A stretch of DNA of 64,000 bases from an uncultured Actinomycetes bacterium (GTDB lineage: Bacteria; Actinomycetota; UBA4738; HRBIN12): positions 1,216,001-1,280,000 of the forward strand of contig OY969934.1 in the NCBI GenBank assembly GCA_963704725.1, given 5' to 3'. Below are positions 1-64,000 of the stretch, piece after piece (position 1 is the first letter of the stretch; every line of letters begins with the position of its first letter). Under the pieces are notes generated by a model, which made no database searches, had not been told where the DNA came from, and saw only the letters and a program-made list of their open reading frames with translations. A program made the translations under genes and the position numbers.

Positions 1-317
1 GGGTGGAGACCCGCCCGGCGGGCGACACCGTCGATCGCAGCCAGGTCGTCGTCGGTCATGGGCTCGCCCTGGTTCGCCCGGACCATGGCGTGGAGGGCAC
101 GGACGAGCTCGAGCGCGGTCTCCCGGTCGGGGTCGGAGAGCGGGGAGGCCCCGGGCATCAAGCCCCGCTCGTGCAGGAACCAGCCGAGCATCTCGCCGGA
201 CGGCGGGAGCTGCCCCTCGATCCCCTGGACGTGCTCGTGCAGGTTCGCGAAGCGCTGGATCAGCTCCAGATCCCCCGGCGCCGGGGGTGTTGTCTCGTGC
301 GCGGCGATGTCGAACAT
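1..317 (-). CDS. CGNR zinc finger / ABATE domain protein (N-terminal part; runs off the window start)
   Basis: Not in the ORF track. Manual translation from ATG 317: MFDIAAHETTPPAPGDLELIQRFANL...; the APGDLELxQxFxN start is typical of ABATE/CGNR proteins. TACACT -10-like hexamer 9 nt upstream. Confidence 0.65.
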   Translation of the reverse strand, partial: MFDIAAHETTPPAPGDLELIQRFANLHEHVQGIEGQLPPSGEMLGWFLHERGLMPGASPLSDPDRETALELVRALHAMVRANQGEPMTDDDLAAIDGVARRAGLH

Positions 318-422
318 GGCGAGGGCAGTGTACACCGACGAAACGGCTTGACGGGTTACCTGACGGGACCCAGGGAGCGCGCGGGTCTCTCGCGGTCGTC
401 CCCGTCGGTACCATCGGGAGCC

Positions 423-704
423 GTGATCGAGTTCACGCCGTGGGCCACCGAGATCCTGGGTCGCACCTTCTCCGCGGCCCGGCGCTTCAACCCTGACGTT
501 GCCGTGCGACTGCACCGGGACGGGAGCGGGGTGGCGTTCGCGCTGACGGACGAGGCGCACGAGGGCGACCGGCTGGTGCACGGGGAGGGGTTCGAGCTCT
601 GGGTCGAGGACGGCCTCGAGGGCACGGTCGACGTCGTCGAGCCGCACGACCAGCTCATCCTGCGCGCGCCGGGCGACCCCGAGCGCAGCGTCCACTCGCA
701 CTGA
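423..704 (+). CDS. Small HesB/IscA-fold-like protein lacking cysteines
   Basis: GTG 423 preceded by GGGAG and TACCAT; IEFTPWA..L....RL pattern resembles HesB-like proteins, but there is no Cys. Confidence 0.55.
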   Translation: MIEFTPWATEILGRTFSAARRFNPDVAVRLHRDGSGVAFALTDEAHEGDRLVHGEGFELWVEDGLEGTVDVVEPHDQLILRAPGDPERSVHSH

Positions 705-757
705 CCCGTCGTCGTCGGATCGACCCGGCGGCTCGCCGTTCTACACTTCCGCGCATC

Positions 758-1624
758 GTGATCTCCGGCGACGCTCCCGGCGACCGTCTCCGCCCCCTCG
801 GCGGCGGGGGCGCGGTCATGCTCATCGGGGGAGCGGAGGACAAGCTCCGCGAACGCGTCATCCTCACGCGCTTCGCCGAGGCGGCCGGTGGCGCCGAGGG
901 ACGCGTCGTCGTGATCTCGACCGCGTCGTCGCTGGGCGAGGTGGCCACGGAGCGCTACCGGACCCTCTTCTCGGCGCTCGGGATCGCCGACGTCGAGGGG
1001 ATCCGCCCGGAGGGGCGGGCCGAGGCCGACGACCCCGCCACGGCGAAGGCGCTCGCCGCGGCGACGGGCGTCTTCCTCACCGGCGGCAACCAGCTGCGGC
1101 TGTCCTCCGTGGTGGCGGGGACCAGGCTGGCCGACGCGATCCACCGCGCGCGGGACCGCGGCGCCGTTATCGCCGGCACCTCGGCGGGGGCCAGCGCCAT
1201 GGCCGCCCACATGATGGCGTTCGGACGGCCCGGCGAGAGCCCCCGGAACCGGATGGCGCAGATGGCGGCCGGCCTGGGCCTGCTCTCGGGCGTGGTGATC
1301 GACCAGCACTTCGCCGAGCGGGGGCGGTTCGGCCGCCTCCTGTCGGTGGTGGCCTACTCCCCGTCCCTCGTCGGCATCGGCCTGGACGAGGACACCTGCG
1401 CGATCGTGCACGGCGACCGGACGCTCGAGGTGATCGGGCGGGGCTCGGTCACCGTCGTCGACGGCTCGGGGGTCGTCACGGACGCACACCAGGCGAAGGG
1501 CCACCGGCCGTTCCTGGTCTCGGGCGTGGTGGTCCACTCGCTCCCGGCGGGGACGTGGTTCGACCTGCGGGCCCGCAGGCTCGTGGCCGGCGAGCCGGGG
1601 ATGGAGCGGGAGGCGTCCGAGTGA
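758..1624 (+). CDS. cphB: Cyanophycinase (peptidase S51)
   Basis: IGGAED, TGGNQ, GTSAG (catalytic Ser), DQHF (His) and GLDEDT (Glu) motifs; overlaps the cphA start. Confidence 0.95.
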   Translation: MISGDAPGDRLRPLGGGGAVMLIGGAEDKLRERVILTRFAEAAGGAEGRVVVISTASSLGEVATERYRTLFSALGIADVEGIRPEGRAEADDPATAKALAAATGVFLTGGNQLRLSSVVAGTRLADAIHRARDRGAVIAGTSAGASAMAAHMMAFGRPGESPRNRMAQMAAGLGLLSGVVIDQHFAERGRFGRLLSVVAYSPSLVGIGLDEDTCAIVHGDRTLEVIGRGSVTVVDGSGVVTDAHQAKGHRPFLVSGVVVHSLPAGTWFDLRARRLVAGEPGMEREASE

Positions 1625-4479
1625 CGGGCGGCCGGACCGGCTCGAAGGCCGAGCGCCGGCGCGCCAAGGGTGAGCCGGCGCAGAAGAAGCCGCCGCGGCG
1701 TCCCGACCTGACGATCGTCGAGACCCAGGTCTTCCGGGGGCCCAACTACTGGAGCTACGACCCGTGCATCCGGCTGCTCGTCGACCTCGGCTCGCTCGAG
1801 GCGTGGCCGTCGAACACGATCCCCGGCTTCGCCGAGGGTCTGCTCGAGCTCCTGCCCGGTGTGGGCGAGCACTCGTGCTCGCTCGGCCGCAAGGGCGGGT
1901 TCCGCGAGCGCCTCGTCGAGGGCACCTGGGTGGGCCACGTCGCCGAGCACATCGCGATCGAGCTCCAGCGCGAGTCGGGCGCCCACGTCTACCGGGGCAA
2001 GACTCGGGGCGCGGGCGAGCCGGGCCGCTACCACGTGATCTTCGGCTACTGGGAGGAGCGGGTCGGGCTCGAGGCGGGCCGGCTCGCCGTCCGGCTGGTG
2101 AACCACCTCGTGCGAGCCGAGGACGGGTTCGACTTCCCCGCCGAGCTCGAGCGGCTCATCCTGCTCGCCGAGCGGCGGGCGTTCGGGCCGTCCACCCAGG
2201 CCATCCTGGACGAGGCCGCGAGCCGCGACATCCCGTTCATCCGGCTCAACGAGTACTCGCTCGTGCAGCTCGGCTGGGGCAGGTTCCAGCAGCGGATCCG
2301 CGCCACGATGACGTCGAAGACGTCCTCGCTCGCGGTGGACATCGCCGGCGACAAGGACATGACGCGCCGGCTGCTCGCGTCGGCCGGGCTCCCCGTCCCC
2401 CGCGGGGAGATCGTCCTGACCGAGGACGCCGCCGTCGAGGCGGCCCGGCGGATCGGCTTCCCCGTGGTGACCAAGCCGCTCGACGGCAACCACGGGCGGG
2501 GCGTCGGGCTCGACCTGCGCATCGAGCGCGACGTGCGGCGGGGGTTCAAGCGCGCCCTCGAGCAGGCCCGGCGAGGCGACGTGGTCGTCGAGTCCTTCGT
2601 CACCGGCAACGACTACCGGGTGCTCGTGGTCGGGGGTCGCATGGTCGCCGTGGCCCAGCGCCTCCCGGCCCACGTGGTCGGCGACGGCGCGCACACGGTG
2701 GCCGAGCTCGTCGAGATCGCCAACCAGGACCCGCGGCGTGGCGTGGGGCACGAGAAGGTCCTGACGAGGATCAAGGTCGACGACGAGGCCGTCGCGCTGG
2801 TGAAGAAGCAGGGGTTCGCCGTGGACGACGTCCCGCCGGCGGACGCGTTCGTCAAGCTCGCCGCGACGGGCAACATGTCGACCGGCGGGATCTCGATCGA
2901 CCGCACGTGGGACGCGCACGAGGAGAACGTGGAGATCGCGGAGGAGGCGGCGCGGGTCGTCGGTCTCGACGTGGCCGGGATCGACTTCCTCACCCCGGAC
3001 ATCACGCAGCCGGTCCGCGAGACCGGCGGCGCGATCGTCGAGGTGAACGCCGCGCCCGGGTTCCGGATGCACACGCATCCCACGGAGGGCGAACCGCAGT
3101 ACGTGGCCAAGGAGGTCGTCGACCTCCTGTTCCCGCCTGGCACGCCCGCCCGGATCCCGATCGTCGCGGTGACCGGCTCGAACGGCAAGACGACGACCGT
3201 GCGGATGATCGCGCACATCTTCAAGGGGATGGGGCGGTCGGTGGGCTTCACGACCACGGACGGCGTCTACATCGACGAGCGCCTGGTGAAGCGCTCCGAC
3301 GCCAGCGGGCCGAAGTCCGCCCAGATGGTGCTGCAGAACCCGCGGGTCGACTTCGCGGTGTTCGAGACGGCTCGCGGCGGCATCCTTCGCGAGGGCCTGG
3401 GCTACGGCAAGAACGACGTCGCGGTGGTCCTCAACGTCACCGGCGACCACCTCGGGCTGAAGGGGATCGACACCCTGGAGCAGCTCGCCGCGGTGAAGCA
3501 GGTCATCGTGGAGGCCGTCCCCAAGACCGGGTGGGCGGTGCTGAACGCGGACGACCCGCTCGTGGTCGACATGCGCAAGGCGTGCAGCGGGAGCGTGATC
3601 CTGTTCTCGATGCAGGAGCGGCACGAGCTCATCGACCGGTGGGTGCGGCGCGGCCGCAAGGCCGTCGTGCTCGAGAAGGGACCGCTCGGCGAGATGATGG
3701 TGATGAAGGAGGGCCGGCGCACGACGCCGATCGCGTGGGTCCACACCCTCCCTGCGACCTTCGAGGGCCGGGCGCGGATGATGGTGCAGAACGCGATGGC
3801 CGCGGCCGCGGCGGCCCATGCCGCAGGTGCCCATCTCCACGACATCCGCCAGGGCCTGCGATCCTTCGCCACCTCGATCTACCAGGCGCCCGGCCGCCTG
3901 AACGTGTTCGATCTCGACGGCGTGAAGGTGGTCATCGACTACGCGCACAACCCGGCGGGGCTGGAGACGCTCGGCGACTTCGTGGAACGCTTGACCCAGG
4001 AGGCCCCGCAGGGTGCCCACCGCGGCGGCGGGTCGTGGACCGCCAACCTCCGCGTCGCGGTGGTCGCGACCGCGGGGGACCGACGGGACGAGGACATGCG
4101 GGAGCTCGGGCGCGTCGCGGCGCGCCACTTCGACGACGTGATCATCCGGGAGGACCGCAATCCCAGGGGCCGGCCCCGCGGGGAGACGGCGGCGCTCATC
4201 GAGGAGGGCGTTCGCGAAGCGGTGGCCGGCGGCGCCCGCGCCGGCAACGTCGAGGTCGTCCTGGACGAGATGGAGGCGACGCGGCGGGCCATCGACCGGT
4301 CCCGGCCCGGCGACCTCGTGGTGCTCTGCGTGGACTACGCCACCGAGGTCTTCCAGGAGCTGGAGCGGCGGCGACGGCTCGCCGCCCCCACGGTGATGCG
4401 CGCCGACGGCGACGGCCGGTGGGAGTCCGCCGGGGGCGATCCGGACCTGCTCGAGGTCGCCGACGAGCCCGGCCCGTGA
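1621..4479 (+). CDS. cphA: Cyanophycin synthetase CphA1 (N + ATP-grasp + Mur-ligase domains)
   Basis: RGPNYW, Cx19HxxEH (C...HVAEH), FGPST, KPLDGNHGRGV, EVNAAPGFRMH, GSNGKTTT, ETARGG, DYAHN; GTG 1621 overlaps the cphB stop (GTGA). Confidence 0.96.
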   Translation: MTGGRTGSKAERRRAKGEPAQKKPPRRPDLTIVETQVFRGPNYWSYDPCIRLLVDLGSLEAWPSNTIPGFAEGLLELLPGVGEHSCSLGRKGGFRERLVEGTWVGHVAEHIAIELQRESGAHVYRGKTRGAGEPGRYHVIFGYWEERVGLEAGRLAVRLVNHLVRAEDGFDFPAELERLILLAERRAFGPSTQAILDEAASRDIPFIRLNEYSLVQLGWGRFQQRIRATMTSKTSSLAVDIAGDKDMTRRLLASAGLPVPRGEIVLTEDAAVEAARRIGFPVVTKPLDGNHGRGVGLDLRIERDVRRGFKRALEQARRGDVVVESFVTGNDYRVLVVGGRMVAVAQRLPAHVVGDGAHTVAELVEIANQDPRRGVGHEKVLTRIKVDDEAVALVKKQGFAVDDVPPADAFVKLAATGNMSTGGISIDRTWDAHEENVEIAEEAARVVGLDVAGIDFLTPDITQPVRETGGAIVEVNAAPGFRMHTHPTEGEPQYVAKEVVDLLFPPGTPARIPIVAVTGSNGKTTTVRMIAHIFKGMGRSVGFTTTDGVYIDERLVKRSDASGPKSAQMVLQNPRVDFAVFETARGGILREGLGYGKNDVAVVLNVTGDHLGLKGIDTLEQLAAVKQVIVEAVPKTGWAVLNADDPLVVDMRKACSGSVILFSMQERHELIDRWVRRGRKAVVLEKGPLGEMMVMKEGRRTTPIAWVHTLPATFEGRARMMVQNAMAAAAAAHAAGAHLHDIRQGLRSFATSIYQAPGRLNVFDLDGVKVVIDYAHNPAGLETLGDFVERLTQEAPQGAHRGGGSWTANLRVAVVATAGDRRDEDMRELGRVAARHFDDVIIREDRNPRGRPRGETAALIEEGVREAVAGGARAGNVEVVLDEMEATRRAIDRSRPGDLVVLCVDYATEVFQELERRRRLAAPTVMRADGDGRWESAGGDPDLLEVADEPGP

Positions 4480-4820
4480 CGCCTCGGGACGAGGCGGGGA
4501 TCCGCTCGACCCTGGTCGACGAGCGCGACGGGCTCCGCGCGCAGCTCGGCGAGATCACGGCGGCGCCGCGCGATCCGATGGGGGCCGTCTCGTTCGGCAA
4601 GAGGGTGGGCGAGGGGACGACGCAGGCGGTCGAGCGCATCGCACAGGTCTCGGCGGCGAAGAACCTCGACGCGAAGCTCCGCGACGTCGAACGGGCGCTG
4701 GCCAAGCTCGACGAGGGCACCTACGGCGACTGCGACACGTGCGGCGGACGGATCGTGCCCGAGCGGCTCGAGGCGTTCCCCTGGGCGGTGCGGTGCATGG
4801 CCTGCGCGTCGGCGGGTTGA
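4476..4820 (+). CDS. TraR/DksA family C4 zinc-finger protein
   Basis: ALAKLDEGTYGDCDTCG..I..ERLEAFPWAVRCMAC; GTG 4476 overlaps the cphA stop (GTGA). Confidence 0.88.
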   Translation: MTPRDEAGIRSTLVDERDGLRAQLGEITAAPRDPMGAVSFGKRVGEGTTQAVERIAQVSAAKNLDAKLRDVERALAKLDEGTYGDCDTCGGRIVPERLEAFPWAVRCMACASAG

Positions 4821-4823
4821 GCG

Positions 4824-6539
4824 CTACGGCTCGTGCGGTGCGGCGGCCCGCGAGGCGCGCACGGACGCGACGAGCCGCCGGACGCTCGCGGGCGACAGCG
4901 CCGAGGCGCCGGCCCGGTCGAGCCAGGCGAAGATCTGCGTGCGCATGCCGAGCGCGGTGACGGCCACCACGTCGCCCCGCCGCGAACGGCCCACCATCCC
5001 CCGGAGCGCCGACAGCTCGTCCCCGTAGACGTCCACGGCCTCCGCGCCCCCGTCGAACGCCCCGAGGCGCAGGCGCTCCACGATGTTGTGCCGGTCCCGC
5101 CCTCGCAGGTACCGCAGCAGCTCGGACACCACCACGTGGTCGGCGCCCCGCGCGGCGCGGTAGGCGAACGCGTGCAGGATCTCGTCCGACCGGTCGCCGG
5201 CCGTGCAGATGGCCATCCAGATCTCGCGGCCCGCGCGCCGCAAGCCGTCGCAGAGCTCGACGAGTCCGAGCATGCCGGCCTCGTTGTGCGCGTAGTCGAT
5301 CACGACCACGCGGCCGTCGAGCCCGAACAGGTTGGCTCGGCCGGGGTTGCGCTCCGGGTCGAGGACGAAGGAGCGGAGGCCGCGCACGACGGCGGCGCGG
5401 GGCAGGCCGATGCCGAGAGCCGCGGAAGCGGCCTGCATCGCGTTCATCACGTTCGTGCTCGAGACCCCGGCGATCGTGACCGGGACGTCGGCCATGGACA
5501 CCAGGGCGTCCGAGGACCGGCCGTCGAGCACGGTCATCCACCCGTCGAGCGGGACCGTGGCCCGGCCCCCCTCGCCGAGCGTCTCGCGCACGGCGGGGTG
5601 GTCGGGGTCGAGCGAGCACAGCCAGGGCCGGCCCGTGGCGCCGCGTCGCATGGCCAGGACGCGGGGATCGTCGGCGTTCAGCACCGCCCAGCCTCCGGGC
5701 CGGGTGATCTTCGTGACGGACGCCTTGACCTCGGCGAGCTGATCGAGCGTGTGGACGCCGAGGAGGTCGAGATGGTCGGCCGAGACGTTCGTCACCACGG
5801 CGACGTCGTTGTGGAGCACGCCGATCCCTCGAAGGAGGATGCCGCCGCGCGCGGTCTCGAGCACCGCCACGTCGGGGTGCTGATCCAGGGCCGTGCGGGC
5901 GCCGCCGAAGCCGGAGTAGTCGCCCTCCTCGACGAGCTCGCCGTCGCCGCGGAAGACCCCGTCGGTCGAGGAGTACGCGACGGTCCGCCGCGCCGACCGG
6001 ACGAGGTGCGCGAGCAGACGGACCGTGGTCGTCTTGCCGTTCGTACCGGTGACCGAGACGACCGGGATCGTGGGGTCGCCGACCGTGGGCTCCTCACCGG
6101 GTTCGGCGGCCCGGACGCCTCGCGCCGCCTCGGCCAGGGCTCGCTCGACCGATCGCCGGGCGTCGATCGTGGCCAGGAGCGCCGCGACCGCCCGCCCCGC
6201 CGCCTCGGCCGTGCCCCGCCGCCTCCACGGGAACGCCACCACCACCTGGTCGCGCTCGGGTCCCGGCCGGCTCCGGACCGCGAGCCGGACCTCGCTGGCC
6301 CGCGCCAGCCGAGTGGTGATCGTCGCCGCGAGCCGGGCGACGGCTCGACGGCGCTGGTCCGAGCCCGGCCGCCCCGGTCTGCCGTTCGCCCCGACGCGAT
6401 CCGAGATCGCGGCGAACCGGTTCTCGGGCATGGCCATCCACGGACCGACCGCGAGCGTGAGCTTGATCGCGGGCCGAGGGAAGTAGACGTTCGGGCCCTC
6501 GAGCACCCGCAGCTCCACCAGCTCCGCCCGCGCCGCCAC
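4824..6539 (-). CDS. CphA-derived Mur-ligase protein: degenerate N domain + M domain, no ATP-grasp domain
   Basis: LEGPNVYFPRPAIKLTL resembles the CphA N-terminus, followed directly by VTGTNGKTTT, ETARGG, TNVSADHL, LNADD, PGR, DYAHN, GDR; TATCCT 6 nt before GTG 6539. Confidence 0.85.
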   Translation of the reverse strand: MAARAELVELRVLEGPNVYFPRPAIKLTLAVGPWMAMPENRFAAISDRVGANGRPGRPGSDQRRRAVARLAATITTRLARASEVRLAVRSRPGPERDQVVVAFPWRRRGTAEAAGRAVAALLATIDARRSVERALAEAARGVRAAEPGEEPTVGDPTIPVVSVTGTNGKTTTVRLLAHLVRSARRTVAYSSTDGVFRGDGELVEEGDYSGFGGARTALDQHPDVAVLETARGGILLRGIGVLHNDVAVVTNVSADHLDLLGVHTLDQLAEVKASVTKITRPGGWAVLNADDPRVLAMRRGATGRPWLCSLDPDHPAVRETLGEGGRATVPLDGWMTVLDGRSSDALVSMADVPVTIAGVSSTNVMNAMQAASAALGIGLPRAAVVRGLRSFVLDPERNPGRANLFGLDGRVVVIDYAHNEAGMLGLVELCDGLRRAGREIWMAICTAGDRSDEILHAFAYRAARGADHVVVSELLRYLRGRDRHNIVERLRLGAFDGGAEAVDVYGDELSALRGMVGRSRRGDVVAVTALGMRTQIFAWLDRAGASALSPASVRRLVASVRASRAAAPHEP

Positions 6540-6552
6540 GCGCGGAGGATAC

Positions 6553-7848
6553 TCAGGCCATCTCGCCCGCGTGATAACGCCGGAACGCCGGGACGGCCAG
6601 CGCGACGAGCCCGGCACCGGCCAGGGACAGCAGCCCGCCGGAGACCACCGAGATCGTGGGCGTGAAGGCCGACGCGACGAGGCCGGCCTCGAGGTCCCCC
6701 AGGCGCGGGCCGCCTGTCACCACGAGGATGTGGATCTGCGAGAGGCGGCCGCGCAGGGCGTCGGGCACCGTCACCTGCAGGATCGTGTTGCGGAACACGG
6801 CGGAGATCACGTCGGCCCCGCCGGCGAACGCGAGGCACAGCAGCGCCAGCCACAACCGGTCGCCGACGAGCCCGAACGCCGTGATGCCCGCGCCCCACAG
6901 CGCGACCGACCAGATCACCGCCAGTCCCTGATGGCGGACGCGACCCACCCAGCCGGTCGTCAGCGCGGCTACAAGGGCGCCCGCCGCCGGCGCCGCGAGG
7001 AGGAAGCCGACGATCGCCTCGCCACGGTGGAACTGCAAGACCGCGAGGAACGTGTACAGCGCCCGGGGCAGGCCGAACACCATGGCGATGACGTCGATGA
7101 CGAACGTCGACTGGAGCACCGGGCGGCCCCGGAGATAGGCGAAGCCCTCGCGGACCGCGGGCCATCCGGTGGGAGCGCCGGGGACGCGGTCCGGGGGCAT
7201 CCGGGGCAGGCGGATCGCCGCCCACAGCATGGCCAGGGCGCTCACGAGGTCGACGCCGTACGCCCACGGGAGGTCGTACCGGGCGATCACGATCCCCGCG
7301 ACGGCGGGACCGGCCAGCGCCGTGGCGTTGAAGACGACCTGGTTCAGCGCGGCGGCCGCGGGGAGCAGATCGACGCCGATCAGCCGCGGCGTCATCGCGG
7401 TCCGCACCGGCGAGTTGATCGACGACTCGGCCGCCAGCAGCGCGACCGCGGTGTAGATGACCCAGAGGGGCGGATGCCGATGGAACGCTCCGGCCAGGAG
7501 GATGCCGACCGCGACCATGTACGTCAGCTGCGCGACGACGAGCGTCGAACGCCGGTCGTAGACGTCCACGAACGTCGCGCCGACCAGCGTGCCCAGGATC
7601 AGCGCGACGAGGCCGACGAGGCCCGTCATCCCCACCGCGACCGGCGAGTGCGTCAGGCGGTAGACCTGGATGAGGATCGCGACGAGCGTGAACTGGTAGC
7701 CGAACCCCCAGAAGAGCAGCCCGAGCCACAGTCGCCGGAAGTCCTTCGACGCTCGCAGCGGCGACAGATCGACCGCGATCCGGCGAACCCAGCCGCCCAC
7801 CCCGGCGTTCGGAGGCGGTGCGATCGGCTCGGGCGCCTCCGAGGACAT
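6553..7848 (-). CDS. MFS transporter (EntS/MFS_3-like)
   Basis: About 12 hydrophobic segments, DxYDRR loop, LRGR motif, FRRLW N-terminus. Confidence 0.88.
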   Translation of the reverse strand: MSSEAPEPIAPPPNAGVGGWVRRIAVDLSPLRASKDFRRLWLGLLFWGFGYQFTLVAILIQVYRLTHSPVAVGMTGLVGLVALILGTLVGATFVDVYDRRSTLVVAQLTYMVAVGILLAGAFHRHPPLWVIYTAVALLAAESSINSPVRTAMTPRLIGVDLLPAAAALNQVVFNATALAGPAVAGIVIARYDLPWAYGVDLVSALAMLWAAIRLPRMPPDRVPGAPTGWPAVREGFAYLRGRPVLQSTFVIDVIAMVFGLPRALYTFLAVLQFHRGEAIVGFLLAAPAAGALVAALTTGWVGRVRHQGLAVIWSVALWGAGITAFGLVGDRLWLALLCLAFAGGADVISAVFRNTILQVTVPDALRGRLSQIHILVVTGGPRLGDLEAGLVASAFTPTISVVSGGLLSLAGAGLVALAVPAFRRYHAGEMA

Positions 7849-7894
7849 GGGCCGACGCTAGCAGGCGCGCCCGGCCGAGCTTGGGTCGCAGGCC

Positions 7895-9235
7895 CTACGC
7901 GGATTCGGCGGCGATCGCCTCGTCGAGCACGGCCAGGCCCTCCTCGAGGAGGCCCTCGTCGATCGTGATCGGGGGAAGGAGCCGGATCACGTTGTCGTAC
8001 GTGCCCGCCTTCAGGATCACCACCCCGTTCTCCAGGCAGCGGCGCACGATCCGCGAGCCGGCGGCGCCGTCGAGGGGCTCCTTCGTGGTGCGATCGGCCA
8101 CCAGCTCGATCGCGTTCATCAGGCCGCGGCCGCGCACGTCGCCGATCATCCGGTGGCGGACCTGCATCTCGGCCAGGGTCGATCGCATCTGCACGCCGAG
8201 CGTGCGCGAGCGCTCGAGCAGGCCCTCGCGCTCGATCTGGTCAAGGACCGCGAGCGCCGCCGCGGCGGCGACGGGGTTGCCGCCGTAGGTTCCCCCCAGC
8301 GCCCCGACGTGCGCCGCATCCATGATGTCCGCGCGACCGGTGACCGCGCTGATGGGCAGCCCGCCGCCGAGCGACTTGGCGCTCGTGACGACGTCGGGCA
8401 CGACGCCCTCGTCCTCGATGGCGAACCACCGGCCGGCCCGTCCCATCCCGCTCTGGATCTCGTCCGCGACGAACACGATGCCGTGCTCCCGGCAGAACGC
8501 GGCGAGACCCTCGAGGAAGCCCGGCGCCGGGACGATGAAGCCGCCCTCGCCCTGGATCGGCTCGACGATCACGGCCGCGATGTTCTCCTCGCCGATGTGC
8601 TTGTGCATCTCGTCCCTCGCGTACGCCAGGGCCTCCTCCGCGGCCCGGTCCGGGCCGCCCGGCCAGCGGTACGGATACGCGTACGGCAGGCGGTAGATCT
8701 CCGGAGCGAACGGCCCCATGCCCTGCTTGTACGGCATCACCTTGGCGGTGAGGGACATCGCCATGAACGTCCGCCCGTGGAACGCGTGGTCGAACGTGAC
8801 GATCGCGGAGCGCCCCGTGGCCCTCCGGGCGATCTTCACCGCGTTCTCGACCGCCTCGGCGCCCGAGTTGGCGAGCATCGTCTTCTTCGCGAAGTCGCCC
8901 GGAACGATGGCGTTCAGGCGCTCGGCGAGCTCGATGTACGGCTCGTTCGCCGTCACGTGGAAGCAGGAGTGGGTGTCGAGCTCGAGCTGCCGTTGCGCCG
9001 CTCGCACGACCTCCGGCGCCGTGTGGCCGACGTTCAGCACGGCGATGCCGGTGGCGAAGTCGATGAGACGGTTGCCGTCGACGTCCTCGATGATCGAGCC
9101 GGAGGCGCGGGCGGTGACGATCGGATGCATGTTCGACACGCCGAGCGGCACGGCCCTGGCCCGGCGCTCGAACCACTCCCGCGACCGCGGTCCGGGGATC
9201 TCCGTGACGACCTTGCGCTCCTGCGGGATGTCCAT
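7895..9235 (-). CDS. gabT: 4-aminobutyrate--2-oxoglutarate aminotransferase (class III PLP)
   Basis: NSGAEAVENAVKIAR, FHGRT, EPIQGEGG, ADEIQSGMGRAG, SAKSLGGG, GGTYGGNP; ATG 9235 with GAGGAGG SD. Confidence 0.9.
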   Translation of the reverse strand: MDIPQERKVVTEIPGPRSREWFERRARAVPLGVSNMHPIVTARASGSIIEDVDGNRLIDFATGIAVLNVGHTAPEVVRAAQRQLELDTHSCFHVTANEPYIELAERLNAIVPGDFAKKTMLANSGAEAVENAVKIARRATGRSAIVTFDHAFHGRTFMAMSLTAKVMPYKQGMGPFAPEIYRLPYAYPYRWPGGPDRAAEEALAYARDEMHKHIGEENIAAVIVEPIQGEGGFIVPAPGFLEGLAAFCREHGIVFVADEIQSGMGRAGRWFAIEDEGVVPDVVTSAKSLGGGLPISAVTGRADIMDAAHVGALGGTYGGNPVAAAAALAVLDQIEREGLLERSRTLGVQMRSTLAEMQVRHRMIGDVRGRGLMNAIELVADRTTKEPLDGAAGSRIVRRCLENGVVILKAGTYDNVIRLLPPITIDEGLLEEGLAVLDEAIAAESA

Positions 9236-9326
9236 CGGTGGCCTCCTCAGCGCTCCGCGTGACGAGTGTGCCCGTCCGCCGGGCGGCCTGTCAGGCCGTT
9301 CCCCGACCAAGGAGGCCGAGCCGGTT

Positions 9327-9394
9327 TGTACGGCCCGTCCACGTGGCCCCACCGGGGCGGCCGTTCGACGGCAGGGTTCTGTACGGTTCGTACA
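9327..9394. promoter_or_regulatory. Two putative PucR-family operator boxes (TGTAC-N5-GTCCA 9327-9341; TGTAC-N5-GTACA 9380-9394) and -10 TACAAT 9391-9396
   Basis: Palindromic boxes 53 bp apart in the divergent gabT/pucR intergenic region; the same motif recurs at 12647. Confidence 0.65.
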
Positions 9395-9402
9395 ATCGGG
9401 GC

Positions 9403-10953
9403 GTGGCCCTCACCGTCGGCGACATCCTGCGCGTCCCCGGGCTCGCGCTCCGGCTCGTCGCCGGGGAGGCGAGCCTGTCCCGCCCGGTCCGGTGGGTCCA
9501 CAGCTCCGAGCTCGAGGACCCCACGCCATGGCTGAAGGGCGGGGAGCTTCTGCTCACCACCGGGGCGGGGATCGGTGTGTCGCCCGCCAAGCAGCGCGCC
9601 TACGTCCAGCGCCTGTCCGCCGCCGGCCTGGCGGGCCTGGGGTTCGGCCTGGGCTTCGGCCACGACAAGGTCCCGCGTGGGCTGATCACCGCGGCAGAGC
9701 AGGCCGCGTTCCCCTTGTTCGAGGTGCCCTACCCGGTCCCGTTCATCGCGATCACCGAGGCCGTCTTCACGCGCCTGCTCTCCGAGCAGTACGACATGCT
9801 GCAGCGGGCCGTGGATGCCGAGCACGTGTTGACGCGGGCCGTGCTGGACGGCGGCGGCCTCGCCGCCATCGCCTCGTCGCTGGCGCGCGTGACCGGGGGG
9901 TGGGTGCTCCTGCTCGACCTGCACGGCGTCCCGCTGGCCGAGACGTCGGCCGCCGCCCGCCAGCGGGCGCCGCGGATCTGGGAGGAGCTGCGCAGCACGC
10001 GTCCCGAGGCCACCGGGTTCAGCCTGACCCTCGTCGACCGCGGCCAGAGCGTGTGGGTCCAGCCGGTCGGCGCCCAGGGCCGGACCGAGGCGTTCCTCGC
10101 CGTCGGCGCGCTCGAGCCCCTGTCACAGGTCGATCGCATCGTCTGCGGCCACGCGCTGTCCCTGTTCGCCATCGAGATGGCCAAGTCCCGGGCGGTGGCC
10201 GAGGCCGAGCATCGGCTCCAGGGAGACTTCTTCGACGCGCTCACCCGGGGGACGATCCCGCCCGGCGACGTCACCCGGGGGCTGGCGCGGTTCGGGTTCC
10301 CCCGCGACGGCCGGGTGGTGGTCGTCGCGCTCGAGACGTCCGGCGATGTCGAGGCCCTGGCCTACGCGGCCGAGGACCGGCTCTCGCGGGCCGGCGGGCC
10401 CTTCCTCGTCTCCGGCGGCGATCGGGAGGTGGACGTGCTCGTCCCGTCGGACCACGCGCTCGGCGTCCGGGAGCTCCGCGTGAGCGTCGCCGAGCGGTTC
10501 GGGGGCGCCGACCTGCGGGCGGGGGCCGGCGGGGCCGTCGCGCCCGCCGAGGCCGGGCGGAGCCTCCGGGAGGCGCGCTACGCGCTGCAGGTGTGCCGGC
10601 TCGAGGGGTGGGAGGCGGCCGGGTTCGAGGACCTGGGGACGTACCGGCTGCTGCTGTCGATGACGGACCCCGACGCGCTCCGGGCCTTCGCCGACTCCCT
10701 GCTCGAGCGGATCGACGCCTACGACCTCGAGCACGGAGGCGAGCTGCAGGCCTCGCTCCGGGCGTTCCTGCAGCACAACGCGAGGTGGGAGACCGCCGCC
10801 GCCGACCTGTACGTGCACCGGCACACGCTGCGCTACCGCATGCGCAAGGTCGAAGAGCTCACCGGGCGCGATCTCTCCTCGAGCTTCGACCGCATGGAGT
10901 TCTGGCTCGCGCTGCGCGCGCGCGAGCTGCTCGCCACGCCCCCGGACGCCTGA
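9403..10953 (+). CDS. PucR family transcriptional regulator
   Basis: VRWVHSSEL.DPTPWLKGGELLLTTG N-terminal domain; C-terminal HTH LYVHRHTLRYRMRKVEELTG. Confidence 0.93.
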   Translation: MALTVGDILRVPGLALRLVAGEASLSRPVRWVHSSELEDPTPWLKGGELLLTTGAGIGVSPAKQRAYVQRLSAAGLAGLGFGLGFGHDKVPRGLITAAEQAAFPLFEVPYPVPFIAITEAVFTRLLSEQYDMLQRAVDAEHVLTRAVLDGGGLAAIASSLARVTGGWVLLLDLHGVPLAETSAAARQRAPRIWEELRSTRPEATGFSLTLVDRGQSVWVQPVGAQGRTEAFLAVGALEPLSQVDRIVCGHALSLFAIEMAKSRAVAEAEHRLQGDFFDALTRGTIPPGDVTRGLARFGFPRDGRVVVVALETSGDVEALAYAAEDRLSRAGGPFLVSGGDREVDVLVPSDHALGVRELRVSVAERFGGADLRAGAGGAVAPAEAGRSLREARYALQVCRLEGWEAAGFEDLGTYRLLLSMTDPDALRAFADSLLERIDAYDLEHGGELQASLRAFLQHNARWETAAADLYVHRHTLRYRMRKVEELTGRDLSSSFDRMEFWLALRARELLATPPDA

Positions 10954-10968
10954 GGCCGGCCGGCCCCG

Positions 10969-12471
10969 CTATCCGCGCCCGCCGCCCATGACGGCGCCGT
11001 GCCAGTCCTTCTTCGCCTTCCCCGAGATGTCGGCCATCACGTGCCGCACCGTGGTGAACTCCTCGATGGCGTACTGGGACATGTCCTTGCCGAAGCCCGA
11101 CTGCTTCACGCCGCCGTGCGGCATCTCCGACACGATCGGGATGTGGTCGTTGATCCACGTGTTCCCGAACTCGAGGCGTCGCGAGGCGTCGAGCGCGCGG
11201 TAGACGTCCCGGGTCCACACCGAGCTCGACAGCCCGTACGCGCAGTCGTTGGCCAGGGCGATCGCCTCGTCGTCCCGCTGGAAGGGGAGCGCCACGAGCA
11301 CGGGGCCGAACACCTCCTGCTGCACGATCTCCGAGTCCTGCGCCGCGTCCACGACGACCGTGGGCTCGAAGTACCAGCCCCGGTCCGTGCCCGGCGCCGC
11401 CGGCCGGGACCCGCCGGCGACGACCTTGGCCCCGGCGGCCCGCGCACGCCCGACGAACCCCTCGACGCGGTCGCGCTGGGCCGACGTGATGAGCGGCCCC
11501 ATGTCGGTGGCCGCGTCGAGGGTCGGCCCGACGGTGAGGTCGCGGGCCAGGTCGGCCACGGCGGCCACGAAGTCCTCGAACAGCGGCTGCTGCACGTACG
11601 CCCTGGTGGCCGCGGTGCAATCCTGCCCGCAGTTGATCGTCGAGCCGGCGATCGCGCCCCTGGCGGCCGCCTCGAGGTCCGCGTCGTCGAACACGATGAA
11701 CGGCGCCTTCCCCCCGAGCTCGAGGTGCACGCGCTTCACGCCGTCGGCGGCCGCCCGCATCACGCGCTTGCCGGTCTCGGTGTCGCCGGTGACGCAGACC
11801 ATGCGGACGTCGGGATGCGCGATCAGCGCGGGCCCGATCTCCGCGCCCCGTCCCGTGACGACGTTGAGCACGCCGGGCGGCAGGCCGGCCTCGGCGCAGA
11901 TCTCGGCCAGCTCGAACGCCGACAGCGGCGTCTCCGTGGCCGGCTTCATGACCACGGTGTTGCCCGCGGCGAGCGCCGGGAAGATCTTCCACACCTCGAT
12001 CTGGAACGGGTAGTTCCACGGACAGATCGCGACGACGACGCCGAGCGGGTCGCGACGCAGGAAGCTCAGGTGGTCGGGGGAGTACTCGCCGGCGGCCTTG
12101 CCCTCGAGCGTTCTCGCCGCGCCGGCGAAGAACCGCACGTTGTCGGCCCCGAAGGGGATGTCGAAGTTCGTCGTGAGCCTGATCGGCTTCCCGGCGTCGA
12201 TCGACTCGAGCCGGGCGAGCCCCTCGAGCCGCTCCTCGATGAGATCGGCCACCCTGAGCAGGACGCGGGCGCGGTCGGCCGGGGGGATGCGGCTCCACCG
12301 CCCGTCACTGAATGCCTCGCTCGCGGCCTCCACCGCCAGGGTCGCGTCGGCGGGCCCCCCGGCGGCGATCGTCGCGACCCGCTCCCCGGTCGAGGGATCG
12401 GTCACCGGCAACCGCTCGGCCGAGGTGCCCGGCACCCACCGTCCCCCGATGAACAGCTCGAGCTCACGCAT
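10969..12471 (-). CDS. Aldehyde dehydrogenase (gamma-aminobutyraldehyde dehydrogenase-like)
   Basis: [22 protein letters not shown] (catalytic Cys), EVFGPV, EMPHGGVKQSGFGKD; ATG 12471 with AAGGAGG SD. Confidence 0.9.
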   Translation of the reverse strand: MRELELFIGGRWVPGTSAERLPVTDPSTGERVATIAAGGPADATLAVEAASEAFSDGRWSRIPPADRARVLLRVADLIEERLEGLARLESIDAGKPIRLTTNFDIPFGADNVRFFAGAARTLEGKAAGEYSPDHLSFLRRDPLGVVVAICPWNYPFQIEVWKIFPALAAGNTVVMKPATETPLSAFELAEICAEAGLPPGVLNVVTGRGAEIGPALIAHPDVRMVCVTGDTETGKRVMRAAADGVKRVHLELGGKAPFIVFDDADLEAAARGAIAGSTINCGQDCTAATRAYVQQPLFEDFVAAVADLARDLTVGPTLDAATDMGPLITSAQRDRVEGFVGRARAAGAKVVAGGSRPAAPGTDRGWYFEPTVVVDAAQDSEIVQQEVFGPVLVALPFQRDDEAIALANDCAYGLSSSVWTRDVYRALDASRRLEFGNTWINDHIPIVSEMPHGGVKQSGFGKDMSQYAIEEFTTVRHVMADISGKAKKDWHGAVMGGGRG

Positions 12472-12646
12472 CGTCGGTCCTCCTTGGCGTCCGTCGCGAG
12501 GACCCCGCCGCGGGTGGGGACCTCTCGCGGCCGAGCCTAGGAACGGGGCGAAGCGCCGGACAGGGACGTTGGGCCCGCCGCCCGCCGCCGCGAGACCTTG
12601 CAGGGCCGTGCTCGGTCGGAGTGGGGCCCACCGGGGCGGGGAGGGA

Positions 12647-12661
12647 TGGACCGACCGTACA
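12647..12661. promoter_or_regulatory. Third putative PucR-family operator box (TGGAC-N5-GTACA)
   Basis: Matches the boxes at 9327 and 9380; lies between the divergent ALDH genes. Confidence 0.55.
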
Positions 12662-12780
12662 GGCCGGCGCCGGTGCGTGGCCGGTGTGGCGGGTGGCTCG
12701 CGCGCGGGGTGGTTGGGCATACTTGGGCTGTTCCGGCGTTCGGCGACCCGGGCTCGAGGCCCGACCGAGGAGGAGGATCG

Positions 12781-14226
12781 ATGGCCACCGAGAACAAGAC
12801 GTGGCAGCAGTACATCGGCGGGCGATGGGTGGGCTCGGGCATGGGCGAGAGCGAGCCCGACATCAACCCGGCCACCGCTCAGAGCGTCGGGACGATCCAG
12901 GTGGGGACGCGCGAGGATGCCGACGCGGCGGTCGCGGCGGCGCAGAAGGCGTTCGACGAGGTCTGGTTCGACACGCCGCCGAAGGAGCGCTCGGCGATGA
13001 TGTTCAAGCTCGCCGACGCCATGGAGGCCGACGCCGAGAACCTGGCGCAACTCGAGGCCGAGGACGTCGGCAAGCCGATCTCGGTCTCTCGCGCCGACGT
13101 GCCCTTCATCATCGACAACCTCCGCTTCTTCGCCGGCGCGGCCAGGCACCTCGAGGGCAAGTCCACCGGCGAGTACGAGAAGGGCTTCACGAGCATGATC
13201 CGCCGCGAGCCGCTCGGCGTGACCGCGGGCATCTGCCCGTGGAACTACCCGCTCATGATGGCGATCTGGAAGCTCGGCCCCGCCCTCGCCGCCGGGAACA
13301 CGTCGGTCCTCAAGCCGGCGGAGATCACGCCGCGGACGACGCTGCGCGTCGCCGAGCTGTCGCAGGACATCCTGCCGCCCGGCGTGCTGAACGTGATCAC
13401 CGGGCACGGCTCGGAGATCGGCGACCAGCTGGTGAAGCACCCCCTGGTGCGGCTCGTCTCGGTCACGGGCGACACGGCGACCGGCAAGGTCATCGCGGCC
13501 AACGCCAGCGCGGCCAACGTCAAGCGGTGCCACCTGGAGCTCGGCGGCAAGGCCCCGGTCGTCGTGTTCGACGACGCCGATCTCGACAAGCTCGTGGAGA
13601 CGCTGAAGTTCGCCGGCTACACGAACACCGGGCAGGACTGCACGGCGTCGTGCCGCGTCGTGGCGGGGCCGGGGATCTACGAGGACCTGCTCTCCAGCCT
13701 CGTCCCGGTCGTGGAGTCGATCAAGGTCGGCGACATCGAGGACGAGGACGTCGAGATGGGGCCGCTGGTCTCGAGCGGCCAGCGCGAGAGCGTGGCGGGG
13801 TTCGTGGACCGGGCGCAGACCGCCGGGGCGAAGGTCCTCACAGGCGGTGAGGCTCTGGACCGGGCCGGCTTCTACTACAAGCCGACCATCGTCTCCGAGC
13901 CGGCCCAGGACGCCGAGATCGTCCAGAAGGAGGTCTTCGGTCCGGTCGTGACCGTGCAGCGGTTCGGCGACGAGGACCAAGCCGTGGCGTGGGCGAACGA
14001 CGTCGTCTACGGGCTCGCGTCGTCCGTGTGGACCCGGGACGCCGCGCGCGCGATGCGCGTGGCCCGTCGGCTCCAGTACGGCGCGGTGTGGGTCAACACC
14101 CACTTCATGATCACGGCCGAGATGCCGCACGGCGGCTACAAGGAGAGCGGGTACGGCAAGGACATGTCGATGTACTCGCTGGAGGATTACACCCAGATCA
14201 AGCACGTGATGTGGTCGCTCGACTGA
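12781..14226 (+). CDS. Gamma-aminobutyraldehyde dehydrogenase (PatD/YdcW-like ALDH)
   Basis: [53 protein letters not shown]; GAGGAGG SD before ATG 12781. Confidence 0.9.
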
Positions 14227-14259
14227 CGACCCGTTCCGCGAACCCGAGGGGTGATGACG

Positions 14260-15684
14260 ATGACACGTCCGTTCCTGGTCAACGGTGAGTGGCGCACGGG
14301 TGAGGGGACGTTCGAGGTCCGGAGCCCGTACGACGACAGCGTGGTCGCCGACGTGGGGGTTCCCACCGCGGCCGACGTCGAGGAGGCCGTGGCGACGGCC
14401 GTCACCACGTTCCGCGAGTCGCGCCGCTTGCCGGTGCACGCGCGGGCCGACGCGCTCGACCACATCTCGGCCCGCCTCAAGGAGACGATCGACGAGAACG
14501 CCGAGCTCATCGCCAAGGAGGGCGGCAAGCCGCTCAAGTGGGCGAAGGTCGAGGCGACCCGGGCCGTCTCGACCTTCCGGTGGGCGTCCGAGGTCCTGCG
14601 CCACGGCGACGACGAGCTCATGCGCCTCGATACGGAGGCGTCGTTGGGCTCCCGGGTCGGTCTGCTCCGGCGGTTCGCGTTCGGGCCGGTGCTCGGCATC
14701 ACCCCGTTCAACTTCCCGCTGAACCTGGTGGCGCACAAGGTGGCGCCCGCGCTGGCCGTCGGCGCGCCGATCGTCGTCAAGCCCGCGTCGGCGACGCCGG
14801 TCGGCTCGCTCCGCCTGGCGGAGCTGTTCATGGAGACCGACCTGCCCAAAGGGATGTACCAGGTGCTCCCGGTCCGCAGCTCGGTCGCCGACGGGATGGC
14901 CCGGGACGAGCGCTTCCGCAAGATCAGCTTCACCGGCTCGTCGGACATCGGCTGGTACCTCAAGGGCCTCGACCCGAAGAAGCGGGTGACCCTCGAGCTC
15001 GGCGGAAACGCGGCGGTGATCGTGCACTCGGACGCCGACCTCGACCTCGCCGCTCAGCGGGTCGCGGTCGGCGGGTACTACCAGGCCGGCCAGAGCTGCA
15101 TCAGCGTCCAGCGGGTGCTCGTGCAGTCCGAGGTCTACGAGGACTTCGGGAACCGCCTCGTGAAGCAGGTCGAGAGCCTGAAGGTCGGCGACCCGATGGA
15201 CCCGACCGTCGACGTCGGCCCGGTGATCCAGCGCTCGGAGGTGGAGCGGATCGACGGCTGGGTGAAGGAGGCGGTCTCGCAGGGCGCGACCGTGCTGACC
15301 GGGGGCTCGGGCGAGGGTCCACTCTACCAGCCGACCCTCATCGCGGACGTGAACCCCGACATGAAGGTCTGCCGCGAGGAGATCTTCGGTCCGGTCGTCA
15401 CGATCAGCCCGTACCAGACGTTCGAGGAGGCGCTCGCGATCGTCAACGACTCGCGGTTCGGCCTGCAGGCCGGCGTGTTCACCAACGACATCAACCGGGC
15501 GTTCGAGGCCCATCGCTCGATCGAGGTGGGCGGCGTCATCATCAACGACGTGTCGGCGTACCGCGCGGACCAGATGCCGTACGGCGGCTCGAAGGACTCC
15601 GGCTTCGGCCGCGAGGGGCTGCGGTTCGCCATGGAGGAGATGACCGAGCCGCGGATCATGGTCCTTTCGCACGTCCCGCTGTGA
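14260..15684 (+). CDS. Aldehyde dehydrogenase family protein
   Basis: ITPFNFPLNLVAHK, SFTGS, LELGGNA, AGQSCISVQR, EIFGPV. Start could be 14251, 14254 or 14260; SD spacing favours 14260. Confidence 0.9.
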   Translation: MTRPFLVNGEWRTGEGTFEVRSPYDDSVVADVGVPTAADVEEAVATAVTTFRESRRLPVHARADALDHISARLKETIDENAELIAKEGGKPLKWAKVEATRAVSTFRWASEVLRHGDDELMRLDTEASLGSRVGLLRRFAFGPVLGITPFNFPLNLVAHKVAPALAVGAPIVVKPASATPVGSLRLAELFMETDLPKGMYQVLPVRSSVADGMARDERFRKISFTGSSDIGWYLKGLDPKKRVTLELGGNAAVIVHSDADLDLAAQRVAVGGYYQAGQSCISVQRVLVQSEVYEDFGNRLVKQVESLKVGDPMDPTVDVGPVIQRSEVERIDGWVKEAVSQGATVLTGGSGEGPLYQPTLIADVNPDMKVCREEIFGPVVTISPYQTFEEALAIVNDSRFGLQAGVFTNDINRAFEAHRSIEVGGVIINDVSAYRADQMPYGGSKDSGFGREGLRFAMEEMTEPRIMVLSHVPL

Positions 15685-15696
15685 TCGCGTCCTGAG

Positions 15697-16861
15697 GTGG
15701 GAACGCCGATCGCGGTCCTCGGGGCCGGCGCGATGGGGAGCGCGGCCGCGACGCTCCTCGCGCGCCACCGCGGCGAGGTGGACCTGCTCGTGCTCGACGT
15801 GGACGAGGGTCGCGCCCGCGCCGTCGCCGAGCGCGCCGGCGGCCGGGGACGGGGGTTCGACGCGCGTTCGGGCGAGCTGGCCGGGCTCCTGTCCGAGGTC
15901 CGCGCCGTGGCGGCCTGCCTCCCGTACCGCCTGAACCTCGAGGTGATGGAGGCGGCGCTCGCCGCCGGATGCCACTACGCGGATCTCGGGGGCCTGTTCC
16001 ACGTCACCCGGAAGCAGTGGGAGCTCCACGAGCGCTTCCGCGAGGCCGGCGTGTCGGCGGTGATGGGCATCGGGTCGGCGCCCGGGCTCACGAACGTCCT
16101 GGCCCGTCGCGCGGCGGACCGGCTCGACGTCGTGGTCTCGATCGACCTGGTCGACGGGGCGGTCGACCTGACCGCGGACGGCGGCGCCTTCGGCGTGCCG
16201 TACTCGCTCGACACCATCCTCGACGAGTTCACGGAGCCGGCGATGGTGTTCGAGGACGGGGAGCTGCGAGCGGTGCCGGCCGGGAGCGGGGTGGTCGACT
16301 GGACCTTCCCCGAGCCCGTCGGGGTGCAGCCCGCGATGTACACGCTCCACTCGGAGCCGGCCACGCTGCCTCGGACGATCGCCGGGGTTCGCGACGTCCG
16401 GTGGCGGCTCGCGCTGCCGCGCGCGGTGCACGACGGCTTCGCGCTCCTGGTCGGGGTGGGGCTCGCTTCGCGCGAACCCGTCGACACGCCGGGCGGGTCG
16501 GTGGCGCCGCGGGACCTGCTCGCCGCGGTGCTCGCCCGGCTCCCGGCCGACGACGCGCCGCCGCGGGACGTCGAGTTCCTCGACGTTCGGGCGACGGGGG
16601 AGCGGGGCGGAGCGACGGCCACCGTGCACGAGCTGGCCCGGTTCGACCCGGCGCCCGAGGGGCTGTCCGCAGGCGCGTTTCGGCACGGCGATCCCCATCG
16701 CCGTCTCCGTCCGGTGGCAGGCGGCCGGCCGCGTGCCGGCCGGCGTGCATCCGCCCGAGAGCGCGTTCGACCCCGAGGCGTTCGTCGCCGAGCTGGAGCG
16801 GGAGGGCGTCGGGTTCTCCACGGACGGCGCGGGTCGAGCGGAGGGCGCCCGGCCGTTCTAG
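15697..16861 (+). pseudogene. Saccharopine dehydrogenase family protein with a 1-nt frameshift at ~16678-16680
   Basis: Rossmann GAGAMG, HYADLGG, GIGSAPG, YSLDTILDE, HSE. Removing one T from GCG TTT CGG restores GAFGTAIPIAV...GVHPPESAFDPEAFVAELEREG ending at TAG 16859-16861. Confidence 0.75.
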
Positions 16862-16870
16862 GGTGGGGTC

Positions 16871-17137
16871 GTGGGCACGCTCGCCCTGATCCTTGTCCCG
16901 GCCGCGCTCTTCGTTGGCGGCGTCTGGCTGGCTCTCGAGCTCCGCCGCCGGCGCGCCGCCGAGCCCGACCGACCGTGGTGGGGCGAGCCCCTCGCCTGGG
17001 TCGCGGTGGGCGCGGCGTGGGTGGTCCTGGGGTTGCTCGTGGCGCCCAGGCTGCTCGGGTTCACGTTCCTGTTCCTGCCCTTCGTGCTGTCCCGACGGGT
17101 CGGGCGGCGAGGCGGCGGCCGGTCCCGCGAGGTGTAG
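16871..17137 (+). CDS. Small hypothetical membrane protein (2-3 TM)
   Basis: Hydrophobic segments separated by Arg clusters; TAGGGT 6 nt before GTG. Confidence 0.6.
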   Translation: MGTLALILVPAALFVGGVWLALELRRRRAAEPDRPWWGEPLAWVAVGAAWVVLGLLVAPRLLGFTFLFLPFVLSRRVGRRGGGRSREV

Positions 17138-17163
17138 CGGGTTCGCGAAGGTACGGTGTCGGT

Positions 17164-17406
17164 GTGACGCACGCGATCGCCGCCCTGCTGCTCGGCTTCG
17201 CGCTGTTCGGGGCCCTCCGAGCTCGGGCCGTGGTGCGCGACACCTGGGACGTCGAACCCCGCCACGCCTCGGCCCTGGGCATCGCGGCCGTGGCGATCGC
17301 GCTGCTCCTGCTGCTCGCCCTCTCCCGCTCGCTCCTCGGGGTCGTCGTGGGGGCCGCGGTGCTCGGGGCGGCGCTGTACGGGAGCTGGCGGCTCCGCCGG
17401 GCCTGA
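17164..17406 (+). CDS. Small hypothetical membrane protein (3 TM)
   Basis: VTHAIAALLLGFALFGAL...; TACGGT 6 nt before GTG 17164. Confidence 0.6.
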   Translation: MTHAIAALLLGFALFGALRARAVVRDTWDVEPRHASALGIAAVAIALLLLLALSRSLLGVVVGAAVLGAALYGSWRLRRA

Positions 17407-17413
17407 GCCCGGG

Positions 17414-18058
17414 CTACCCGCCCACGACGCGATCGGCGAACGCGCCGGCGATCTCGGCCGCCTCGCGCTCGTGCCGCCACAGATAGTGGTCGGTCCCCCC
17501 CACGATCGAGAGCTCGCCGATGGGGAGCCGGTCGCACAGCGCCTGGAGCTCGAGCGGCGGCGAGTACTCGTCGTGCTCCCCCGAGAGCAGGAGCACGGGG
17601 CGCCGGAGCGCCCGGAGCTCGGACGCCGAGGGCGTCGGCGGAACGTCGAGGCCGTGCTCGAGGGGGAACCCGACCAGGACGAGGGCGGCCACCCGGTCGT
17701 CGTCGAGCGCCTCGCGCAGTGCCACGTTGGCGCCGAAGGACCATCCGCACACGATCGTCCTGCCGTCCGCCTCCTGTTGGACCCGCCCGATCGCGGCCGC
17801 GACGTCCCGGACCTCGGTCCGGCCGCCGCCGTGCACGCCGTCGCTGCGCATCGTCCCCCGGAAGTTGAACGCCAGCACCGCGAACCCGCGGCCCGCGAGG
17901 TCGTTGCGGATCGCCCACAGGATCGGGTGGTCCTTGCTCCCGCCGAGCCGGGGGTGCGCGTGGCAGATCACCGCGGTTGCCCGCGGCGGTCCCTCGGGCC
18001 TGCGCAGCTCCCCTTCCAGGGACAGGCCGTCGTCGGTCGAGAAGCGGATCGGCTCCAC
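17414..18058 (-). CDS. Alpha/beta hydrolase
   Basis: HAHPRLGGS, FNFRG, GWSFG nucleophile elbow, GEHDE, TDHY. Confidence 0.88.
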   Translation of the reverse strand: MEPIRFSTDDGLSLEGELRRPEGPPRATAVICHAHPRLGGSKDHPILWAIRNDLAGRGFAVLAFNFRGTMRSDGVHGGGRTEVRDVAAAIGRVQQEADGRTIVCGWSFGANVALREALDDDRVAALVLVGFPLEHGLDVPPTPSASELRALRRPVLLLSGEHDEYSPPLELQALCDRLPIGELSIVGGTDHYLWRHEREAAEIAGAFADRVVGG

Positions 18059-18077
18059 CGCGTGCGAGGATGCCGCC

Positions 18078-19019
18078 GTGGGCGAGCTTCGACAACCCGG
18101 CGCGACGGCGTTCGCGATCCGCGACGCGCTGCCCTGGAACGACCTCAGCGCGATCGTGCGTGCCGCCGAGGCCTCGGGCTACGACGCGCTCTTCCTGCCC
18201 GAGATCACGGGGCGCGACGCGCTCGTCGCGCTCGCGGCGCTCGCCGGCGAGACCCGCGACCTGCGACTCGGCACCGGCGTCGTACCCATGCGTTCGCGGA
18301 CGCCGATGCTCCTGGCGATGGCGGCGGCCACCGTGCACGAACGCTCGGGGGGCCGGCTGCTCCTCGGGCTGGGCACGGGCGACGCCGGCCCCGGCGCGCT
18401 CGACCGGTTGCGGGACACCGTCGTCGCGCTGCGCGCGCTGTTCCGGGGGGAACCCGTCGAGCGCAGGGGCCGGGTCGTGCAGCTCGCGATCGATCCGGGC
18501 GGAGCGGTGCCGGTCTGGATCGCGGCGCTCGGGCCGAAGGCGATGCGCCTGGGCGGCGAGATCGCCGACGGCGTGCTGCTGAACTGGTGCCCGCCCGAGC
18601 GCGTCCGGTTTGCCCGAGAGCGGGTGGCGGAGGGCGCCGCGGCCGCGGGCCGCGCCCCGGGCGACGTCGCCGTCGCCGTCTACGTCCGGTCGTGGGTGGG
18701 GCAGGACGAAGCCTCGGCCCTGCCGTTCCTCCGCGACGCGGCAGGACAGTACGCCTCGTACCCCGCGTACGCCCGGCAGTTCGAGGAGGTGGGTCTTGGC
18801 GCGGAGGCTCGGGCCGCCGCCGCGGCGCACGGCGCCGACCGTCCTGCGGACGTGCCGGAGGCGCTCGTCCGGGCGGTGTGCGCCTTGGGGGAGGCCGCGC
18901 CCGGCCGGATCGCCGCCTATCGCGAGGCGGGAGCGGACCTCCCGATCGTCTATCCGGTCGCCGTGGGCGAGCCCGCGCCCTCGATCGAGCGCACCCTCCT
19001 GTCGCTGGCCCCGGGATGA
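18078..19019 (+). CDS. LLM-class flavin/F420-dependent oxidoreductase
   Basis: AAEASGYDALFLPE, LGTGVV, SGGRLLLGLG, IAALGPKAMRLGGEIADG. Confidence 0.87.
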   Translation: MGELRQPGATAFAIRDALPWNDLSAIVRAAEASGYDALFLPEITGRDALVALAALAGETRDLRLGTGVVPMRSRTPMLLAMAAATVHERSGGRLLLGLGTGDAGPGALDRLRDTVVALRALFRGEPVERRGRVVQLAIDPGGAVPVWIAALGPKAMRLGGEIADGVLLNWCPPERVRFARERVAEGAAAAGRAPGDVAVAVYVRSWVGQDEASALPFLRDAAGQYASYPAYARQFEEVGLGAEARAAAAAHGADRPADVPEALVRAVCALGEAAPGRIAAYREAGADLPIVYPVAVGEPAPSIERTLLSLAPG

Positions 19020-19118
19020 GGGCGGCGGGCCCGACCGGGTGTAGACTCGGGTTTTGCAAGGTCCGCACCGTGAAAACGGGGAAAAGAACCCGGGACGGGT
19101 TGGGCGAAAGGGAAGCCG

Positions 19119-19448
19119 ATGACCTACACGATCTGTGAGCCGTGCATCGACGTGAAGGACCGGGCCTGTGTCGACGAGTGCCCGGTCGACTGCATCTACG
19201 AGGGCCCCCGGATGCTCTACATCCACCCGGACGAGTGCGTCGACTGCGGCGCGTGCGAGCCGGTGTGCCCGGTCACGGCGATCTTCTACGAGGACGACGT
19301 CCCCGCCGAGTGGAAGCAGTTCACCCCGATCAACGCCGAGTGGTTCAACGACGACGTGAGCGGGGTCGGCTCCCCAGGCGGCGCGGCGCAGGTGGGCCCG
19401 AGCGACAAGGACCACCCCGTCGTCGCCGGCTGGGCCTCCGTCGGCTGA
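19119..19448 (+). CDS. fdxA: 7Fe-8S type ferredoxin
   Basis: MTYTICEPCIDVKDRACVDECPVDCIYEG..LYIHPDECVDCGACEPVCPV, the actinobacterial FdxA pattern. Confidence 0.95.
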   Translation: MTYTICEPCIDVKDRACVDECPVDCIYEGPRMLYIHPDECVDCGACEPVCPVTAIFYEDDVPAEWKQFTPINAEWFNDDVSGVGSPGGAAQVGPSDKDHPVVAGWASVG

Positions 19449-19479
19449 CCCAGGACGGCGCCGGCCTGAGCGCGTTCCT

Positions 19480-20610
19480 CTAGACGGTGGCCTCGTCGGC
19501 CACGGGGATCCGGCCGGGTCCGCCGAAGTCGACGTCGGCCGGCCAGCGCTCGCGGGACTTGGCCGCGAGCTTGCTCATCAGGCTGATCGCCCCCGGGTCC
19601 TCTGAGCCGGGGCGCCATTCGACGATCCCGTCGGCGACCGCCCGCTCCCAGATGTCGCGGCCCTTGTCGGTCCGGATGATGGTGAGCGTCCACCCGTCGC
19701 CCTGGCCGAGCCCGCCGAACGAGATGTCGGCGTGCTCGGCGGAGAAGTCGGGGCAGTGCAGGCATCCGGGCCGCGTGAACTCGTGCGACTGCTTCAGCGA
19801 GTAGGTGAGCTCCTGGCCGTCCTTCGTGTAGAAGAGCAGCTTGCCCTTGATGTTCACGCGGACGAGGTCGTCGAGCGAGAGCCCCAGGCGGTTCTGGGCG
19901 ATCTCCACCATCAGCCCGTCGTAGGAGAAGCTCTTGGAGCACAGCAGGCCGAGGGTCCAGTTGATCTTGCGCGCCCACTTGTTCACCCGGCGCGCGGTCA
20001 TCGAGCCGGTGACGCTCGCCTGGCACGACATGCCGACGAGCGCGAGCTTGGACAGCCCCAGCTCGGCCGCCTTCGTGAGCGCGAGCGGGTTGGCCGAGTA
20101 GGTGTACCGGGACCCGGCCGTCGCGAGCACGCCGGCCTCGTCCGTGACCACGGTGGGCTCCGCGTCCCAGGGACGCTCGTCCGAGAGCTTGGACGTGAGC
20201 GCGCCGTCGATCTCGCCGTTCTGCAGCCCCCAGATCAGCAGCGCCGACACGACGCCTCCGTCCTGGCCGTGCATCAGGACCTCGGGAGAGGCCGCCCGGG
20301 CCAGCACGATGTCCTGGTAGTGGCCGATGACGTCCTCGGGCGTCCGGGTCTTGCCGAACAGGTGGAGGTCGATCTCGCCCTCCCACTCGCGGAAGCGTGG
20401 ACAGGCCCGCGTGCAGATGTCGCAGCCCTTGTCACCGTGGGCGCACGCGTCGGGGCCGTCCTCCTGGAGCTGGACGGGGATGTTGTTCTCGTAGCCGAGG
20501 ACGTGGAACGGGCAGGCCACGATGCAGGCCGTGCAGCCGGTGCAGAGGCCGGTGAGGACGACCTCGTTGTGCAGGTCGCGCCACTGCGTCTTGTCGGCGG
20601 TGGAGGCCAT
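19480..20610 (-). CDS. Coenzyme F420 hydrogenase/dehydrogenase beta-subunit family protein (FrhB/FpoF-like) with N-terminal ferredoxin domain
   Basis: CTGCTACIVACP and C...CDICTRACP; GQDGGVVSALL, SRY, VGMSCQ, GLLCSKSF, GCLHCPDFSAEHADISFG. Confidence 0.9.
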   Translation of the reverse strand: MASTADKTQWRDLHNEVVLTGLCTGCTACIVACPFHVLGYENNIPVQLQEDGPDACAHGDKGCDICTRACPRFREWEGEIDLHLFGKTRTPEDVIGHYQDIVLARAASPEVLMHGQDGGVVSALLIWGLQNGEIDGALTSKLSDERPWDAEPTVVTDEAGVLATAGSRYTYSANPLALTKAAELGLSKLALVGMSCQASVTGSMTARRVNKWARKINWTLGLLCSKSFSYDGLMVEIAQNRLGLSLDDLVRVNIKGKLLFYTKDGQELTYSLKQSHEFTRPGCLHCPDFSAEHADISFGGLGQGDGWTLTIIRTDKGRDIWERAVADGIVEWRPGSEDPGAISLMSKLAAKSRERWPADVDFGGPGRIPVADEATV

Positions 20611-20783
20611 GCCGAACGGGAGTATAGGTGGCCCTCGCCGTACGGCCCGGGACCGTAGGTCCCCCCGCGGCCAAGCCGGTCGCCCCCGGTGTCCGTAGTA
20701 CGGGGGACGCGGGGCCCGCGCCGGCGGCGCGGCGGCACATGGTCTACGCTGCGCGCTTCCCGCCCGAAGACGAGGAGGAGACG

Positions 20784-21170
20784 ATGCGAGGGACCACCAG
20801 ATGGGCGCGCCTGATCGTGGGGGTGGTCGCGATCGTGCTCGTCCTGACCGCCTGCAGCAGCGACGACAACGGCGGCGGATCGACGGGCGGCGGCACGACG
20901 ACGGGAGCGAGCGGCTCCTCGGGCGGCGGAACCGGCATCACGATCTCCGGGTTCGCGTTCCATCCCTCCTCCCTCACCGTCTCGGGCGAGGCGACGCTCA
21001 CGGTCACGAACGAGGACGATGTGACGCACACCTTCACCCTGGACGACGGCAGCGTGGACGAGGAGATCGCCGCCGGCGCGTCCGTCGACGTCACGGTGAA
21101 CATCTCCGCCTCGACCGGGTTCCACTGCAAGATCCACCCGTCGATGACCGGGACGCTCGAGGTCGGCTGA
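20784..21170 (+). CDS. Cupredoxin-domain lipoprotein
   Basis: Lipobox LTAC, Gly/Ser/Thr linker, H in VTHTFT and CKIHPSM type-1 Cu ligands; GAGGAGGAG SD. Confidence 0.85.
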   Translation: MRGTTRWARLIVGVVAIVLVLTACSSDDNGGGSTGGGTTTGASGSSGGGTGITISGFAFHPSSLTVSGEATLTVTNEDDVTHTFTLDDGSVDEEIAAGASVDVTVNISASTGFHCKIHPSMTGTLEVG

Positions 21171-21185
21171 GCGGTTCGGCGAGCT

Positions 21186-21521
21186 TCAGATCGAGAACGA
21201 CTCGCCGCACGCACACTCGTGCGTCGCGCGCGGGTTGAGCATCTTCAGGCCGCCGCCCAGGAGGGCGTCGTTGAAGTCGAGCGTCGACCCCTCGACGATC
21301 GGTGCGCTCCGCGGGTCCACCAGGACCCGCACGCCGTCGGCCGCGGGGATCACGCTGTCGTCCTCGGCCGTGCCGTCGAAGCTGAGCTCGTAGGAGAAGC
21401 CGGAGCATCCGCCCGCCACCACGCGGACCCGGAGCACCGGATCCGAGCCCTGGCGCTCCGCGAGCTGGCGAATCTTCCGGGCGGCGGCGTCGGTAACCGA
21501 GATGACGGTCGTCTGCTCCAT
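21186..21521 (-). CDS. iscA: Iron-sulfur cluster assembly accessory protein (IscA/ErpA/SufA family)
   Basis: GGCSGFSY and NP.A..ECACGESF motifs. Confidence 0.92.
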   Translation of the reverse strand: MEQTTVISVTDAAARKIRQLAERQGSDPVLRVRVVAGGCSGFSYELSFDGTAEDDSVIPAADGVRVLVDPRSAPIVEGSTLDFNDALLGGGLKMLNPRATHECACGESFSI

Positions 21522-21549
21522 GCGTTCCAGGATAACCCCGGGCGGGGTC

Positions 21550-22929
21550 TCAGCCTTCCCGAAGCGCCGCCGCGAGCTCGCGGAAGGCCAGGTTCACCGA
21601 TTCGGAGAGCGTGGGGTAGGCGTGGATGGCCTCGGCGACCTGGGAGGCCGGGACCCCTCCGGCCATCGCCGCGACCACCTCGTGGATCATCGCGCCGGCC
21701 TCCTCGGCCACGACGTGTCCACCCAGCAGCTCGCCCGTGCCGGCGTCGGCGACCAGCTTGACCAGGCCGGCGAGGCGGCCGTCGATGTGCGACCGCTCGT
21801 TGTCCCGGATCCGGGAGACGGCCGTGCGGACGTCGTGCCCCGCCTCTTCGGCGGCGCGCTCGGTGAGCCCGACGGAGGCCACCTCCGGGTCGCAGAAGGT
21901 GACCCGGGGGACCACCCGGTAGTCGCGAGCCCTCGGCGACCCGAGCAGGTCGTCGACCACGAGCCCGGCCTCGTACGTCCCGACGTGCGTGAACAGCAGC
22001 TCGCCCGTCGCGTCCCCCGCCGCCCACACCCACCCGGCCGTGGTGCGGAGCGTCTCGGTCAGGATCGGCCGGCCCCGCTCGTCGAGCTCGACGCCGGCGG
22101 CCGCCAGGTCGTGGCCGTCGAACACGGGTCGCCGTCCCGCGGCGACCAGGACCTCGTCCGCCCGGATCATCTCGCCGTCCGCGAGAGCGAGCGCCCAGCC
22201 CGTCCCGTCGTAGGCCGCTCGTTCGATCGTGGCGCCGGGCAGGAGGCGGATCCCCTCGGCGGCCAGCGCGGGCGCGAGCTCTGCCGCGACCTCCTCGTCC
22301 TCGCTCGGCAGGATCTGGGGGAGGACCTCGACCGCGGTCACGCGCGAGCCGAAGCGGGAGTAGATCTGCGCGAACTCGATCCCGATCGCCCCCGTGCCGA
22401 TCACGGCGAGCGAGGCGGGAGGGCGCTGCGGCTTCCAGATAGCCTCCCGGTTCGTCCAGTACGGGCCCTCGGCCAGCCCGGGGACCGGCGGGACCTGGGC
22501 CTTCGTCCCCGTGGCGAGCACGACGCGCTCGGCCTCGATCGCGGTCCCGTCGGCGAGCTCGATCCGCCGTTCGCCGACGAGCCGCGCCTCCTGCAGGAAC
22601 ACAGTGACGCCGACCCGCTCGAACGGCGCCGCGCCCTCGCCCGACTGGGACTCGACGACCTCGCGAGCCCGTCGCTGGATCGCCGGCAGGTCGATCTCGA
22701 CCGAGGGGATCCGCACGCCGAAGGGGTCCGCCTCCCGGGCGAGCTGCGCGATCCTGGCGCTGCGGAGCATGACCTTGGTCGGGACGCAGCCGTAGTGGTT
22801 GCACTCGCCGCCCAGCCGGTCCCGCTCGGCGAGCGCCACCGTCATCCCCGAGCGCCGTCCGAGCTCGAAGGCGACCTCGGACCCCGTGCCCCCGCCGCCG
22901 ATCACGAAGACGTCGAAGCGTCGGGTCAC
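21550..22929 (-). CDS. Pyridine nucleotide-disulfide oxidoreductase (dihydrolipoamide dehydrogenase-like)
   Basis: GGGGTG, GGECNHYGCVPTK redox disulfide, GTGAIG, AGD, HAYPTLSE; GTG 22929 overlaps the upstream stop. Confidence 0.88.
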   Translation of the reverse strand: MTRRFDVFVIGGGGTGSEVAFELGRRSGMTVALAERDRLGGECNHYGCVPTKVMLRSARIAQLAREADPFGVRIPSVEIDLPAIQRRAREVVESQSGEGAAPFERVGVTVFLQEARLVGERRIELADGTAIEAERVVLATGTKAQVPPVPGLAEGPYWTNREAIWKPQRPPASLAVIGTGAIGIEFAQIYSRFGSRVTAVEVLPQILPSEDEEVAAELAPALAAEGIRLLPGATIERAAYDGTGWALALADGEMIRADEVLVAAGRRPVFDGHDLAAAGVELDERGRPILTETLRTTAGWVWAAGDATGELLFTHVGTYEAGLVVDDLLGSPRARDYRVVPRVTFCDPEVASVGLTERAAEEAGHDVRTAVSRIRDNERSHIDGRLAGLVKLVADAGTGELLGGHVVAEEAGAMIHEVVAAMAGGVPASQVAEAIHAYPTLSESVNLAFRELAAALREG

Positions 22930-24131
22930 GAACCCCCCAGGAACGCGACGAACGCCCGGGCGTAGGCCCGGGCGGCGGTGACGAGGTCGCGAACCTCGAC
23001 CCACTCGCCGGCGGTGTGGGCCACGGTCAGGGAGCCGGGGCCGAGGATGACCGTGGGGATGGCCGCCTCGTTGAGGTAGAAGCGGGCGTCGGTGATCCCG
23101 GTGAAGCCGACGTCCAGCGGCGGCTTCCCCGTCTCGGCCTCGACCGCGTCCCGGCACACCGCGGCGATCCGCGTGTCTCCGGTGGTCTCGGCGGCGTCGG
23201 TCCACTCGCGGATCCGGAACGCCAGCTCGACCTCGGGGTGGGACCGGCGGAGGTCCTCGGCCAGGCGCTCGAAGGCCGCGAGCACGGACCCCGGGGTCTC
23301 GCCGGGGAGGATCCGTCGGTCGACGTCCGCCGTGCACCGGTCCGGGACGACGTTCGGCGCGTCGCCCCCCGAGACGATCGCGACGTTCACGGTGGGCCGG
23401 CCGACCAGGGGGTGCTCGAGGTCGGGCAGGACCTCCTCGAGCCGCAGGAGCAGCCGCGCCATGGAGGTGATGGCGTTGACGCCGAGCCGGGGCGTGGAGC
23501 CGTGGGCCGCCCGGCCGCTCGCGACCGCCGTGATCCACGCGCCGCCGCGCTCGGCGAGACCCAGGCGGAGGTCCGTCGGCTCGCCCACGATGGCCGCGTC
23601 CTGGTCGAGCAGCCCTCGTTCCCACAGCACCCGGGTGCCGTGCAGGCCGGCGAGCTCCTCGTCCGCGGCGAGGTGCAGCTCGAGCGTCCCGCCGAGCGCG
23701 ATGCCGGCCCTGCGGATCGCCGAGACGGCGCCGAGCGCGGAGGCGACGGCGCCCTTCATGTCGGCGGCGCCGCGTCCGATCAGCCGTCCCCCGGAGACCT
23801 CGCCCGCGAACGGGCCGTGCTCCCACGCGGACGGGTCCCCGGCCGGCACGACGTCCAGGTGGCCGTTCCAGGCGAGCTTCGGCCGCGCGCCGTCGCCGAT
23901 CCTGCCCACGACGGTGGGGCGGCCCGCGTCGCCGCGGATCGTCTCCGGATCGCCGTCCAGCTCGGCCAGGACGTCGGCGGCGACCCCGGCCGCGAGGTCC
24001 TCGGTGCCGCCGGGGTTCTCGCTCGGCGCCGCGATGAGCGCGCGCGCGAATCGCAGGACCTCGTCGCCGTCGACCGCGTCGGCGGCGGCCCGCCCCGCGT
24101 CGACGGCCGATGCGGCCGGCTCCTCTACCAT
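22926..24131 (-). CDS. M20 family metallopeptidase (ArgE/DapE-like)
   Basis: NGHLDVVP, GRGAADMKG, ADEE, VGEPT, AHG, NVVP, TDA, AH; true start may be slightly downstream. Confidence 0.88.
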   Translation of the reverse strand: MVEEPAASAVDAGRAAADAVDGDEVLRFARALIAAPSENPGGTEDLAAGVAADVLAELDGDPETIRGDAGRPTVVGRIGDGARPKLAWNGHLDVVPAGDPSAWEHGPFAGEVSGGRLIGRGAADMKGAVASALGAVSAIRRAGIALGGTLELHLAADEELAGLHGTRVLWERGLLDQDAAIVGEPTDLRLGLAERGGAWITAVASGRAAHGSTPRLGVNAITSMARLLLRLEEVLPDLEHPLVGRPTVNVAIVSGGDAPNVVPDRCTADVDRRILPGETPGSVLAAFERLAEDLRRSHPEVELAFRIREWTDAAETTGDTRIAAVCRDAVEAETGKPPLDVGFTGITDARFYLNEAAIPTVILGPGSLTVAHTAGEWVEVRDLVTAARAYARAFVAFLGGS

Positions 24132-24141
24132 GGCCGACGAA

Positions 24142-24705
24142 ATGTACTCGACCGATCTGTACGAACGAGTCGGCGCGATGCTCGACCGCGACCCGCGTCA
24201 TCGCGCCGCTCCGGGCGACCGTCTGGCGGCGGTGCTCGTGCCGGTGGTGCGGACCGGGCCGGTCGTGTTCACCAAGCGGAGCGACCTGCTCTCGCGTCAC
24301 CCGGGGGAGATCTCGTTCCCCGGCGGCATCCGGCACGAGGAGGACCCGACGCTCGCCGAGACCGCCCTACGCGAGACCGACGAGGAGCTGGGGATCGGGC
24401 GGGAGCAGGTCCTCGTGCTCGGCGCCCTGCCGCCCGTCCACACGTTCGTCTCGGGGATCCTGATCGTGCCGTTCGTCGGCCTCCTCGAGCGTCCCCCCGT
24501 CTACCGGCCGAACGCGGACGAGATCGCGGAGGTGCTGGAGTACCCGCTCGACGAGCTGGTCGATTCCGAGACGGAGGTGGAGTGGTCGCGCGACGGCCAC
24601 GTCTACCGGGGATACGCGTACGAGATGGGCGCCCACACGATCTGGGGTGCGACGGCGAGGATCCTGCACAGCTTCCTGGAGCTGGTGCGGACCGAGGCGG
24701 CATGA
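24142..24705 (+). CDS. Nudix hydrolase, CoA pyrophosphatase family
   Basis: AAVLVP, TKRS..L..HPGEISFPGG, TALRETDEELG Nudix box, IWGATA. Confidence 0.9.
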   Translation: MYSTDLYERVGAMLDRDPRHRAAPGDRLAAVLVPVVRTGPVVFTKRSDLLSRHPGEISFPGGIRHEEDPTLAETALRETDEELGIGREQVLVLGALPPVHTFVSGILIVPFVGLLERPPVYRPNADEIAEVLEYPLDELVDSETEVEWSRDGHVYRGYAYEMGAHTIWGATARILHSFLELVRTEAA

Positions 24706-25145
24706 GCTCGCGGGCCGGCGCGGAGCCGTACGGGCCGAGCGACGCGGAGCTCCGGTCGATCCTCGGCGACGCTCGCACCATCGCCGTGGTGGGCCTGTCC
24801 TCCAAGCCGGACCGGTACTCGTTCGAGGTGGCGTCCTTCCTCCGGGAGCGGGGGTACCGCATCGTGCCGGTGAACCCCAACGAGACCGAGGTGCTCGGCG
24901 AGCGCGCCTACGCCTCGCTCGCGGACGTGCCGGCGGACCTCCGGATCGACGTCGTCGACGTCTTCCGTCGCGCCGAGGAGACGCCCGGGGTGGCGCGGGA
25001 CGCGGTCGCCCGCGGAGCGAGGGTGCTGTGGCTCCAGGACGGGATCGTGAGCGACGAGGCGCGCCGGATCGCCGAGGCGGCGGGTCTGGTGGTCGTCATG
25101 GGCGTGTGCATCAAGCGAACCCGGGAACGCCTCGAGCCGGGCTGA
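24702..25145 (+). CDS. CoA-binding protein (YccU-like)
   Basis: TIAVVGLSSKPDRYS, IVPVNP, DVVDVFR, LWLQDG; ATGA overlap with the Nudix gene. Confidence 0.9.
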   Translation: MSSRAGAEPYGPSDAELRSILGDARTIAVVGLSSKPDRYSFEVASFLRERGYRIVPVNPNETEVLGERAYASLADVPADLRIDVVDVFRRAEETPGVARDAVARGARVLWLQDGIVSDEARRIAEAAGLVVVMGVCIKRTRERLEPG

Positions 25146-25163
25146 GAACGGAGGAGGGCTGGC

Positions 25164-25328
25164 GTGCAGAGATGGGAGTACTTCGTGGCGCCCCTGCTGG
25201 AGCACAACCCCGGCGAGATCCTGAACACGTTCGGGGAGGACGGGTGGGAGCTCGTCTCGGTCGCGCAGATCGCGAACCCGATGGGCGGGCAGTCGCTCGT
25301 CGCGTATCTCAAGCGACCGCGGGGGTGA
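25164..25328 (+). CDS. DUF4177-like small protein (54 aa)
   Basis: Not in the ORF track. MQRWEYFVAPLLEHNPGEILNTFGEDGWELVSV...LVAYLKRPRG with GGAGGAG SD; WEY...G.DGWELV...YLKR pattern. Confidence 0.8.
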   Translation: MQRWEYFVAPLLEHNPGEILNTFGEDGWELVSVAQIANPMGGQSLVAYLKRPRG

Positions 25329-25373
25329 GCTCGCTCCCTCGCGGAGGGGCGGCGAGCTCCTGGTCGTCCGAGC

Positions 25374-25745
25374 TCAGGAGGAGATGGCGCGCTTGATGCG
25401 CTCGATCAGCTCGCGCGACGGCGTGCCCTTCGCGACGTAGTCGGCGGCGCCGACGGCCCGCGCCGCGGCCTCGAGCGCCGGGTCGTCGTACGCCGAGAGC
25501 GCGACGACGAGCGCGTCCGGCCGATCCAGGCGGATCCTGCGCGTGGCCTCGAGCCCGTTGACGACAGGCATCCGGACGTCGATGAGCACCACGTCGGGAT
25601 CGAGCTCCGCCGCCTTTCGGACGGCCTCGGCTCCGTCCCGCGCCTCACCGACCACCTCGAAGCCCTCCTCGGCCAGCAGCTCGGCCAGGGTCTCCCGGAT
25701 CAAGGGCTCGTCGTCGGCGATCAGCACCCGGATGGGGGTAGTCAC
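25374..25745 (-). CDS. Single-domain response regulator receiver
   Basis: VLIADD, VLIDVRMP (phosphoacceptor Asp), ALS, YVAK. Confidence 0.88.
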   Translation of the reverse strand: MTTPIRVLIADDEPLIRETLAELLAEEGFEVVGEARDGAEAVRKAAELDPDVVLIDVRMPVVNGLEATRRIRLDRPDALVVALSAYDDPALEAAARAVGAADYVAKGTPSRELIERIKRAISS

Positions 25746-25852
25746 ACGGGGCACCTCGTCGACAGATGCGGCCGCACCCGATGAGCCTGCGCGCGCTCGG
25801 CCTCGGACGCAAGCCGTTTCGCGATCCGGAGCGCCGGCCGGTCCGTTCGTGC

Positions 25853-26989
25853 TCAGGGGCGGAGGGCGCGCTCCAGGTCGGCGACGAGATCGTCCGGGTG
25901 CTCGATGCCGACCGAGACCCGGATCAGCGTGTCCGGGACCTCGAGGGGCGAGCCGGCCACGCTGGCGTGCGTCATCGGGCCCGGGACCTCGATCAGCGAC
26001 TCCACGCCGCCGAGGGATTCGGCGAGGAAGAAGAGCTCGGTACGTTCGACCATCGCGACGGCCTCGTCGGCCGATCTCACCTCGAAGCTCACCATCCCGC
26101 CGAACCGCCGCATCTGGCGGACGGCGATGTCGTGCCCCGGGTGGGTGGGCAGGCCCGGGTAGTGGACCCGCGTCACCCTCGGATGGCCCGCGAGGAACTC
26201 GGCGATCCGCTCGGCCCCGGTGCAGTGCGCCTCCATCCGGACGGCGAGGGTCTTCACGCCGCGAAGAGCCAGGTAGCAGTCCATCGGTCCGGGCACCGCC
26301 CCGACGGCGTTCTGCAGGAACGCCAGGCGCTCCGCGAGCTCCTCGTCGCCGGTCACGATCGCTCCGCCGACGAGATCCGAGTGGCCGCCCAGGTACTTCG
26401 TCACCGAGTGGACCACGGCGTCGGCGCCCAGCTCCAGGGGCCGCTGCAGGTACGGCGTGGCGAACGTGTTGTCGACCACGCAGCGGGCGCCGGCCTCGTG
26501 CGCGATCCCGGCCACGCGCTCGACGTCGATCACTTTGAGGAACGGGTTCGTCGGCGTCTCGAGCCACACGACCGCGGTCTCCTGCCGGATCGCGGCTCGC
26601 ACGGCGCCCTCGTCGGACAGGTCGACGGTGTCGAACGCCAGACCCCACTCACCCATGACACGGGCCAGCAACCGGTAGGTCCCCCCGTAGACGTCGTCGC
26701 CGAGGACGACGTGGTCGCCGGGCCGGAGCGTGAGCAGCAGCGTGGTCGTCGCTCCCAGCCCGCTCGAGAACGAGAGCGCCCGACTCCCCGATTCGAGCGA
26801 CGCCAGCACCTGCTGGAGGGCCTCACGGGTGGGGTTCCCACCGCGCGCGTAGTCGTAGGCCTTGGGCTTGCCGACCGCCGGCTGCGCGTAGGTGGACGTC
26901 TGGTAGATCGGCACGTTGACCGCGCCGAACTCCCGGTCCGGCTCTTGCCCAACGTGGATCGCGCGGGTCTCGAAACGCGGCCCGCTCAT
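25853..26989 (-). CDS. metB: Cystathionine gamma-lyase/synthase
   Basis: [60 protein letters not shown]. Confidence 0.9.
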
Positions 26990-27828
26990 CGCATCTCCGG
27001 CGGAAGGGTCCATCCTCGTCTCCTCAGCTCGTCGACCGCGTCCTGCCCGGAGCGGGCCAGCGCCCACAGCGAGGACTTGCGCTTGGCGTCGTGGCCCGGC
27101 GCGAACTCTCGCGCCGTCATCGCCCTGCACGCGGGGTCGCCGCAGGCGCAGGCCGACATCCCCGGGAGCGACGGCTGGCCGGACGCCGGCGAGACGACGG
27201 CGCGCCGGTAGGGATGCGCGGGCAACGCGCCGGCCGGGACGACGATCTGGCCCTCCCGGGGGTCGCCCGGAGCGCTGAAGCGTCGCTCGAGCGCGTACCG
27301 GCCGGTCAGGGCGGCCAGCGCGGCGTCGACCTGGTCGGCGCTGCGGAGGGCCCGGGCATCCACCCCCTCGCCCCGGAGCACGTCGCGGCGCCAGGCGTGC
27401 ACGGGAACGCCCTTGGGCGGCAGGCATCCCGCCAGGATGACCGCGCTCGCGTGGGGGAAGACCTCGATGGCCGTTCCCTCGACCGACCCGCCGCGATAGC
27501 GGGGGAACGTCCCCGCGATCGCCCGGAACGCGGCGAACCCGACCGTCATCCACTCGTAGAACGGGTGCCCGGCCATCCTCTCGTCCGACGGCGTGTTGAA
27601 GCACTGGATGCCGAACCATCGCAGCTCTCGCTCGGTGAGGCGGGACCGTCCGCTCGAGGCCCACCCGGGCGGCGCATCGATCGCGACGACGTCGGGCCCG
27701 AGGTCCCGCACGAGCCGGGCGAGGTGGTCGACCTGTACTCGGCGGGCCGAGTCGACGATGTCGCACCCCTCCAGCAGGACCAGGTCGAGCCCCTTGCGGA
27801 CCCCGACGTCGATCCCGAGGGCGCGCAC
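26986..27828 (-). CDS. DUF429 family (RNase H-like) protein with C-terminal Cys/His-rich tail
   Basis: LGIDVG, VAIDAP, RLTEREL, IEVFPH, DQVDAALAAL; tail CACGDPAC...FAPGHDAKRKS. Confidence 0.75.
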   Translation of the reverse strand: MRALGIDVGVRKGLDLVLLEGCDIVDSARRVQVDHLARLVRDLGPDVVAIDAPPGWASSGRSRLTERELRWFGIQCFNTPSDERMAGHPFYEWMTVGFAAFRAIAGTFPRYRGGSVEGTAIEVFPHASAVILAGCLPPKGVPVHAWRRDVLRGEGVDARALRSADQVDAALAALTGRYALERRFSAPGDPREGQIVVPAGALPAHPYRRAVVSPASGQPSLPGMSACACGDPACRAMTAREFAPGHDAKRKSSLWALARSGQDAVDELRRRGWTLPPEMR

Positions 27829-27835
27829 GACGCGC

Positions 27836-29203
27836 TCAGGCCCGCGGCCGGTGGGCCAGGAACTCGAGCAGGTCGCTCCGCGTGAGCACGCCGAGCACCT
27901 GCCCGGTCTTCACCACGAGGACCGCCGAGGCGTGTTGCAGGGCCTCGAACGCCACCTCGATCGGCTCGTCGAACTCGACCATCGTGAGCGGCGGGCCCAT
28001 CACCTCGGCGACGTCGGCCTGCAACGCGTCCGGGTCGCGGAAGATCCGATCGAGCAGCGCGTTCTCCAGGACGCCGCCCACGAATTGCGCGACGTCCACG
28101 GACGGCTCGCGGACCACGGGGGCCTGCGAGATCGAGTACTCGTGCAGGACGTCGATGGCCTGGCGCACCTTGTCGTGCGCGTTCACCGTGACGAGGGTGG
28201 GGAGCTCGCCGTGCTTGGCGTGCAGGAGCTGCTCGACCCGCACCACCTCGGGGCGTTCCATGAGCCCGTACTGCAGGAGCCAGGCGTCCGAGTAGAGCTT
28301 GGACAGGTAGTTGCGGCCGGTGTCCGGCAGGATCACCACGACGACGTCGTCCGGGCCGAGCTCCCGCGCGACCTCCAGGGCCGCCACCACCGCGGTCCCC
28401 GACGAACCGCCGACGAGGATGCCCTCCTCGCGCGTGATGCGCCGGGCCATGCGGAACGCATCCCGGTCCGAGACCCGAACGTAGCGGTCGATCAGCGACG
28501 GGTCGAACGTCGCAGGCCAGAAGTCCTCGCCGATCCCCTCGGTGAGATAGGGGTGCACGTCACCGGAGTAGATCGAGCCCTCCGGGTCCGCCCCCACCAC
28601 CACGATCTCGGGGTTCTGCGCCTTGAGGAAGCGCGCCGCGCCGGTGATCGTCCCGCCCGTCCCCACGCCCGTCACGAACGCGGTGATCGTCCCGTCGGTC
28701 TGGCGCCAGATCTCCGGCCCCGTCGTGGCCTCGTGGGCCGCCGGGTTCTCCTCGTTGAAGTACTGGTTCGGCTGGAACGCGCCGGGGATCTCCTCGGTGA
28801 GCCGGTCGGCCACGCGGTAGTAGGACTCGGGTGACTCGGGGGCGACGGCGGTCGGCGTGATCACGACCTCGGCGCCGTACGCGCGAAGCAGCGAGATCTT
28901 CTCCTGGCTCATCTTGTCGGGCATCACGAAGATGCATTTGTAGCCGCGGATGGCCGCCGCGATGGCGAGCCCGTGACCGGTGTTGCCGGACGTCGGCTCG
29001 ACGATCGTGCCACCGGGTCGCAGGAGTCCGTCCCGCTCGGCCGCCTCGATCATGCGAAGGCCGATCCGGTCCTTCACGCTCCCGCCGGGGTTCAGCATCT
29101 CGAGCTTCGCGAGCACCGTGGCCGGCGAGCCCCGGCTCACCCGGTTCAGCCGGACGAGCGGCGTCTGCCCCACGGCGTCCAGGAACGACTCGAGCACCTC
29201 CAT
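27836..29203 (-). CDS. cbs: Cystathionine beta-synthase (PLP, C-terminal CBS domains)
   Basis: NPGGSVKDR, EPTSGNTG, GVGTGGT, EGIG, PDTGRNYLSK, CBS pair ending GVLTRSDLL. Confidence 0.93.
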   Translation of the reverse strand: MEVLESFLDAVGQTPLVRLNRVSRGSPATVLAKLEMLNPGGSVKDRIGLRMIEAAERDGLLRPGGTIVEPTSGNTGHGLAIAAAIRGYKCIFVMPDKMSQEKISLLRAYGAEVVITPTAVAPESPESYYRVADRLTEEIPGAFQPNQYFNEENPAAHEATTGPEIWRQTDGTITAFVTGVGTGGTITGAARFLKAQNPEIVVVGADPEGSIYSGDVHPYLTEGIGEDFWPATFDPSLIDRYVRVSDRDAFRMARRITREEGILVGGSSGTAVVAALEVARELGPDDVVVVILPDTGRNYLSKLYSDAWLLQYGLMERPEVVRVEQLLHAKHGELPTLVTVNAHDKVRQAIDVLHEYSISQAPVVREPSVDVAQFVGGVLENALLDRIFRDPDALQADVAEVMGPPLTMVEFDEPIEVAFEALQHASAVLVVKTGQVLGVLTRSDLLEFLAHRPRA

Positions 29204-29391
29204 GCGCCCTCTCCTCGTCCGCCTTCCGGGTCCCCGTCCGCGACGACCGACATGGTGTCACGAACCCGGCCCCCTGGTCGCGCGGGTCCGGGTCCGGCGA
29301 CGGTCCGGCCTGCGGAAACGCCTGGTGCGCTCGTACCGCTACACCCGCCGGGGTATCCTGCCGATTCCTCTCCCGGACAAGGGGATCGCTG

Positions 29392-30363
29392 ATGGCGTCG
29401 GTCGAGGATGCGAACGGCGAGGCCACCGCACCGGGTGGGGGGTCGGTGCTGGTCGTCGACGACGATCCCTTCATCGCGCGTCTCCTCGAGATCGAGCTGA
29501 AGGCCGCGGGCTACGAGGTCCGGGTGGCGGGCGACGGCCGCCAGGCGCTCGACCTCGCCACGGAGGATTGCCCCGACCTCGTGCTGGCCGACGTGATGAT
29601 GCCCAACATGGACGGGTTCGAGCTCACGCGGCAGCTCCGCCAGGACAGCCGGACGGCGTCGGTGAGCGTGATCATGCTGACCGCACGCGGGCTGTCGGCG
29701 GACAAGCTCGAGGGTTTCTCCGTCGGCGCGGACGACTACATCGTCAAGCCGTTCGACACGCCCGAGCTGCTCGCCCGGATCCGTGGCGTGTTGCGGCGAG
29801 CCAAGGAGATGCGGCAGCAGTCCCCGCTCACGGGACTGCCAGGCAACGTCCGGATCGAGGACGAGATCGAGGGGCGTGTGCGGCAGGGCGCGAGCTTCGC
29901 CGTGTTGTACGCCGACCTCGATCACTTCAAGGCGTTCAACGACCATTACGGGTTCATGCGCGGCGACCAGGTGATCCAGTTCACCGCCGCGTTGATGCAG
30001 GACGTGGGCCGGGAGTTCGGCGCCCCCGGCACGTTCGTGGGCCACGTGGGCGGTGACGATTTCGTGATGGTGTGCGAAGCCGACGAGGCGGAGGGGCTCG
30101 CGGAGCGCATCGTCCGCCGGTTCGACGAGGCCGTGCCGGGCATGTACGACCCGGACGACCGCACCCGGGGCCACATCCTCCTCGTCACCCGCCGGGGTGA
30201 TCACCAGGAGTTCCCGTTCCTGTCGATCTCGATCGGGGTCGCGACCACCGCCAAGCGCTCGTTCCGCCACTTCGCCGAGGCGGTGGCCATCGCCACCGAG
30301 ATGAAGTCGTTCACGAAGGCGACCGCCGGCTCGTCCTGGGCGGTCGACCGCCGGAGCACCTAG
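29392..30363 (+). CDS. Response regulator with GGDEF domain (diguanylate cyclase)
   Basis: REC (VVDDD, DVMMP, KPF); PLTGLPGN, DLDHFKAFNDHYG..GD, GHVGGDDF. Confidence 0.9.
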   Translation: MASVEDANGEATAPGGGSVLVVDDDPFIARLLEIELKAAGYEVRVAGDGRQALDLATEDCPDLVLADVMMPNMDGFELTRQLRQDSRTASVSVIMLTARGLSADKLEGFSVGADDYIVKPFDTPELLARIRGVLRRAKEMRQQSPLTGLPGNVRIEDEIEGRVRQGASFAVLYADLDHFKAFNDHYGFMRGDQVIQFTAALMQDVGREFGAPGTFVGHVGGDDFVMVCEADEAEGLAERIVRRFDEAVPGMYDPDDRTRGHILLVTRRGDHQEFPFLSISIGVATTAKRSFRHFAEAVAIATEMKSFTKATAGSSWAVDRRST

Positions 30364-31580
30364 ACCGGATCGGCCTCGTCCGCCGCGCCGCTCCCGCTCA
30401 CGGACCACTCGGACCCTTCCAGCGGACCGGGCCGGCCCAGGTAGTACCCCTGGCCGAGGCGAACCCCGAGCACCTGCAGGGCGGCGTGCTCCTCCTCGGT
30501 CTCGACGCCCTCGGCGATGACCTCGATCGACATCTCCTCGGCGAACGAGATCAAGGCGGCCGCGAGCGCCCGGCGCCGCGGATCGGAGTCGATGTTCGCG
30601 GTCAGGCTCACGTCGATCTTGATGATCTCGGGTGCGATCAGCAGGATGTGACGGAGGCTGGCGAAGCCGGCCCCCGCGTCGTCGATCGCCACCCGGCAGC
30701 CGAGCTCGCGCAGGCTCCGCAGGGACTCGGTGAGGCGGTCGTAATCCGTCACCGCCTCGTGCTCCGTGATCTCGATCACGACGCGAGACGCATCCGTCAT
30801 GGCGAGCGCGTCGCGGAGGTCGTCGGACTGGGCGGTCCGATGAGAGGCGTTGATCGAAAGGTAGGCGCCGGAGGGGACCAGCGGCATCGAGGCCAGCGCG
30901 TCGCGGGCGCACGCCAGCTCGAGGTCCTGCCCCAGGTCGGCCTCGGCCGCTTCGGCGAACCAGCGCTCGACGGGCCACGGGTCGTCGGCGGGTTCGAAGC
31001 GCGCGAGCGCCTCCATGCCGACGAGCCGGTGGCTCACGAGCTCCATGATCGGCTGGAAGGCCATCGTGCGGCCCTCGCCCTCGATCGCCGTCATGATGCG
31101 TTCGGTGCGCGATCGGCGTTCGGTGGAGAGGACCTCCTCGCGCTCGAGCTGGTCGGCGAGGTCCTTCACCATCCCCGACATCACCTCGGGGGATATGCTG
31201 GGGACCCCTCGGGCCGCCCGGCGGATCGCGCCGAGGATCTCGGACGGCTGCGTCCCCTTCACCAGGTAGCCGACGGCCCCGCCCTGCAGCATCCGCACGA
31301 CGGTGGCCCGGTCGTCGACCGCCGTGTGCGCGAGCACGCGGGTCGAGGGGAGCCGCCGTCGGAGCTCCTCGGCCACGCGCAACCCGCCGCCCGCCGGCAT
31401 CCGGACGTCGACGAGCGCGACGTCGGGCTTGGTCTGCTCGGCCAGCGCGATGGCCTCGTCGGCGTCCTTGGCCTGGCCGACGAGCTCGAAGTCATAGTCG
31501 GATGCGACGAGGTCGGCCAGCGCCGTCCGAAGGACCGGCTCGTCGTCCGCGATCAGCACGCGGATCGCTTCCTCCCCCAC
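30360..31580 (-). CDS. Response regulator with EAL domain (c-di-GMP phosphodiesterase)
   Basis: REC, then FQPI, EALARF, SIN, EITE, DDAGAG, KID, EGVE, QGY; TACGGT 7 nt before GTG 31580. Confidence 0.9.
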   Translation of the reverse strand: MGEEAIRVLIADDEPVLRTALADLVASDYDFELVGQAKDADEAIALAEQTKPDVALVDVRMPAGGGLRVAEELRRRLPSTRVLAHTAVDDRATVVRMLQGGAVGYLVKGTQPSEILGAIRRAARGVPSISPEVMSGMVKDLADQLEREEVLSTERRSRTERIMTAIEGEGRTMAFQPIMELVSHRLVGMEALARFEPADDPWPVERWFAEAAEADLGQDLELACARDALASMPLVPSGAYLSINASHRTAQSDDLRDALAMTDASRVVIEITEHEAVTDYDRLTESLRSLRELGCRVAIDDAGAGFASLRHILLIAPEIIKIDVSLTANIDSDPRRRALAAALISFAEEMSIEVIAEGVETEEEHAALQVLGVRLGQGYYLGRPGPLEGSEWSVSGSGAADEADPV

Positions 31581-31654
31581 AGCGTGGACCGTAGCCGCGG
31601 GTGGCGGCGCCCGCAACGGCGTTCGGCCCTATCATCCGATCGGAGGTGGGCCAT

Positions 31655-33307
31655 ATGAGCGCGCGCGAGATCCGAGCGCCCCGCGGGAGCGAGCGGTCGT
31701 GCAAGGGCTGGCCGCAGGAGGCCGCCCTTCGGATGCTGATGAACAACCTCGATCCGGACGTGGCCGAGCGTCCGCAGGACCTGGTCGTGTACGGGGGGAC
31801 GGGCCGCGCCGCCCGGTCGTGGGAGGCGTTCGACGCGATCGTGCGCACGCTCCGTGGCCTCGAGTCGGACGAGACGATGCTCGTGCAATCGGGCAAACCG
31901 GTCGGCGTGTTCCGCACCCATCCCATGGCGCCGCGCGTGCTCATCTCGAACGCCATGCTCGTGCCCAAGTGGGCGGACTGGGACACGTTCCGCGAGCTCG
32001 AGCACGCCGGGCTCACGATGTACGGGCAGATGACGGCGGGGTCGTGGATCTACATCGGGACCCAGGGCATCCTCCAGGGCACGTACGAGACCTTCGGCGA
32101 GGCCGCCCAGCAGCGGTTCGGGGGGTCGCTCAAGGGCACCGTGACGCTCACGGGAGGGCTCGGGGGCATGGGCGGGGCCCAGCCCCTGGCCGTGACGATG
32201 AACGAGGGGGTCGTCCTGTGCGTGGAGGTCGACCCGTCCAGGATCGAGCGACGGATCAAGACACGGTACCTGGACCGCGAGACGGACGACCTCGCACAGG
32301 CGCTGACGTGGACCGAGGAGGCTCGGGCCGCGGGCGAGGCGATCTCGATCGGCCTCGTCGGCAACTGCGCCGACGTGCTGCCCGAGCTGCTGGACCGGGG
32401 GTTCCGGCCCGACCTCGTCACCGATCAGACGAGCGCCCACGACCCGCTCGGGGGCTACGTCCCCGCCGGGCTCTCGCTCGAGGAGGCGGCCTCGCTCCGG
32501 GAGCGAGACCCGGCCGAGTACCAGGACCGCGCCCACCGCTCGATGGCCCGGCACGTCGAGGCCATGGTCGGGTTCCTCGACGCGGGGGCGTTGGTGTTCG
32601 ACTACGGGAACAACCTCCGGGCCGGCGCCGAGGTCGGGGGGTACGACCGCGCCTACGCCTACCCGGGGTTCGTCCCGGCGTTCGTCCGGCCGATGTTCTG
32701 CGAGGGAAAGGGGCCGTTCCGGTGGGCCGCGCTGTCCGGCGACCCCGAGGACATCCTCAAGACGGACGCCGCCGTGGCGGGGCTGTTCCCGGGGAACGAA
32801 CGGCTGCAGCGATGGCTGGCCATGGCGGAGGAGCGCGTGGCGTACCAGGGCCTGCCCGCCCGGATCTGCTGGCTCGGCTACGGCGAGCGGGCCAAGGCGG
32901 GCCTTCGGTTCAACGAGATGGTGGCGAGCGGAGAGCTCTCGGCGCCGATCGTGATCGGGCGGGACCACCTCGACTCCGGAAGCGTGGCCAGCCCGTACCG
33001 GGAGACCGAGGCCATGAAGGACGGCTCGGACGCGATCGCCGACTGGCCGATCCTCAACGCGCTGCTGAACACCGCGGCCGGCGCCCACTGGGTGAGCGTC
33101 CACCACGGCGGGGGCGTGGGGATCGGGTACTCGATCCACGCCGGCATGGTCGTGGTGGCCGACGGCACCGAGGAGTCGGCCTATCGCCTCGAGCGCGTCC
33201 TCACCACGGACCCCGGCACGGGCGTGATGCGCCACGCCGACGCCGGCTACGAGGAGGCGCTCGCCGTGGCGAAGGAGCGGGGCGTCCGGCTGCCCTGGCT
33301 GGAGTAG
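31655..33307 (+). CDS. hutU: Urocanate hydratase
   Basis: [58 protein letters not shown]; GGAGG SD. Confidence 0.97.
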
Positions 33308-33319
33308 GTGCGGCTCTGC

Positions 33320-34075
33320 CTACCTCGTGTCCGACACGCGCTTCGTCAGCTCTCCGACGATCCACGATCGCTCGACCTCGGCGTCGGGCAGACCCCGGTC
33401 GCCGAGCCCGAGGGCACGCGCGGTCGCCGCGTAGAGCCTCGGCCCGGATCGATACCGTCGGGATCGGCCGTTGCCCTGCGGACGCAGGAGTCCAGCCGCG
33501 ACGGCCCCGGCGAGGTCGTTGGTCGCCGTCGCGACACTCACGTCGGCGAGGGGCCGGTAGTACCGGGGCGTCACGTCCCGGCCGAAGAACCCATCCCAGA
33601 CGGCGTTGGTCACGCGCGCGTCGAGGCCCGCATCCAGGATCGTCTGTTCGAGCGCCAACCAGAGCTGCCGCTGAACCCGCTCGCGGAGATCGAGTGCGCG
33701 AACCTGGTGAACCTGCGCCTCGATGTGCGAGCGTAGGAAGCTCGTCACATCCCTGTTGGGGTCGAACGTCGTCCCGAGCGAATCGAAGGACGCGTAGTAG
33801 TCCTCGAGGTGCCGGCCCCACCACTCCTCGAGAGACGTGAACTCGGGCAGCCTGAACCCGCCTCGGTACATGGCCAACGATGCGGCGACCCTCGACGTTC
33901 GTCCGTTTCCGTCCCGGAACGGGTGGATCGCCGCCAGCGCCACGTGGATCCAGGCGGCACCGACGGCCGGGTGTGCGTGCCCGCCCTCCATCGACGCGCA
34001 GGCGAGGTCCACGAGCTCGGCCAGCTGCTGCGAGGCGGGTGGCTCGAAGACGGTGTCGCCCGACCGTCGATTCAC
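33320..34075 (-). CDS. Fic family protein, probably 5'-truncated
   Basis: HPFRDGNGRTSR Fic motif, C-terminal wHTH-like segment. Fic-like GRFREGPTFIV continues in frame upstream to ~34117 with no start codon before TGA 34139-34141. Confidence 0.8.
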   Translation of the reverse strand: MNRRSGDTVFEPPASQQLAELVDLACASMEGGHAHPAVGAAWIHVALAAIHPFRDGNGRTSRVAASLAMYRGGFRLPEFTSLEEWWGRHLEDYYASFDSLGTTFDPNRDVTSFLRSHIEAQVHQVRALDLRERVQRQLWLALEQTILDAGLDARVTNAVWDGFFGRDVTPRYYRPLADVSVATATNDLAGAVAAGLLRPQGNGRSRRYRSGPRLYAATARALGLGDRGLPDAEVERSWIVGELTKRVSDTR

Positions 34076-34124
34076 GATGAAGGTCGGGCCCTCGCGGAAT
34101 CGACCCGCGCCGGCGCCTACTCCT

Positions 34125-34148
34125 AATCTCCTAGGAATTCAGGAGATT
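34125..34148. repeat. AT-rich inverted repeat AATCTCCT-N8-AGGAGATT
   Basis: Perfect 8-bp arms at 34125-34132 and 34141-34148, at the break point of the Fic gene. Confidence 0.6.
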
Positions 34149-34202
34149 GTTCGCCGATTCACCTACCACGCGGCGATATCACGCACGGTCGGAAGGGCAG
34201 CG

Positions 34203-34679
34203 TCAAGCCCGGCCGCCGTTGCCGGAGGCGTGGTCGGCCGCCTCCGACGAGGCGTAGCCGGGATCCGTCCGGTACACGAGGTAGTCGACGGAGGCCCAGA
34301 TCGACTTCGAGAAGGGCCAGAACAGGAGCGGAACGACGATCGCGACGCCGATCGAGGCGATCGTCAGCGCGGCCACGTGCACGTCGGGCAGGTCGACGAC
34401 GAGCCAGACGATCAGCAGCGCGAGCCACACGACCGCCGTGACCCCATAGTTCACGACCATCGCGCCGAGGAACCCGCCCTCCTCCCGTTCCAGGCGGAGG
34501 CCGCACCGCGGGCAGCGCTGCCGGATCCTGAACCAGGACGCGAAGAGCCCGCCCCCACCGCATCGGGGGCACCGCCGGACCGCCCCGCGCGCCAACGTGG
34601 CGAACCCGCCCGGCCCCCTGCTGGGGCGGTCAGCGGACGGAGCCGCCGGGCGGTCGAGGTCGTCGAACGGCCCGCTCAT
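34203..34679 (-). CDS. DUF983 domain-containing membrane protein
   Basis: RCPRCGGGGLF...CPRCGL..REEGGFLGA, two TM segments, PFSKSIW. Confidence 0.82.
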   Translation of the reverse strand: MSGPFDDLDRPAAPSADRPSRGPGGFATLARGAVRRCPRCGGGGLFASWFRIRQRCPRCGLRLEREEGGFLGAMVVNYGVTAVVWLALLIVWLVVDLPDVHVAALTIASIGVAIVVPLLFWPFSKSIWASVDYLVYRTDPGYASSEAADHASGNGGRA

Positions 34680-34740
34680 CGGTTCCTACCGTACGCGCCG
34701 GCGTCCCGCGGGCGGAAGGGAACCGCTAGCCTTCGGAGCC

Positions 34741-36273
34741 GTGCCGGTACGCGTGGGAGAGCCGCTGTCGCTTCGCGACGTCGTCGAGGTCGCGAACGGC
34801 GGCGCCGTCGAGCTCGGCCCGGCCGCGGCCGAGCGGATCCGGGCGGCGCGCGCGGTGGTGGAGCGCGTCGTCGCCTCGAACGCGACCGTCTACGGCGTCA
34901 CCACGGGGTTCGGCAGCCTGGCGAACGTGCGCATCGATCCCGGCGAGGCCGACGCGCTCCAGCGCGCCATCGTCCGGTCCCACGCGACGGCCGTCGGCCG
35001 TCCGCTCTCCCGGCAGGAGGCGCGGGCGATGCTGCTGCTCCGGGCGCACGTGCTCGCGCTCGGCCACTCGGGCGTGCGCGTGGAGATCGTCGAGCGGATG
35101 GTCGAGCTGCTCAACCTCGACCTCGTGCCGGTCGTGCCCGAGCAGGGCTCGCTCGGCGCCTCCGGCGACCTGGCGCCGCTGGCGAACCTGGCGCTCCCGC
35201 TCCTCGGGCTCGGTCGGGTGTTCGAAGGACCGGAGCCGGAGCCGGTGCCGGCCGTGGACGCGCTCGCGCGGGCCGGCCTCGCGCCGATCGAGCTGCGCGC
35301 GAAGGAGGGGCTCGCGCTCGTCAACGGCACCCAGGGGATGCTGGCGATCGGAGTCCTCGCGGCGGATCGCGCCGCCCGGCTCGTCCGCACCGGCGAGGCC
35401 GTGGCCGCGATGAGCATCGAGGCGGCGCTCGGCTCGGACCGGGTGTTCGACGAGCGGCTCGTGTCGCTTCGGCCGCACCCGGGCGTGATCGCGTCCGCCT
35501 CGAACCTGCGACGGCTCCTCGCCGACAGCGAGATCGTGGCGTCGCACCGCGACGACCCGCATCTCGTGCAGGACGCGTACTCGCTCCGCTGCGCGCCCCA
35601 GGTGATCGGTGCGACGCGGGACGCGCTCCGGTACGCGACGTCCGTGCTCGAGGTCGAGGCGAACGCCGTCTCCGACAACCCGATCGTGCTCGCCGACGGC
35701 GACGAGATCCTGTCCGGCGGCAACTTCCACGGGCAGCCCGTGGCCGTGGCGCTCGACGCCCTCGCCGTGGCGATCGTTCCGCTGGCCGGCATCGCCGAGC
35801 GCCGCCTCTACCGCATGCTCGATCCGGTGCGCAGCAACGGGCTTCCGGCGTTCCTGGTGCAGCGGAGCGGCGTGAACTCGGGGTTCATGCTCGTGCAGTA
35901 CACCGCCGCGTCGCTGGTCTCGGAGTGCAAGAGCCTGGCGCATCCCGCGTCGGTGGACTCGATCGACTCGTCGGCGGGTCAGGAGGACCACGTGAGCATG
36001 GGCATGACCGCCGCCCGGCACGCCCGCGACGTGGTCGCGAACGCCGAGGTGGTCGTGGCGCTCGAGGCGATGGCGGCGGCGCAGGCCCTGGACCTCCGGT
36101 TGCCGCTCGAGCCCGCCTCCGGCACGCGCGCCGCCCGCGACGCGATCCGTGCCCGGGTCCCGTTCCTCGACGCCGACCGCGAGCTGGGACCGGACATCGA
36201 GGCCACCGTGGACCTGGTGCGGAGCGGCGAGCTCGTCACCGCGGTCGAGGGGGCGGTCGGCCCGCTGGAGTGA
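34741..36273 (+). CDS. hutH: Histidine ammonia-lyase
   Basis: YGVTTGFG, RSH, GASGDLAPL (MIO-forming ASG), KEGLALVNGT, QDAYSLRC, GGNFHG, QEDHVSM. Confidence 0.95.
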   Translation: MPVRVGEPLSLRDVVEVANGGAVELGPAAAERIRAARAVVERVVASNATVYGVTTGFGSLANVRIDPGEADALQRAIVRSHATAVGRPLSRQEARAMLLLRAHVLALGHSGVRVEIVERMVELLNLDLVPVVPEQGSLGASGDLAPLANLALPLLGLGRVFEGPEPEPVPAVDALARAGLAPIELRAKEGLALVNGTQGMLAIGVLAADRAARLVRTGEAVAAMSIEAALGSDRVFDERLVSLRPHPGVIASASNLRRLLADSEIVASHRDDPHLVQDAYSLRCAPQVIGATRDALRYATSVLEVEANAVSDNPIVLADGDEILSGGNFHGQPVAVALDALAVAIVPLAGIAERRLYRMLDPVRSNGLPAFLVQRSGVNSGFMLVQYTAASLVSECKSLAHPASVDSIDSSAGQEDHVSMGMTAARHARDVVANAEVVVALEAMAAAQALDLRLPLEPASGTRAARDAIRARVPFLDADRELGPDIEATVDLVRSGELVTAVEGAVGPLE

Positions 36274-36280
36274 CCGGCCG

Positions 36281-37441
36281 TCAGTGGTACACGACCACGC
36301 GCGTCCCGTAGTCCGCGAGGCCGTACACCCAGAGCGCGTTCCAGTAGGGGATCCGGACGCAGCCGTGGCTCGCCGCGTAGGTCGGCACGTCCGTCCAGCC
36401 GTGCAGCGCCCGGTTCCCGTCGAAGAAGCTCGGGTAGTAGAGATGGTTCGGGCTGAACCCGGCGATCTTGCGGACGACATGGAAGAGCCCGTCCCGGGTG
36501 GGGGTGCTCGGCTTGCCGGTTGAGACGTGCAGGATGTCGATGATCTCGCCCTCGGAGACCGCGTACAGGACCTGGCGTGTCTGGTCCACCTCGAAGTGGA
36601 AGTCGTGCCAGGTCCGGCGGGGCCGGGGGGTCCTTGGGTCGGCCAGCGCCCGCCACGTGGCCGTATCGACGGAGGAGGTCCGGCTCATCCCCTGCACCTT
36701 GTGGAACGCGATGACGGCGTCCCCGGTGCGCGAGTCGTAGAGGCCGTCCGTCGCGCCGACCAGCCGGTAGTGCAGCTCGACGAGTCGCGCCTCCAGCGCT
36801 CGGACGGGGGCGCCGCGCGAGCCGACGTGCAGGGACGGCATCGCCGTCGCCTGCGGATCCGTCACGTCGACGTCTCCCACCAGGTCCTCGGCGGCGAACG
36901 ACGCGCGGGCCCGGTAGGTCCCCGGCTGCGTCGTCCGGAACGTGGCGTGGAATCCGCCGGCGCTTCCCATCGCGACCCGGCGCTCCTGGAGGACGCGCCC
37001 GCCCTGCACGAGCGCGACGTCCACGGGCTCGCCGGGCCTCGCGGGCCTGACCGAGCCGCGGATCGAGACGCGACCGAACAGCCGGATCTCCGACATCCGC
37101 ACCGCGACGACCGCGCGCACCGAGACCGTCACCTCGCCGCTCGCGGCCCCGTTCCACTCCGCGTGGTACGCGTCCGTTCGCTGCGGCTGGACGGAGACCG
37201 AGAACCGGCCGCCGGCGTCCGTCGTCGCGGTGCCGACCGCCTGGCCCGTCCCGTTCAGGACGCGGACGCTCTGGCCGGCGGACGGCGGCGAGATCTCGCC
37301 GGACAGCTCCACCCGAGCCCCGATCGAAACCCGATGGACCGACGTCTCGAGCGTGACGGACCCGGTCGTCTGCGCCCCGGCGGCGATCGGCCACGCCATG
37401 GCGGCGACGAGCAGGACGGCGAGCGGGAGGGGTCGCCTCAT
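36281..37441 (-). CDS. Secreted L,D-transpeptidase with peptidoglycan-binding domain
   Basis: Signal peptide, Ig-like repeats, GSRG..V..LE.RL PG-binding motif, HG...ASHGCVR YkuD motif; ATGA overlap with hutI. Confidence 0.88.
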   Translation of the reverse strand: MRRPLPLAVLLVAAMAWPIAAGAQTTGSVTLETSVHRVSIGARVELSGEISPPSAGQSVRVLNGTGQAVGTATTDAGGRFSVSVQPQRTDAYHAEWNGAASGEVTVSVRAVVAVRMSEIRLFGRVSIRGSVRPARPGEPVDVALVQGGRVLQERRVAMGSAGGFHATFRTTQPGTYRARASFAAEDLVGDVDVTDPQATAMPSLHVGSRGAPVRALEARLVELHYRLVGATDGLYDSRTGDAVIAFHKVQGMSRTSSVDTATWRALADPRTPRPRRTWHDFHFEVDQTRQVLYAVSEGEIIDILHVSTGKPSTPTRDGLFHVVRKIAGFSPNHLYYPSFFDGNRALHGWTDVPTYAASHGCVRIPYWNALWVYGLADYGTRVVVYH

Positions 37442-38673
37442 CGTCCTCCCACCCTCCTTCCTCCGACGTAGGTGTGCAGCACCGGATCGTGGCCCGGCCG
37501 GTACGGCACGTCGCGGACCCCGACCCCGTCGAGCACCACGAGGTCGGCGCGCATGCCGGGAGCCAGGGTACCGTGCGCGGCATCGAGACCCAGGACCCAC
37601 GCGGCGTTGACCGTGGTCGCGGCAAGGGCCTCGAGCGGCGTCATCGCGTACAGCGAGCAGGCGACGGCGATCGCCTCCGGCATCGAGACGACCGGGGACG
37701 TTCCGGGGTTGCAGTCGGTGGCGACCGCGATCGCCGCCCCGGCCCCGACGAGCGCCCGGACGTCCGGCGGCGAGGAGCGCAGGAACAGCGTCGAGGTGGG
37801 CAACACCACGGCGGCGGTCGAGGGCGCGCCACCCAGCGCGGCGATGCCGGCGGGGGAGACCCGGTTGAGGTGGTCGGCGCTCCTCGCGCCCAGTCCGACC
37901 GCCGCCTCGGCGGCGCCCGACGCCCCGAGCTGGTCGGCGTGGCACCGCAAGGGCAGCCCGTGCGCCGCGGCGGCCTCGCTCACCGCCCGGAGGTCGTCGA
38001 GCGAGAACGCGATGTCCTCCACGTACACGTCCACGGCGTCCGCGAGCCCCTCGGCGGCCGCGGCCGGGATCAGTTCCTCGCACACCGCCCGCACCCAGTC
38101 GGCGCGGGTCGAGCCGGAAGGGACGGCGTGACAGCAAAGGAGCGTCACCGTGCACGTCTGCGGGGCTTCGGCGGCGAGCCGTCGCGCCAGCCGCGCCTGG
38201 CGCAGCTCGGCCTCGACCGACAGGCCGTAGCCGGTCTTGAGCTCGAGCGCGGTGGTGCCGTGGTCGGCCATCTCCTGCACGAGCGGCCGGCAGAACGCGA
38301 GCACCTCGTCGTCGGAGGCCGCGGCCAACAGGCGGGCGCTCCGGTAGATGCCGCCCTCGCCGTGGAGCTCGCGGTAGGAGACGCCCAAGAGCCGGGCCTC
38401 GAACTCGTCGGCCCGCCACCCGACGAACGGCAGGTGCGTGTGGCAGTCCACGAACCCGGGGACGATCGTGCAGCCCTCGAACCACTCCGGCTCGATCCCG
38501 GCCAGGTCCTCCGCCGGCCCCACGAACGTGACGATCCCGTCCTCCCAGGCGACGGCGCTCGGGGCGCCCGTCTCGCGGGCCCACGGGCCGTCGCCGCGGG
38601 CGATGCCGGCGGGCGTGGCGAGGTTCGAGGCGGCGACGGCGCCGCGGGCGGGCTCGGGCACGGCGCCATCCAA
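37438..38673 (-). CDS. hutI: Imidazolonepropionase
   Basis: PGFVDCHTH, GGIY, GTTALELKTGYGL, HADQL, SADHL, ATDCNPGTS; start position uncertain. Confidence 0.93.
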   Translation of the reverse strand: MDGAVPEPARGAVAASNLATPAGIARGDGPWARETGAPSAVAWEDGIVTFVGPAEDLAGIEPEWFEGCTIVPGFVDCHTHLPFVGWRADEFEARLLGVSYRELHGEGGIYRSARLLAAASDDEVLAFCRPLVQEMADHGTTALELKTGYGLSVEAELRQARLARRLAAEAPQTCTVTLLCCHAVPSGSTRADWVRAVCEELIPAAAAEGLADAVDVYVEDIAFSLDDLRAVSEAAAAHGLPLRCHADQLGASGAAEAAVGLGARSADHLNRVSPAGIAALGGAPSTAAVVLPTSTLFLRSSPPDVRALVGAGAAIAVATDCNPGTSPVVSMPEAIAVACSLYAMTPLEALAATTVNAAWVLGLDAAHGTLAPGMRADLVVLDGVGVRDVPYRPGHDPVLHTYVGGRRVGGR

Positions 38674-38717
38674 GGGCAGCGGGCGATGGGGCGCAAGCGC
38701 GTCCGTAGACTGCGGCC

Positions 38718-39932
38718 GTGAGCGAGGGGGAGCCGGGGTTCCGCGAGGTGGTCCGGACCCCCGAGGTCCGGGCGGCCGTGGCCGGGACGTTCGTGATCAT
38801 GCTCGGCTTCGGCATCGTCTCGCCGGTCCTGCCGAGCTACGCGCGGAGCTTCGGCGTCGACAAGGCCGCGGTCGGCCTCCTGATCTCGGTCTTCGCCTTC
38901 GCCCGGCTCGTGGCTGATCCGTTCGTCGGTCGCTTCATCGATCGGCACGGCGAACGGGCCATGACGACCCTCGGCGCCGGGATCGTCGGCCTCTCCTCGA
39001 TCGCCGCGGGTCTCGCGCCGAACTTCCCGCTCCTGCTCCTGCTTCGGGGGCTCGGCGGCTTCGGCTCCTCCCTCTTCTTCGCCTCGCTCCTCTCGTTCCT
39101 GCTGCGAACGATCCCGCCGGAGCGATCGGGCCGGGTGATGAGCGTCTACTACGGATCGTTCAACGTGGGCTTCATCGCCGGGGGGCCGTTGGGCGGCCTG
39201 GTCGCCAACCTGTTCGGGCTCGCCAGCCCCCTGCACGTGTACGGATCGGCCTGCTTCGTGTCCGCGTGGCTGTTCTGGCGGACGATGCGCGACCCCGTGC
39301 GGCAGGACGGGGAGCGCCGCAAGGGCGGGATCCGCCGCCTGCCGTGGAGCCGGCCGCTCGTCACGGTGCTCGCCGTGAACGGCGCCTATCTGTGGATGGT
39401 GGGCGCGGTCTTCTCGACCCTCGTCCCGCTGTTCGGAAAGGACGAGGTGGGGCTCGGCCTGGGCGGCGTGGGCTTCGCGCTCGCGATCGTGACCGGGGTC
39501 GAGCTCGTCTGCCTCTTCCCTGCGGGCAAGATGACCGACCGGTCCGGGCGCAAGGCCGTGCTCGTGCCGTCGCTGGCCGGGCTGACCGCGCTCACGGCGA
39601 TCCTCGGGTTCGCCACGTCGGCGGTCGTGTTCCTGGGCCTCATGGCGGTGCTCGGCGCCTCGAGCGGGTACGCGGGCGTCCCCCCGGCACCGATGCTGTC
39701 CGACGTGACGCCGGAGGAGCTGAAGGGGTCGGCGGTCGCGATGTTCCGCCTCGTCGGCGACGTGGGCTTCGTCCTCGGACCGGTCGTTGCGGGATGGACC
39801 GCGCAGCACTTCGGCTACCCGGCCGCCTTCGCGGTGAGCGCGGCCCCCACCGCCCTGGCCCTCGGACTGGTCCTGTCGATCCCGGAGACCATGCGGCGGC
39901 TGCCGGCGACCGGCGAGGCTGCGGGGTTCTGA
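38718..39932 (+). CDS. MFS transporter (DHA1-like)
   Basis: GRFIDRHGER motif A, RGLGGFG, about 12 TM; TAGACT 6 nt before GTG. Confidence 0.88.
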   Translation: MSEGEPGFREVVRTPEVRAAVAGTFVIMLGFGIVSPVLPSYARSFGVDKAAVGLLISVFAFARLVADPFVGRFIDRHGERAMTTLGAGIVGLSSIAAGLAPNFPLLLLLRGLGGFGSSLFFASLLSFLLRTIPPERSGRVMSVYYGSFNVGFIAGGPLGGLVANLFGLASPLHVYGSACFVSAWLFWRTMRDPVRQDGERRKGGIRRLPWSRPLVTVLAVNGAYLWMVGAVFSTLVPLFGKDEVGLGLGGVGFALAIVTGVELVCLFPAGKMTDRSGRKAVLVPSLAGLTALTAILGFATSAVVFLGLMAVLGASSGYAGVPPAPMLSDVTPEELKGSAVAMFRLVGDVGFVLGPVVAGWTAQHFGYPAAFAVSAAPTALALGLVLSIPETMRRLPATGEAAGF

Positions 39933-39945
39933 GGAGGAGGTCGCC

Positions 39946-40377
39946 GTGCTCGTCCGCGCGTCGACGCTGATCCCCGCGACACCCCAGACGTTGTGGGACG
40001 AGCTTGTCCGGTGGGAGGACCAGGCGCGGTGGATGACGGACGCGGACTCCGTGCGCGTGCTGAGCCTGGTCCGCGAGGGCCCGGGGGTGCGCCTGGCCGT
40101 TCGGACGCGCGTGCTGAACGTGCCGCTGTTCACCGAGCAGCTCGAGGTCACCCTGTGGGATCCGCCGCGCCGGCTCGTGATCGCCCACCGGAGCTTCGTC
40201 CGAGGCCTGGGCATTTGGGCACTCACGCCGGAGGGCCCCGGCACGAGGCTGCTGTGGATGGAGCAGATCGCGCTGCCGGTGCCGTTCCTCGGCGAGCTCG
40301 CGCTGCTCGCGTACCGGCCCTTCCTCGGCCGGACGATGCGCCGGGCTCTGCAGCGCCTGGGCGCCACCTTCGGGTGA
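39946..40377 (+). CDS. SRPBCC family protein
   Basis: ATPQTLWDELVRWEDQARWM, WDPPRRL pattern; GAGGAGG SD. Confidence 0.8.
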   Translation: MLVRASTLIPATPQTLWDELVRWEDQARWMTDADSVRVLSLVREGPGVRLAVRTRVLNVPLFTEQLEVTLWDPPRRLVIAHRSFVRGLGIWALTPEGPGTRLLWMEQIALPVPFLGELALLAYRPFLGRTMRRALQRLGATFG

Positions 40378-40396
40378 GGCCGGGGTAGCATCGCGG

Positions 40397-40492
40397 TGAC
40401 AGCAGGGGAGTCCGGTGCACCGGGCTGAGAGGCGGGCTGCGCGGCCCGCGACCCTTGGAACCTGATCCGGTTCACGCCGGCGGAGGGAGCGC
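40397..40492 (+). promoter_or_regulatory. TPP (thiamine pyrophosphate) riboswitch
   Basis: GGGGAGTCC...GGGCTGAGAG...GACCCTTGGAACCTGATCCGGTTCACGCCGGCGGAGGGAG matches the THI-box consensus; -10 TAGCAT 40386-40391; upstream of a CytX-like permease. Confidence 0.92.
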
Positions 40493-40494
40493 AG

Positions 40495-40563
40495 ATGGGC
40501 TCAGGTGGCGGAGCGGTAGCCCAACGAACGGCCTCGAGCAGCGCAGCGGTGGCCCGAAGCTGA
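40495..40563 (+). CDS. Putative 22-aa leader uORF (MGSGGGAVAQRTASSSAAVARS) coupled to cytX by TGATG
   Basis: ATG 5 nt after GGAGGGAG at the 3' end of the riboswitch; stop TGA 40561-40563 overlaps ATG 40563. Confidence 0.45.
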   Translation: MGSGGGAVAQRTASSSAAVARS

Positions 40564-42014
40564 TGGCGTCGAGCATCGCCGAGCGGTTGGAGCGGGTCCT
40601 CGAGCGCGAGGCTCCCGCGTGGGGCATCCGGCCCGTCCCGCCCGATCGCAGGACGCTGTCGGGGCTCGACCTCGCGGTCCTGTGGGGCGACCTCTCGGTC
40701 GGCCTGCTCGTGATGGTGACCGGGGCCCTCCTCGTGCCGGCCCTAGGCCTGGGGCCCGCCCTCCTCGCGATCGCCGTGGGGAGCGCCCTCGGCTGCGTCC
40801 CGCTCGCGCTCGTGGCCCTGGCCGGCGAGCGCGAGCGCGTCCCCACGATGGTGCTGCTGCGCCCCGTGCTCGGAACGCGCGGATCGTTCCTGCCCTCGGC
40901 GCTCAACGTCGTGCAGCTCGTGGGGTGGACGGCGGTCGAGTTCTGGGCCATGGGCGAGGTGGCGAACGTGGCGTCCGTGCGCCTGTTCGGGCTCGACGCG
41001 CGGAACCTGTGGGTCGCGATCGTCGCCGTGATCTGCACGGCGCTCGCCGCCGGCGGCCCGGTGCTCGTCGTCCGCCGGTGGCTCGAGCGGTTCGGGATCT
41101 ACGTGCTGATCGGCACCGCGGTGTGGATCACGGTCGAGGTGCTCCGGGCCGGAGACCTCGGCGCAGCGTGGCGGGCTCCCGGTCGGGGCGGGCTGCCGTT
41201 CTGGCTCGGCGTCGACCTCGTCCTCGTGATGCCCGTCTCGTGGCTCCCGCTCGCCGCCGACTACAACCGGTTCGCGAGGTCGGGGTCGCGCGGCGCCGCG
41301 GGGACCTACGCCGGGTACCTCGTCGGCAACGCCTGGTTCTACGGACTCGGAGTCCTGCTCGCGCTGGCCGCGGGCGCGAGCGCCGACGTCGTCGGCATCG
41401 GCTCGTCGATCGTGGCGCTCGCCGGCGGCGGGCTGGTGCTCCTCGCGCTGCTCGTGGGCGAGAGCGACAACGCGTTCGCCGACATCTACTCGGCCGCCGT
41501 CTCGGTCCAGAACGTCGCGCCCGACGTCCCGCAGCGAGGGCTGGTAGCCGTGGTCGGGGGACTGGGGTTCCTGCTCGCGCTCGTCCTGTCGATGGAGAGC
41601 TACGAGCTGTTCCTGCTCCTCGTCGGCTCGGTCTTCGTCCCTCTGTTCGGCGTGTTCGCCGCCGACTACTTCGTCCGGCGGGGCGGGGCCTACGGCGAGG
41701 ACGCCCTGTTCGCCAGCACGGGGATCCGATGGGCGGCGTTCGTCCCGTGGGCGGCGGGGTTCGTCGCCTACCACTGGAGCGTCGCGACGGGGCCGCAGGC
41801 GTGGGTGGACGCGGTCCGGACCGTCCTCGCCGACTGGCTCCGGCTGCCGTACCCGCTGTTCGGATCGCGGATCGGGGCCAGCCTGCCGAGCTTCGCCGTC
41901 GCGTTCGCGCTCGGCCTGGCCCTCGTGCGCCGGGACGCTACCCGGCGGTCGGCGCCGGAGGAGGAGGAGCCGTCACGATCAGCACGACCGCAGGATCCGG
42001 CGACGCGTTCGTGA
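40563..42014 (+). CDS. cytX: NCS1/purine-cytosine permease family, putative hydroxymethylpyrimidine/thiamine transporter
   Basis: GIRPVPPDRR, LRPVLGTRGS..PS.LN..QL.GW, SWLPLAADYNRF, NAFADIYS; TPP riboswitch upstream. Confidence 0.85.
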   Translation: MASSIAERLERVLEREAPAWGIRPVPPDRRTLSGLDLAVLWGDLSVGLLVMVTGALLVPALGLGPALLAIAVGSALGCVPLALVALAGERERVPTMVLLRPVLGTRGSFLPSALNVVQLVGWTAVEFWAMGEVANVASVRLFGLDARNLWVAIVAVICTALAAGGPVLVVRRWLERFGIYVLIGTAVWITVEVLRAGDLGAAWRAPGRGGLPFWLGVDLVLVMPVSWLPLAADYNRFARSGSRGAAGTYAGYLVGNAWFYGLGVLLALAAGASADVVGIGSSIVALAGGGLVLLALLVGESDNAFADIYSAAVSVQNVAPDVPQRGLVAVVGGLGFLLALVLSMESYELFLLLVGSVFVPLFGVFAADYFVRRGGAYGEDALFASTGIRWAAFVPWAAGFVAYHWSVATGPQAWVDAVRTVLADWLRLPYPLFGSRIGASLPSFAVAFALGLALVRRDATRRSAPEEEEPSRSARPQDPATRS

Positions 42015-42273
42015 TCGAGAGCTCGGAGGCCGCCGGCACGAGCGCCGTCTCCCACTGCTCGCGCCGCTTGCGGCTCCGGCCCACCTGCACCACGACCCGG
42101 CCCGTCACGACCACGACGACGGCGTCGGACCCGCGATCGGAGATCGGGCCGAGGCTCTGATTCCGGTCCAGGCAGACGACCTCCGACCACAGGCGGTCGG
42201 TCTCGAACAGCGTCGCGTGATGCGGTCCGTCCTCGTCGAAGTGCACGAGATCGCGCAGGTCACGGGCCTCCAC
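41938..42273 (-). CDS. Cupin-like small protein
   Basis: Beta-rich LWSEVVCL..Q, VVVVVTGRVVVQVG, ITNAS..AVVLIVTAP; His ligands absent; TACCCT 7 nt before GTG. Confidence 0.7.
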   Translation of the reverse strand: MEARDLRDLVHFDEDGPHHATLFETDRLWSEVVCLDRNQSLGPISDRGSDAVVVVVTGRVVVQVGRSRKRREQWETALVPAASELSITNASPDPAVVLIVTAPPPPAPTAG

Positions 42274-42386
42274 GGACCGCAGGGTACCGTCCCACGGCCG
42301 GACCATCCGGCCGGCGAGCGCGACCGGCCGCACCCGGTGGCGCCCCGATAGACTCCCCCTTCGGCCGACGACGCAAGGAGTGTGCG

Positions 42387-43876
<1,490 letters not shown>

Positions 43877-43880
<4 letters not shown>

Positions 43881-44602
43881 CCACGGAGGATCCGGCCGCG
43901 GAGGGATCCGGCCCGGCCCTGGCCGTCTTCGCGCACCCCGACGACGCCGAGATCTCCGCGGGCGGCACGCTCGCGAAGTGGGCGGCCACGGGGCGCGAGG
44001 TGCATCTGCTGGTGCTCACGAACGGCGACCGCGGCTCGCAGGACCCCGCGCTCGACCGCGCCGAGCTCGCCCGGATCCGCGCCCGCGAGACCGTCGAGGG
44101 AGCCCGGGTCCTCGGCCTGTCGAGCGCGACGGTGCTCGACGTCCACGACGGTGACCTGGAGAACACGCCGCAGATCCGCGCCGAGGTCGTCCGGGCGATC
44201 CGGCGCGTCCGGCCCACCACGGTCGTCTCGTGCGACCCGACGGCGTGGTTCTTCGAGAACCGCTACTACAACCACTCCGACCACCGCACGGCCGGCGTGA
44301 TCGCGCTCGACGCGGTGTTCCCCGGCGCCGGCAACCCCCACTACTTCACCGACCACCTGCAGGAGGGACTCGATCCGCACGACGTTGCCCACGTGTGGCT
44401 GGGATGGACGCTCGAGCCCAACCACCGGGAGGACGTCACCGGGTTCCTCGAGACCAAGCTCGCCGCGCTGGCCGAGCACGACAGCCAGCTCGCCGAGGGC
44501 ATCCGCTTCTTCGAGCAGGAGCTCACGAAGGAGGCCGAGGAGGCCGGCGGCGCGATCGGCGCCCGCCACGCCGAGGAGTTCCGCGTGCTCGACCTGTCCT
44601 GA
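43877..44602 (+). CDS. PIG-L family deacetylase
   Basis: AHPDDAE..AGG, TNGDRG, HSDH; GTGA overlap with pepA. Confidence 0.9.
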
Positions 44603-44670
44603 GGCAAGCCGCCCTCGCGTTGATGAAGACATCCCTGCGCCATTCGCGCCCACCGATACGCTGAGCGACG

Positions 44671-44847
44671 ATGGCGCGCAGGGATCGTTGCCCGCGGTGT
44701 CGGGGCCGAGGTTGGATCATCGTGCGAACCAACTGGGCCGCTTTCTTGTTCTGGTGGGTGGCGGTGTTGCTGGATCGGCCCTTCTTCGACAGCGAGACGT
44801 GTCCGACATGCGGCGGCTCGGGTCGGACTCCATGGCGAGTGGAGTAG
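44671..44847 (+). CDS. 58-aa microprotein: CxxCxGxG - hydrophobic segment - CxxCxGxG
   Basis: Not in the ORF track. MARRDRCPRCRGRGWIIVRTNWAAFLFWWVAVLLDRPFFDSETCPTCGGSGRTPWRVE; TACGCT 8 nt before ATG; fills an otherwise empty gap. Confidence 0.7.
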   Translation: MARRDRCPRCRGRGWIIVRTNWAAFLFWWVAVLLDRPFFDSETCPTCGGSGRTPWRVE

Positions 44848-44893
44848 CACGCCGCGCGAGCGTCGTCTTGCGGGAGGAAGGAAGGTTCGACCG

Positions 44894-45685
44894 CTACGGC
44901 TTGACGCCGACCGCGAAGGCGACGTCGCGGAAGTCGTTGAGGGGATCGGCGAAGCGGTCCGCGAAGACCTCGCGGCCTCGCGCGATCATCGACGCGTAGC
45001 CGCTCTCGCCGAGCATCGACCGGACGAAGCGGCCGGTGGCCCACGTGGACAGGCCCTCCACGTACTCGTCCAGCCCGTACGTGAAGTGGTACCGGCGGAT
45101 CTCGGTTCGGACGTGACGGAGGCCCGCGTCCATCAGCGCCTCCTCGAGCGCCTCGCGGTCGCGGAAGCGCTCGCGCCAGGGGAGCCGCTCGTTGAGCGCC
45201 GGCTGCAGGATCTCGCGCGGCACCGCCCGCTCGACGATCTCGGTCCAGGTGCGCGACAGCTCGTCCTCGCCGTCCGCCCACGCGCTGAGGGCCAGCCGAC
45301 CGCCGGGGCGGAGCACCCGGAGCATGTCGAAGAGAGCGGTCTGGTACTTGGTGAAGTGCGCGAGCACGAAGTTGGCGACCACCGCGTCGAACGATCCGTC
45401 GCGGAACGGCAGGTCGATGGCCTCGGCGGCGGCCGTGGCGACCGACGGTCGCGCTCGCCGGCCCACCGCGAGCATCCCCAGCGACTGGTCGACCCCGAAC
45501 GCCGTCGCCCCGGCCTGCGCCGCGGCCTCGGCGGCCACCCCCGTCCCCGTCCCGACGTCCAGGACCCGCGACCCGGGGCCCGCCCCCGCCACCGCGACGA
45601 GATCCCGCGCGGGCTGGGCGAGCCGGGACGCGTGGATCCGCTCGTACGTCTCCGCGACGCCGTCGTAGCTGCGCCAGCCGTCCAT
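44894..45685 (-). CDS. Class I SAM-dependent methyltransferase
   Basis: VLDVGTGTG, GVDQSLGML, LPFRDGSFDAV, RVLRPGG. Confidence 0.9.
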   Translation of the reverse strand: MDGWRSYDGVAETYERIHASRLAQPARDLVAVAGAGPGSRVLDVGTGTGVAAEAAAQAGATAFGVDQSLGMLAVGRRARPSVATAAAEAIDLPFRDGSFDAVVANFVLAHFTKYQTALFDMLRVLRPGGRLALSAWADGEDELSRTWTEIVERAVPREILQPALNERLPWRERFRDREALEEALMDAGLRHVRTEIRRYHFTYGLDEYVEGLSTWATGRFVRSMLGESGYASMIARGREVFADRFADPLNDFRDVAFAVGVKP

Positions 45686-45773
45686 CGGGAGCCCAGCCTA
45701 CCCGTCGATCTCGCATCCGAGGGATCGCCCGGCGCCAGCCGGTAGGCTGTGCCGCGGGCATGCGGGAGACGAG

Positions 45774-46550
45774 GTGACCGGCCCGGCCGGCGTGACGGCG
45801 CTCGTGCTCGCGGAGACGGTGGCGGGCGGTCTGGTGCTGCTGTTCCTGACCCCGCTGTGGAACGAGGTGAAGCGGGGGTTCTTCACGCTCACCGGGTCGA
45901 TCCTGCTCGCCCTGACCGCCGCGGCGTGGGCGTCCGTCGACGCCGGCCTCGTCCGGGGAAGCGGGGCGGGGACCTGGGCGCTCCGTCTGTCGATCGTGCT
46001 GGCGGCGCTCCTGCTGGCCTGCGTCGCACTGCTGTTCGCGCGACGGCAGGCGTTCGCCCGCGCGCTCGGGTTCGCCGCCGCGCCGGTGGCGATCGCCCTG
46101 CTCGTCGCGATGGCGGGCACCGCGGAGGGTTCCTCGGTCGTCGCGATGCTGCAGCTGCTGGCCGGGGCGGCCTTCCTTGGGGCGGTCATGGATGGGCTGC
46201 TGCTCGGCCACTGGTACCTCACCGACCGCGGCCTGACGCGAACGCCGATCAACCGGACGACGAACCTGCTCCTCGTCGGCGTCGTGCTCGAGGCGGCGGC
46301 GCTGCTCCTCGGCGGGTTCGGCCCCACCGAGGCCAGCTCGCAGTTCAACCCTCTCCTCACGTCGGCCGGTCTGGCCTCGTGGATCGCGCTGGGGATGGTC
46401 GCGACGACCGCGCTCATCGCCGTGATGATCCGGCTCACGCTGAAGGGCGCGAGGTCCTCGGCCGTCCAGGCGGCCACCGGGTTCTTCTACCTCGCCGTGA
46501 TCACGGCGATGACGGCCGAGTTCGCGGCCAAGGTCCGCTTCCTTCCCTGA
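45774..46550 (+). CDS. Conserved multi-pass membrane protein (LLGHWYL motif)
   Basis: About 8 hydrophobic segments; DGLLLGHWYL and SAVQAATGFFY motifs. Confidence 0.7.
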   Translation: MTGPAGVTALVLAETVAGGLVLLFLTPLWNEVKRGFFTLTGSILLALTAAAWASVDAGLVRGSGAGTWALRLSIVLAALLLACVALLFARRQAFARALGFAAAPVAIALLVAMAGTAEGSSVVAMLQLLAGAAFLGAVMDGLLLGHWYLTDRGLTRTPINRTTNLLLVGVVLEAAALLLGGFGPTEASSQFNPLLTSAGLASWIALGMVATTALIAVMIRLTLKGARSSAVQAATGFFYLAVITAMTAEFAAKVRFLP

Positions 46551-46555
46551 CCCCG

Positions 46556-47185
46556 ATGGACGCCGTGGTGATGATCGGTGGGCTGGCGCTCGAGGGCGCG
46601 GCGTGGTGGGTGGTGGCGTTCCGCCGAGGGGACGTGTGGCGGGCCACGGTTCCCGCGCTCGTCGCGATCGGTCTCGCCGCCCTGGTCGCCGGTCCTCCCG
46701 CGTGGTCGCCCGCCGTCCATCCCGCGGTCGCCGTGGGCGGTGGCGCGGCGGCCGGCGTGGCGCTGTACCTCGCGACGCGCGCGTTCGTGGCCGTGGTCGC
46801 GCCGTGGGAGAGCTTCCACCGGCACTCGCTGGCGATGTACCTGCGGCAGGGGGAGCGGTCCCTGGCCCACGCGCTCGTGCTGTCGGTGGTCCTGTCGGTC
46901 CCGGGGGAGGAGATGTTCTGGCGTGGGTTCTTCCAGCGCCAGCTGCTCGACGCGTTCGGGGGCCGGGCCGCGCTGGCCGCCCTCGTCACGTGGGCCGCGT
47001 TCGTCGCGGCCAACCTGCCGAGCGCGAACCTCGCGATCGTGGCCGGCGCCGTGGTCGGCGGGGCGGCCTGGACCGGATTGGGGTGGTGGTGCGGCGGCGC
47101 CCTCGCGCCGCTCGCCTCGCACGCGGTGTGGACGGCGCTGATGCTCTCGTTCCCCGTCGTTCGCGGGGCCGAGGTCGGGCCGTGA
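46556..47185 (+). CDS. CPBP (CAAX/Abi) family intramembrane glutamic protease
   Basis: EEMFWRG and SHAVW motifs in a TM context. Confidence 0.8.
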   Translation: MDAVVMIGGLALEGAAWWVVAFRRGDVWRATVPALVAIGLAALVAGPPAWSPAVHPAVAVGGGAAAGVALYLATRAFVAVVAPWESFHRHSLAMYLRQGERSLAHALVLSVVLSVPGEEMFWRGFFQRQLLDAFGGRAALAALVTWAAFVAANLPSANLAIVAGAVVGGAAWTGLGWWCGGALAPLASHAVWTALMLSFPVVRGAEVGP

Positions 47186-48138
47186 ACGACCTGCCCGACG
47201 ACGTCCGGGCCGTCCTGGAGCGCGGCGCGTTCTGCCACGTGGCCGCGCTCACCCCGATCGGGCCCCACGTGACCCCGATGGTGTTCTCGATCGCCGGCGG
47301 GCGGGTATGGGTGACGACCTCGAGGCGATCGGTCAAGGCGCGCGCCTGGAGGTCGGATCCTCGCACGGCCGGGCTCGTGCGGGCCGGAGACGAGGCCGTC
47401 GTGTTCACCGGCGTCGCCGTGACGCACGACGCCCTCGAGCCCTCGTCGTGGGCCCGCTCGCTCGCGGAGACCCCCGTGCTCTCGCTCGCGGCGGCGCGCT
47501 TCACACGGAAGAACGCGCGGTTCTTCGCCGGCTACGCCGTCGACGCCCACGCCGTGCCGCTGGCCTGGACCCCCCCGGGCCGCGTCTTCGTCGAGATGCG
47601 GATCGACCGTGTGGCCCTGCTGGGAGCGGAGGGGGCGCCCCGGGGGTGGGGGACGTGGCGGGAGGCCGACGTGCCCTCCGCGCCGCGCTTCAGGGCCGCC
47701 CGAGCGGGCGAGGCGCCGCTCGCGGCGCTGCCCCCGGCGATCCGGATCGCGCTCGGCGACCGGGGCCGGGGCTCGCTCGCGGTCGACGGGGGGGAGGGCC
47801 CCGTCGTCCTGCCCGTGGCGTGGGCGGTCGAGGGGTCGGGCCTGTACGCGATCGCGAGCGAGGCGACGATGGCGCTCGCGGCGCCGGCTGGGGCGACGCC
47901 CCGCGTGGCGTTGGGGATCGACCGCCCGGCGTCGTGGCGGGCCCGGGAGATGGTCGGCGCCATGGTGCGGGGCACGGCGTCGATCCACGTGGCCCGGTGC
48001 CTGGCCTCGGGCGGTCGCTCCGCGCGCGCCGTGGCGTCGGCGGCGGGCGCAGGATCCGAGGACGCGGTCGTCGCCACGATCCGTCCGGAGCGCGCCGTGT
48101 GGTGGCGGGGCTGGGAGAGCGGGACGGTGACGGTGTGA
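47182..48138 (+). CDS. Pyridoxamine 5'-phosphate oxidase-like (split beta-barrel, possibly F420-binding) protein, apparently two domains
   Basis: GPHVTPM..S..KAR...DPR in the first half; GPVVLPV..PRVALGID..VRG..IRPER in the second; GTGA overlap. Confidence 0.7.
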   Translation: MNDLPDDVRAVLERGAFCHVAALTPIGPHVTPMVFSIAGGRVWVTTSRRSVKARAWRSDPRTAGLVRAGDEAVVFTGVAVTHDALEPSSWARSLAETPVLSLAAARFTRKNARFFAGYAVDAHAVPLAWTPPGRVFVEMRIDRVALLGAEGAPRGWGTWREADVPSAPRFRAARAGEAPLAALPPAIRIALGDRGRGSLAVDGGEGPVVLPVAWAVEGSGLYAIASEATMALAAPAGATPRVALGIDRPASWRAREMVGAMVRGTASIHVARCLASGGRSARAVASAAGAGSEDAVVATIRPERAVWWRGWESGTVTV

Positions 48139-48593
48139 CCACGGTGTCGGTCTCGGTCGACGTGGACGCGCCGCCCGAGCGCGTGTGGGCGGTGATCTCG
48201 GACCCGGCCAATCTGCCGCACTGGAATCGCCACATCGTTCGCGTGGTGGGGGTGCCGGCCACCGGGCTCGCTCTGGGTGTGCGGTACGTGACCGAGATGC
48301 GGTTCATGGCGGTTCGGGCCAAGGTGCGCGCCGAGGTCCTGGAGTGGGACCCGCCACGCCGCGCCTCGATCTTGCTCACGGGGGTGCTCGACGCCACCGT
48401 GACCTCGACGGTCGAGCCGCGGGGCGCCGGGCGGAGCCGCCTCGAGCACGTGGTGGAGTACCGCTTCCGCGGCGGGCCCGTGGGCGAGCTGGTGGCGAGC
48501 AGCCTGCGTCTCGTCGGCGGCGCACAGTACGCCCTCCGTCACGGCACCCAGGCGCAGAAGGTCGAGATCGAGTCGGGCGTCGGGCGCGACTGA
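48135..48593 (+). CDS. SRPBCC family protein
   Basis: VDAPPERVWAVISDPANLPHWN, EWDPPR; GTGA overlap. Confidence 0.82.
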   Translation: MTTVSVSVDVDAPPERVWAVISDPANLPHWNRHIVRVVGVPATGLALGVRYVTEMRFMAVRAKVRAEVLEWDPPRRASILLTGVLDATVTSTVEPRGAGRSRLEHVVEYRFRGGPVGELVASSLRLVGGAQYALRHGTQAQKVEIESGVGRD

Positions 48594-48604
48594 ACGCGGA
48601 TCGA

Positions 48605-48910
48605 TCAGTCGCCGTCGGGCTTGCGGAGCCGACGTCGCTCCTCGCGGCCCGGGCGGCCGACGAAGTACCCGATCACGAACCCGAGGATCCCCGCCACGGC
48701 GATCACGGTGACGACCCGCGCCTGTGTCTGGAAGACCAGGAAGTTGACGCGCACGGGCTTGAAGTTCAGCGCTGCGAACGCGACCAACAGGACGGCCAGG
48801 ACGCCGATCAGGACCTGCTTCGGCGTGAGGCCGGATCGCGTGGGGGCCTCCGGGATGGGGCCGTCGGGATCCCGATGGCCCTCCGACCCGAGGTCGTCGC
48901 CCCGTCGCAT
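48605..48910 (-). CDS. LapA/DUF1049-like small membrane protein
   Basis: TM-FAALNFKPVRVNFL-TM pattern; GGAGGAGG SD before ATG 48910. Confidence 0.7.
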   Translation of the reverse strand: MRRGDDLGSEGHRDPDGPIPEAPTRSGLTPKQVLIGVLAVLLVAFAALNFKPVRVNFLVFQTQARVVTVIAVAGILGFVIGYFVGRPGREERRRLRKPDGD

Positions 48911-48981
48911 CGCGTCCTCCTCCCTCCGGTCCCGGATCCGGTCCGGGGCCCTCGACCGATCGTCGCATATCATCGCCGCCC

Positions 48982-49593
48982 GTGAGGGCGCGCAGGCTGA
49001 TCCGGGCGACGGGGATCTTGGGAGCCGCCGTCGCGGTCGGGGTGTGGAGCTCGGGGGGCCGGGGTCGCGAGCTCGACCGGGAGGCGTTCCGAGCCCTGAA
49101 CCGCGATCGAGGTCCGGTCGCCGACGCCGTGCTCCATGGCGTCACGGAGCTCGGCTCGATCTGGGCGCCGATCGGCGCGGGGGCCGTGCTCGCGGCCGCC
49201 GGCCGGCGGCGGGCGGCGGCGCGGGGCCTCGCCGCGGCCGGGGCGACGTGGCTCGCCGGCCAGGGCCTGAAGAAGCTCTTCCTTCGACCGCGCCCGTACG
49301 TCGACGATCCGTCCGGGACCCGCCTTCTGATCGGGCCGCCGCGCGCCACCTCGTGGCCGAGCAGCCACCCGGCCGTGCTCCTGGCGTTCACGACCGTCGC
49401 CGGCCGCGAGGTGGGCGCGAGGGCTCGGGGCCGGGCCGCCCTGGACGGGCTGGGACTCCTCGTGGGGCTGTCGAGGACCTACGTGGGCGTGCACTACCCG
49501 GCCGACGTGGTGGGCGGGGTGCTCATGGGAAGGGCAGTGGCCGCCGTGATCTCGGACGGAGCGCGCCCGGGCGGCGCCGGGATCGACGGATAG
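48982..49593 (+). CDS. PAP2 family phosphatase
   Basis: K......RP, SWPSSH, SRTYVGVHYPADV motifs. Confidence 0.9.
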   Translation: MRARRLIRATGILGAAVAVGVWSSGGRGRELDREAFRALNRDRGPVADAVLHGVTELGSIWAPIGAGAVLAAAGRRRAAARGLAAAGATWLAGQGLKKLFLRPRPYVDDPSGTRLLIGPPRATSWPSSHPAVLLAFTTVAGREVGARARGRAALDGLGLLVGLSRTYVGVHYPADVVGGVLMGRAVAAVISDGARPGGAGIDG

Positions 49594-49603
49594 ACTCGGC
49601 GCC

Positions 49604-50542
49604 GTGATCCCTCTCGTCGGCGCCATCGGATGGCCCGTGATCGACCGGTGGCACATCTTCGGCGCGTTCGCGATCAGCCCCCATGGCGTGATGATCGCGG
49701 TCGGCTACCTCTTCGGCGCGTGGATCCTGTCGCACGAGGGGCCCAAGCGCGGGCTCACCGTCGAGCACATCAACTCGATGGTCTTCTGGTCCCTGGTCGG
49801 GACGATCATCGGCGCCCGGCTGTTCTTCGTCATCGGCCACTACTCCGAGTTCGACTCGATCGGGGAGATGCTCGCGGTCTGGAGGGGCGGGCTCACGATC
49901 ATGGGCGGCATGGCCGGGGCGGTCCTGATCAACGTGCCGCTGATGCGCCGGTACGGCTATCGGTTCTTCCAGGTCATGGACGGCGCCGTGATCGGGCTGG
50001 CGTTCGGCATCGCGTTCGGCCGGATCGGCGACCTCATCATCGGCGACCACTACGGCAAGCCGACGAGCTGGCTTCTCGCGTTCCAGTACAAGGGCACCGG
50101 GGTGCCGGCGGGGTTCGCCTGTGCCGCCGACACCTGTACGACGACCCTTCAGGGCAACCAGGTCCTCGAGCTCACGCACCGGGGCGCCACGCTGACCTCC
50201 TCGACCGGGGAGATCCTCGGGACCGGCGTCGGGATCCACCAGACGGCGCTGTACGACATGATCCTCGCGACCCTGCTGTTCCTCGTGCTGTATCTGCTCT
50301 CGCGGAGCCCCCGCCGGGTCGGGGTGCTGACGCTGACGTTCGGGGCCTGGTACGGCGGCTCCCGCGTCCTCGAGGACTTCCTCCGCGTCGACAAGCACAT
50401 CTTCGGGCTGACCGGGAGCCAGTGGACCGGGATGACCGTGTCGATCGTGTGCCTGGTCACGCTGACGGTCTGGGCGCTCCGCCGGGATGCGGGCCGTCCA
50501 CCCGACGACCGCGAGCCGATCTCCGACGCCGTCGCGGCCTGA
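49604..50542 (+). CDS. lgt: Prolipoprotein diacylglyceryl transferase family protein (divergent)
   Basis: IIGARLFFV, WRGGL..GG, GRIGD..GDHYG, HQTALYD, RVLEDFLR. Confidence 0.8.
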   Translation: MIPLVGAIGWPVIDRWHIFGAFAISPHGVMIAVGYLFGAWILSHEGPKRGLTVEHINSMVFWSLVGTIIGARLFFVIGHYSEFDSIGEMLAVWRGGLTIMGGMAGAVLINVPLMRRYGYRFFQVMDGAVIGLAFGIAFGRIGDLIIGDHYGKPTSWLLAFQYKGTGVPAGFACAADTCTTTLQGNQVLELTHRGATLTSSTGEILGTGVGIHQTALYDMILATLLFLVLYLLSRSPRRVGVLTLTFGAWYGGSRVLEDFLRVDKHIFGLTGSQWTGMTVSIVCLVTLTVWALRRDAGRPPDDREPISDAVAA

Positions 50543-50599
50543 CGCCGCTCCCGAAGCGCCGGCCGTTCCGGCGGATCCGCTCCCCGAACTGGACGAGTC

Positions 50600-51742
50600 T
50601 CAGTGGGCGTGGCCCTGGTGGCCGCCGGAGGCGGCGGCCGCTCCCGGCTGGGCCATGAGCGGCAACGGCTTGCCCACCTTCGTCCGAGACGTCCGGGCGA
50701 GCTCCCGGGCGGCCGCGCGCAGCGCCTCGCCCGCGGGGGAGTCGGGGTGGCTCACGACGATCGGCATGCCGGCGTCGCCCCCCGCCCGGAGCAGCGGCAT
50801 GAGCGGGACCTGCGCCAGGAGCGGGACGCCGAGCGTGTCGGCGGCCTCCTGCCCGCCGCCCTCGCCGAAGATCGCCTCGCGCTCCCCGCAGTGCGGGCAG
50901 ACGAACCAGGACATGTTCTCGATCACGCCGACGGGTCGCAGGTTGGTGCGCTCGGCCATCTTGCCGGCGCGCTCGGCGACCTTGCGGGCGGCCTCCTGCG
51001 GCGTGGTGACCACGAGCATCGACGCGCCGGGCAGGAACGAGGCCAGGCTGATCGACACGTCGCCGGTGCCGGGAGGAAGGTCGCAGAGCAGGAAGTCCAG
51101 GTCGCCCCAGTAGACGTCGCCCAGGAACTGCTCGATCGCCTTGTGGAGCATGGGTCCGCGCCAGATCACCGGCGTCTCCTCGGGGACGAAGAACCCCATC
51201 GAGATGACCTTCACCCCGTGCGACTCGAGCGGCAGGATCATGTCGTTGAAGCCCACGGGCTTGCCGAAGACGCCCATCATCCTGGGGACGCTGAACCCCC
51301 ACACGTCGGCGTCCAGGATCCCCACGCGGTGACCCTCCGCCGCCATCGCGACGGCCAGGTTCACCGTGACGCTCGACTTGCCGACGCCCCCCTTGCCGGA
51401 GGCGACCGCGATCACGACGGTGTCGTCACTGGTGAAGAACGTCCGCTGTTCGGGGGCCGCGCTCCCGCGGAGCTGGCCGACGAGCTGCGCCCGCTGATCC
51501 TCGCTCATCGGCGTCATCCGCACGTCGACCGAGCTCACGCCGAGCGGCGCCAGTGCCGCCTGCACGTCGCCGGTGATGCGATCCTGCAGGGGGCAGCCGG
51601 CGATCGTCAGCAGGACGTCGACCCGGACGGCGTCGCCCTGGACCGCCACCCCGGCCAGCATGCCGAGCTCGTCGATCGGACGGCCGATCTCGGGATCGCG
51701 AACCTGGTGCAGCGCCTCGCGGACCTGGGCTTCGGTGACCAA
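50600..51742 (-). CDS. mrp: Mrp/NBP35 (ApbC) Fe-S cluster carrier ATPase
   Basis: N-terminal DUF59-like VRDPEI...GCP; SGKGGVGKS, WRGPML, DLPPGTGD, ENMS..CPHC; TTG 51742 with GGAGG SD. Confidence 0.92.
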   Translation of the reverse strand: MVTEAQVREALHQVRDPEIGRPIDELGMLAGVAVQGDAVRVDVLLTIAGCPLQDRITGDVQAALAPLGVSSVDVRMTPMSEDQRAQLVGQLRGSAAPEQRTFFTSDDTVVIAVASGKGGVGKSSVTVNLAVAMAAEGHRVGILDADVWGFSVPRMMGVFGKPVGFNDMILPLESHGVKVISMGFFVPEETPVIWRGPMLHKAIEQFLGDVYWGDLDFLLCDLPPGTGDVSISLASFLPGASMLVVTTPQEAARKVAERAGKMAERTNLRPVGVIENMSWFVCPHCGEREAIFGEGGGQEAADTLGVPLLAQVPLMPLLRAGGDAGMPIVVSHPDSPAGEALRAAARELARTSRTKVGKPLPLMAQPGAAAASGGHQGHAH

Positions 51743-51825
51743 GGGCGAACCTCCGGGGATTATCCTGATTCCGACCGTGCGAACCGTGCGATCTCCCATG
51801 GTACGGCCAGTGCCCGGGGGCGTCG

Positions 51826-52515
51826 ATGCCGGGCCGTGAGCCGAGCCCGATCGGCGTCCACAAGGCGCTGGCCGACGATACGCGGTTCCGCCTCTACCGG
51901 TACCTCGGACTGTCCGGCCGCCCGGTCTCGGTGCGCGAGCTCTCGACCCGTCTGTCCCTGCACCCCAACACGCTGCGTCCGCACCTTCGCCGCCTGGAGG
52001 AGGCCGGCCTGGTCCGGCGAGAGACGCGGAAGGGACCGGCCGGGGTGGGCCGGCCCCAGACGCTCTACGTGGCGGTCGATCGCGAGGGCGACCAGGGGCG
52101 CGAGTACCGGCTGCTCGCCGAGATCCTGGCCGGCCTGGTGCGCGGGGTCCGCACCCGGGACCGGGCCACCGTCCTGGCTCGGGAGTGGGGGCAGTACCTC
52201 GCGATCCAGGGCGGGCCGAAGCCGGGGACACGGTTGCCGGCCGGCCGCAACCTCGCCGTCCTCCAGGAGGCCATGGCGCACGCCGGGTTCGAGCCGAGGT
52301 TCCGCCGGGCGGGGCGGGGGGCGGTCGAGGTCTCGCTGCGCGACTGCCCGTTCCGGGACCTCCTCGACGACCACCGCGAGCTGGTGTGCGCCATCCACCG
52401 AGGATTGGTAGAGGGCATGCTCGGGGCGCTCAAACCGCCCCTGACGCTCGTGTCGTTCGAGCCCCTGGCCGAGCGCACCGTGTGTCGCCTCGTGGCCCGT
52501 CCCCCGGACCCCTGA
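51826..52515 (+). CDS. ArsR-like HTH transcriptional regulator with C-terminal Cys motif
   Basis: KALADDTR, LHPNTLRPHLRRL, GRP..LY, DCPF, LVCAIHRG. Confidence 0.85.
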   Translation: MPGREPSPIGVHKALADDTRFRLYRYLGLSGRPVSVRELSTRLSLHPNTLRPHLRRLEEAGLVRRETRKGPAGVGRPQTLYVAVDREGDQGREYRLLAEILAGLVRGVRTRDRATVLAREWGQYLAIQGGPKPGTRLPAGRNLAVLQEAMAHAGFEPRFRRAGRGAVEVSLRDCPFRDLLDDHRELVCAIHRGLVEGMLGALKPPLTLVSFEPLAERTVCRLVARPPDP

Positions 52516-52560
52516 TCCGCACCGATTCTCCCCGAAATGTGGGAAACCCGAGCCCCGGGC

Positions 52561-52588
52561 TCAGGATGGGTGCGCGCGCAGTCGATAA
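52561..52588 (+). promoter_or_regulatory. Putative sigma28 (FliA/WhiG-type) promoter upstream of pilT
   Basis: TCAGG-N15-GTCGATAA, close to the TAAA/TCAAG...GCCGATAA consensus. Confidence 0.45.
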
Positions 52589-52650
52589 GGAACCGGGACA
52601 CCCCGGGTGTGGGTTCGGTTCTCCACGCGACCGGCCCGAAAGGCGGAGCG

Positions 52651-53796
52651 GTGATCGAAGCGCCTCAACTGCAGGACCTCCCGCAGGTGCCGAACGGCCA
52701 CGGCGATTCCGGCGTCCTCGAGCGGTTCTGCGGGTGGTTGACCACCCTCACGGAGACCGAGGGATCCGACCTTCACGTGAAGGTGGGGACGCCGCCCAAG
52801 GTTCGGCTGTCCGGCGCCCTGCTCCCGCTGGATCACCCTCCGCTCACCGACGAGGACACGGCGGCGATCGCGGCCGCGATCGTGCCCGCCAACCGGCGGC
52901 AGCGGTTCGAGTCCAGCGGCGAGGTCGACTTCGCCTACTCCTTGCGCAACGTAGGCCGGTTCCGCGTCAACGTGTTCCGTCAGCGGGGGTCGATCTCGGC
53001 GGTCCTGCGCAAGCTCCGGTTCGGCGGCCCAACGTTCGAGGAGATGCACCTGCCCGACACGCTGCGCTCGCTCTCGGAGGCGCAGCGCGGCCTCATCCTC
53101 GTGACCGGTCCGACCGGATCGGGCAAGACGACCACGCTGTCCGCGATGATCGAGCACGTGAACCACATGCGGCAGTGCCACATCGTCACGATCGAGGACC
53201 CGATCGAGGTGCTGTTCCGCGACGACGTGGCCTCGATCAACCAGCGCGAGGTGGGCAACGACACGGAGAGCTTCCTGTCGGCGCTCCGCGCCGCGCTCCG
53301 CCAGGACCCCGACGTCATCCTGATCGGAGAGATGCGCGACACCGAGACGGTGCGGGCGGCGTTGCAGGCGGCCGAGACCGGCCACCTCGTCCTGTCCACG
53401 CTGCACACCGTGGACGCGACCGAGACCGTGAACCGGGTCGTGGACTTCTTCCCCCCGTACCAGCAGGGACAGATCCGACTGACCCTGGCCGGTGCCCTCA
53501 AGGGCATCGTCTGCCAGCGGCTCGTGCCGACCGTCGACGGAGGGTTGCTGCCGTGCCACGAGGTTCTGGTCAACACCGGGCGGATCGCCGAGCGCATCGC
53601 CGACCCGGACAAGACCGCCGAGATCCACGAGGTGATCGCCGAGGGCGGGTACTACGGCATGCTCACCTTCGACCAGAGCCTCCTGCAGCTCGTCCAGGGG
53701 GGGCGCGTGTCGATCGAGTCTGCGCTCGCGGGGTCGACGAACCCCCACGACTTCAAGCTGCTCCTCCAGCAGGCCGGCGTCTCCTCGTCGTCCTGA
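52651..53796 (+). CDS. pilT: Type IV pilus retraction ATPase (PilT/PilU family)
   Basis: SDLH, GRFRVNVF.QRG, GPTGSGKTTT, TIEDPIE, QREVG, ALRQDPDVILIGEMRD, TGHLVLSTLHT. Confidence 0.92.
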   Translation: MIEAPQLQDLPQVPNGHGDSGVLERFCGWLTTLTETEGSDLHVKVGTPPKVRLSGALLPLDHPPLTDEDTAAIAAAIVPANRRQRFESSGEVDFAYSLRNVGRFRVNVFRQRGSISAVLRKLRFGGPTFEEMHLPDTLRSLSEAQRGLILVTGPTGSGKTTTLSAMIEHVNHMRQCHIVTIEDPIEVLFRDDVASINQREVGNDTESFLSALRAALRQDPDVILIGEMRDTETVRAALQAAETGHLVLSTLHTVDATETVNRVVDFFPPYQQGQIRLTLAGALKGIVCQRLVPTVDGGLLPCHEVLVNTGRIAERIADPDKTAEIHEVIAEGGYYGMLTFDQSLLQLVQGGRVSIESALAGSTNPHDFKLLLQQAGVSSSS

Positions 53797-53802
53797 CCAC
53801 CG

Positions 53803-54375
53803 CTAGGGGGCGACCGGGACGCGCCGCGCCCGGCGTCGAACCGCGAGACCTCCGCCCAGCCCGGCCAGGAGCCCGAGCCCGCTGCCGAGGACCCAGCCCG
53901 TCGCCGCACCGTTGCCGTCGGGGTCCTCGGAGACGGTCTGCACCTCGACCGGTGGCGAGGACTCCGGTGGCCGGTAGGAGGCCACGGTGACGGCGATGCC
54001 GTCGCCGGCCCCGGAGCCGTCGCCCACGACGATCGCGCCGGTCATGCCGGGGTGGTAGATGCAGGCATACGGGTAGATGCCGGCGTCGGCGAACGTCGCG
54101 GTGAAGGCGTCGCCCGCGATCAGGTCGCCGGACGTGCCCCACCCCATCCCCGCCACCATGTGCACGAACCCGTCCCGGTTCACGAAGGTGACGGTGCCGC
54201 CCGGATCGATCCGAAGCGTCGTGGGGGTGAAGCACAGGTCCTTCAGCTCCACGGTGTTGCCGGCTCCCGTGGTGGCGCGCGAGTGACACCCGTCTCCGGC
54301 CGAAGCCGGCAAGGCGGGAACGACGAGCAGCGCAAGCACGGTCACCCAGAGCGCGGAGAGCGATCGTCGAGCCAT
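53803..54375 (-). CDS. Secreted, C-terminally membrane-anchored cupredoxin (plastocyanin/azurin-like)
   Basis: Signal peptide, FTPTTLRI..G.TVTF.N...H, YACIYHPGM, C-terminal TM + RRR; GGAGG SD. Confidence 0.85.
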   Translation of the reverse strand: MARRSLSALWVTVLALLVVPALPASAGDGCHSRATTGAGNTVELKDLCFTPTTLRIDPGGTVTFVNRDGFVHMVAGMGWGTSGDLIAGDAFTATFADAGIYPYACIYHPGMTGAIVVGDGSGAGDGIAVTVASYRPPESSPPVEVQTVSEDPDGNGAATGWVLGSGLGLLAGLGGGLAVRRRARRVPVAP

Positions 54376-54404
54376 GGCGCCTCCTCCCGTCCGTCTGGAG
54401 GCTC

Positions 54405-54430
54405 TACACCTCGATGCTCGATGTGGTTCC
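54405..54430 (-). promoter_or_regulatory. ECF sigma promoter GGAACC-N14-GGTGTA upstream of the cupredoxin gene
   Basis: Same hexamers and spacing as the motif upstream of the ECF sigma gene (55888-55913). Confidence 0.7.
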
Positions 54431-54434
54431 GTGC

Positions 54435-55187
54435 TCACCCGATCCGCTCGGCGAGGGCGATCGCCTCGTCCAGGCCGAGCGAGGTCTCGAGCCGAAGGGT
54501 GACGTCGCCCAGCGCCCAGATGAGCACGTTTCCCTCGACGGAGAAGGGCTGGGTGCCGGCCTCCGTCTGCAGGATCAAGCCATGCGGCGCGTCGATCCAG
54601 AACGCCCGCCGCCCGGACACCCGCGCCGGGTGAAGGTCCTCGAACGCGTTCACGTCCTTTACCGCGAGCTCCCGGCCCTCGGGGAGCTCCAGCAGGGCCA
54701 GACCCCACGGAGTCCCCGGCACGGCTGGGTAGCGGTCGCTCGGGTCCCAGGTGAGGAGCGCCGCGTCTCCGCCGATCGTCGACACCACGTACGCGGCGTC
54801 CGGGGCGGGGCCGGGCGGGAGGGCAAGGGGGAAGCCGGTGGCAGCGGCCACCTCCTCGAGCGGAACCGACGGTCCCAGTGCGTCCGAGCCGAATGGTGGG
54901 CCGGACGGGCTTGCGCCGGGTTGGACGCGGACCTCCGCGGAGCCGATCACGAACCTGGCCCCGAACGCGAGCGCGACGAGCGCGAGGACGCCGATCGCGG
55001 CGAGCGCCAGGAGGCGGCGGCGCCCCCAGATGGCGATGCGGGGGAAGGGCGGCCGCGCTCGAGCCGCCCGGTCCGCCTCGAGCCGGACGACGACGCCCGG
55101 CACCAGCGACGGCGTGGGGGGGTAGGCGGGCTCGAGCCGCGACAGGGCGCGTCCGAGGGCCTCGTCGCTCATCGGTCGCTCAGCCAT
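54435..55187 (-). CDS. Putative membrane-anchored anti-sigma factor
   Basis: Overlaps the ECF sigma stop; short N-terminal domain, single TM, extracytoplasmic domain ending ALAERIG. Confidence 0.65.
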   Translation of the reverse strand: MAERPMSDEALGRALSRLEPAYPPTPSLVPGVVVRLEADRAARARPPFPRIAIWGRRRLLALAAIGVLALVALAFGARFVIGSAEVRVQPGASPSGPPFGSDALGPSVPLEEVAAATGFPLALPPGPAPDAAYVVSTIGGDAALLTWDPSDRYPAVPGTPWGLALLELPEGRELAVKDVNAFEDLHPARVSGRRAFWIDAPHGLILQTEAGTQPFSVEGNVLIWALGDVTLRLETSLGLDEAIALAERIG

Positions 55188-55809
55188 CGGCGTCTCCCGC
55201 CGGTGCGAACCCCTCCGGCAGCGCGATCCTCAGGCGGGCCAGCGCCCGCGACAGGCGGGACTTCACGGTTCCGGGCCGGACCCCGAGGGCCGCCGACGTC
55301 TCGGCCTCCGACAGGTCGAGCAGGTAGCGGTAGGCGATCACGAGACGGTCGCGCTCGGGCAGGGCCTCCAGGGCCTGGAGCAGGATGCCCCGGGACTCGT
55401 GACCGATCGCCGCGGTGTCGGGCGATCCGGCCGCCTCCTCGGGCCCCCGAACCTCGGCCAGGCGAAGCGCGAGCCGCTCGTGCCGGCCCGCCGAGCGCCG
55501 GCGGTTCCTCGCTTCGTTCGAGACGATCCGCAGGATCCAGGGCCGGAACGGCTCCCCGGACCGGAAGCGGCCGAGCGCGTAGTAGGCCTTCACGAACGCA
55601 TCCTGTGCGGCGTCCTCCGCGTCCGCGCCGTTGCGGGCGATCAGATATGCGGCCCGGAACGCGACGTCCCGGTACCGCTCGACGAGCTCCGCATAGGCGC
55701 GGACGTCGTCGTCCCTGGCGAGCTCGACGAGCTCGGCGTCCGTTCTTGCCGATGGACCCTCGCTTCGCGAGGGTCCATCGGGGGCTACCGCTTCGCTACT
55801 CGAGCCCAA
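55180..55809 (-). CDS. ECF RNA polymerase sigma-70 factor
   Basis: DAEDAAQDAF, PWILRIVSN (region 2), LPERDR...GTVKSRLSRA (region 4); start uncertain. Confidence 0.9.
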   Translation of the reverse strand: MGSSSEAVAPDGPSRSEGPSARTDAELVELARDDDVRAYAELVERYRDVAFRAAYLIARNGADAEDAAQDAFVKAYYALGRFRSGEPFRPWILRIVSNEARNRRRSAGRHERLALRLAEVRGPEEAAGSPDTAAIGHESRGILLQALEALPERDRLVIAYRYLLDLSEAETSAALGVRPGTVKSRLSRALARLRIALPEGFAPAGDADG

Positions 55810-55887
55810 CGCCCTGGTGGCAGCGGATCCACAACGTCGTGTCGCGCCGATCCACCGCTCGCTCTCTCGTGTTCGTCTCGCCCTGGA

Positions 55888-55913
55888 TACACCGAGTCAC
55901 GGCGTCGGGTTCC
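55888..55913 (-). promoter_or_regulatory. Autoregulatory ECF promoter GGAACC-N14-GGTGTA
   Basis: Upstream of the ECF sigma gene; same motif at 54405-54430. Confidence 0.7.
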
Positions 55914-55922
55914 CGGGCCGGT

Positions 55923-56837
55923 CTACGTGGCGGTCGTCTCGGTCGTCTCGGCGGCCTTGCCGTCGGCGCCGTTGCCGCCGAAAGAGCGACCGGTGAGGCC
56001 GCTCAGGCCGGCGAGCAGGTTGGAGAACTCCATCGGGATCACGAACTTCGTGGACGGCGAGGATCCGATCTGCTTGAGGGCGTCCAGGTACTGCAGGCTC
56101 ATCGTGTTCGCGTCGACCTGCTGGGCCGCCTCGTAGATCTTCGTCAAGGCGAGCGCGAAGCCCTCGGCCCGAAGGATCGCGGCCTGCCGGTCGCCCTCGG
56201 CGTTCAGGATGGCCGACTGCTTGTTGCCCTCGGCCACCGTGATGGCGGCCTGCTTGGAGCCGTCGGCCTCGGTCACGACGGCGCGGCGGGTCCGCTCGGC
56301 CGACATCTGGCGGGTCATGGCCTCCTGGACCATGGGGGGCGGGATGATCTCGCGGATCTCGACGTTGGTGACCTTGACGCCCCATCGCTCGGTCACCTCG
56401 TCGAGCTTGGTGCGAAGGGTCTCGTTCATCTGCTCGCGCTTGGCGAGCACGTCGTCGAGCGCCATGTCGCCCACCACGGATCGCAGCGTGGTCGACGCGA
56501 TGTTCTGCGCGGCGCCGGCGAAGTTCCCCACCTCGATCACCGACATCACCGCGTCGAGCACCCGGTAGAACACGATGAAGTCGATCGAGATCGGGGCGTT
56601 GTCCTCGGTGATCGCCGTCTGGTGGGGGATCTCCAGGTACAGCTCGCGCAGGTCGACCATCACGCCCTTGTCGACGAAGGGGATCAGGAACACCAGGCCC
56701 GGCCCCTTCGCGCCGATCGCGTGGCCGAGCCGGAACACCATGAGGCGCTGGTACTCGCGCACGATGCGCAGTGCCTGCGGCAGGATCAGGATCAGCAGCA
56801 GCAGCACCACGCCCGCACCGATGGCGAGACCGATCAC
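55923..56837 (-). CDS. SPFH/Band 7 (stomatin-like) protein
   Basis: N-terminal TM, GPGLVFLIPFVD, ITEDN, TTLRSVVG, WGVKV, QMSAER, AEG repeats; GTGA overlap with nfeD. Confidence 0.92.
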   Translation of the reverse strand: MIGLAIGAGVVLLLLILILPQALRIVREYQRLMVFRLGHAIGAKGPGLVFLIPFVDKGVMVDLRELYLEIPHQTAITEDNAPISIDFIVFYRVLDAVMSVIEVGNFAGAAQNIASTTLRSVVGDMALDDVLAKREQMNETLRTKLDEVTERWGVKVTNVEIREIIPPPMVQEAMTRQMSAERTRRAVVTEADGSKQAAITVAEGNKQSAILNAEGDRQAAILRAEGFALALTKIYEAAQQVDANTMSLQYLDALKQIGSSPSTKFVIPMEFSNLLAGLSGLTGRSFGGNGADGKAAETTETTAT

Positions 56838-58174
56838 GTCGTCCTCCCTTCCGCGGCTGCGGCGCCTTGCGGCGCAGGCTCCTCCGCGGGTTCGACCTTC
56901 AGCTTCAGCCCTTCCATCCCGACCACGCGGACGAGGTCCCCGCGCTTGAGGGCTCCGCGCACGGCCTCCGCGGTCCACTCCTCCGAGGCGACCTTGACGA
57001 CTCCGACGGGCCCGAGGTCCCGGATCACGACGCCGCCTGCCCCGACGAGTCGTTCGCTCCGAGACACCGAACCCCGATGCCGAAGCCGGATCGCCGAGCG
57101 CACCACCACGAGGAAGAAGAACGCCGCGAACGCCGCGACCGGCACGATCACGAGCGGGGAGACGCGCACACCGGGGACGGAGGTGTCGAACAGGTACCAC
57201 CCGCCGAGCACCAGGGTGACGACACCCCCCGCGGCGGGGACGCCCACCCCCGGGTGCTTCAGCTCGAGGACGAAGAACACGACCGAGGCGATCAGGAGCA
57301 CGACGCCGATCAGCTGGAACGGCAGCATCCCGAGGGCCACGAGCGAGGAGACCAGCATCAACGCACCTGCCGTCCCCAGCACGCCGCCGGGGGTGAAGAG
57401 CTCCAGCACGATGAAGGCCAGCCCCGCCCAGAAGAAGATGAACGCGAGGTTCGGATCGAGCAGCGCGTGAACGAACCGCACCGCCAGCCCCATCTGCTGT
57501 TCGACGATCGGGGTCCCGGCGAGGTCGAGCGTGACCTTCTGGCCTCCGGCGACCGTGACGACGTCGCCGGCGACGTCGTCGAGCAGGGTGGGGACGTCGG
57601 GCGCGACCAGGTCGATGACGTCGAGATCCAGGGCCTCCTGGGCCGACGCGCTCACGGAGTCGCGCACCGCGCTCACGGCCCACTCCGCGTTGCGCCCGCG
57701 CTCCTCGGCGATCGCCCGGATCGACGCGGCGGCGTCGTTGGTGGCCTTCTCGGACTCGATGGCCCCGGAGAGCCCGACGGGGTGGGCGGCACCGACGTTC
57801 GTGCCGGGGGCCATGGCGGCCACGTTGCAGCTCAGCAGGATGAACGTGCCGGCCGAGGCCGCCCGGGCGCCCTGGGGCGAGACGTAACCCAGGACCGGCA
57901 CCTTCGCGTTGAGGATGGCTTGCGTGATCTCGCGCATCGAGGAGCTCAGGCCGCCGGGGGTGTCGATCGTGATCAGGACCGCGCTCGCACCCTCGTCCTG
58001 GGCGCGGTCGATGCCACCGCGGACGTAATTGGCGACGAACGGGTCGACCACCCCGTCGATGCGAAGCTCCAGGATGGCTCCCCGGAGCTCCTGGGCCGAG
58101 GCGGGGACCGCGGCGAGCGCGCCGAAGCCGATCGACAGGCACCCGATGGCGAGCAGCCGGCGCACCGACCTCAC
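56834..58174 (-). CDS. nfeD: Long-form NfeD (ClpP-like protease + TM + OB domain)
   Basis: IDTPGG, AASAG, GTNVGAAHP, RGRN; TM block; C-terminal G.VKVASEEW.A OB fold. Confidence 0.92.
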   Translation of the reverse strand: MRSVRRLLAIGCLSIGFGALAAVPASAQELRGAILELRIDGVVDPFVANYVRGGIDRAQDEGASAVLITIDTPGGLSSSMREITQAILNAKVPVLGYVSPQGARAASAGTFILLSCNVAAMAPGTNVGAAHPVGLSGAIESEKATNDAAASIRAIAEERGRNAEWAVSAVRDSVSASAQEALDLDVIDLVAPDVPTLLDDVAGDVVTVAGGQKVTLDLAGTPIVEQQMGLAVRFVHALLDPNLAFIFFWAGLAFIVLELFTPGGVLGTAGALMLVSSLVALGMLPFQLIGVVLLIASVVFFVLELKHPGVGVPAAGGVVTLVLGGWYLFDTSVPGVRVSPLVIVPVAAFAAFFFLVVVRSAIRLRHRGSVSRSERLVGAGGVVIRDLGPVGVVKVASEEWTAEAVRGALKRGDLVRVVGMEGLKLKVEPAEEPAPQGAAAAEGRTT

Positions 58175-58305
58175 ACAGGCATCATCCCACCCCCGCTCCC
58201 GGGCCGTCGAAGGCTGGACGACGTGTCATCATTGGGAGGACATTCGCCAGGCCCGCCGCACAAACTCACCGCAGGCTCGACCCCGTATACCCGAGAGGAG
58301 ACCGA

Positions 58306-58878
58306 GTGGCCGGTCGGCCGGAGGGTCCGCTCCTCGCTCGCGAGGAGCAGGTGCTGGTGGAGGGACTCCTTGCCGGGAACGAGGACGCGGTTCGACAGCT
58401 CTACACGCGGTATGCGCGCCCGGTCTTCACGCTGGGCCTCCGGCTGCTGGGGAGCGCGGAGGCGGCCGAAGAGTTGACCCAGGACGTCTTCCTCTCGGCG
58501 TGGCGCAAGGCCGCGCGCTTCGATCCCTCCCGGGGTCGGTTGTCGACGTGGCTGATGACCATCGCCCACAACCTGGCGGTCGACCGGCTCCGGCGGGAAA
58601 CGGGGGTGACCAGGCCGCATCTCGTCCTCGTCGACGAGGTCCCGGAGGTCCCGATGCCCGACGAGGACGAGGCGGTGATCGAGCGCGACGCGGCGATCCG
58701 CGCCCTCGGCTCGCTCTCCGACGCGGAGAAGCGGCTCCTGGCGCGCGCCTACTTCGGCGGGCTCACCGCCCGCGAGATCGCCGAGAGCGACGGGATCCCG
58801 CTGGGAACCGTGAAGACGCGCCTGCGCACGGCGTTGATCAAGGTGCGGCGGGCCAACCTCGACAAGGAGCGCCCGTGA
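58306..58878 (+). CDS. ECF RNA polymerase sigma factor (SigK-like)
   Basis: AEELTQDVFLSAWRKAARFDPSRG, WLMTIAHN.AVD, AYFGGLT.REIA, PLGTVKTR. Confidence 0.9.
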   Translation: MAGRPEGPLLAREEQVLVEGLLAGNEDAVRQLYTRYARPVFTLGLRLLGSAEAAEELTQDVFLSAWRKAARFDPSRGRLSTWLMTIAHNLAVDRLRRETGVTRPHLVLVDEVPEVPMPDEDEAVIERDAAIRALGSLSDAEKRLLARAYFGGLTAREIAESDGIPLGTVKTRLRTALIKVRRANLDKERP

Positions 58879-59645
58879 ACTGCCTGGCGGTCCGGGACCT
58901 GCTGCCGGAGCTCGCGCTCGGGGTGCTGCCGGCACGGGAACGCGCGGACGTCGAGCGGCACCTCCGCTGGTGCGCCGGATGCCGCAAGGAGTCCTCGGAC
59001 TTCGGCAGGTCGGCGGCGACGCTGGCCTACGCGCTCGCGCCGGCGAGGACGCCCGCGGCGCTGGAGGACCGGGTGGTGGAGCGGGTGCGCAAGGCCGCCC
59101 GGCCGAAGGCGGCGCGGCGCCTGCGGACGACGGCCGCCGCCATCGTCGCGGCGACGATCGCGGCGGGAAGCCTGGGATGGGGCGCCGTGATGGCCGGGCG
59201 GGCCGATCGCTTGGAGGTTCGCGCCGCGCAGGCGCAGCGCGCCCAGGCCGCCGCGATCGCGACCTTCCAGCAGACCCTCAACCAGATCATCCCCGGTGAG
59301 CGGGTCTCCGCCGACGAGGCGCGCCTGGGGCAGCTGTCGCCGCCCGAGAACGGCGTCGGCGGCGGGTTCGTGCTCGCCCTCGTGTCGCCGACGACGATCG
59401 ACTTCACCATGGTCATCGTGAACGGCCTCGATCCCCAGGCCGCCGATCGCCTGCCCTACCGCGTGCAGCTGTTCAACGCCGCGGGCGACATGCTCCGCGG
59501 CGGCCGCATCGTGGAGCTGAACGCGGACGGGGGGGCGGAGGTGTTCCGCCAGTACGACCACGAGGAGCTCACCGGGTACACGACGGTCCGCATCGTGGAT
59601 GCGGAGGGCGCCGTCGTGCTCGCCGGCCGGGTGAGCCAGAGCTGA
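58875..59645 (+). CDS. Zinc-binding (ZAS, zf-HC2) membrane anti-sigma factor
   Basis: HLRWCAGC (HxxxCxxC), single TM; GTGA overlap with the sigma gene. Confidence 0.85.
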   Translation: MNCLAVRDLLPELALGVLPARERADVERHLRWCAGCRKESSDFGRSAATLAYALAPARTPAALEDRVVERVRKAARPKAARRLRTTAAAIVAATIAAGSLGWGAVMAGRADRLEVRAAQAQRAQAAAIATFQQTLNQIIPGERVSADEARLGQLSPPENGVGGGFVLALVSPTTIDFTMVIVNGLDPQAADRLPYRVQLFNAAGDMLRGGRIVELNADGGAEVFRQYDHEELTGYTTVRIVDAEGAVVLAGRVSQS

Positions 59646-59660
59646 GCCGTCGAGCCTCGG

Positions 59661-60665
59661 CTACCGGCGCTCCATGCTCTGCGTGAAGGTGCCCGTGAAG
59701 CCGATCGCGCCCCCGAGCCCGAGGTCCGCGAGGCCCGTGATCTCCATCGAGATGTCGAAGTCGCCCGTCGACTCGGTCTTCAGCAGCTCATTCGCGCCGA
59801 GGTCGACGAAGCTCGTCTGGCGGATCGTGCCCGTCCCCGAGTAGGCCATCGACGCCGCGGAGAGCATGTCGATCCCGGTGGCGCCGGAGGCCTCGAGCTC
59901 GTCGCCCATGGCCTTCAGCAGTTCCTCGAAGTCCAGCGTGAAGTCCATCGGCACGGTCATGTCGGTCGCGATCACCGCGGCATCCCGGCCGTTCACGGTG
60001 TCGTTGCGCTCATACGTGCTCGTGGCCGTGTACTCGATCGAGCCGTGACCGAACGGGAAGTCCTGGGAGAAATGCTTGTCCCACGTGTCGCCGGGCGCCA
60101 CCGCCGCGCCGTCGTCGGGAAGGATCGGCGTGAGCTGGCCCATGCCCGGGAAGCCGAACCCCTGGGTCTGCCCGGCCCCTCCGAGCGCCAGCCCACCGGC
60201 CGACAGGATCCGGCCGTCGGGAGCGATCACGAGCTCGACCGGCGGGGTCGCGCCCGCGGCGGAGGGCATCTCCACCCCGTCCATCGTCGCCGACATCTCA
60301 TCGACGGTCATCTCCACCGTCGCGACGCCGTCCGCGTCGACGGAGGTGACCTTCCACGTGACGACCTCGTCCATCCCCAGGTCCATCGGGATGTCACCCA
60401 TCAGGTCGGACGTGATCTGGCCCTGCATCGTCATGTGGATGGCGTACGACTCGGACCGACCCGGCGTGAACGACAGGGCCAGGGGCCGGGCGTCGGCCGA
60501 TCCTCCGCCCTGCGTGAGGACGAGGGCGCCGGCGCCGGCGACGAGCGCGAGAACGACGGCGACGCTGCCGACCACCAGGCGGGGCCGGCGGCGTGGAGCC
60601 GGGGCCGTGGGTTCGAGCGGGGGCGGCGGGGGGAGGTACGAGACCGGGGCCAGGGGGTCGCTCAC
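59661..60665 (-). CDS. Hypothetical membrane-anchored exported protein
   Basis: Pro-rich N-terminus, RRRPR + TM, beta-rich Met/Thr-rich ectodomain (VAPGDTW); GAGGAGG SD. Confidence 0.7.
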   Translation of the reverse strand: MSDPLAPVSYLPPPPPLEPTAPAPRRRPRLVVGSVAVVLALVAGAGALVLTQGGGSADARPLALSFTPGRSESYAIHMTMQGQITSDLMGDIPMDLGMDEVVTWKVTSVDADGVATVEMTVDEMSATMDGVEMPSAAGATPPVELVIAPDGRILSAGGLALGGAGQTQGFGFPGMGQLTPILPDDGAAVAPGDTWDKHFSQDFPFGHGSIEYTATSTYERNDTVNGRDAAVIATDMTVPMDFTLDFEELLKAMGDELEASGATGIDMLSAASMAYSGTGTIRQTSFVDLGANELLKTESTGDFDISMEITGLADLGLGGAIGFTGTFTQSMERR

Positions 60666-60724
60666 GATGATCCTCCTCGAGGGGTCGGCTCCATGCTCCC
60701 ACAGAGCATCGGCGGGGCGGCCGT

Positions 60725-61747
60725 TCAGGCTGAGAGAGCCTCGGCGAGGAAGGCCAGGCTTCTGGGGTATCGGTACCCGATCGACATGTGTCCGGCGTCG
60801 AAGAGCTCGAGCGTGTGCGCCACGCCCAGCCGGTCGAGCTCCCGGGAGAACGCGACGGCCCCGTCGTCGAGGTAGTACTCGTCCGTCGTGCCCGCGTCGA
60901 TCCAGATCGCCCGCATCGAGCGGAGGGCGTCGGCCCGCTCGGGAGCCATCCGGACCGGATCCCACGCCAGCCAGCGGCGCCACACGTCCTCGATCAGCCG
61001 CCCCGTCTCGACCTCGAACGGGAGCGTCACGGTGCCGTCGGGCTCCGACGAGTAGCACGCCGCCATGCACCAGGAGTTCAGGAGCACCCAGTCCTGCTTC
61101 TTGGAGCCGGCCGGGCGGGACCGGAAGTCCTCCCAGAACCGCGCGTAGGAGCCGCCGTACTCCTCGCGCAGCGTCCGGGCCACCTCGCGGAACTCCGGCA
61201 GGTAGCACGCCTCGAACAGCGCGTCCCCGGCGTGAGAGGCGAACGCCGAGAACACGTCCGGACGGAGCATCGGGGTGACGAAGGCCCCGTATCCACCGCT
61301 CGACTTCCCCTGGATGGCGCGATGGTCGCGGTCGGCGATCGTGCGGAACCGCTCGTCGACGAACGTGACCACCTCCTCGCACAGGAAGTCGTGGTATCGG
61401 CCCGTGCCGGGGGAGTTGAGGAACTGGCTGCCACCGAGCGAGGTCCAGCAGTCGACGAACACGACGATCGCCGGCGGCGCGCCGCCCGCGGCGAACAGCC
61501 GGTCGACCTCCTCGGGGAAGTTGCGCCGGAACGGCTCCCGGTTGGTCCACATGTCCAGCTGCCCCGTGAGCCCCTGGATGATGTAGACGCAGGGGAAGCG
61601 GCGTTCGGGCTCGTCGTCGTAGCCGGGCGGCGTGTAGACCCACAGCGGCCGGACGTGCGGGTCCCCCAGCGGGTTGCCCCGCAGGGCCTCGCTCACGATC
61701 TCGGATCGGTCCAGCGTCCCCTCGAACTCGCGACCCCACGGCTCCAC
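60725..61747 (-). CDS. Alpha/beta hydrolase, enterochelin esterase-like
   Basis: VYTPPGYD, GKSSGG, DAGTTDEY, GH. Confidence 0.88.
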   Translation of the reverse strand: MEPWGREFEGTLDRSEIVSEALRGNPLGDPHVRPLWVYTPPGYDDEPERRFPCVYIIQGLTGQLDMWTNREPFRRNFPEEVDRLFAAGGAPPAIVVFVDCWTSLGGSQFLNSPGTGRYHDFLCEEVVTFVDERFRTIADRDHRAIQGKSSGGYGAFVTPMLRPDVFSAFASHAGDALFEACYLPEFREVARTLREEYGGSYARFWEDFRSRPAGSKKQDWVLLNSWCMAACYSSEPDGTVTLPFEVETGRLIEDVWRRWLAWDPVRMAPERADALRSMRAIWIDAGTTDEYYLDDGAVAFSRELDRLGVAHTLELFDAGHMSIGYRYPRSLAFLAEALSA

Positions 61748-61807
61748 GCGATGCCTCCGATCGTCGGCCTGTCTGGCGAAACGGGAACCCGACTATCATG
61801 CAGGCGG

Positions 61808-63157
61808 ATGGCCGAAGTGAGCGATATCGTCGGCATCGGACTGGCCGGTGGACAGGGGATCCGCGCCCGGCCGCTGACGCTCAAGGCTCCCGGCTACCTG
61901 CGATCCAAGGCCGCGATGTCGTTCCTCGGCCGCCGCCTGATCCGCTGGGTGATCCAGATCCTCACGAGCCAGGGGATCAAGGACTACTACGTCATCGCCC
62001 ACGGCAAGGAGAACCGGTACCAGATCAAGGTCATGATCGGGTACGGCGAGGGCTTCGGCGTCGACGTGAAGTACTCGCCCGTGAAGTACGACGCCCTGTC
62101 GATGGGCAGCGCCGACTCCACGCTGCGCATGCTCGATTACTGGGACATCTCCGCGCCGGCGCTGGTCTTCCCCACGGACTCGATCATCGACTTCGACCTG
62201 GCGCCGATGCTCGAGGCGCACCGGGCCAGGGGCTCGGTGGCCACGATCGCCGCGATGACGCGAGAGCCGGACGAGGTGGCCGAGAAGTACGGCGTGATGC
62301 TCGCCGGCGACGACGGAAGGATCATCGAGTTCGTCGAGAAGCCCACGCTCGCGGAGCTCCGCGAGCACTTCCACGCGGAGAGCGACGAGGAGTTCCGGCG
62401 GCTCCCCCTCATGACGAACGCCGGTTTCTACCTCGTGGACGCCGAGCGGCTCCGGGAGCTCTCCTCGCACCACGAGATCCAGCGGCTCCGCGACCGGCGC
62501 CTGGACTTCGGCAAGGACCTGCTGCCCTGGCTCGTGGGCAACGGCGAGGCCGTGCACGCCTTCCCGGTCCGAAGGATCGGCGACCTCGGCAGCGTCGGGG
62601 ACTACATCGAGACCATGGTCGACGTGCTGCACGGGCGGTTCGAGTCGGTCGACCGGCTCCTGGGCCCGCCCTTCGACCCAGACCGCCACGTCTGGATCGC
62701 GCCGGAGTCCCTGGCGATGCGCGACTCCACGAGCGGGCGGTCGCTCGCGGAGAAGATCGCCGAGGGGCAGGTGGAGATCGGGCCCGCCGTGCGCATCGGC
62801 CGCTTCTGCGAGATCCACCCGGGCGTGCGGATCGCCGAGTCGAACCTCGACGACGACATCGAGGTGCATCGCGAGGCCGTGATCGAGCGATCGCAGATCC
62901 GCGACGGCGCGATCGTCGGCGCGGCGGCGCACATCTCGGACACGGTGATCGGTTCCATGTCGGAGGTCCGGTCCGAACCGTTCCATCCGACGACGGTCGA
63001 GCGGATGGTCGCCCTCGGCGACGAGGTCGTTGTGTACCCGGGCGTCCATCTGTCCGACAACATCGCCGTGTACCCGCGGCTGAAGCTCCCCACGGGGATC
63101 AGGATCCCCGCCGGCACCGACGTGACCGGCCCGGCCGACGTGCTGCGCTACCTGTAG
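61808..63157 (+). CDS. NDP-sugar pyrophosphorylase (mannose-1-P guanylyltransferase/GlgC-like) with LbH C-terminus
   Basis: LAGGQGIRARPLT..K, GSADS, FVEKP, NAGFY, DFGKDLLP, DLGS; hexapeptide-repeat tail. Confidence 0.85.
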   Translation: MAEVSDIVGIGLAGGQGIRARPLTLKAPGYLRSKAAMSFLGRRLIRWVIQILTSQGIKDYYVIAHGKENRYQIKVMIGYGEGFGVDVKYSPVKYDALSMGSADSTLRMLDYWDISAPALVFPTDSIIDFDLAPMLEAHRARGSVATIAAMTREPDEVAEKYGVMLAGDDGRIIEFVEKPTLAELREHFHAESDEEFRRLPLMTNAGFYLVDAERLRELSSHHEIQRLRDRRLDFGKDLLPWLVGNGEAVHAFPVRRIGDLGSVGDYIETMVDVLHGRFESVDRLLGPPFDPDRHVWIAPESLAMRDSTSGRSLAEKIAEGQVEIGPAVRIGRFCEIHPGVRIAESNLDDDIEVHREAVIERSQIRDGAIVGAAAHISDTVIGSMSEVRSEPFHPTTVERMVALGDEVVVYPGVHLSDNIAVYPRLKLPTGIRIPAGTDVTGPADVLRYL

Positions 63158-64000
63158 ATGCGCGTCGGCCTCGCCCTGCCCCACTACGACTTCTCGCTGC
63201 CCGGCGGGGGGCCGATCACCTTCGCCGCGCTCGCCGAGCAGGCGGTCCGCGCCGAGCGGCTGGGGTTCGACTCCGTGTGGGTCTCGGACCACTTCTTCGC
63301 GTCGCTCGACCGGTACGGGGGGGACGCGACCAGATACGGCTCGCCGGAGCCGCTGACGACGCTCGCGGCGCTCGCCCCGCTCACCGATCGGGTGCGCCTG
63401 GGGACGCTCGTCCTGTCGGCCGGCTTCCGGCATCCCGCGGTGGTGGCCAAGTCCGCGTCGGCCGTCGACCGGTTGTCGGGCGGCCGGCTCGAGCTCGGCC
63501 TCGGCGCGGGGTGGTTCGCCGACGAGTACGAGGCGTTCGGGTACGGCTTCGATCCCGTGGGGCGGCGGTTCGACCTGCTGGAGGAGACGCTGGCGTACCT
63601 CGGCGCGCTGTTCGATGGGGAGCCGGCCACGTTCTCGAGCTCGCGGTTCGCGCTGCAGGACGCGTACCTCCGGCCCCGGCCGGTCCAGGAGCCCCGCCCG
63701 CCGGTCCTGGTGGGCGGGAAGGGAGGGCCCCGCCTGCTCCGCCTCGCGGCGCGACTGGCCGACGGGTGGAACGCCGCCTGGCGGTGGACGCCGGCCACGT
63801 ACGGCGCGCGGGCGCGAGCCGCGACCCAGGCCTGCGAGCGGGTGGGTCGCGACCCGGGGACCTTCCGGCTGTCGCTCGGTCTGTTCACGGTGGTGGGGGA
63901 GGACGAGGCCGACGTGGCCCGGCGGTACGAGCGCATGGCCGGCCGCCTGCCCCCCGGCGTCGGCCGCGCGCTCGCGCTCGATACCCTCCGGGCCGAGTGC
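63158..64000 (+). CDS. LLM-class (probably F420-dependent) oxidoreductase, partial
   Basis: Not in the ORF track (runs off the window end). MRVGLALP...AERLGFDSVWVSDHF, RLGTLVL, RHPAVVAK, SGGRLELGLGAGW. Confidence 0.88.
   Translation, partial: MRVGLALPHYDFSLPGGGPITFAALAEQAVRAERLGFDSVWVSDHFFASLDRYGGDATRYGSPEPLTTLAALAPLTDRVRLGTLVLSAGFRHPAVVAKSASAVDRLSGGRLELGLGAGWFADEYEAFGYGFDPVGRRFDLLEETLAYLGALFDGEPATFSSSRFALQDAYLRPRPVQEPRPPVLVGGKGGPRLLRLAARLADGWNAAWRWTPATYGARARAATQACERVGRDPGTFRLSLGLFTVVGEDEADVARRYERMAGRLPPGVGRALALDTLRAEC

Follow-up and report, generated by a model that had tools for sequence, protein, structure and literature searches.

The window, a 64,000-nucleotide stretch of contig OY969934.1 from an uncultured Actinomycetes bacterium, carries beside a complete cyanophycin synthetase gene (cphA1) a second gene of the CphA lineage, whose product is a diverged CphA-type N domain fused directly to a complete CphA-type Mur-ligase domain (M domain), without the G domain; we refer to it as the NM protein. 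Co-occurrence across genomes and gene neighbourhood both link the NM gene to cphA1, which indicates a functional association. On balance, sequence comparison and structure modelling lead us to lean modestly towards the NM protein being a side-chain ligase that acts in trans on chains made by CphA1. Existing descriptions of cyanophycin synthesis assign it to a single enzyme, CphA1, or, for recycling, to CphA2. The NM protein adds a third conserved enzyme of the CphA lineage, and in two large soil phyla nearly all sampled genomes with CphA1 have it too, which implies that a part of the non-cyanobacterial pathway has been overlooked and points to an unrecognised extra step in cyanophycin handling. 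We found no description of a G-less CphA paralogue in the literature searched, which included PMC10206079 and PMC11915815 and had most subscription journals outside its coverage.

The NM gene lies at the following locus in the window:
758 to 1624, plus strand: cphB, cyanophycinase (TIGR02069, 245.8 bits against a cut-off of 126.6; Peptidase_S51)
1621 to 4479, plus strand: cphA1, complete with N, G and M domains (TIGR02068, 1169.8 bits against a cut-off of 850; Pfam)
4476 to 4820, plus strand: traR, a DksA/TraR-type C4 zinc-finger gene whose GTG overlaps the cphA1 stop (GTGA)
4824 to 6539, minus strand: NM gene, G-less CphA paralogue of 571 aa (P0007), GTG start at 6539 and TAG stop at 4824-4826
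6553 to 7848, minus strand: MFS transporter, EntS/MFS_3-like, directly upstream of the NM gene, its stop 13 nt before the NM start

As the original prediction stated, cphB-cphA1-traR and the NM gene are convergent, and the stop codons of traR and the NM gene are just 3 nt apart. The cphA1 start is likely the GTG at 1621 that overlaps the cphB stop, in a frame open from 1555. The open frame around the NM gene spans 4824 to 6617 on the minus strand; translation from the GTG at 6539 gives the public protein P0007 letter for letter (100% identity, 100% coverage), and an alignment with relatives shows that they share this start position. There are thousands of relatives at ~35-83% identity; NCBI calls them 'cyanophycin synthetase' or 'Mur ligase family protein', both of which misname the family. 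No RNA sequencing run was listed with the NM sequence, and the three DNA runs listed each held 0.06 of the sampled words.

In CphA1, the G domain is an ATP-grasp domain that extends the poly-Asp backbone. The Pfam matches of the NM protein are solely Mur_ligase_M (PF08245, 68.9 bits against a gathering threshold of 24) and Mur_ligase_C (PF02875, 35.7 against 28.4), and neither an ATP-grasp family nor PF18921 matched at E up to 0.01, whereas the CphA1 of the window is matched by Cyanophycin_syn, by RimK/ATP-grasp families including CPSase_L_D2, and by Mur M and C. The N domain passes into the M domain after ~157 residues:
6069 to 6539, minus strand: N domain, residues 1-157, CphA-type N fold with the GPN loop (G15, P16, N17) kept
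4905 to 6068, minus strand: M domain, residues ~158-545, CphA-type Mur-ligase core and lid

Consistent with this make-up, the NCBIfam model TIGR02068 aligns with the NM protein only at model positions 477-847 (of 1-862; 335.6 bits against a cut-off of 850), and in a BLASTP comparison with the CphA1 of the window, the M domains are 42% identical and a stretch of 41 N-terminal residues 32%. Profile-profile comparison with hhalign shows the N-terminal ~157 residues to be homologous to the N domain of CphA1 (probability 99.1%, E 6e-19, 139 columns). Pfam, TIGR02068 and hhalign thus agree with the earlier view that the protein joins an N-like domain to a Mur ligase, lacks the G domain and is in this sense a mirror image of CphA2.

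The N domain had also been said to have lost the Cx19HxxEH site and to carry Arg-rich sequence in its place. The loss of this zinc-peptidase site holds across the family, the motif being found in 0 of 27 members against 12 of 14 CphA1 sequences; it is typical of CphA1 and not obligatory, with a frequency of 83% given in PMC9262961. The Arg-rich replacement fails as a family trait: the net charge of the N domain is +10 in the window, at the upper end of a family range of -19 to +10 with a median of -5. The idea that this Arg richness hints at an acidic substrate was rejected, the charge being lineage-specific; since it is confined to close kin of the protein in the window, it is unusable as an argument on function.

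All the M-domain motifs quoted in the original prediction (GTNGKTTT, ETARGGILLRG, TNVSADHL, LNADD, PGR, DYAHN and GDR) occur in the translation, and the P-loop Lys, the Mg ligands and the catalytic Asp-His pair are all present in the sequence. Two of these sites can be placed directly on characterised enzymes:
6027 to 6047, minus strand: P-loop GTNGKTT, residues 165-171, with K169/T170 equivalent to TeCphA1 K499/T500
5772 to 5777, minus strand: D255-H256 in TNVSADHL, equivalent to SuCphA1 D585/H586

Exchange of SuCphA1 D585/H586 for Ala inactivated the M domain, as reported in PMC9262961. Among 27 NM sequences, G165, T166, N167, K169, T171, E228, D255, H256, R401, D415, H418, N419, G448, D449, R450 and R479 are invariant, and G168 and T170 are kept in at least 90%. 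Among the conserved residues are the equivalents of N497, K499, T500, E558, R731 and H748 of TeCphA1, whose roles are taken from PMC9427784. Altogether, 54 conserved positions are common to the NM and CphA1 M domains. Judged from these features, the NM protein, a member of the cyanophycin synthetase lineage, would be catalytically competent as a free-standing ATP-dependent ligase of the Mur type.

The predicted fold points in the same direction. The AlphaFold2 model of the NM protein (pLDDT 94.3, pTM 0.92) has CphA1 chains as its best Foldseek matches, with a query-normalised TM of 0.78-0.80. Residues 5-546 of the model were aligned by VIA-align on 7txv_A (1-872) with Z 41.1 over 523 residues and on the substrate complex 7lgq_A with Z 37.1 and an rmsd of 3.4, against Z 27.1 for the best MurE. 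In the model, the N domain packs against Mcore, the N and M domains are arranged relative to each other as in CphA1, and residue 5 falls on CphA1 residue 1.

Relatives bearing the name 'Mur ligase family protein', along with weak matches to MurE, MurF and FolC models, could suggest that the NM protein is an ordinary MurE, MurF, Mpl, FolC or CapB ligase, or a decaying cphA duplicate, with no role in cyanophycin. We consider this extremely unlikely. The MurE models (TIGR01085, NF0011xx) score 85-86 bits against cut-offs of 257-373 (86 against 373 for the highest) and the FolC model 51 against 163. The family profile, searched against solved chains, scores 468 bits on CphA1 and ~124 on MurE, and the M-domain tree groups the NM protein with CphA, so the earlier assignment of the M domain to CphA and not to MurE or FolC is borne out. 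In that tree, 23 of the 25 picked sequences form one clade (SH-aLRT 99), the sister of which is the clade with all 19 sampled CphA1 rows; a large, old clade in this position is not a recent deletion product. The invariant catalytic residues and the many diverged relatives likewise argue against a decaying remnant. A separate MurE-like locus is present elsewhere in the same genome.

The association with cphA1, anticipated in the original prediction, is found in both phyla sampled. In Actinomycetota, an M-only match was found in 37 of the 38 genomes with CphA1 over the cut-off and in 0 of 360 without CphA1; in the second phylum (genomes labelled Chloroflexota), the counts were 33 of 39 and 0 of 261, these absences and the six CphA1-bearing genomes of the second phylum without a visible copy being soft figures because the search scored only 2-3 candidates per genome. 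This distribution also counts against an ordinary Mur ligase. Of the 37 actinomycetotal matches, 36 lie on the cphA1 contig within 12 kb, and 35 were classed, 33 to the NM family and two to a sister class. Furthermore, 42 NM loci extend at least 7.5 kb downstream of the gene, and in 27 of them cphA1 was seen in that flank; each of the 36 cphA1 copies seen faces the NM gene convergently, and the distance between the NM gene and cphB-cphA1 is usually <5 kb. For three of the other 15 loci, the search was carried further along the same contig, and cphA1 turned up in each, at a distance of 8-16 kb. When the ORFs of 73 loci were clustered all-against-all, only cphA1 and cphB were common across lineages.

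Strict co-occurrence would also be expected of a subunit that joins CphA1 oligomers, supplying extra M sites or controlling chain length, and is not a free enzyme. In the CphA1 tetramer, as described in PMC9427784, Mcore touches Gcore of other protomers, and the NM protein keeps Mcore. We regard such a subunit as improbable. In six large genomes of the second phylum, the copy is far from cphA1, on another contig in five (G465, G453, G594, G504 and G549) and 3.8 Mb away in G628, and because the genes are convergent, the two proteins are not co-translated. A complex prediction for the NM protein with the G domain of the CphA1 in the window (residues 213-533) scored 0.00 in two runs made without controls and weighs neither for nor against binding.

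How, then, would a free-standing enzyme of this make-up work? The cleft between the N and M domains of CphA1 holds the Asp-terminated cyanophycin chain, and the M domain transfers a phosphate to the beta-carboxylate of its terminal Asp, to which the amine, L-Arg, is then joined. The polymer-holding and side-chain-adding parts are exactly those retained by the NM protein. Without a G domain, it would be unable to extend the poly-Asp backbone and most likely acts in trans: chains from the neighbouring CphA1 would serve as its substrate, and it would add a side-chain residue to their Asp-terminated ends, with L-Arg as the default candidate amine and another amine as a possibility. We are fairly confident that the NM protein carries out a ligation on cyanophycin or on an intermediate of it; for Arg as the amine, we see somewhat less than an even chance. 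The analysis shows the architecture, the modelled fold, the conservation of the active site, the lineage and the genomic link to cphA1; the substrate, product and physiological role given here are inferences. Against the in-trans ligase stands the CphA1 of the window itself, whose intact M domain makes a second Arg ligase look redundant, and the MFS transporter and GABA/putrescine cluster next to the NM gene could point to another substrate. The lid-motif changes described below also count against it, as do the second-phylum genomes in which no copy was seen beside CphA1 or in which the copy lies far from cphA1.

The NM protein could instead make primers or dipeptides. The first ligation steps are the slow ones for CphA1 (PMC9262961), and the NM protein combines a ligase with an N domain devoid of the primer-generating peptidase site. 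Against this, the CphA1 of the window has Cx19HxxEH, and enzymes with this motif make their own primers, according to PMC9262961; a primer helper therefore seems unnecessary, and we rate this role as very unlikely.

A further reading concerns the amine. In Mur ligases, lid-equivalent motifs (DNPR in MurE) select the incoming amino acid, and the NM-specific differences from CphA1 sit in the lid motifs. In 22 of 23 members, the residue after GD is aromatic, neither the conserved R following GDR nor the K/R-E-D of CphA1 is kept, and a Tyr is inserted before LRGR. These changes could reflect a different nucleophile, although this reading loses weight because Y-(L/R)-RGR is found in two CphA1 rows as well. 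The NM ligase might accordingly use an amine other than Arg, in which case CphA1 and the NM protein would together produce a polymer that is mixed or capped. Altered specificity would explain why both genes are kept, CphA1 already being an Arg ligase. Moreover, the NM gene of the window is located beside gabT and genes for a PucR-type regulator and an aminobutyraldehyde dehydrogenase, a GABA/putrescine catabolic cluster. However, the M domain has the 54 conserved positions in common with CphA1, and amine-catabolism neighbours occur only in close kin: the upstream genes there are an MFS gene and a class-III aminotransferase gene (gabT in the window), whereas Nocardioides-type loci have an ABC exporter, moaA, dodecin, fabG and fabI. 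We hold a non-Arg amine to be unlikely, and give a similarly low rating to a two-enzyme system in soil Actinomycetota and Chloroflexota in which the NM protein adds a non-Arg residue or caps or repairs chain ends; the residue may be Lys, Orn, citrulline or a polyamine. If it were true, these bacteria, which are abundant and for the most part uncultured, would contain a native polymer whose composition departs from that of textbook cyanophycin. Should the NM protein change or complete side-chain loading, it would offer a handle for making cyanophycin of altered composition. The NM gene occurs in cultured Nocardioides and Terrabacter, and the small size and confident prediction of the protein make assays, knock-outs and co-expression feasible.

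The NM gene probably has a leaderless promoter of its own and is transcribed in the direction opposite to cphB-cphA1-traR; a candidate for this promoter is present:
6546 to 6551, minus strand: TATCCT, a -10-like TANNNT hexamer 6 nt before the GTG

An own -10 element had been claimed for the gene; the hexamer is there, and among 21 related loci inspected by eye, 12 have TANNNT 6-7 nt upstream of the start codon, which makes the promoter plausible. No match came from scanning 4300-8000 for the sigma-70 and terminator consensus; the scan demands a -35 box and so has no bearing on a leaderless promoter with only a -10. Since only 13 nt separate the NM gene from the MFS gene, read-through co-transcription may occur as well, which qualifies the idea of exclusive expression from its own -10. 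An MFS transporter gene is upstream in 21 of the 67 related loci with at least 1.5 kb of upstream sequence.

Compared with known systems, the NM protein is closest to CphA1 (TIGR02068; PDB 7LG5, 7LGJ, 7LGQ, 7TXV and 7WAC-7WAF). The two share the N fold, the M core and lid, the ATP, Mg and catalytic residues and the N-M arrangement, and their genes lie at one locus; the NM protein differs in lacking the ~320-aa ATP-grasp G domain and Cx19HxxEH, and in forming a separate old clade with its own lid signature. Like CphA2, as described in PMC10273328 and PMC9262961, it is a reduced CphA-lineage enzyme with one working active site (predicted for the NM protein) and an N domain without the peptidase motif. 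CphA2, however, has an active G domain and a truncated, inactive M domain (PMC10273328), whereas the NM protein is without G and has, by its sequence, a full-length M domain that appears to be active; and CphA2 is cyanobacterial according to the papers cited, in contrast to the occurrence of the NM protein in Actinomycetota and in genomes labelled Chloroflexota. With MurE and other Mur ligases, it has in common the Mur_ligase_M/C folds and ATP-dependent acyl-phosphate chemistry, but no Mur N-terminal UDP-binding domain was found in it, the tree does not place it within MurE, and its gene neighbours belong to cyanophycin metabolism instead of the dcw cluster.

The sister class mentioned above ('class 2') comprises G-less CphA-like proteins of ~570 aa that also consist of an N-like and an M domain, the former homologous to the NM N domain (hhalign probability 96.9%). 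Class 2 forms a separate clade, more basal than the NM family, and its gene is directly downstream of cphA1 in two genomes (G294 and G327). DUF4938 (PF16292) matches some class 2 proteins (P0186 with 102 bits; P0265 with 30.9, below the cut-off of 32) and gave no match on the NM protein of the window at E up to 0.01. The members of the class 2 cluster are named only 'cyanophycin synthetase' or 'UDP-N-acetylmuramyl tripeptide synthase'.

The first 8 kb of the window contains five genes, and a GABA/putrescine catabolic set (window 7895-12400) lies 5' of the MFS gene:

758-1624, plus strand: cphB (cyanophycinase), TIGR02069, 245.8 bits
frame open from 1555, end 4479, plus strand: complete cphA1 (cyanophycin synthetase), TIGR02068, 1169.8 bits against a cut-off of 850
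4476-4820, plus strand: DksA/TraR-type zinc-finger gene (traR)
4824-6539, minus strand: NM gene, encoding a CphA-like protein with N and M domains
6553-7848, minus strand: MFS transporter
7895-9352, minus strand: gabT (catabolic set)
9238-10953, plus strand: PucR/CdaR-type regulator (catabolic set)
C-terminal part of the open frame 10969-16821, minus strand: aminobutyraldehyde dehydrogenase (catabolic set)

The source genome, a single contig of 3.45 Mb, carries one CphA1 and one paralogue, the NM protein. The cphB stop overlaps a GTG at 1621 (GTGA, 1621-1624) and the cphA1 stop overlaps a GTG at 4476 (GTGA, 4476-4479), so the plus-strand genes cphB-cphA1-traR look translationally coupled. As the original prediction had it, the NM gene converges on them from the opposite strand. 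The traR and NM stops have just 3 nt between them and no hairpin resembling a terminator (window 4818-4826); the two transcripts may therefore overlap.

The 571-aa NM product is identical to P0007, its protein on record. It had been described as a CphA-type N domain joined to a Mur-ligase M domain with the ATP-grasp G domain absent, and the domain comparisons bear this out. The Pfam scan detected Mur_ligase_M and Mur_ligase_C only, with no ATP-grasp family; TIGR02068 matched at positions 477-847 only (best MurE model, 86 bits); and BLASTP against the CphA1 of the window aligned the M domains at 42% identity and found a weak N-terminal match of 41 residues. Profile-profile comparison of the N regions of 27 full-length relatives (alignment A1) and 14 CphA1 (alignment A2) gave a probability of 99.1% (E 6e-19, 139 columns). 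The NM protein thus belongs to the Mur ligase superfamily and the CphA lineage, but it differs from CphA1 in lacking the G domain and in scoring 335.6 bits with TIGR02068, below the cut-off of 850, and it classifies neither as CphA2 nor as MurE. The zinc-peptidase motif of the N domain, Cx19HxxEH (described in PMC9262961), is missing as predicted, being found in 0 of 27 NM family members versus 12 of 14 CphA1. Strong conservation of the N domain across the 27 sequences is limited to the first hairpin and the GPN loop (R11, L13, G15, P16, N17 and P23). The counterpart of this hairpin in SuCphA1, a hydrophobic loop (Y14, I17), touches the M domain (same source), and we infer that the N domain is retained mainly as a structural partner of the M domain and to form one side of the polymer cleft.

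In the M domain, G165, T166, N167, K169, T171, E228, D255, H256, N288, D291, R401, D415, H418, N419, G448, D449, R450 and R479 are invariant in 27/27 sequences. Among or next to them are the counterparts of the ATP- and Mg-binding residues N497, K499, T500, E558, R731 and H748 of TeCphA1 (PMC9427784), and among them those of SuCphA1 D585/H586; mutating that pair inactivates the M domain (PMC9262961). Conserved positions common to the NM and CphA1 M domains number 54. The NM family nevertheless differs from CphA1 as follows: First, it has G213 in place of Ser, E420 in place of Pro, and L236 in place of Arg, the last of which may be a one-residue shift. Second, an aromatic residue follows GD in 22 of 23 members, and both the Arg after GDR and the K/R-E-D motif are lost. 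Third, a Tyr is inserted before LRGR, although a Y-(L/R)-RGR form also occurs in 2 of 19 CphA1 rows. Since the differing lid motifs lie where, we presume, the incoming amino acid binds in Mur ligases, a changed nucleophile is possible.

The AlphaFold2 model computed with A1 (pLDDT 94.3, pTM 0.92) resembles CphA1 more closely than MurE. Foldseek ranked CphA1 chains at the top (7lg5_A, E 4e-37, query-normalised TM 0.78; MurE, ~0.53), and VIA-align placed 523 residues, model 5-546, on residues 1-872 of 7txv_A (Z 41.1), compared with Z 27.1 for the best MurE. The fit to 7lgq_A, a CphA1 complex with an Asp-analogue-terminated chain, gave Z 37.1 and an rmsd of 3.4. Because the alignment runs across the CphA1 chain, the modeled N and M domains superpose on CphA1 as a single unit. 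Run against solved chains, the NM family profile scored 468 bits for CphA1 and ~124 bits for MurE, with no solved structure of the NM family itself among the matches.

Judged by sequence searches, the NM family is large. E values were <= 0.001 for 7983 of 8000 candidates scored, CphA1 and other Mur-ligase relatives included, and the best 120 of them are all ~520-600 aa with 73-100% identity to the query; a 50%-identity library held 1099 representatives at E <= 1e-30, with full-length relatives down to 35% identity. With HMMs built from the alignments, the top 150 representatives could be divided into four groups: the NM family; a second class, ~570 aa long, whose N region has diverged further (P0186 matches Pfam DUF4938); proteins in which M is joined to a canonical CphA1 N domain; and partial-G forms. 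Seventy M domains were placed in a quick maximum-likelihood tree (LG+G4 with SH-aLRT support only; the root, the MurE of the same genome, is a long branch). Of 25 NM picks, 23 form one clade (support 99), the outliers being P0266, inside CphA1, and P0265, at the base. The NM M domain groups with CphA1 rather than MurE, as predicted: the sister group of its clade (support 93) unites all 19 CphA1 rows with the canonical-N and partial-G forms (support 85), and the second class branches off nearer the base as a clade of its own (support 99). Within the CphA1 clade, the actinobacterial rows are deeply nested, so the NM protein is no recent deletion product of the adjoining cphA1. Sampled coarsely, the NM family shows a branching pattern that matches that of the CphA1 encoded at the same loci.

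The N region of the second class (P0184, P0186, P0187 and others) is homologous to that of the NM family (hhalign probability 96.9%). Canonical-N proteins with little or no G (P0218, P0228, P0241, P0262, P0255, P0266; P0228 matches PF18921, E 1e-42) nest within the CphA1 clade beside full-length or partial-G proteins, and are either independent G losses or truncated gene calls. P0129 (745 aa) is an NM family member with a C-terminal TPR fusion (PF12688), and P0144 (972 aa) has two CphA-type M domains in tandem.

The predicted association with cphA across Actinomycetota was recovered. Among 401 genomes (2-3 candidates scored per genome; related genomes not independent), a match to the M part of TIGR02068 alone occurred in 37 of the 38 with CphA1 above the cut-off (35/36 without the unpublished G088 and G332, included in these counts) versus 0 of 360 others. 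Three further genomes are uninformative, both scored candidates being fragments of CphA1, and the exception, G398, is a 270-contig assembly with cphA1 at a contig end. The M-only gene lies on the cphA1 contig within 12 kb in 36/37 (within 5 kb in 33). Of 35 fetched and classed, 33 belong to the NM family (both domains recognised in 30; only M recognised in 2, of which one is cut off by a contig end and the other is a short 442-aa frame; 1 split into two frames) and 2 to the second class, which is co-directional with and directly downstream of cphA1 (G294:C29:8985-10151, L090; G327:C29:4875-6008, L091). The split copy (G293:C21:79000-81700, L123; frames of 684 and 322 aa) and the 442-aa frame (G365:C9:264000-266300, L122; M domain only) are frameshifts, assembly errors or decaying copies. 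In 29 of the 360 CphA1-less genomes (e.g. G069, G256, G216), the ATP-grasp part alone of TIGR02068 matched strongly (about 174-221 bits, positions about 113-496), presumably reflecting another ATP-grasp ligase family.

In 301 genomes of a second phylum, that of locus L011 (labelled Chloroflexota; 2-3 candidates scored per genome; related genomes not independent), M-only matches occurred in 33 of 39 CphA1 carriers and 0 of 261 others. Twelve of the 33 were classed: 8 have NM-family N and M domains, and the other 4, a 542-aa form unlinked to cphA1, have an N region that is barely or not recognisable. This subclass (L084-L087, in the ~6-Mb genomes G465, G453, G628 and G549) has an M domain nearer the NM family than CphA1, and its gene is either distant from cphA1 or located on a different contig.

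Seventy-three related loci were compared, 42 of them with at least 7.5 kb of downstream sequence; cphA1 lies downstream of the NM gene in 27 of these and cphB in 25. All 36 of 36 cphA1 copies are convergent to the NM gene (median gap 574 nt, range 24-5429), and in 3/3 genomes searched from the 15 loci without flanking cphA1, it lies 8-16 kb away on the same contig. Both genes are also present in L011, L018, L020, L039 and L045, MAGs labelled Chloroflexota/Chloroflexi or 'Candidatus Acidoferrum' (identity to the window's genes 58-62% for the paralogue, 69-71% for CphA1); in the tree, both L011 genes are placed inside the clades formed by the window's nearest relatives, which points to transfer of the locus as a whole or else to errors in binning or labelling.

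As judged from sequence and model, the NM protein keeps exactly the chain-holding N and M parts of CphA1, in the same geometry and with every catalytic residue, and would be unable to build the backbone; in the genomes sampled, its gene occurs essentially only where CphA1 occurs. The NM protein is best read as an ATP-dependent side-chain ligase that stands alone and would act in trans, on cyanophycin chains ending in Asp or on short intermediates. However, the intact M domain of the adjoining CphA1 leaves the need for such a protein unexplained; beside it, the NM protein could possibly complete released intermediates, work when Arg is scarce, take another amine, make primers or join CphA1 oligomers. 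No description of a G-less CphA paralogue was found in the literature searched, including term look-ups in relevant papers, and the family is real and conserved and appears unstudied, with a function that is well posed and predicted only.

Between the MFS stop and the NM GTG start are 13 nt, and no Shine-Dalgarno-like sequence is evident ahead of the GTG. The -10-like hexamer proposed for the NM gene, TATCCT, is present and ends 6 nt before the GTG. Reading by eye the upstream regions of 21 related loci, mostly the window protein's close kin, we found a TANNNT hexamer (TAAGCT, TATGCT or TACCCT) 6-7 nt before an in-frame GTG/ATG in 12, and TATAGT at 10 nt in one more. A TANNNT just before the start codon is the layout of leaderless actinobacterial transcripts; an own -10, as a candidate promoter of the NM gene, is therefore plausible. 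Upstream of the NM gene, a class-III aminotransferase is found in 22 related loci and an MFS gene in 21; both clusters contain the window's close kin, and the aminotransferase cluster also includes locus L065.
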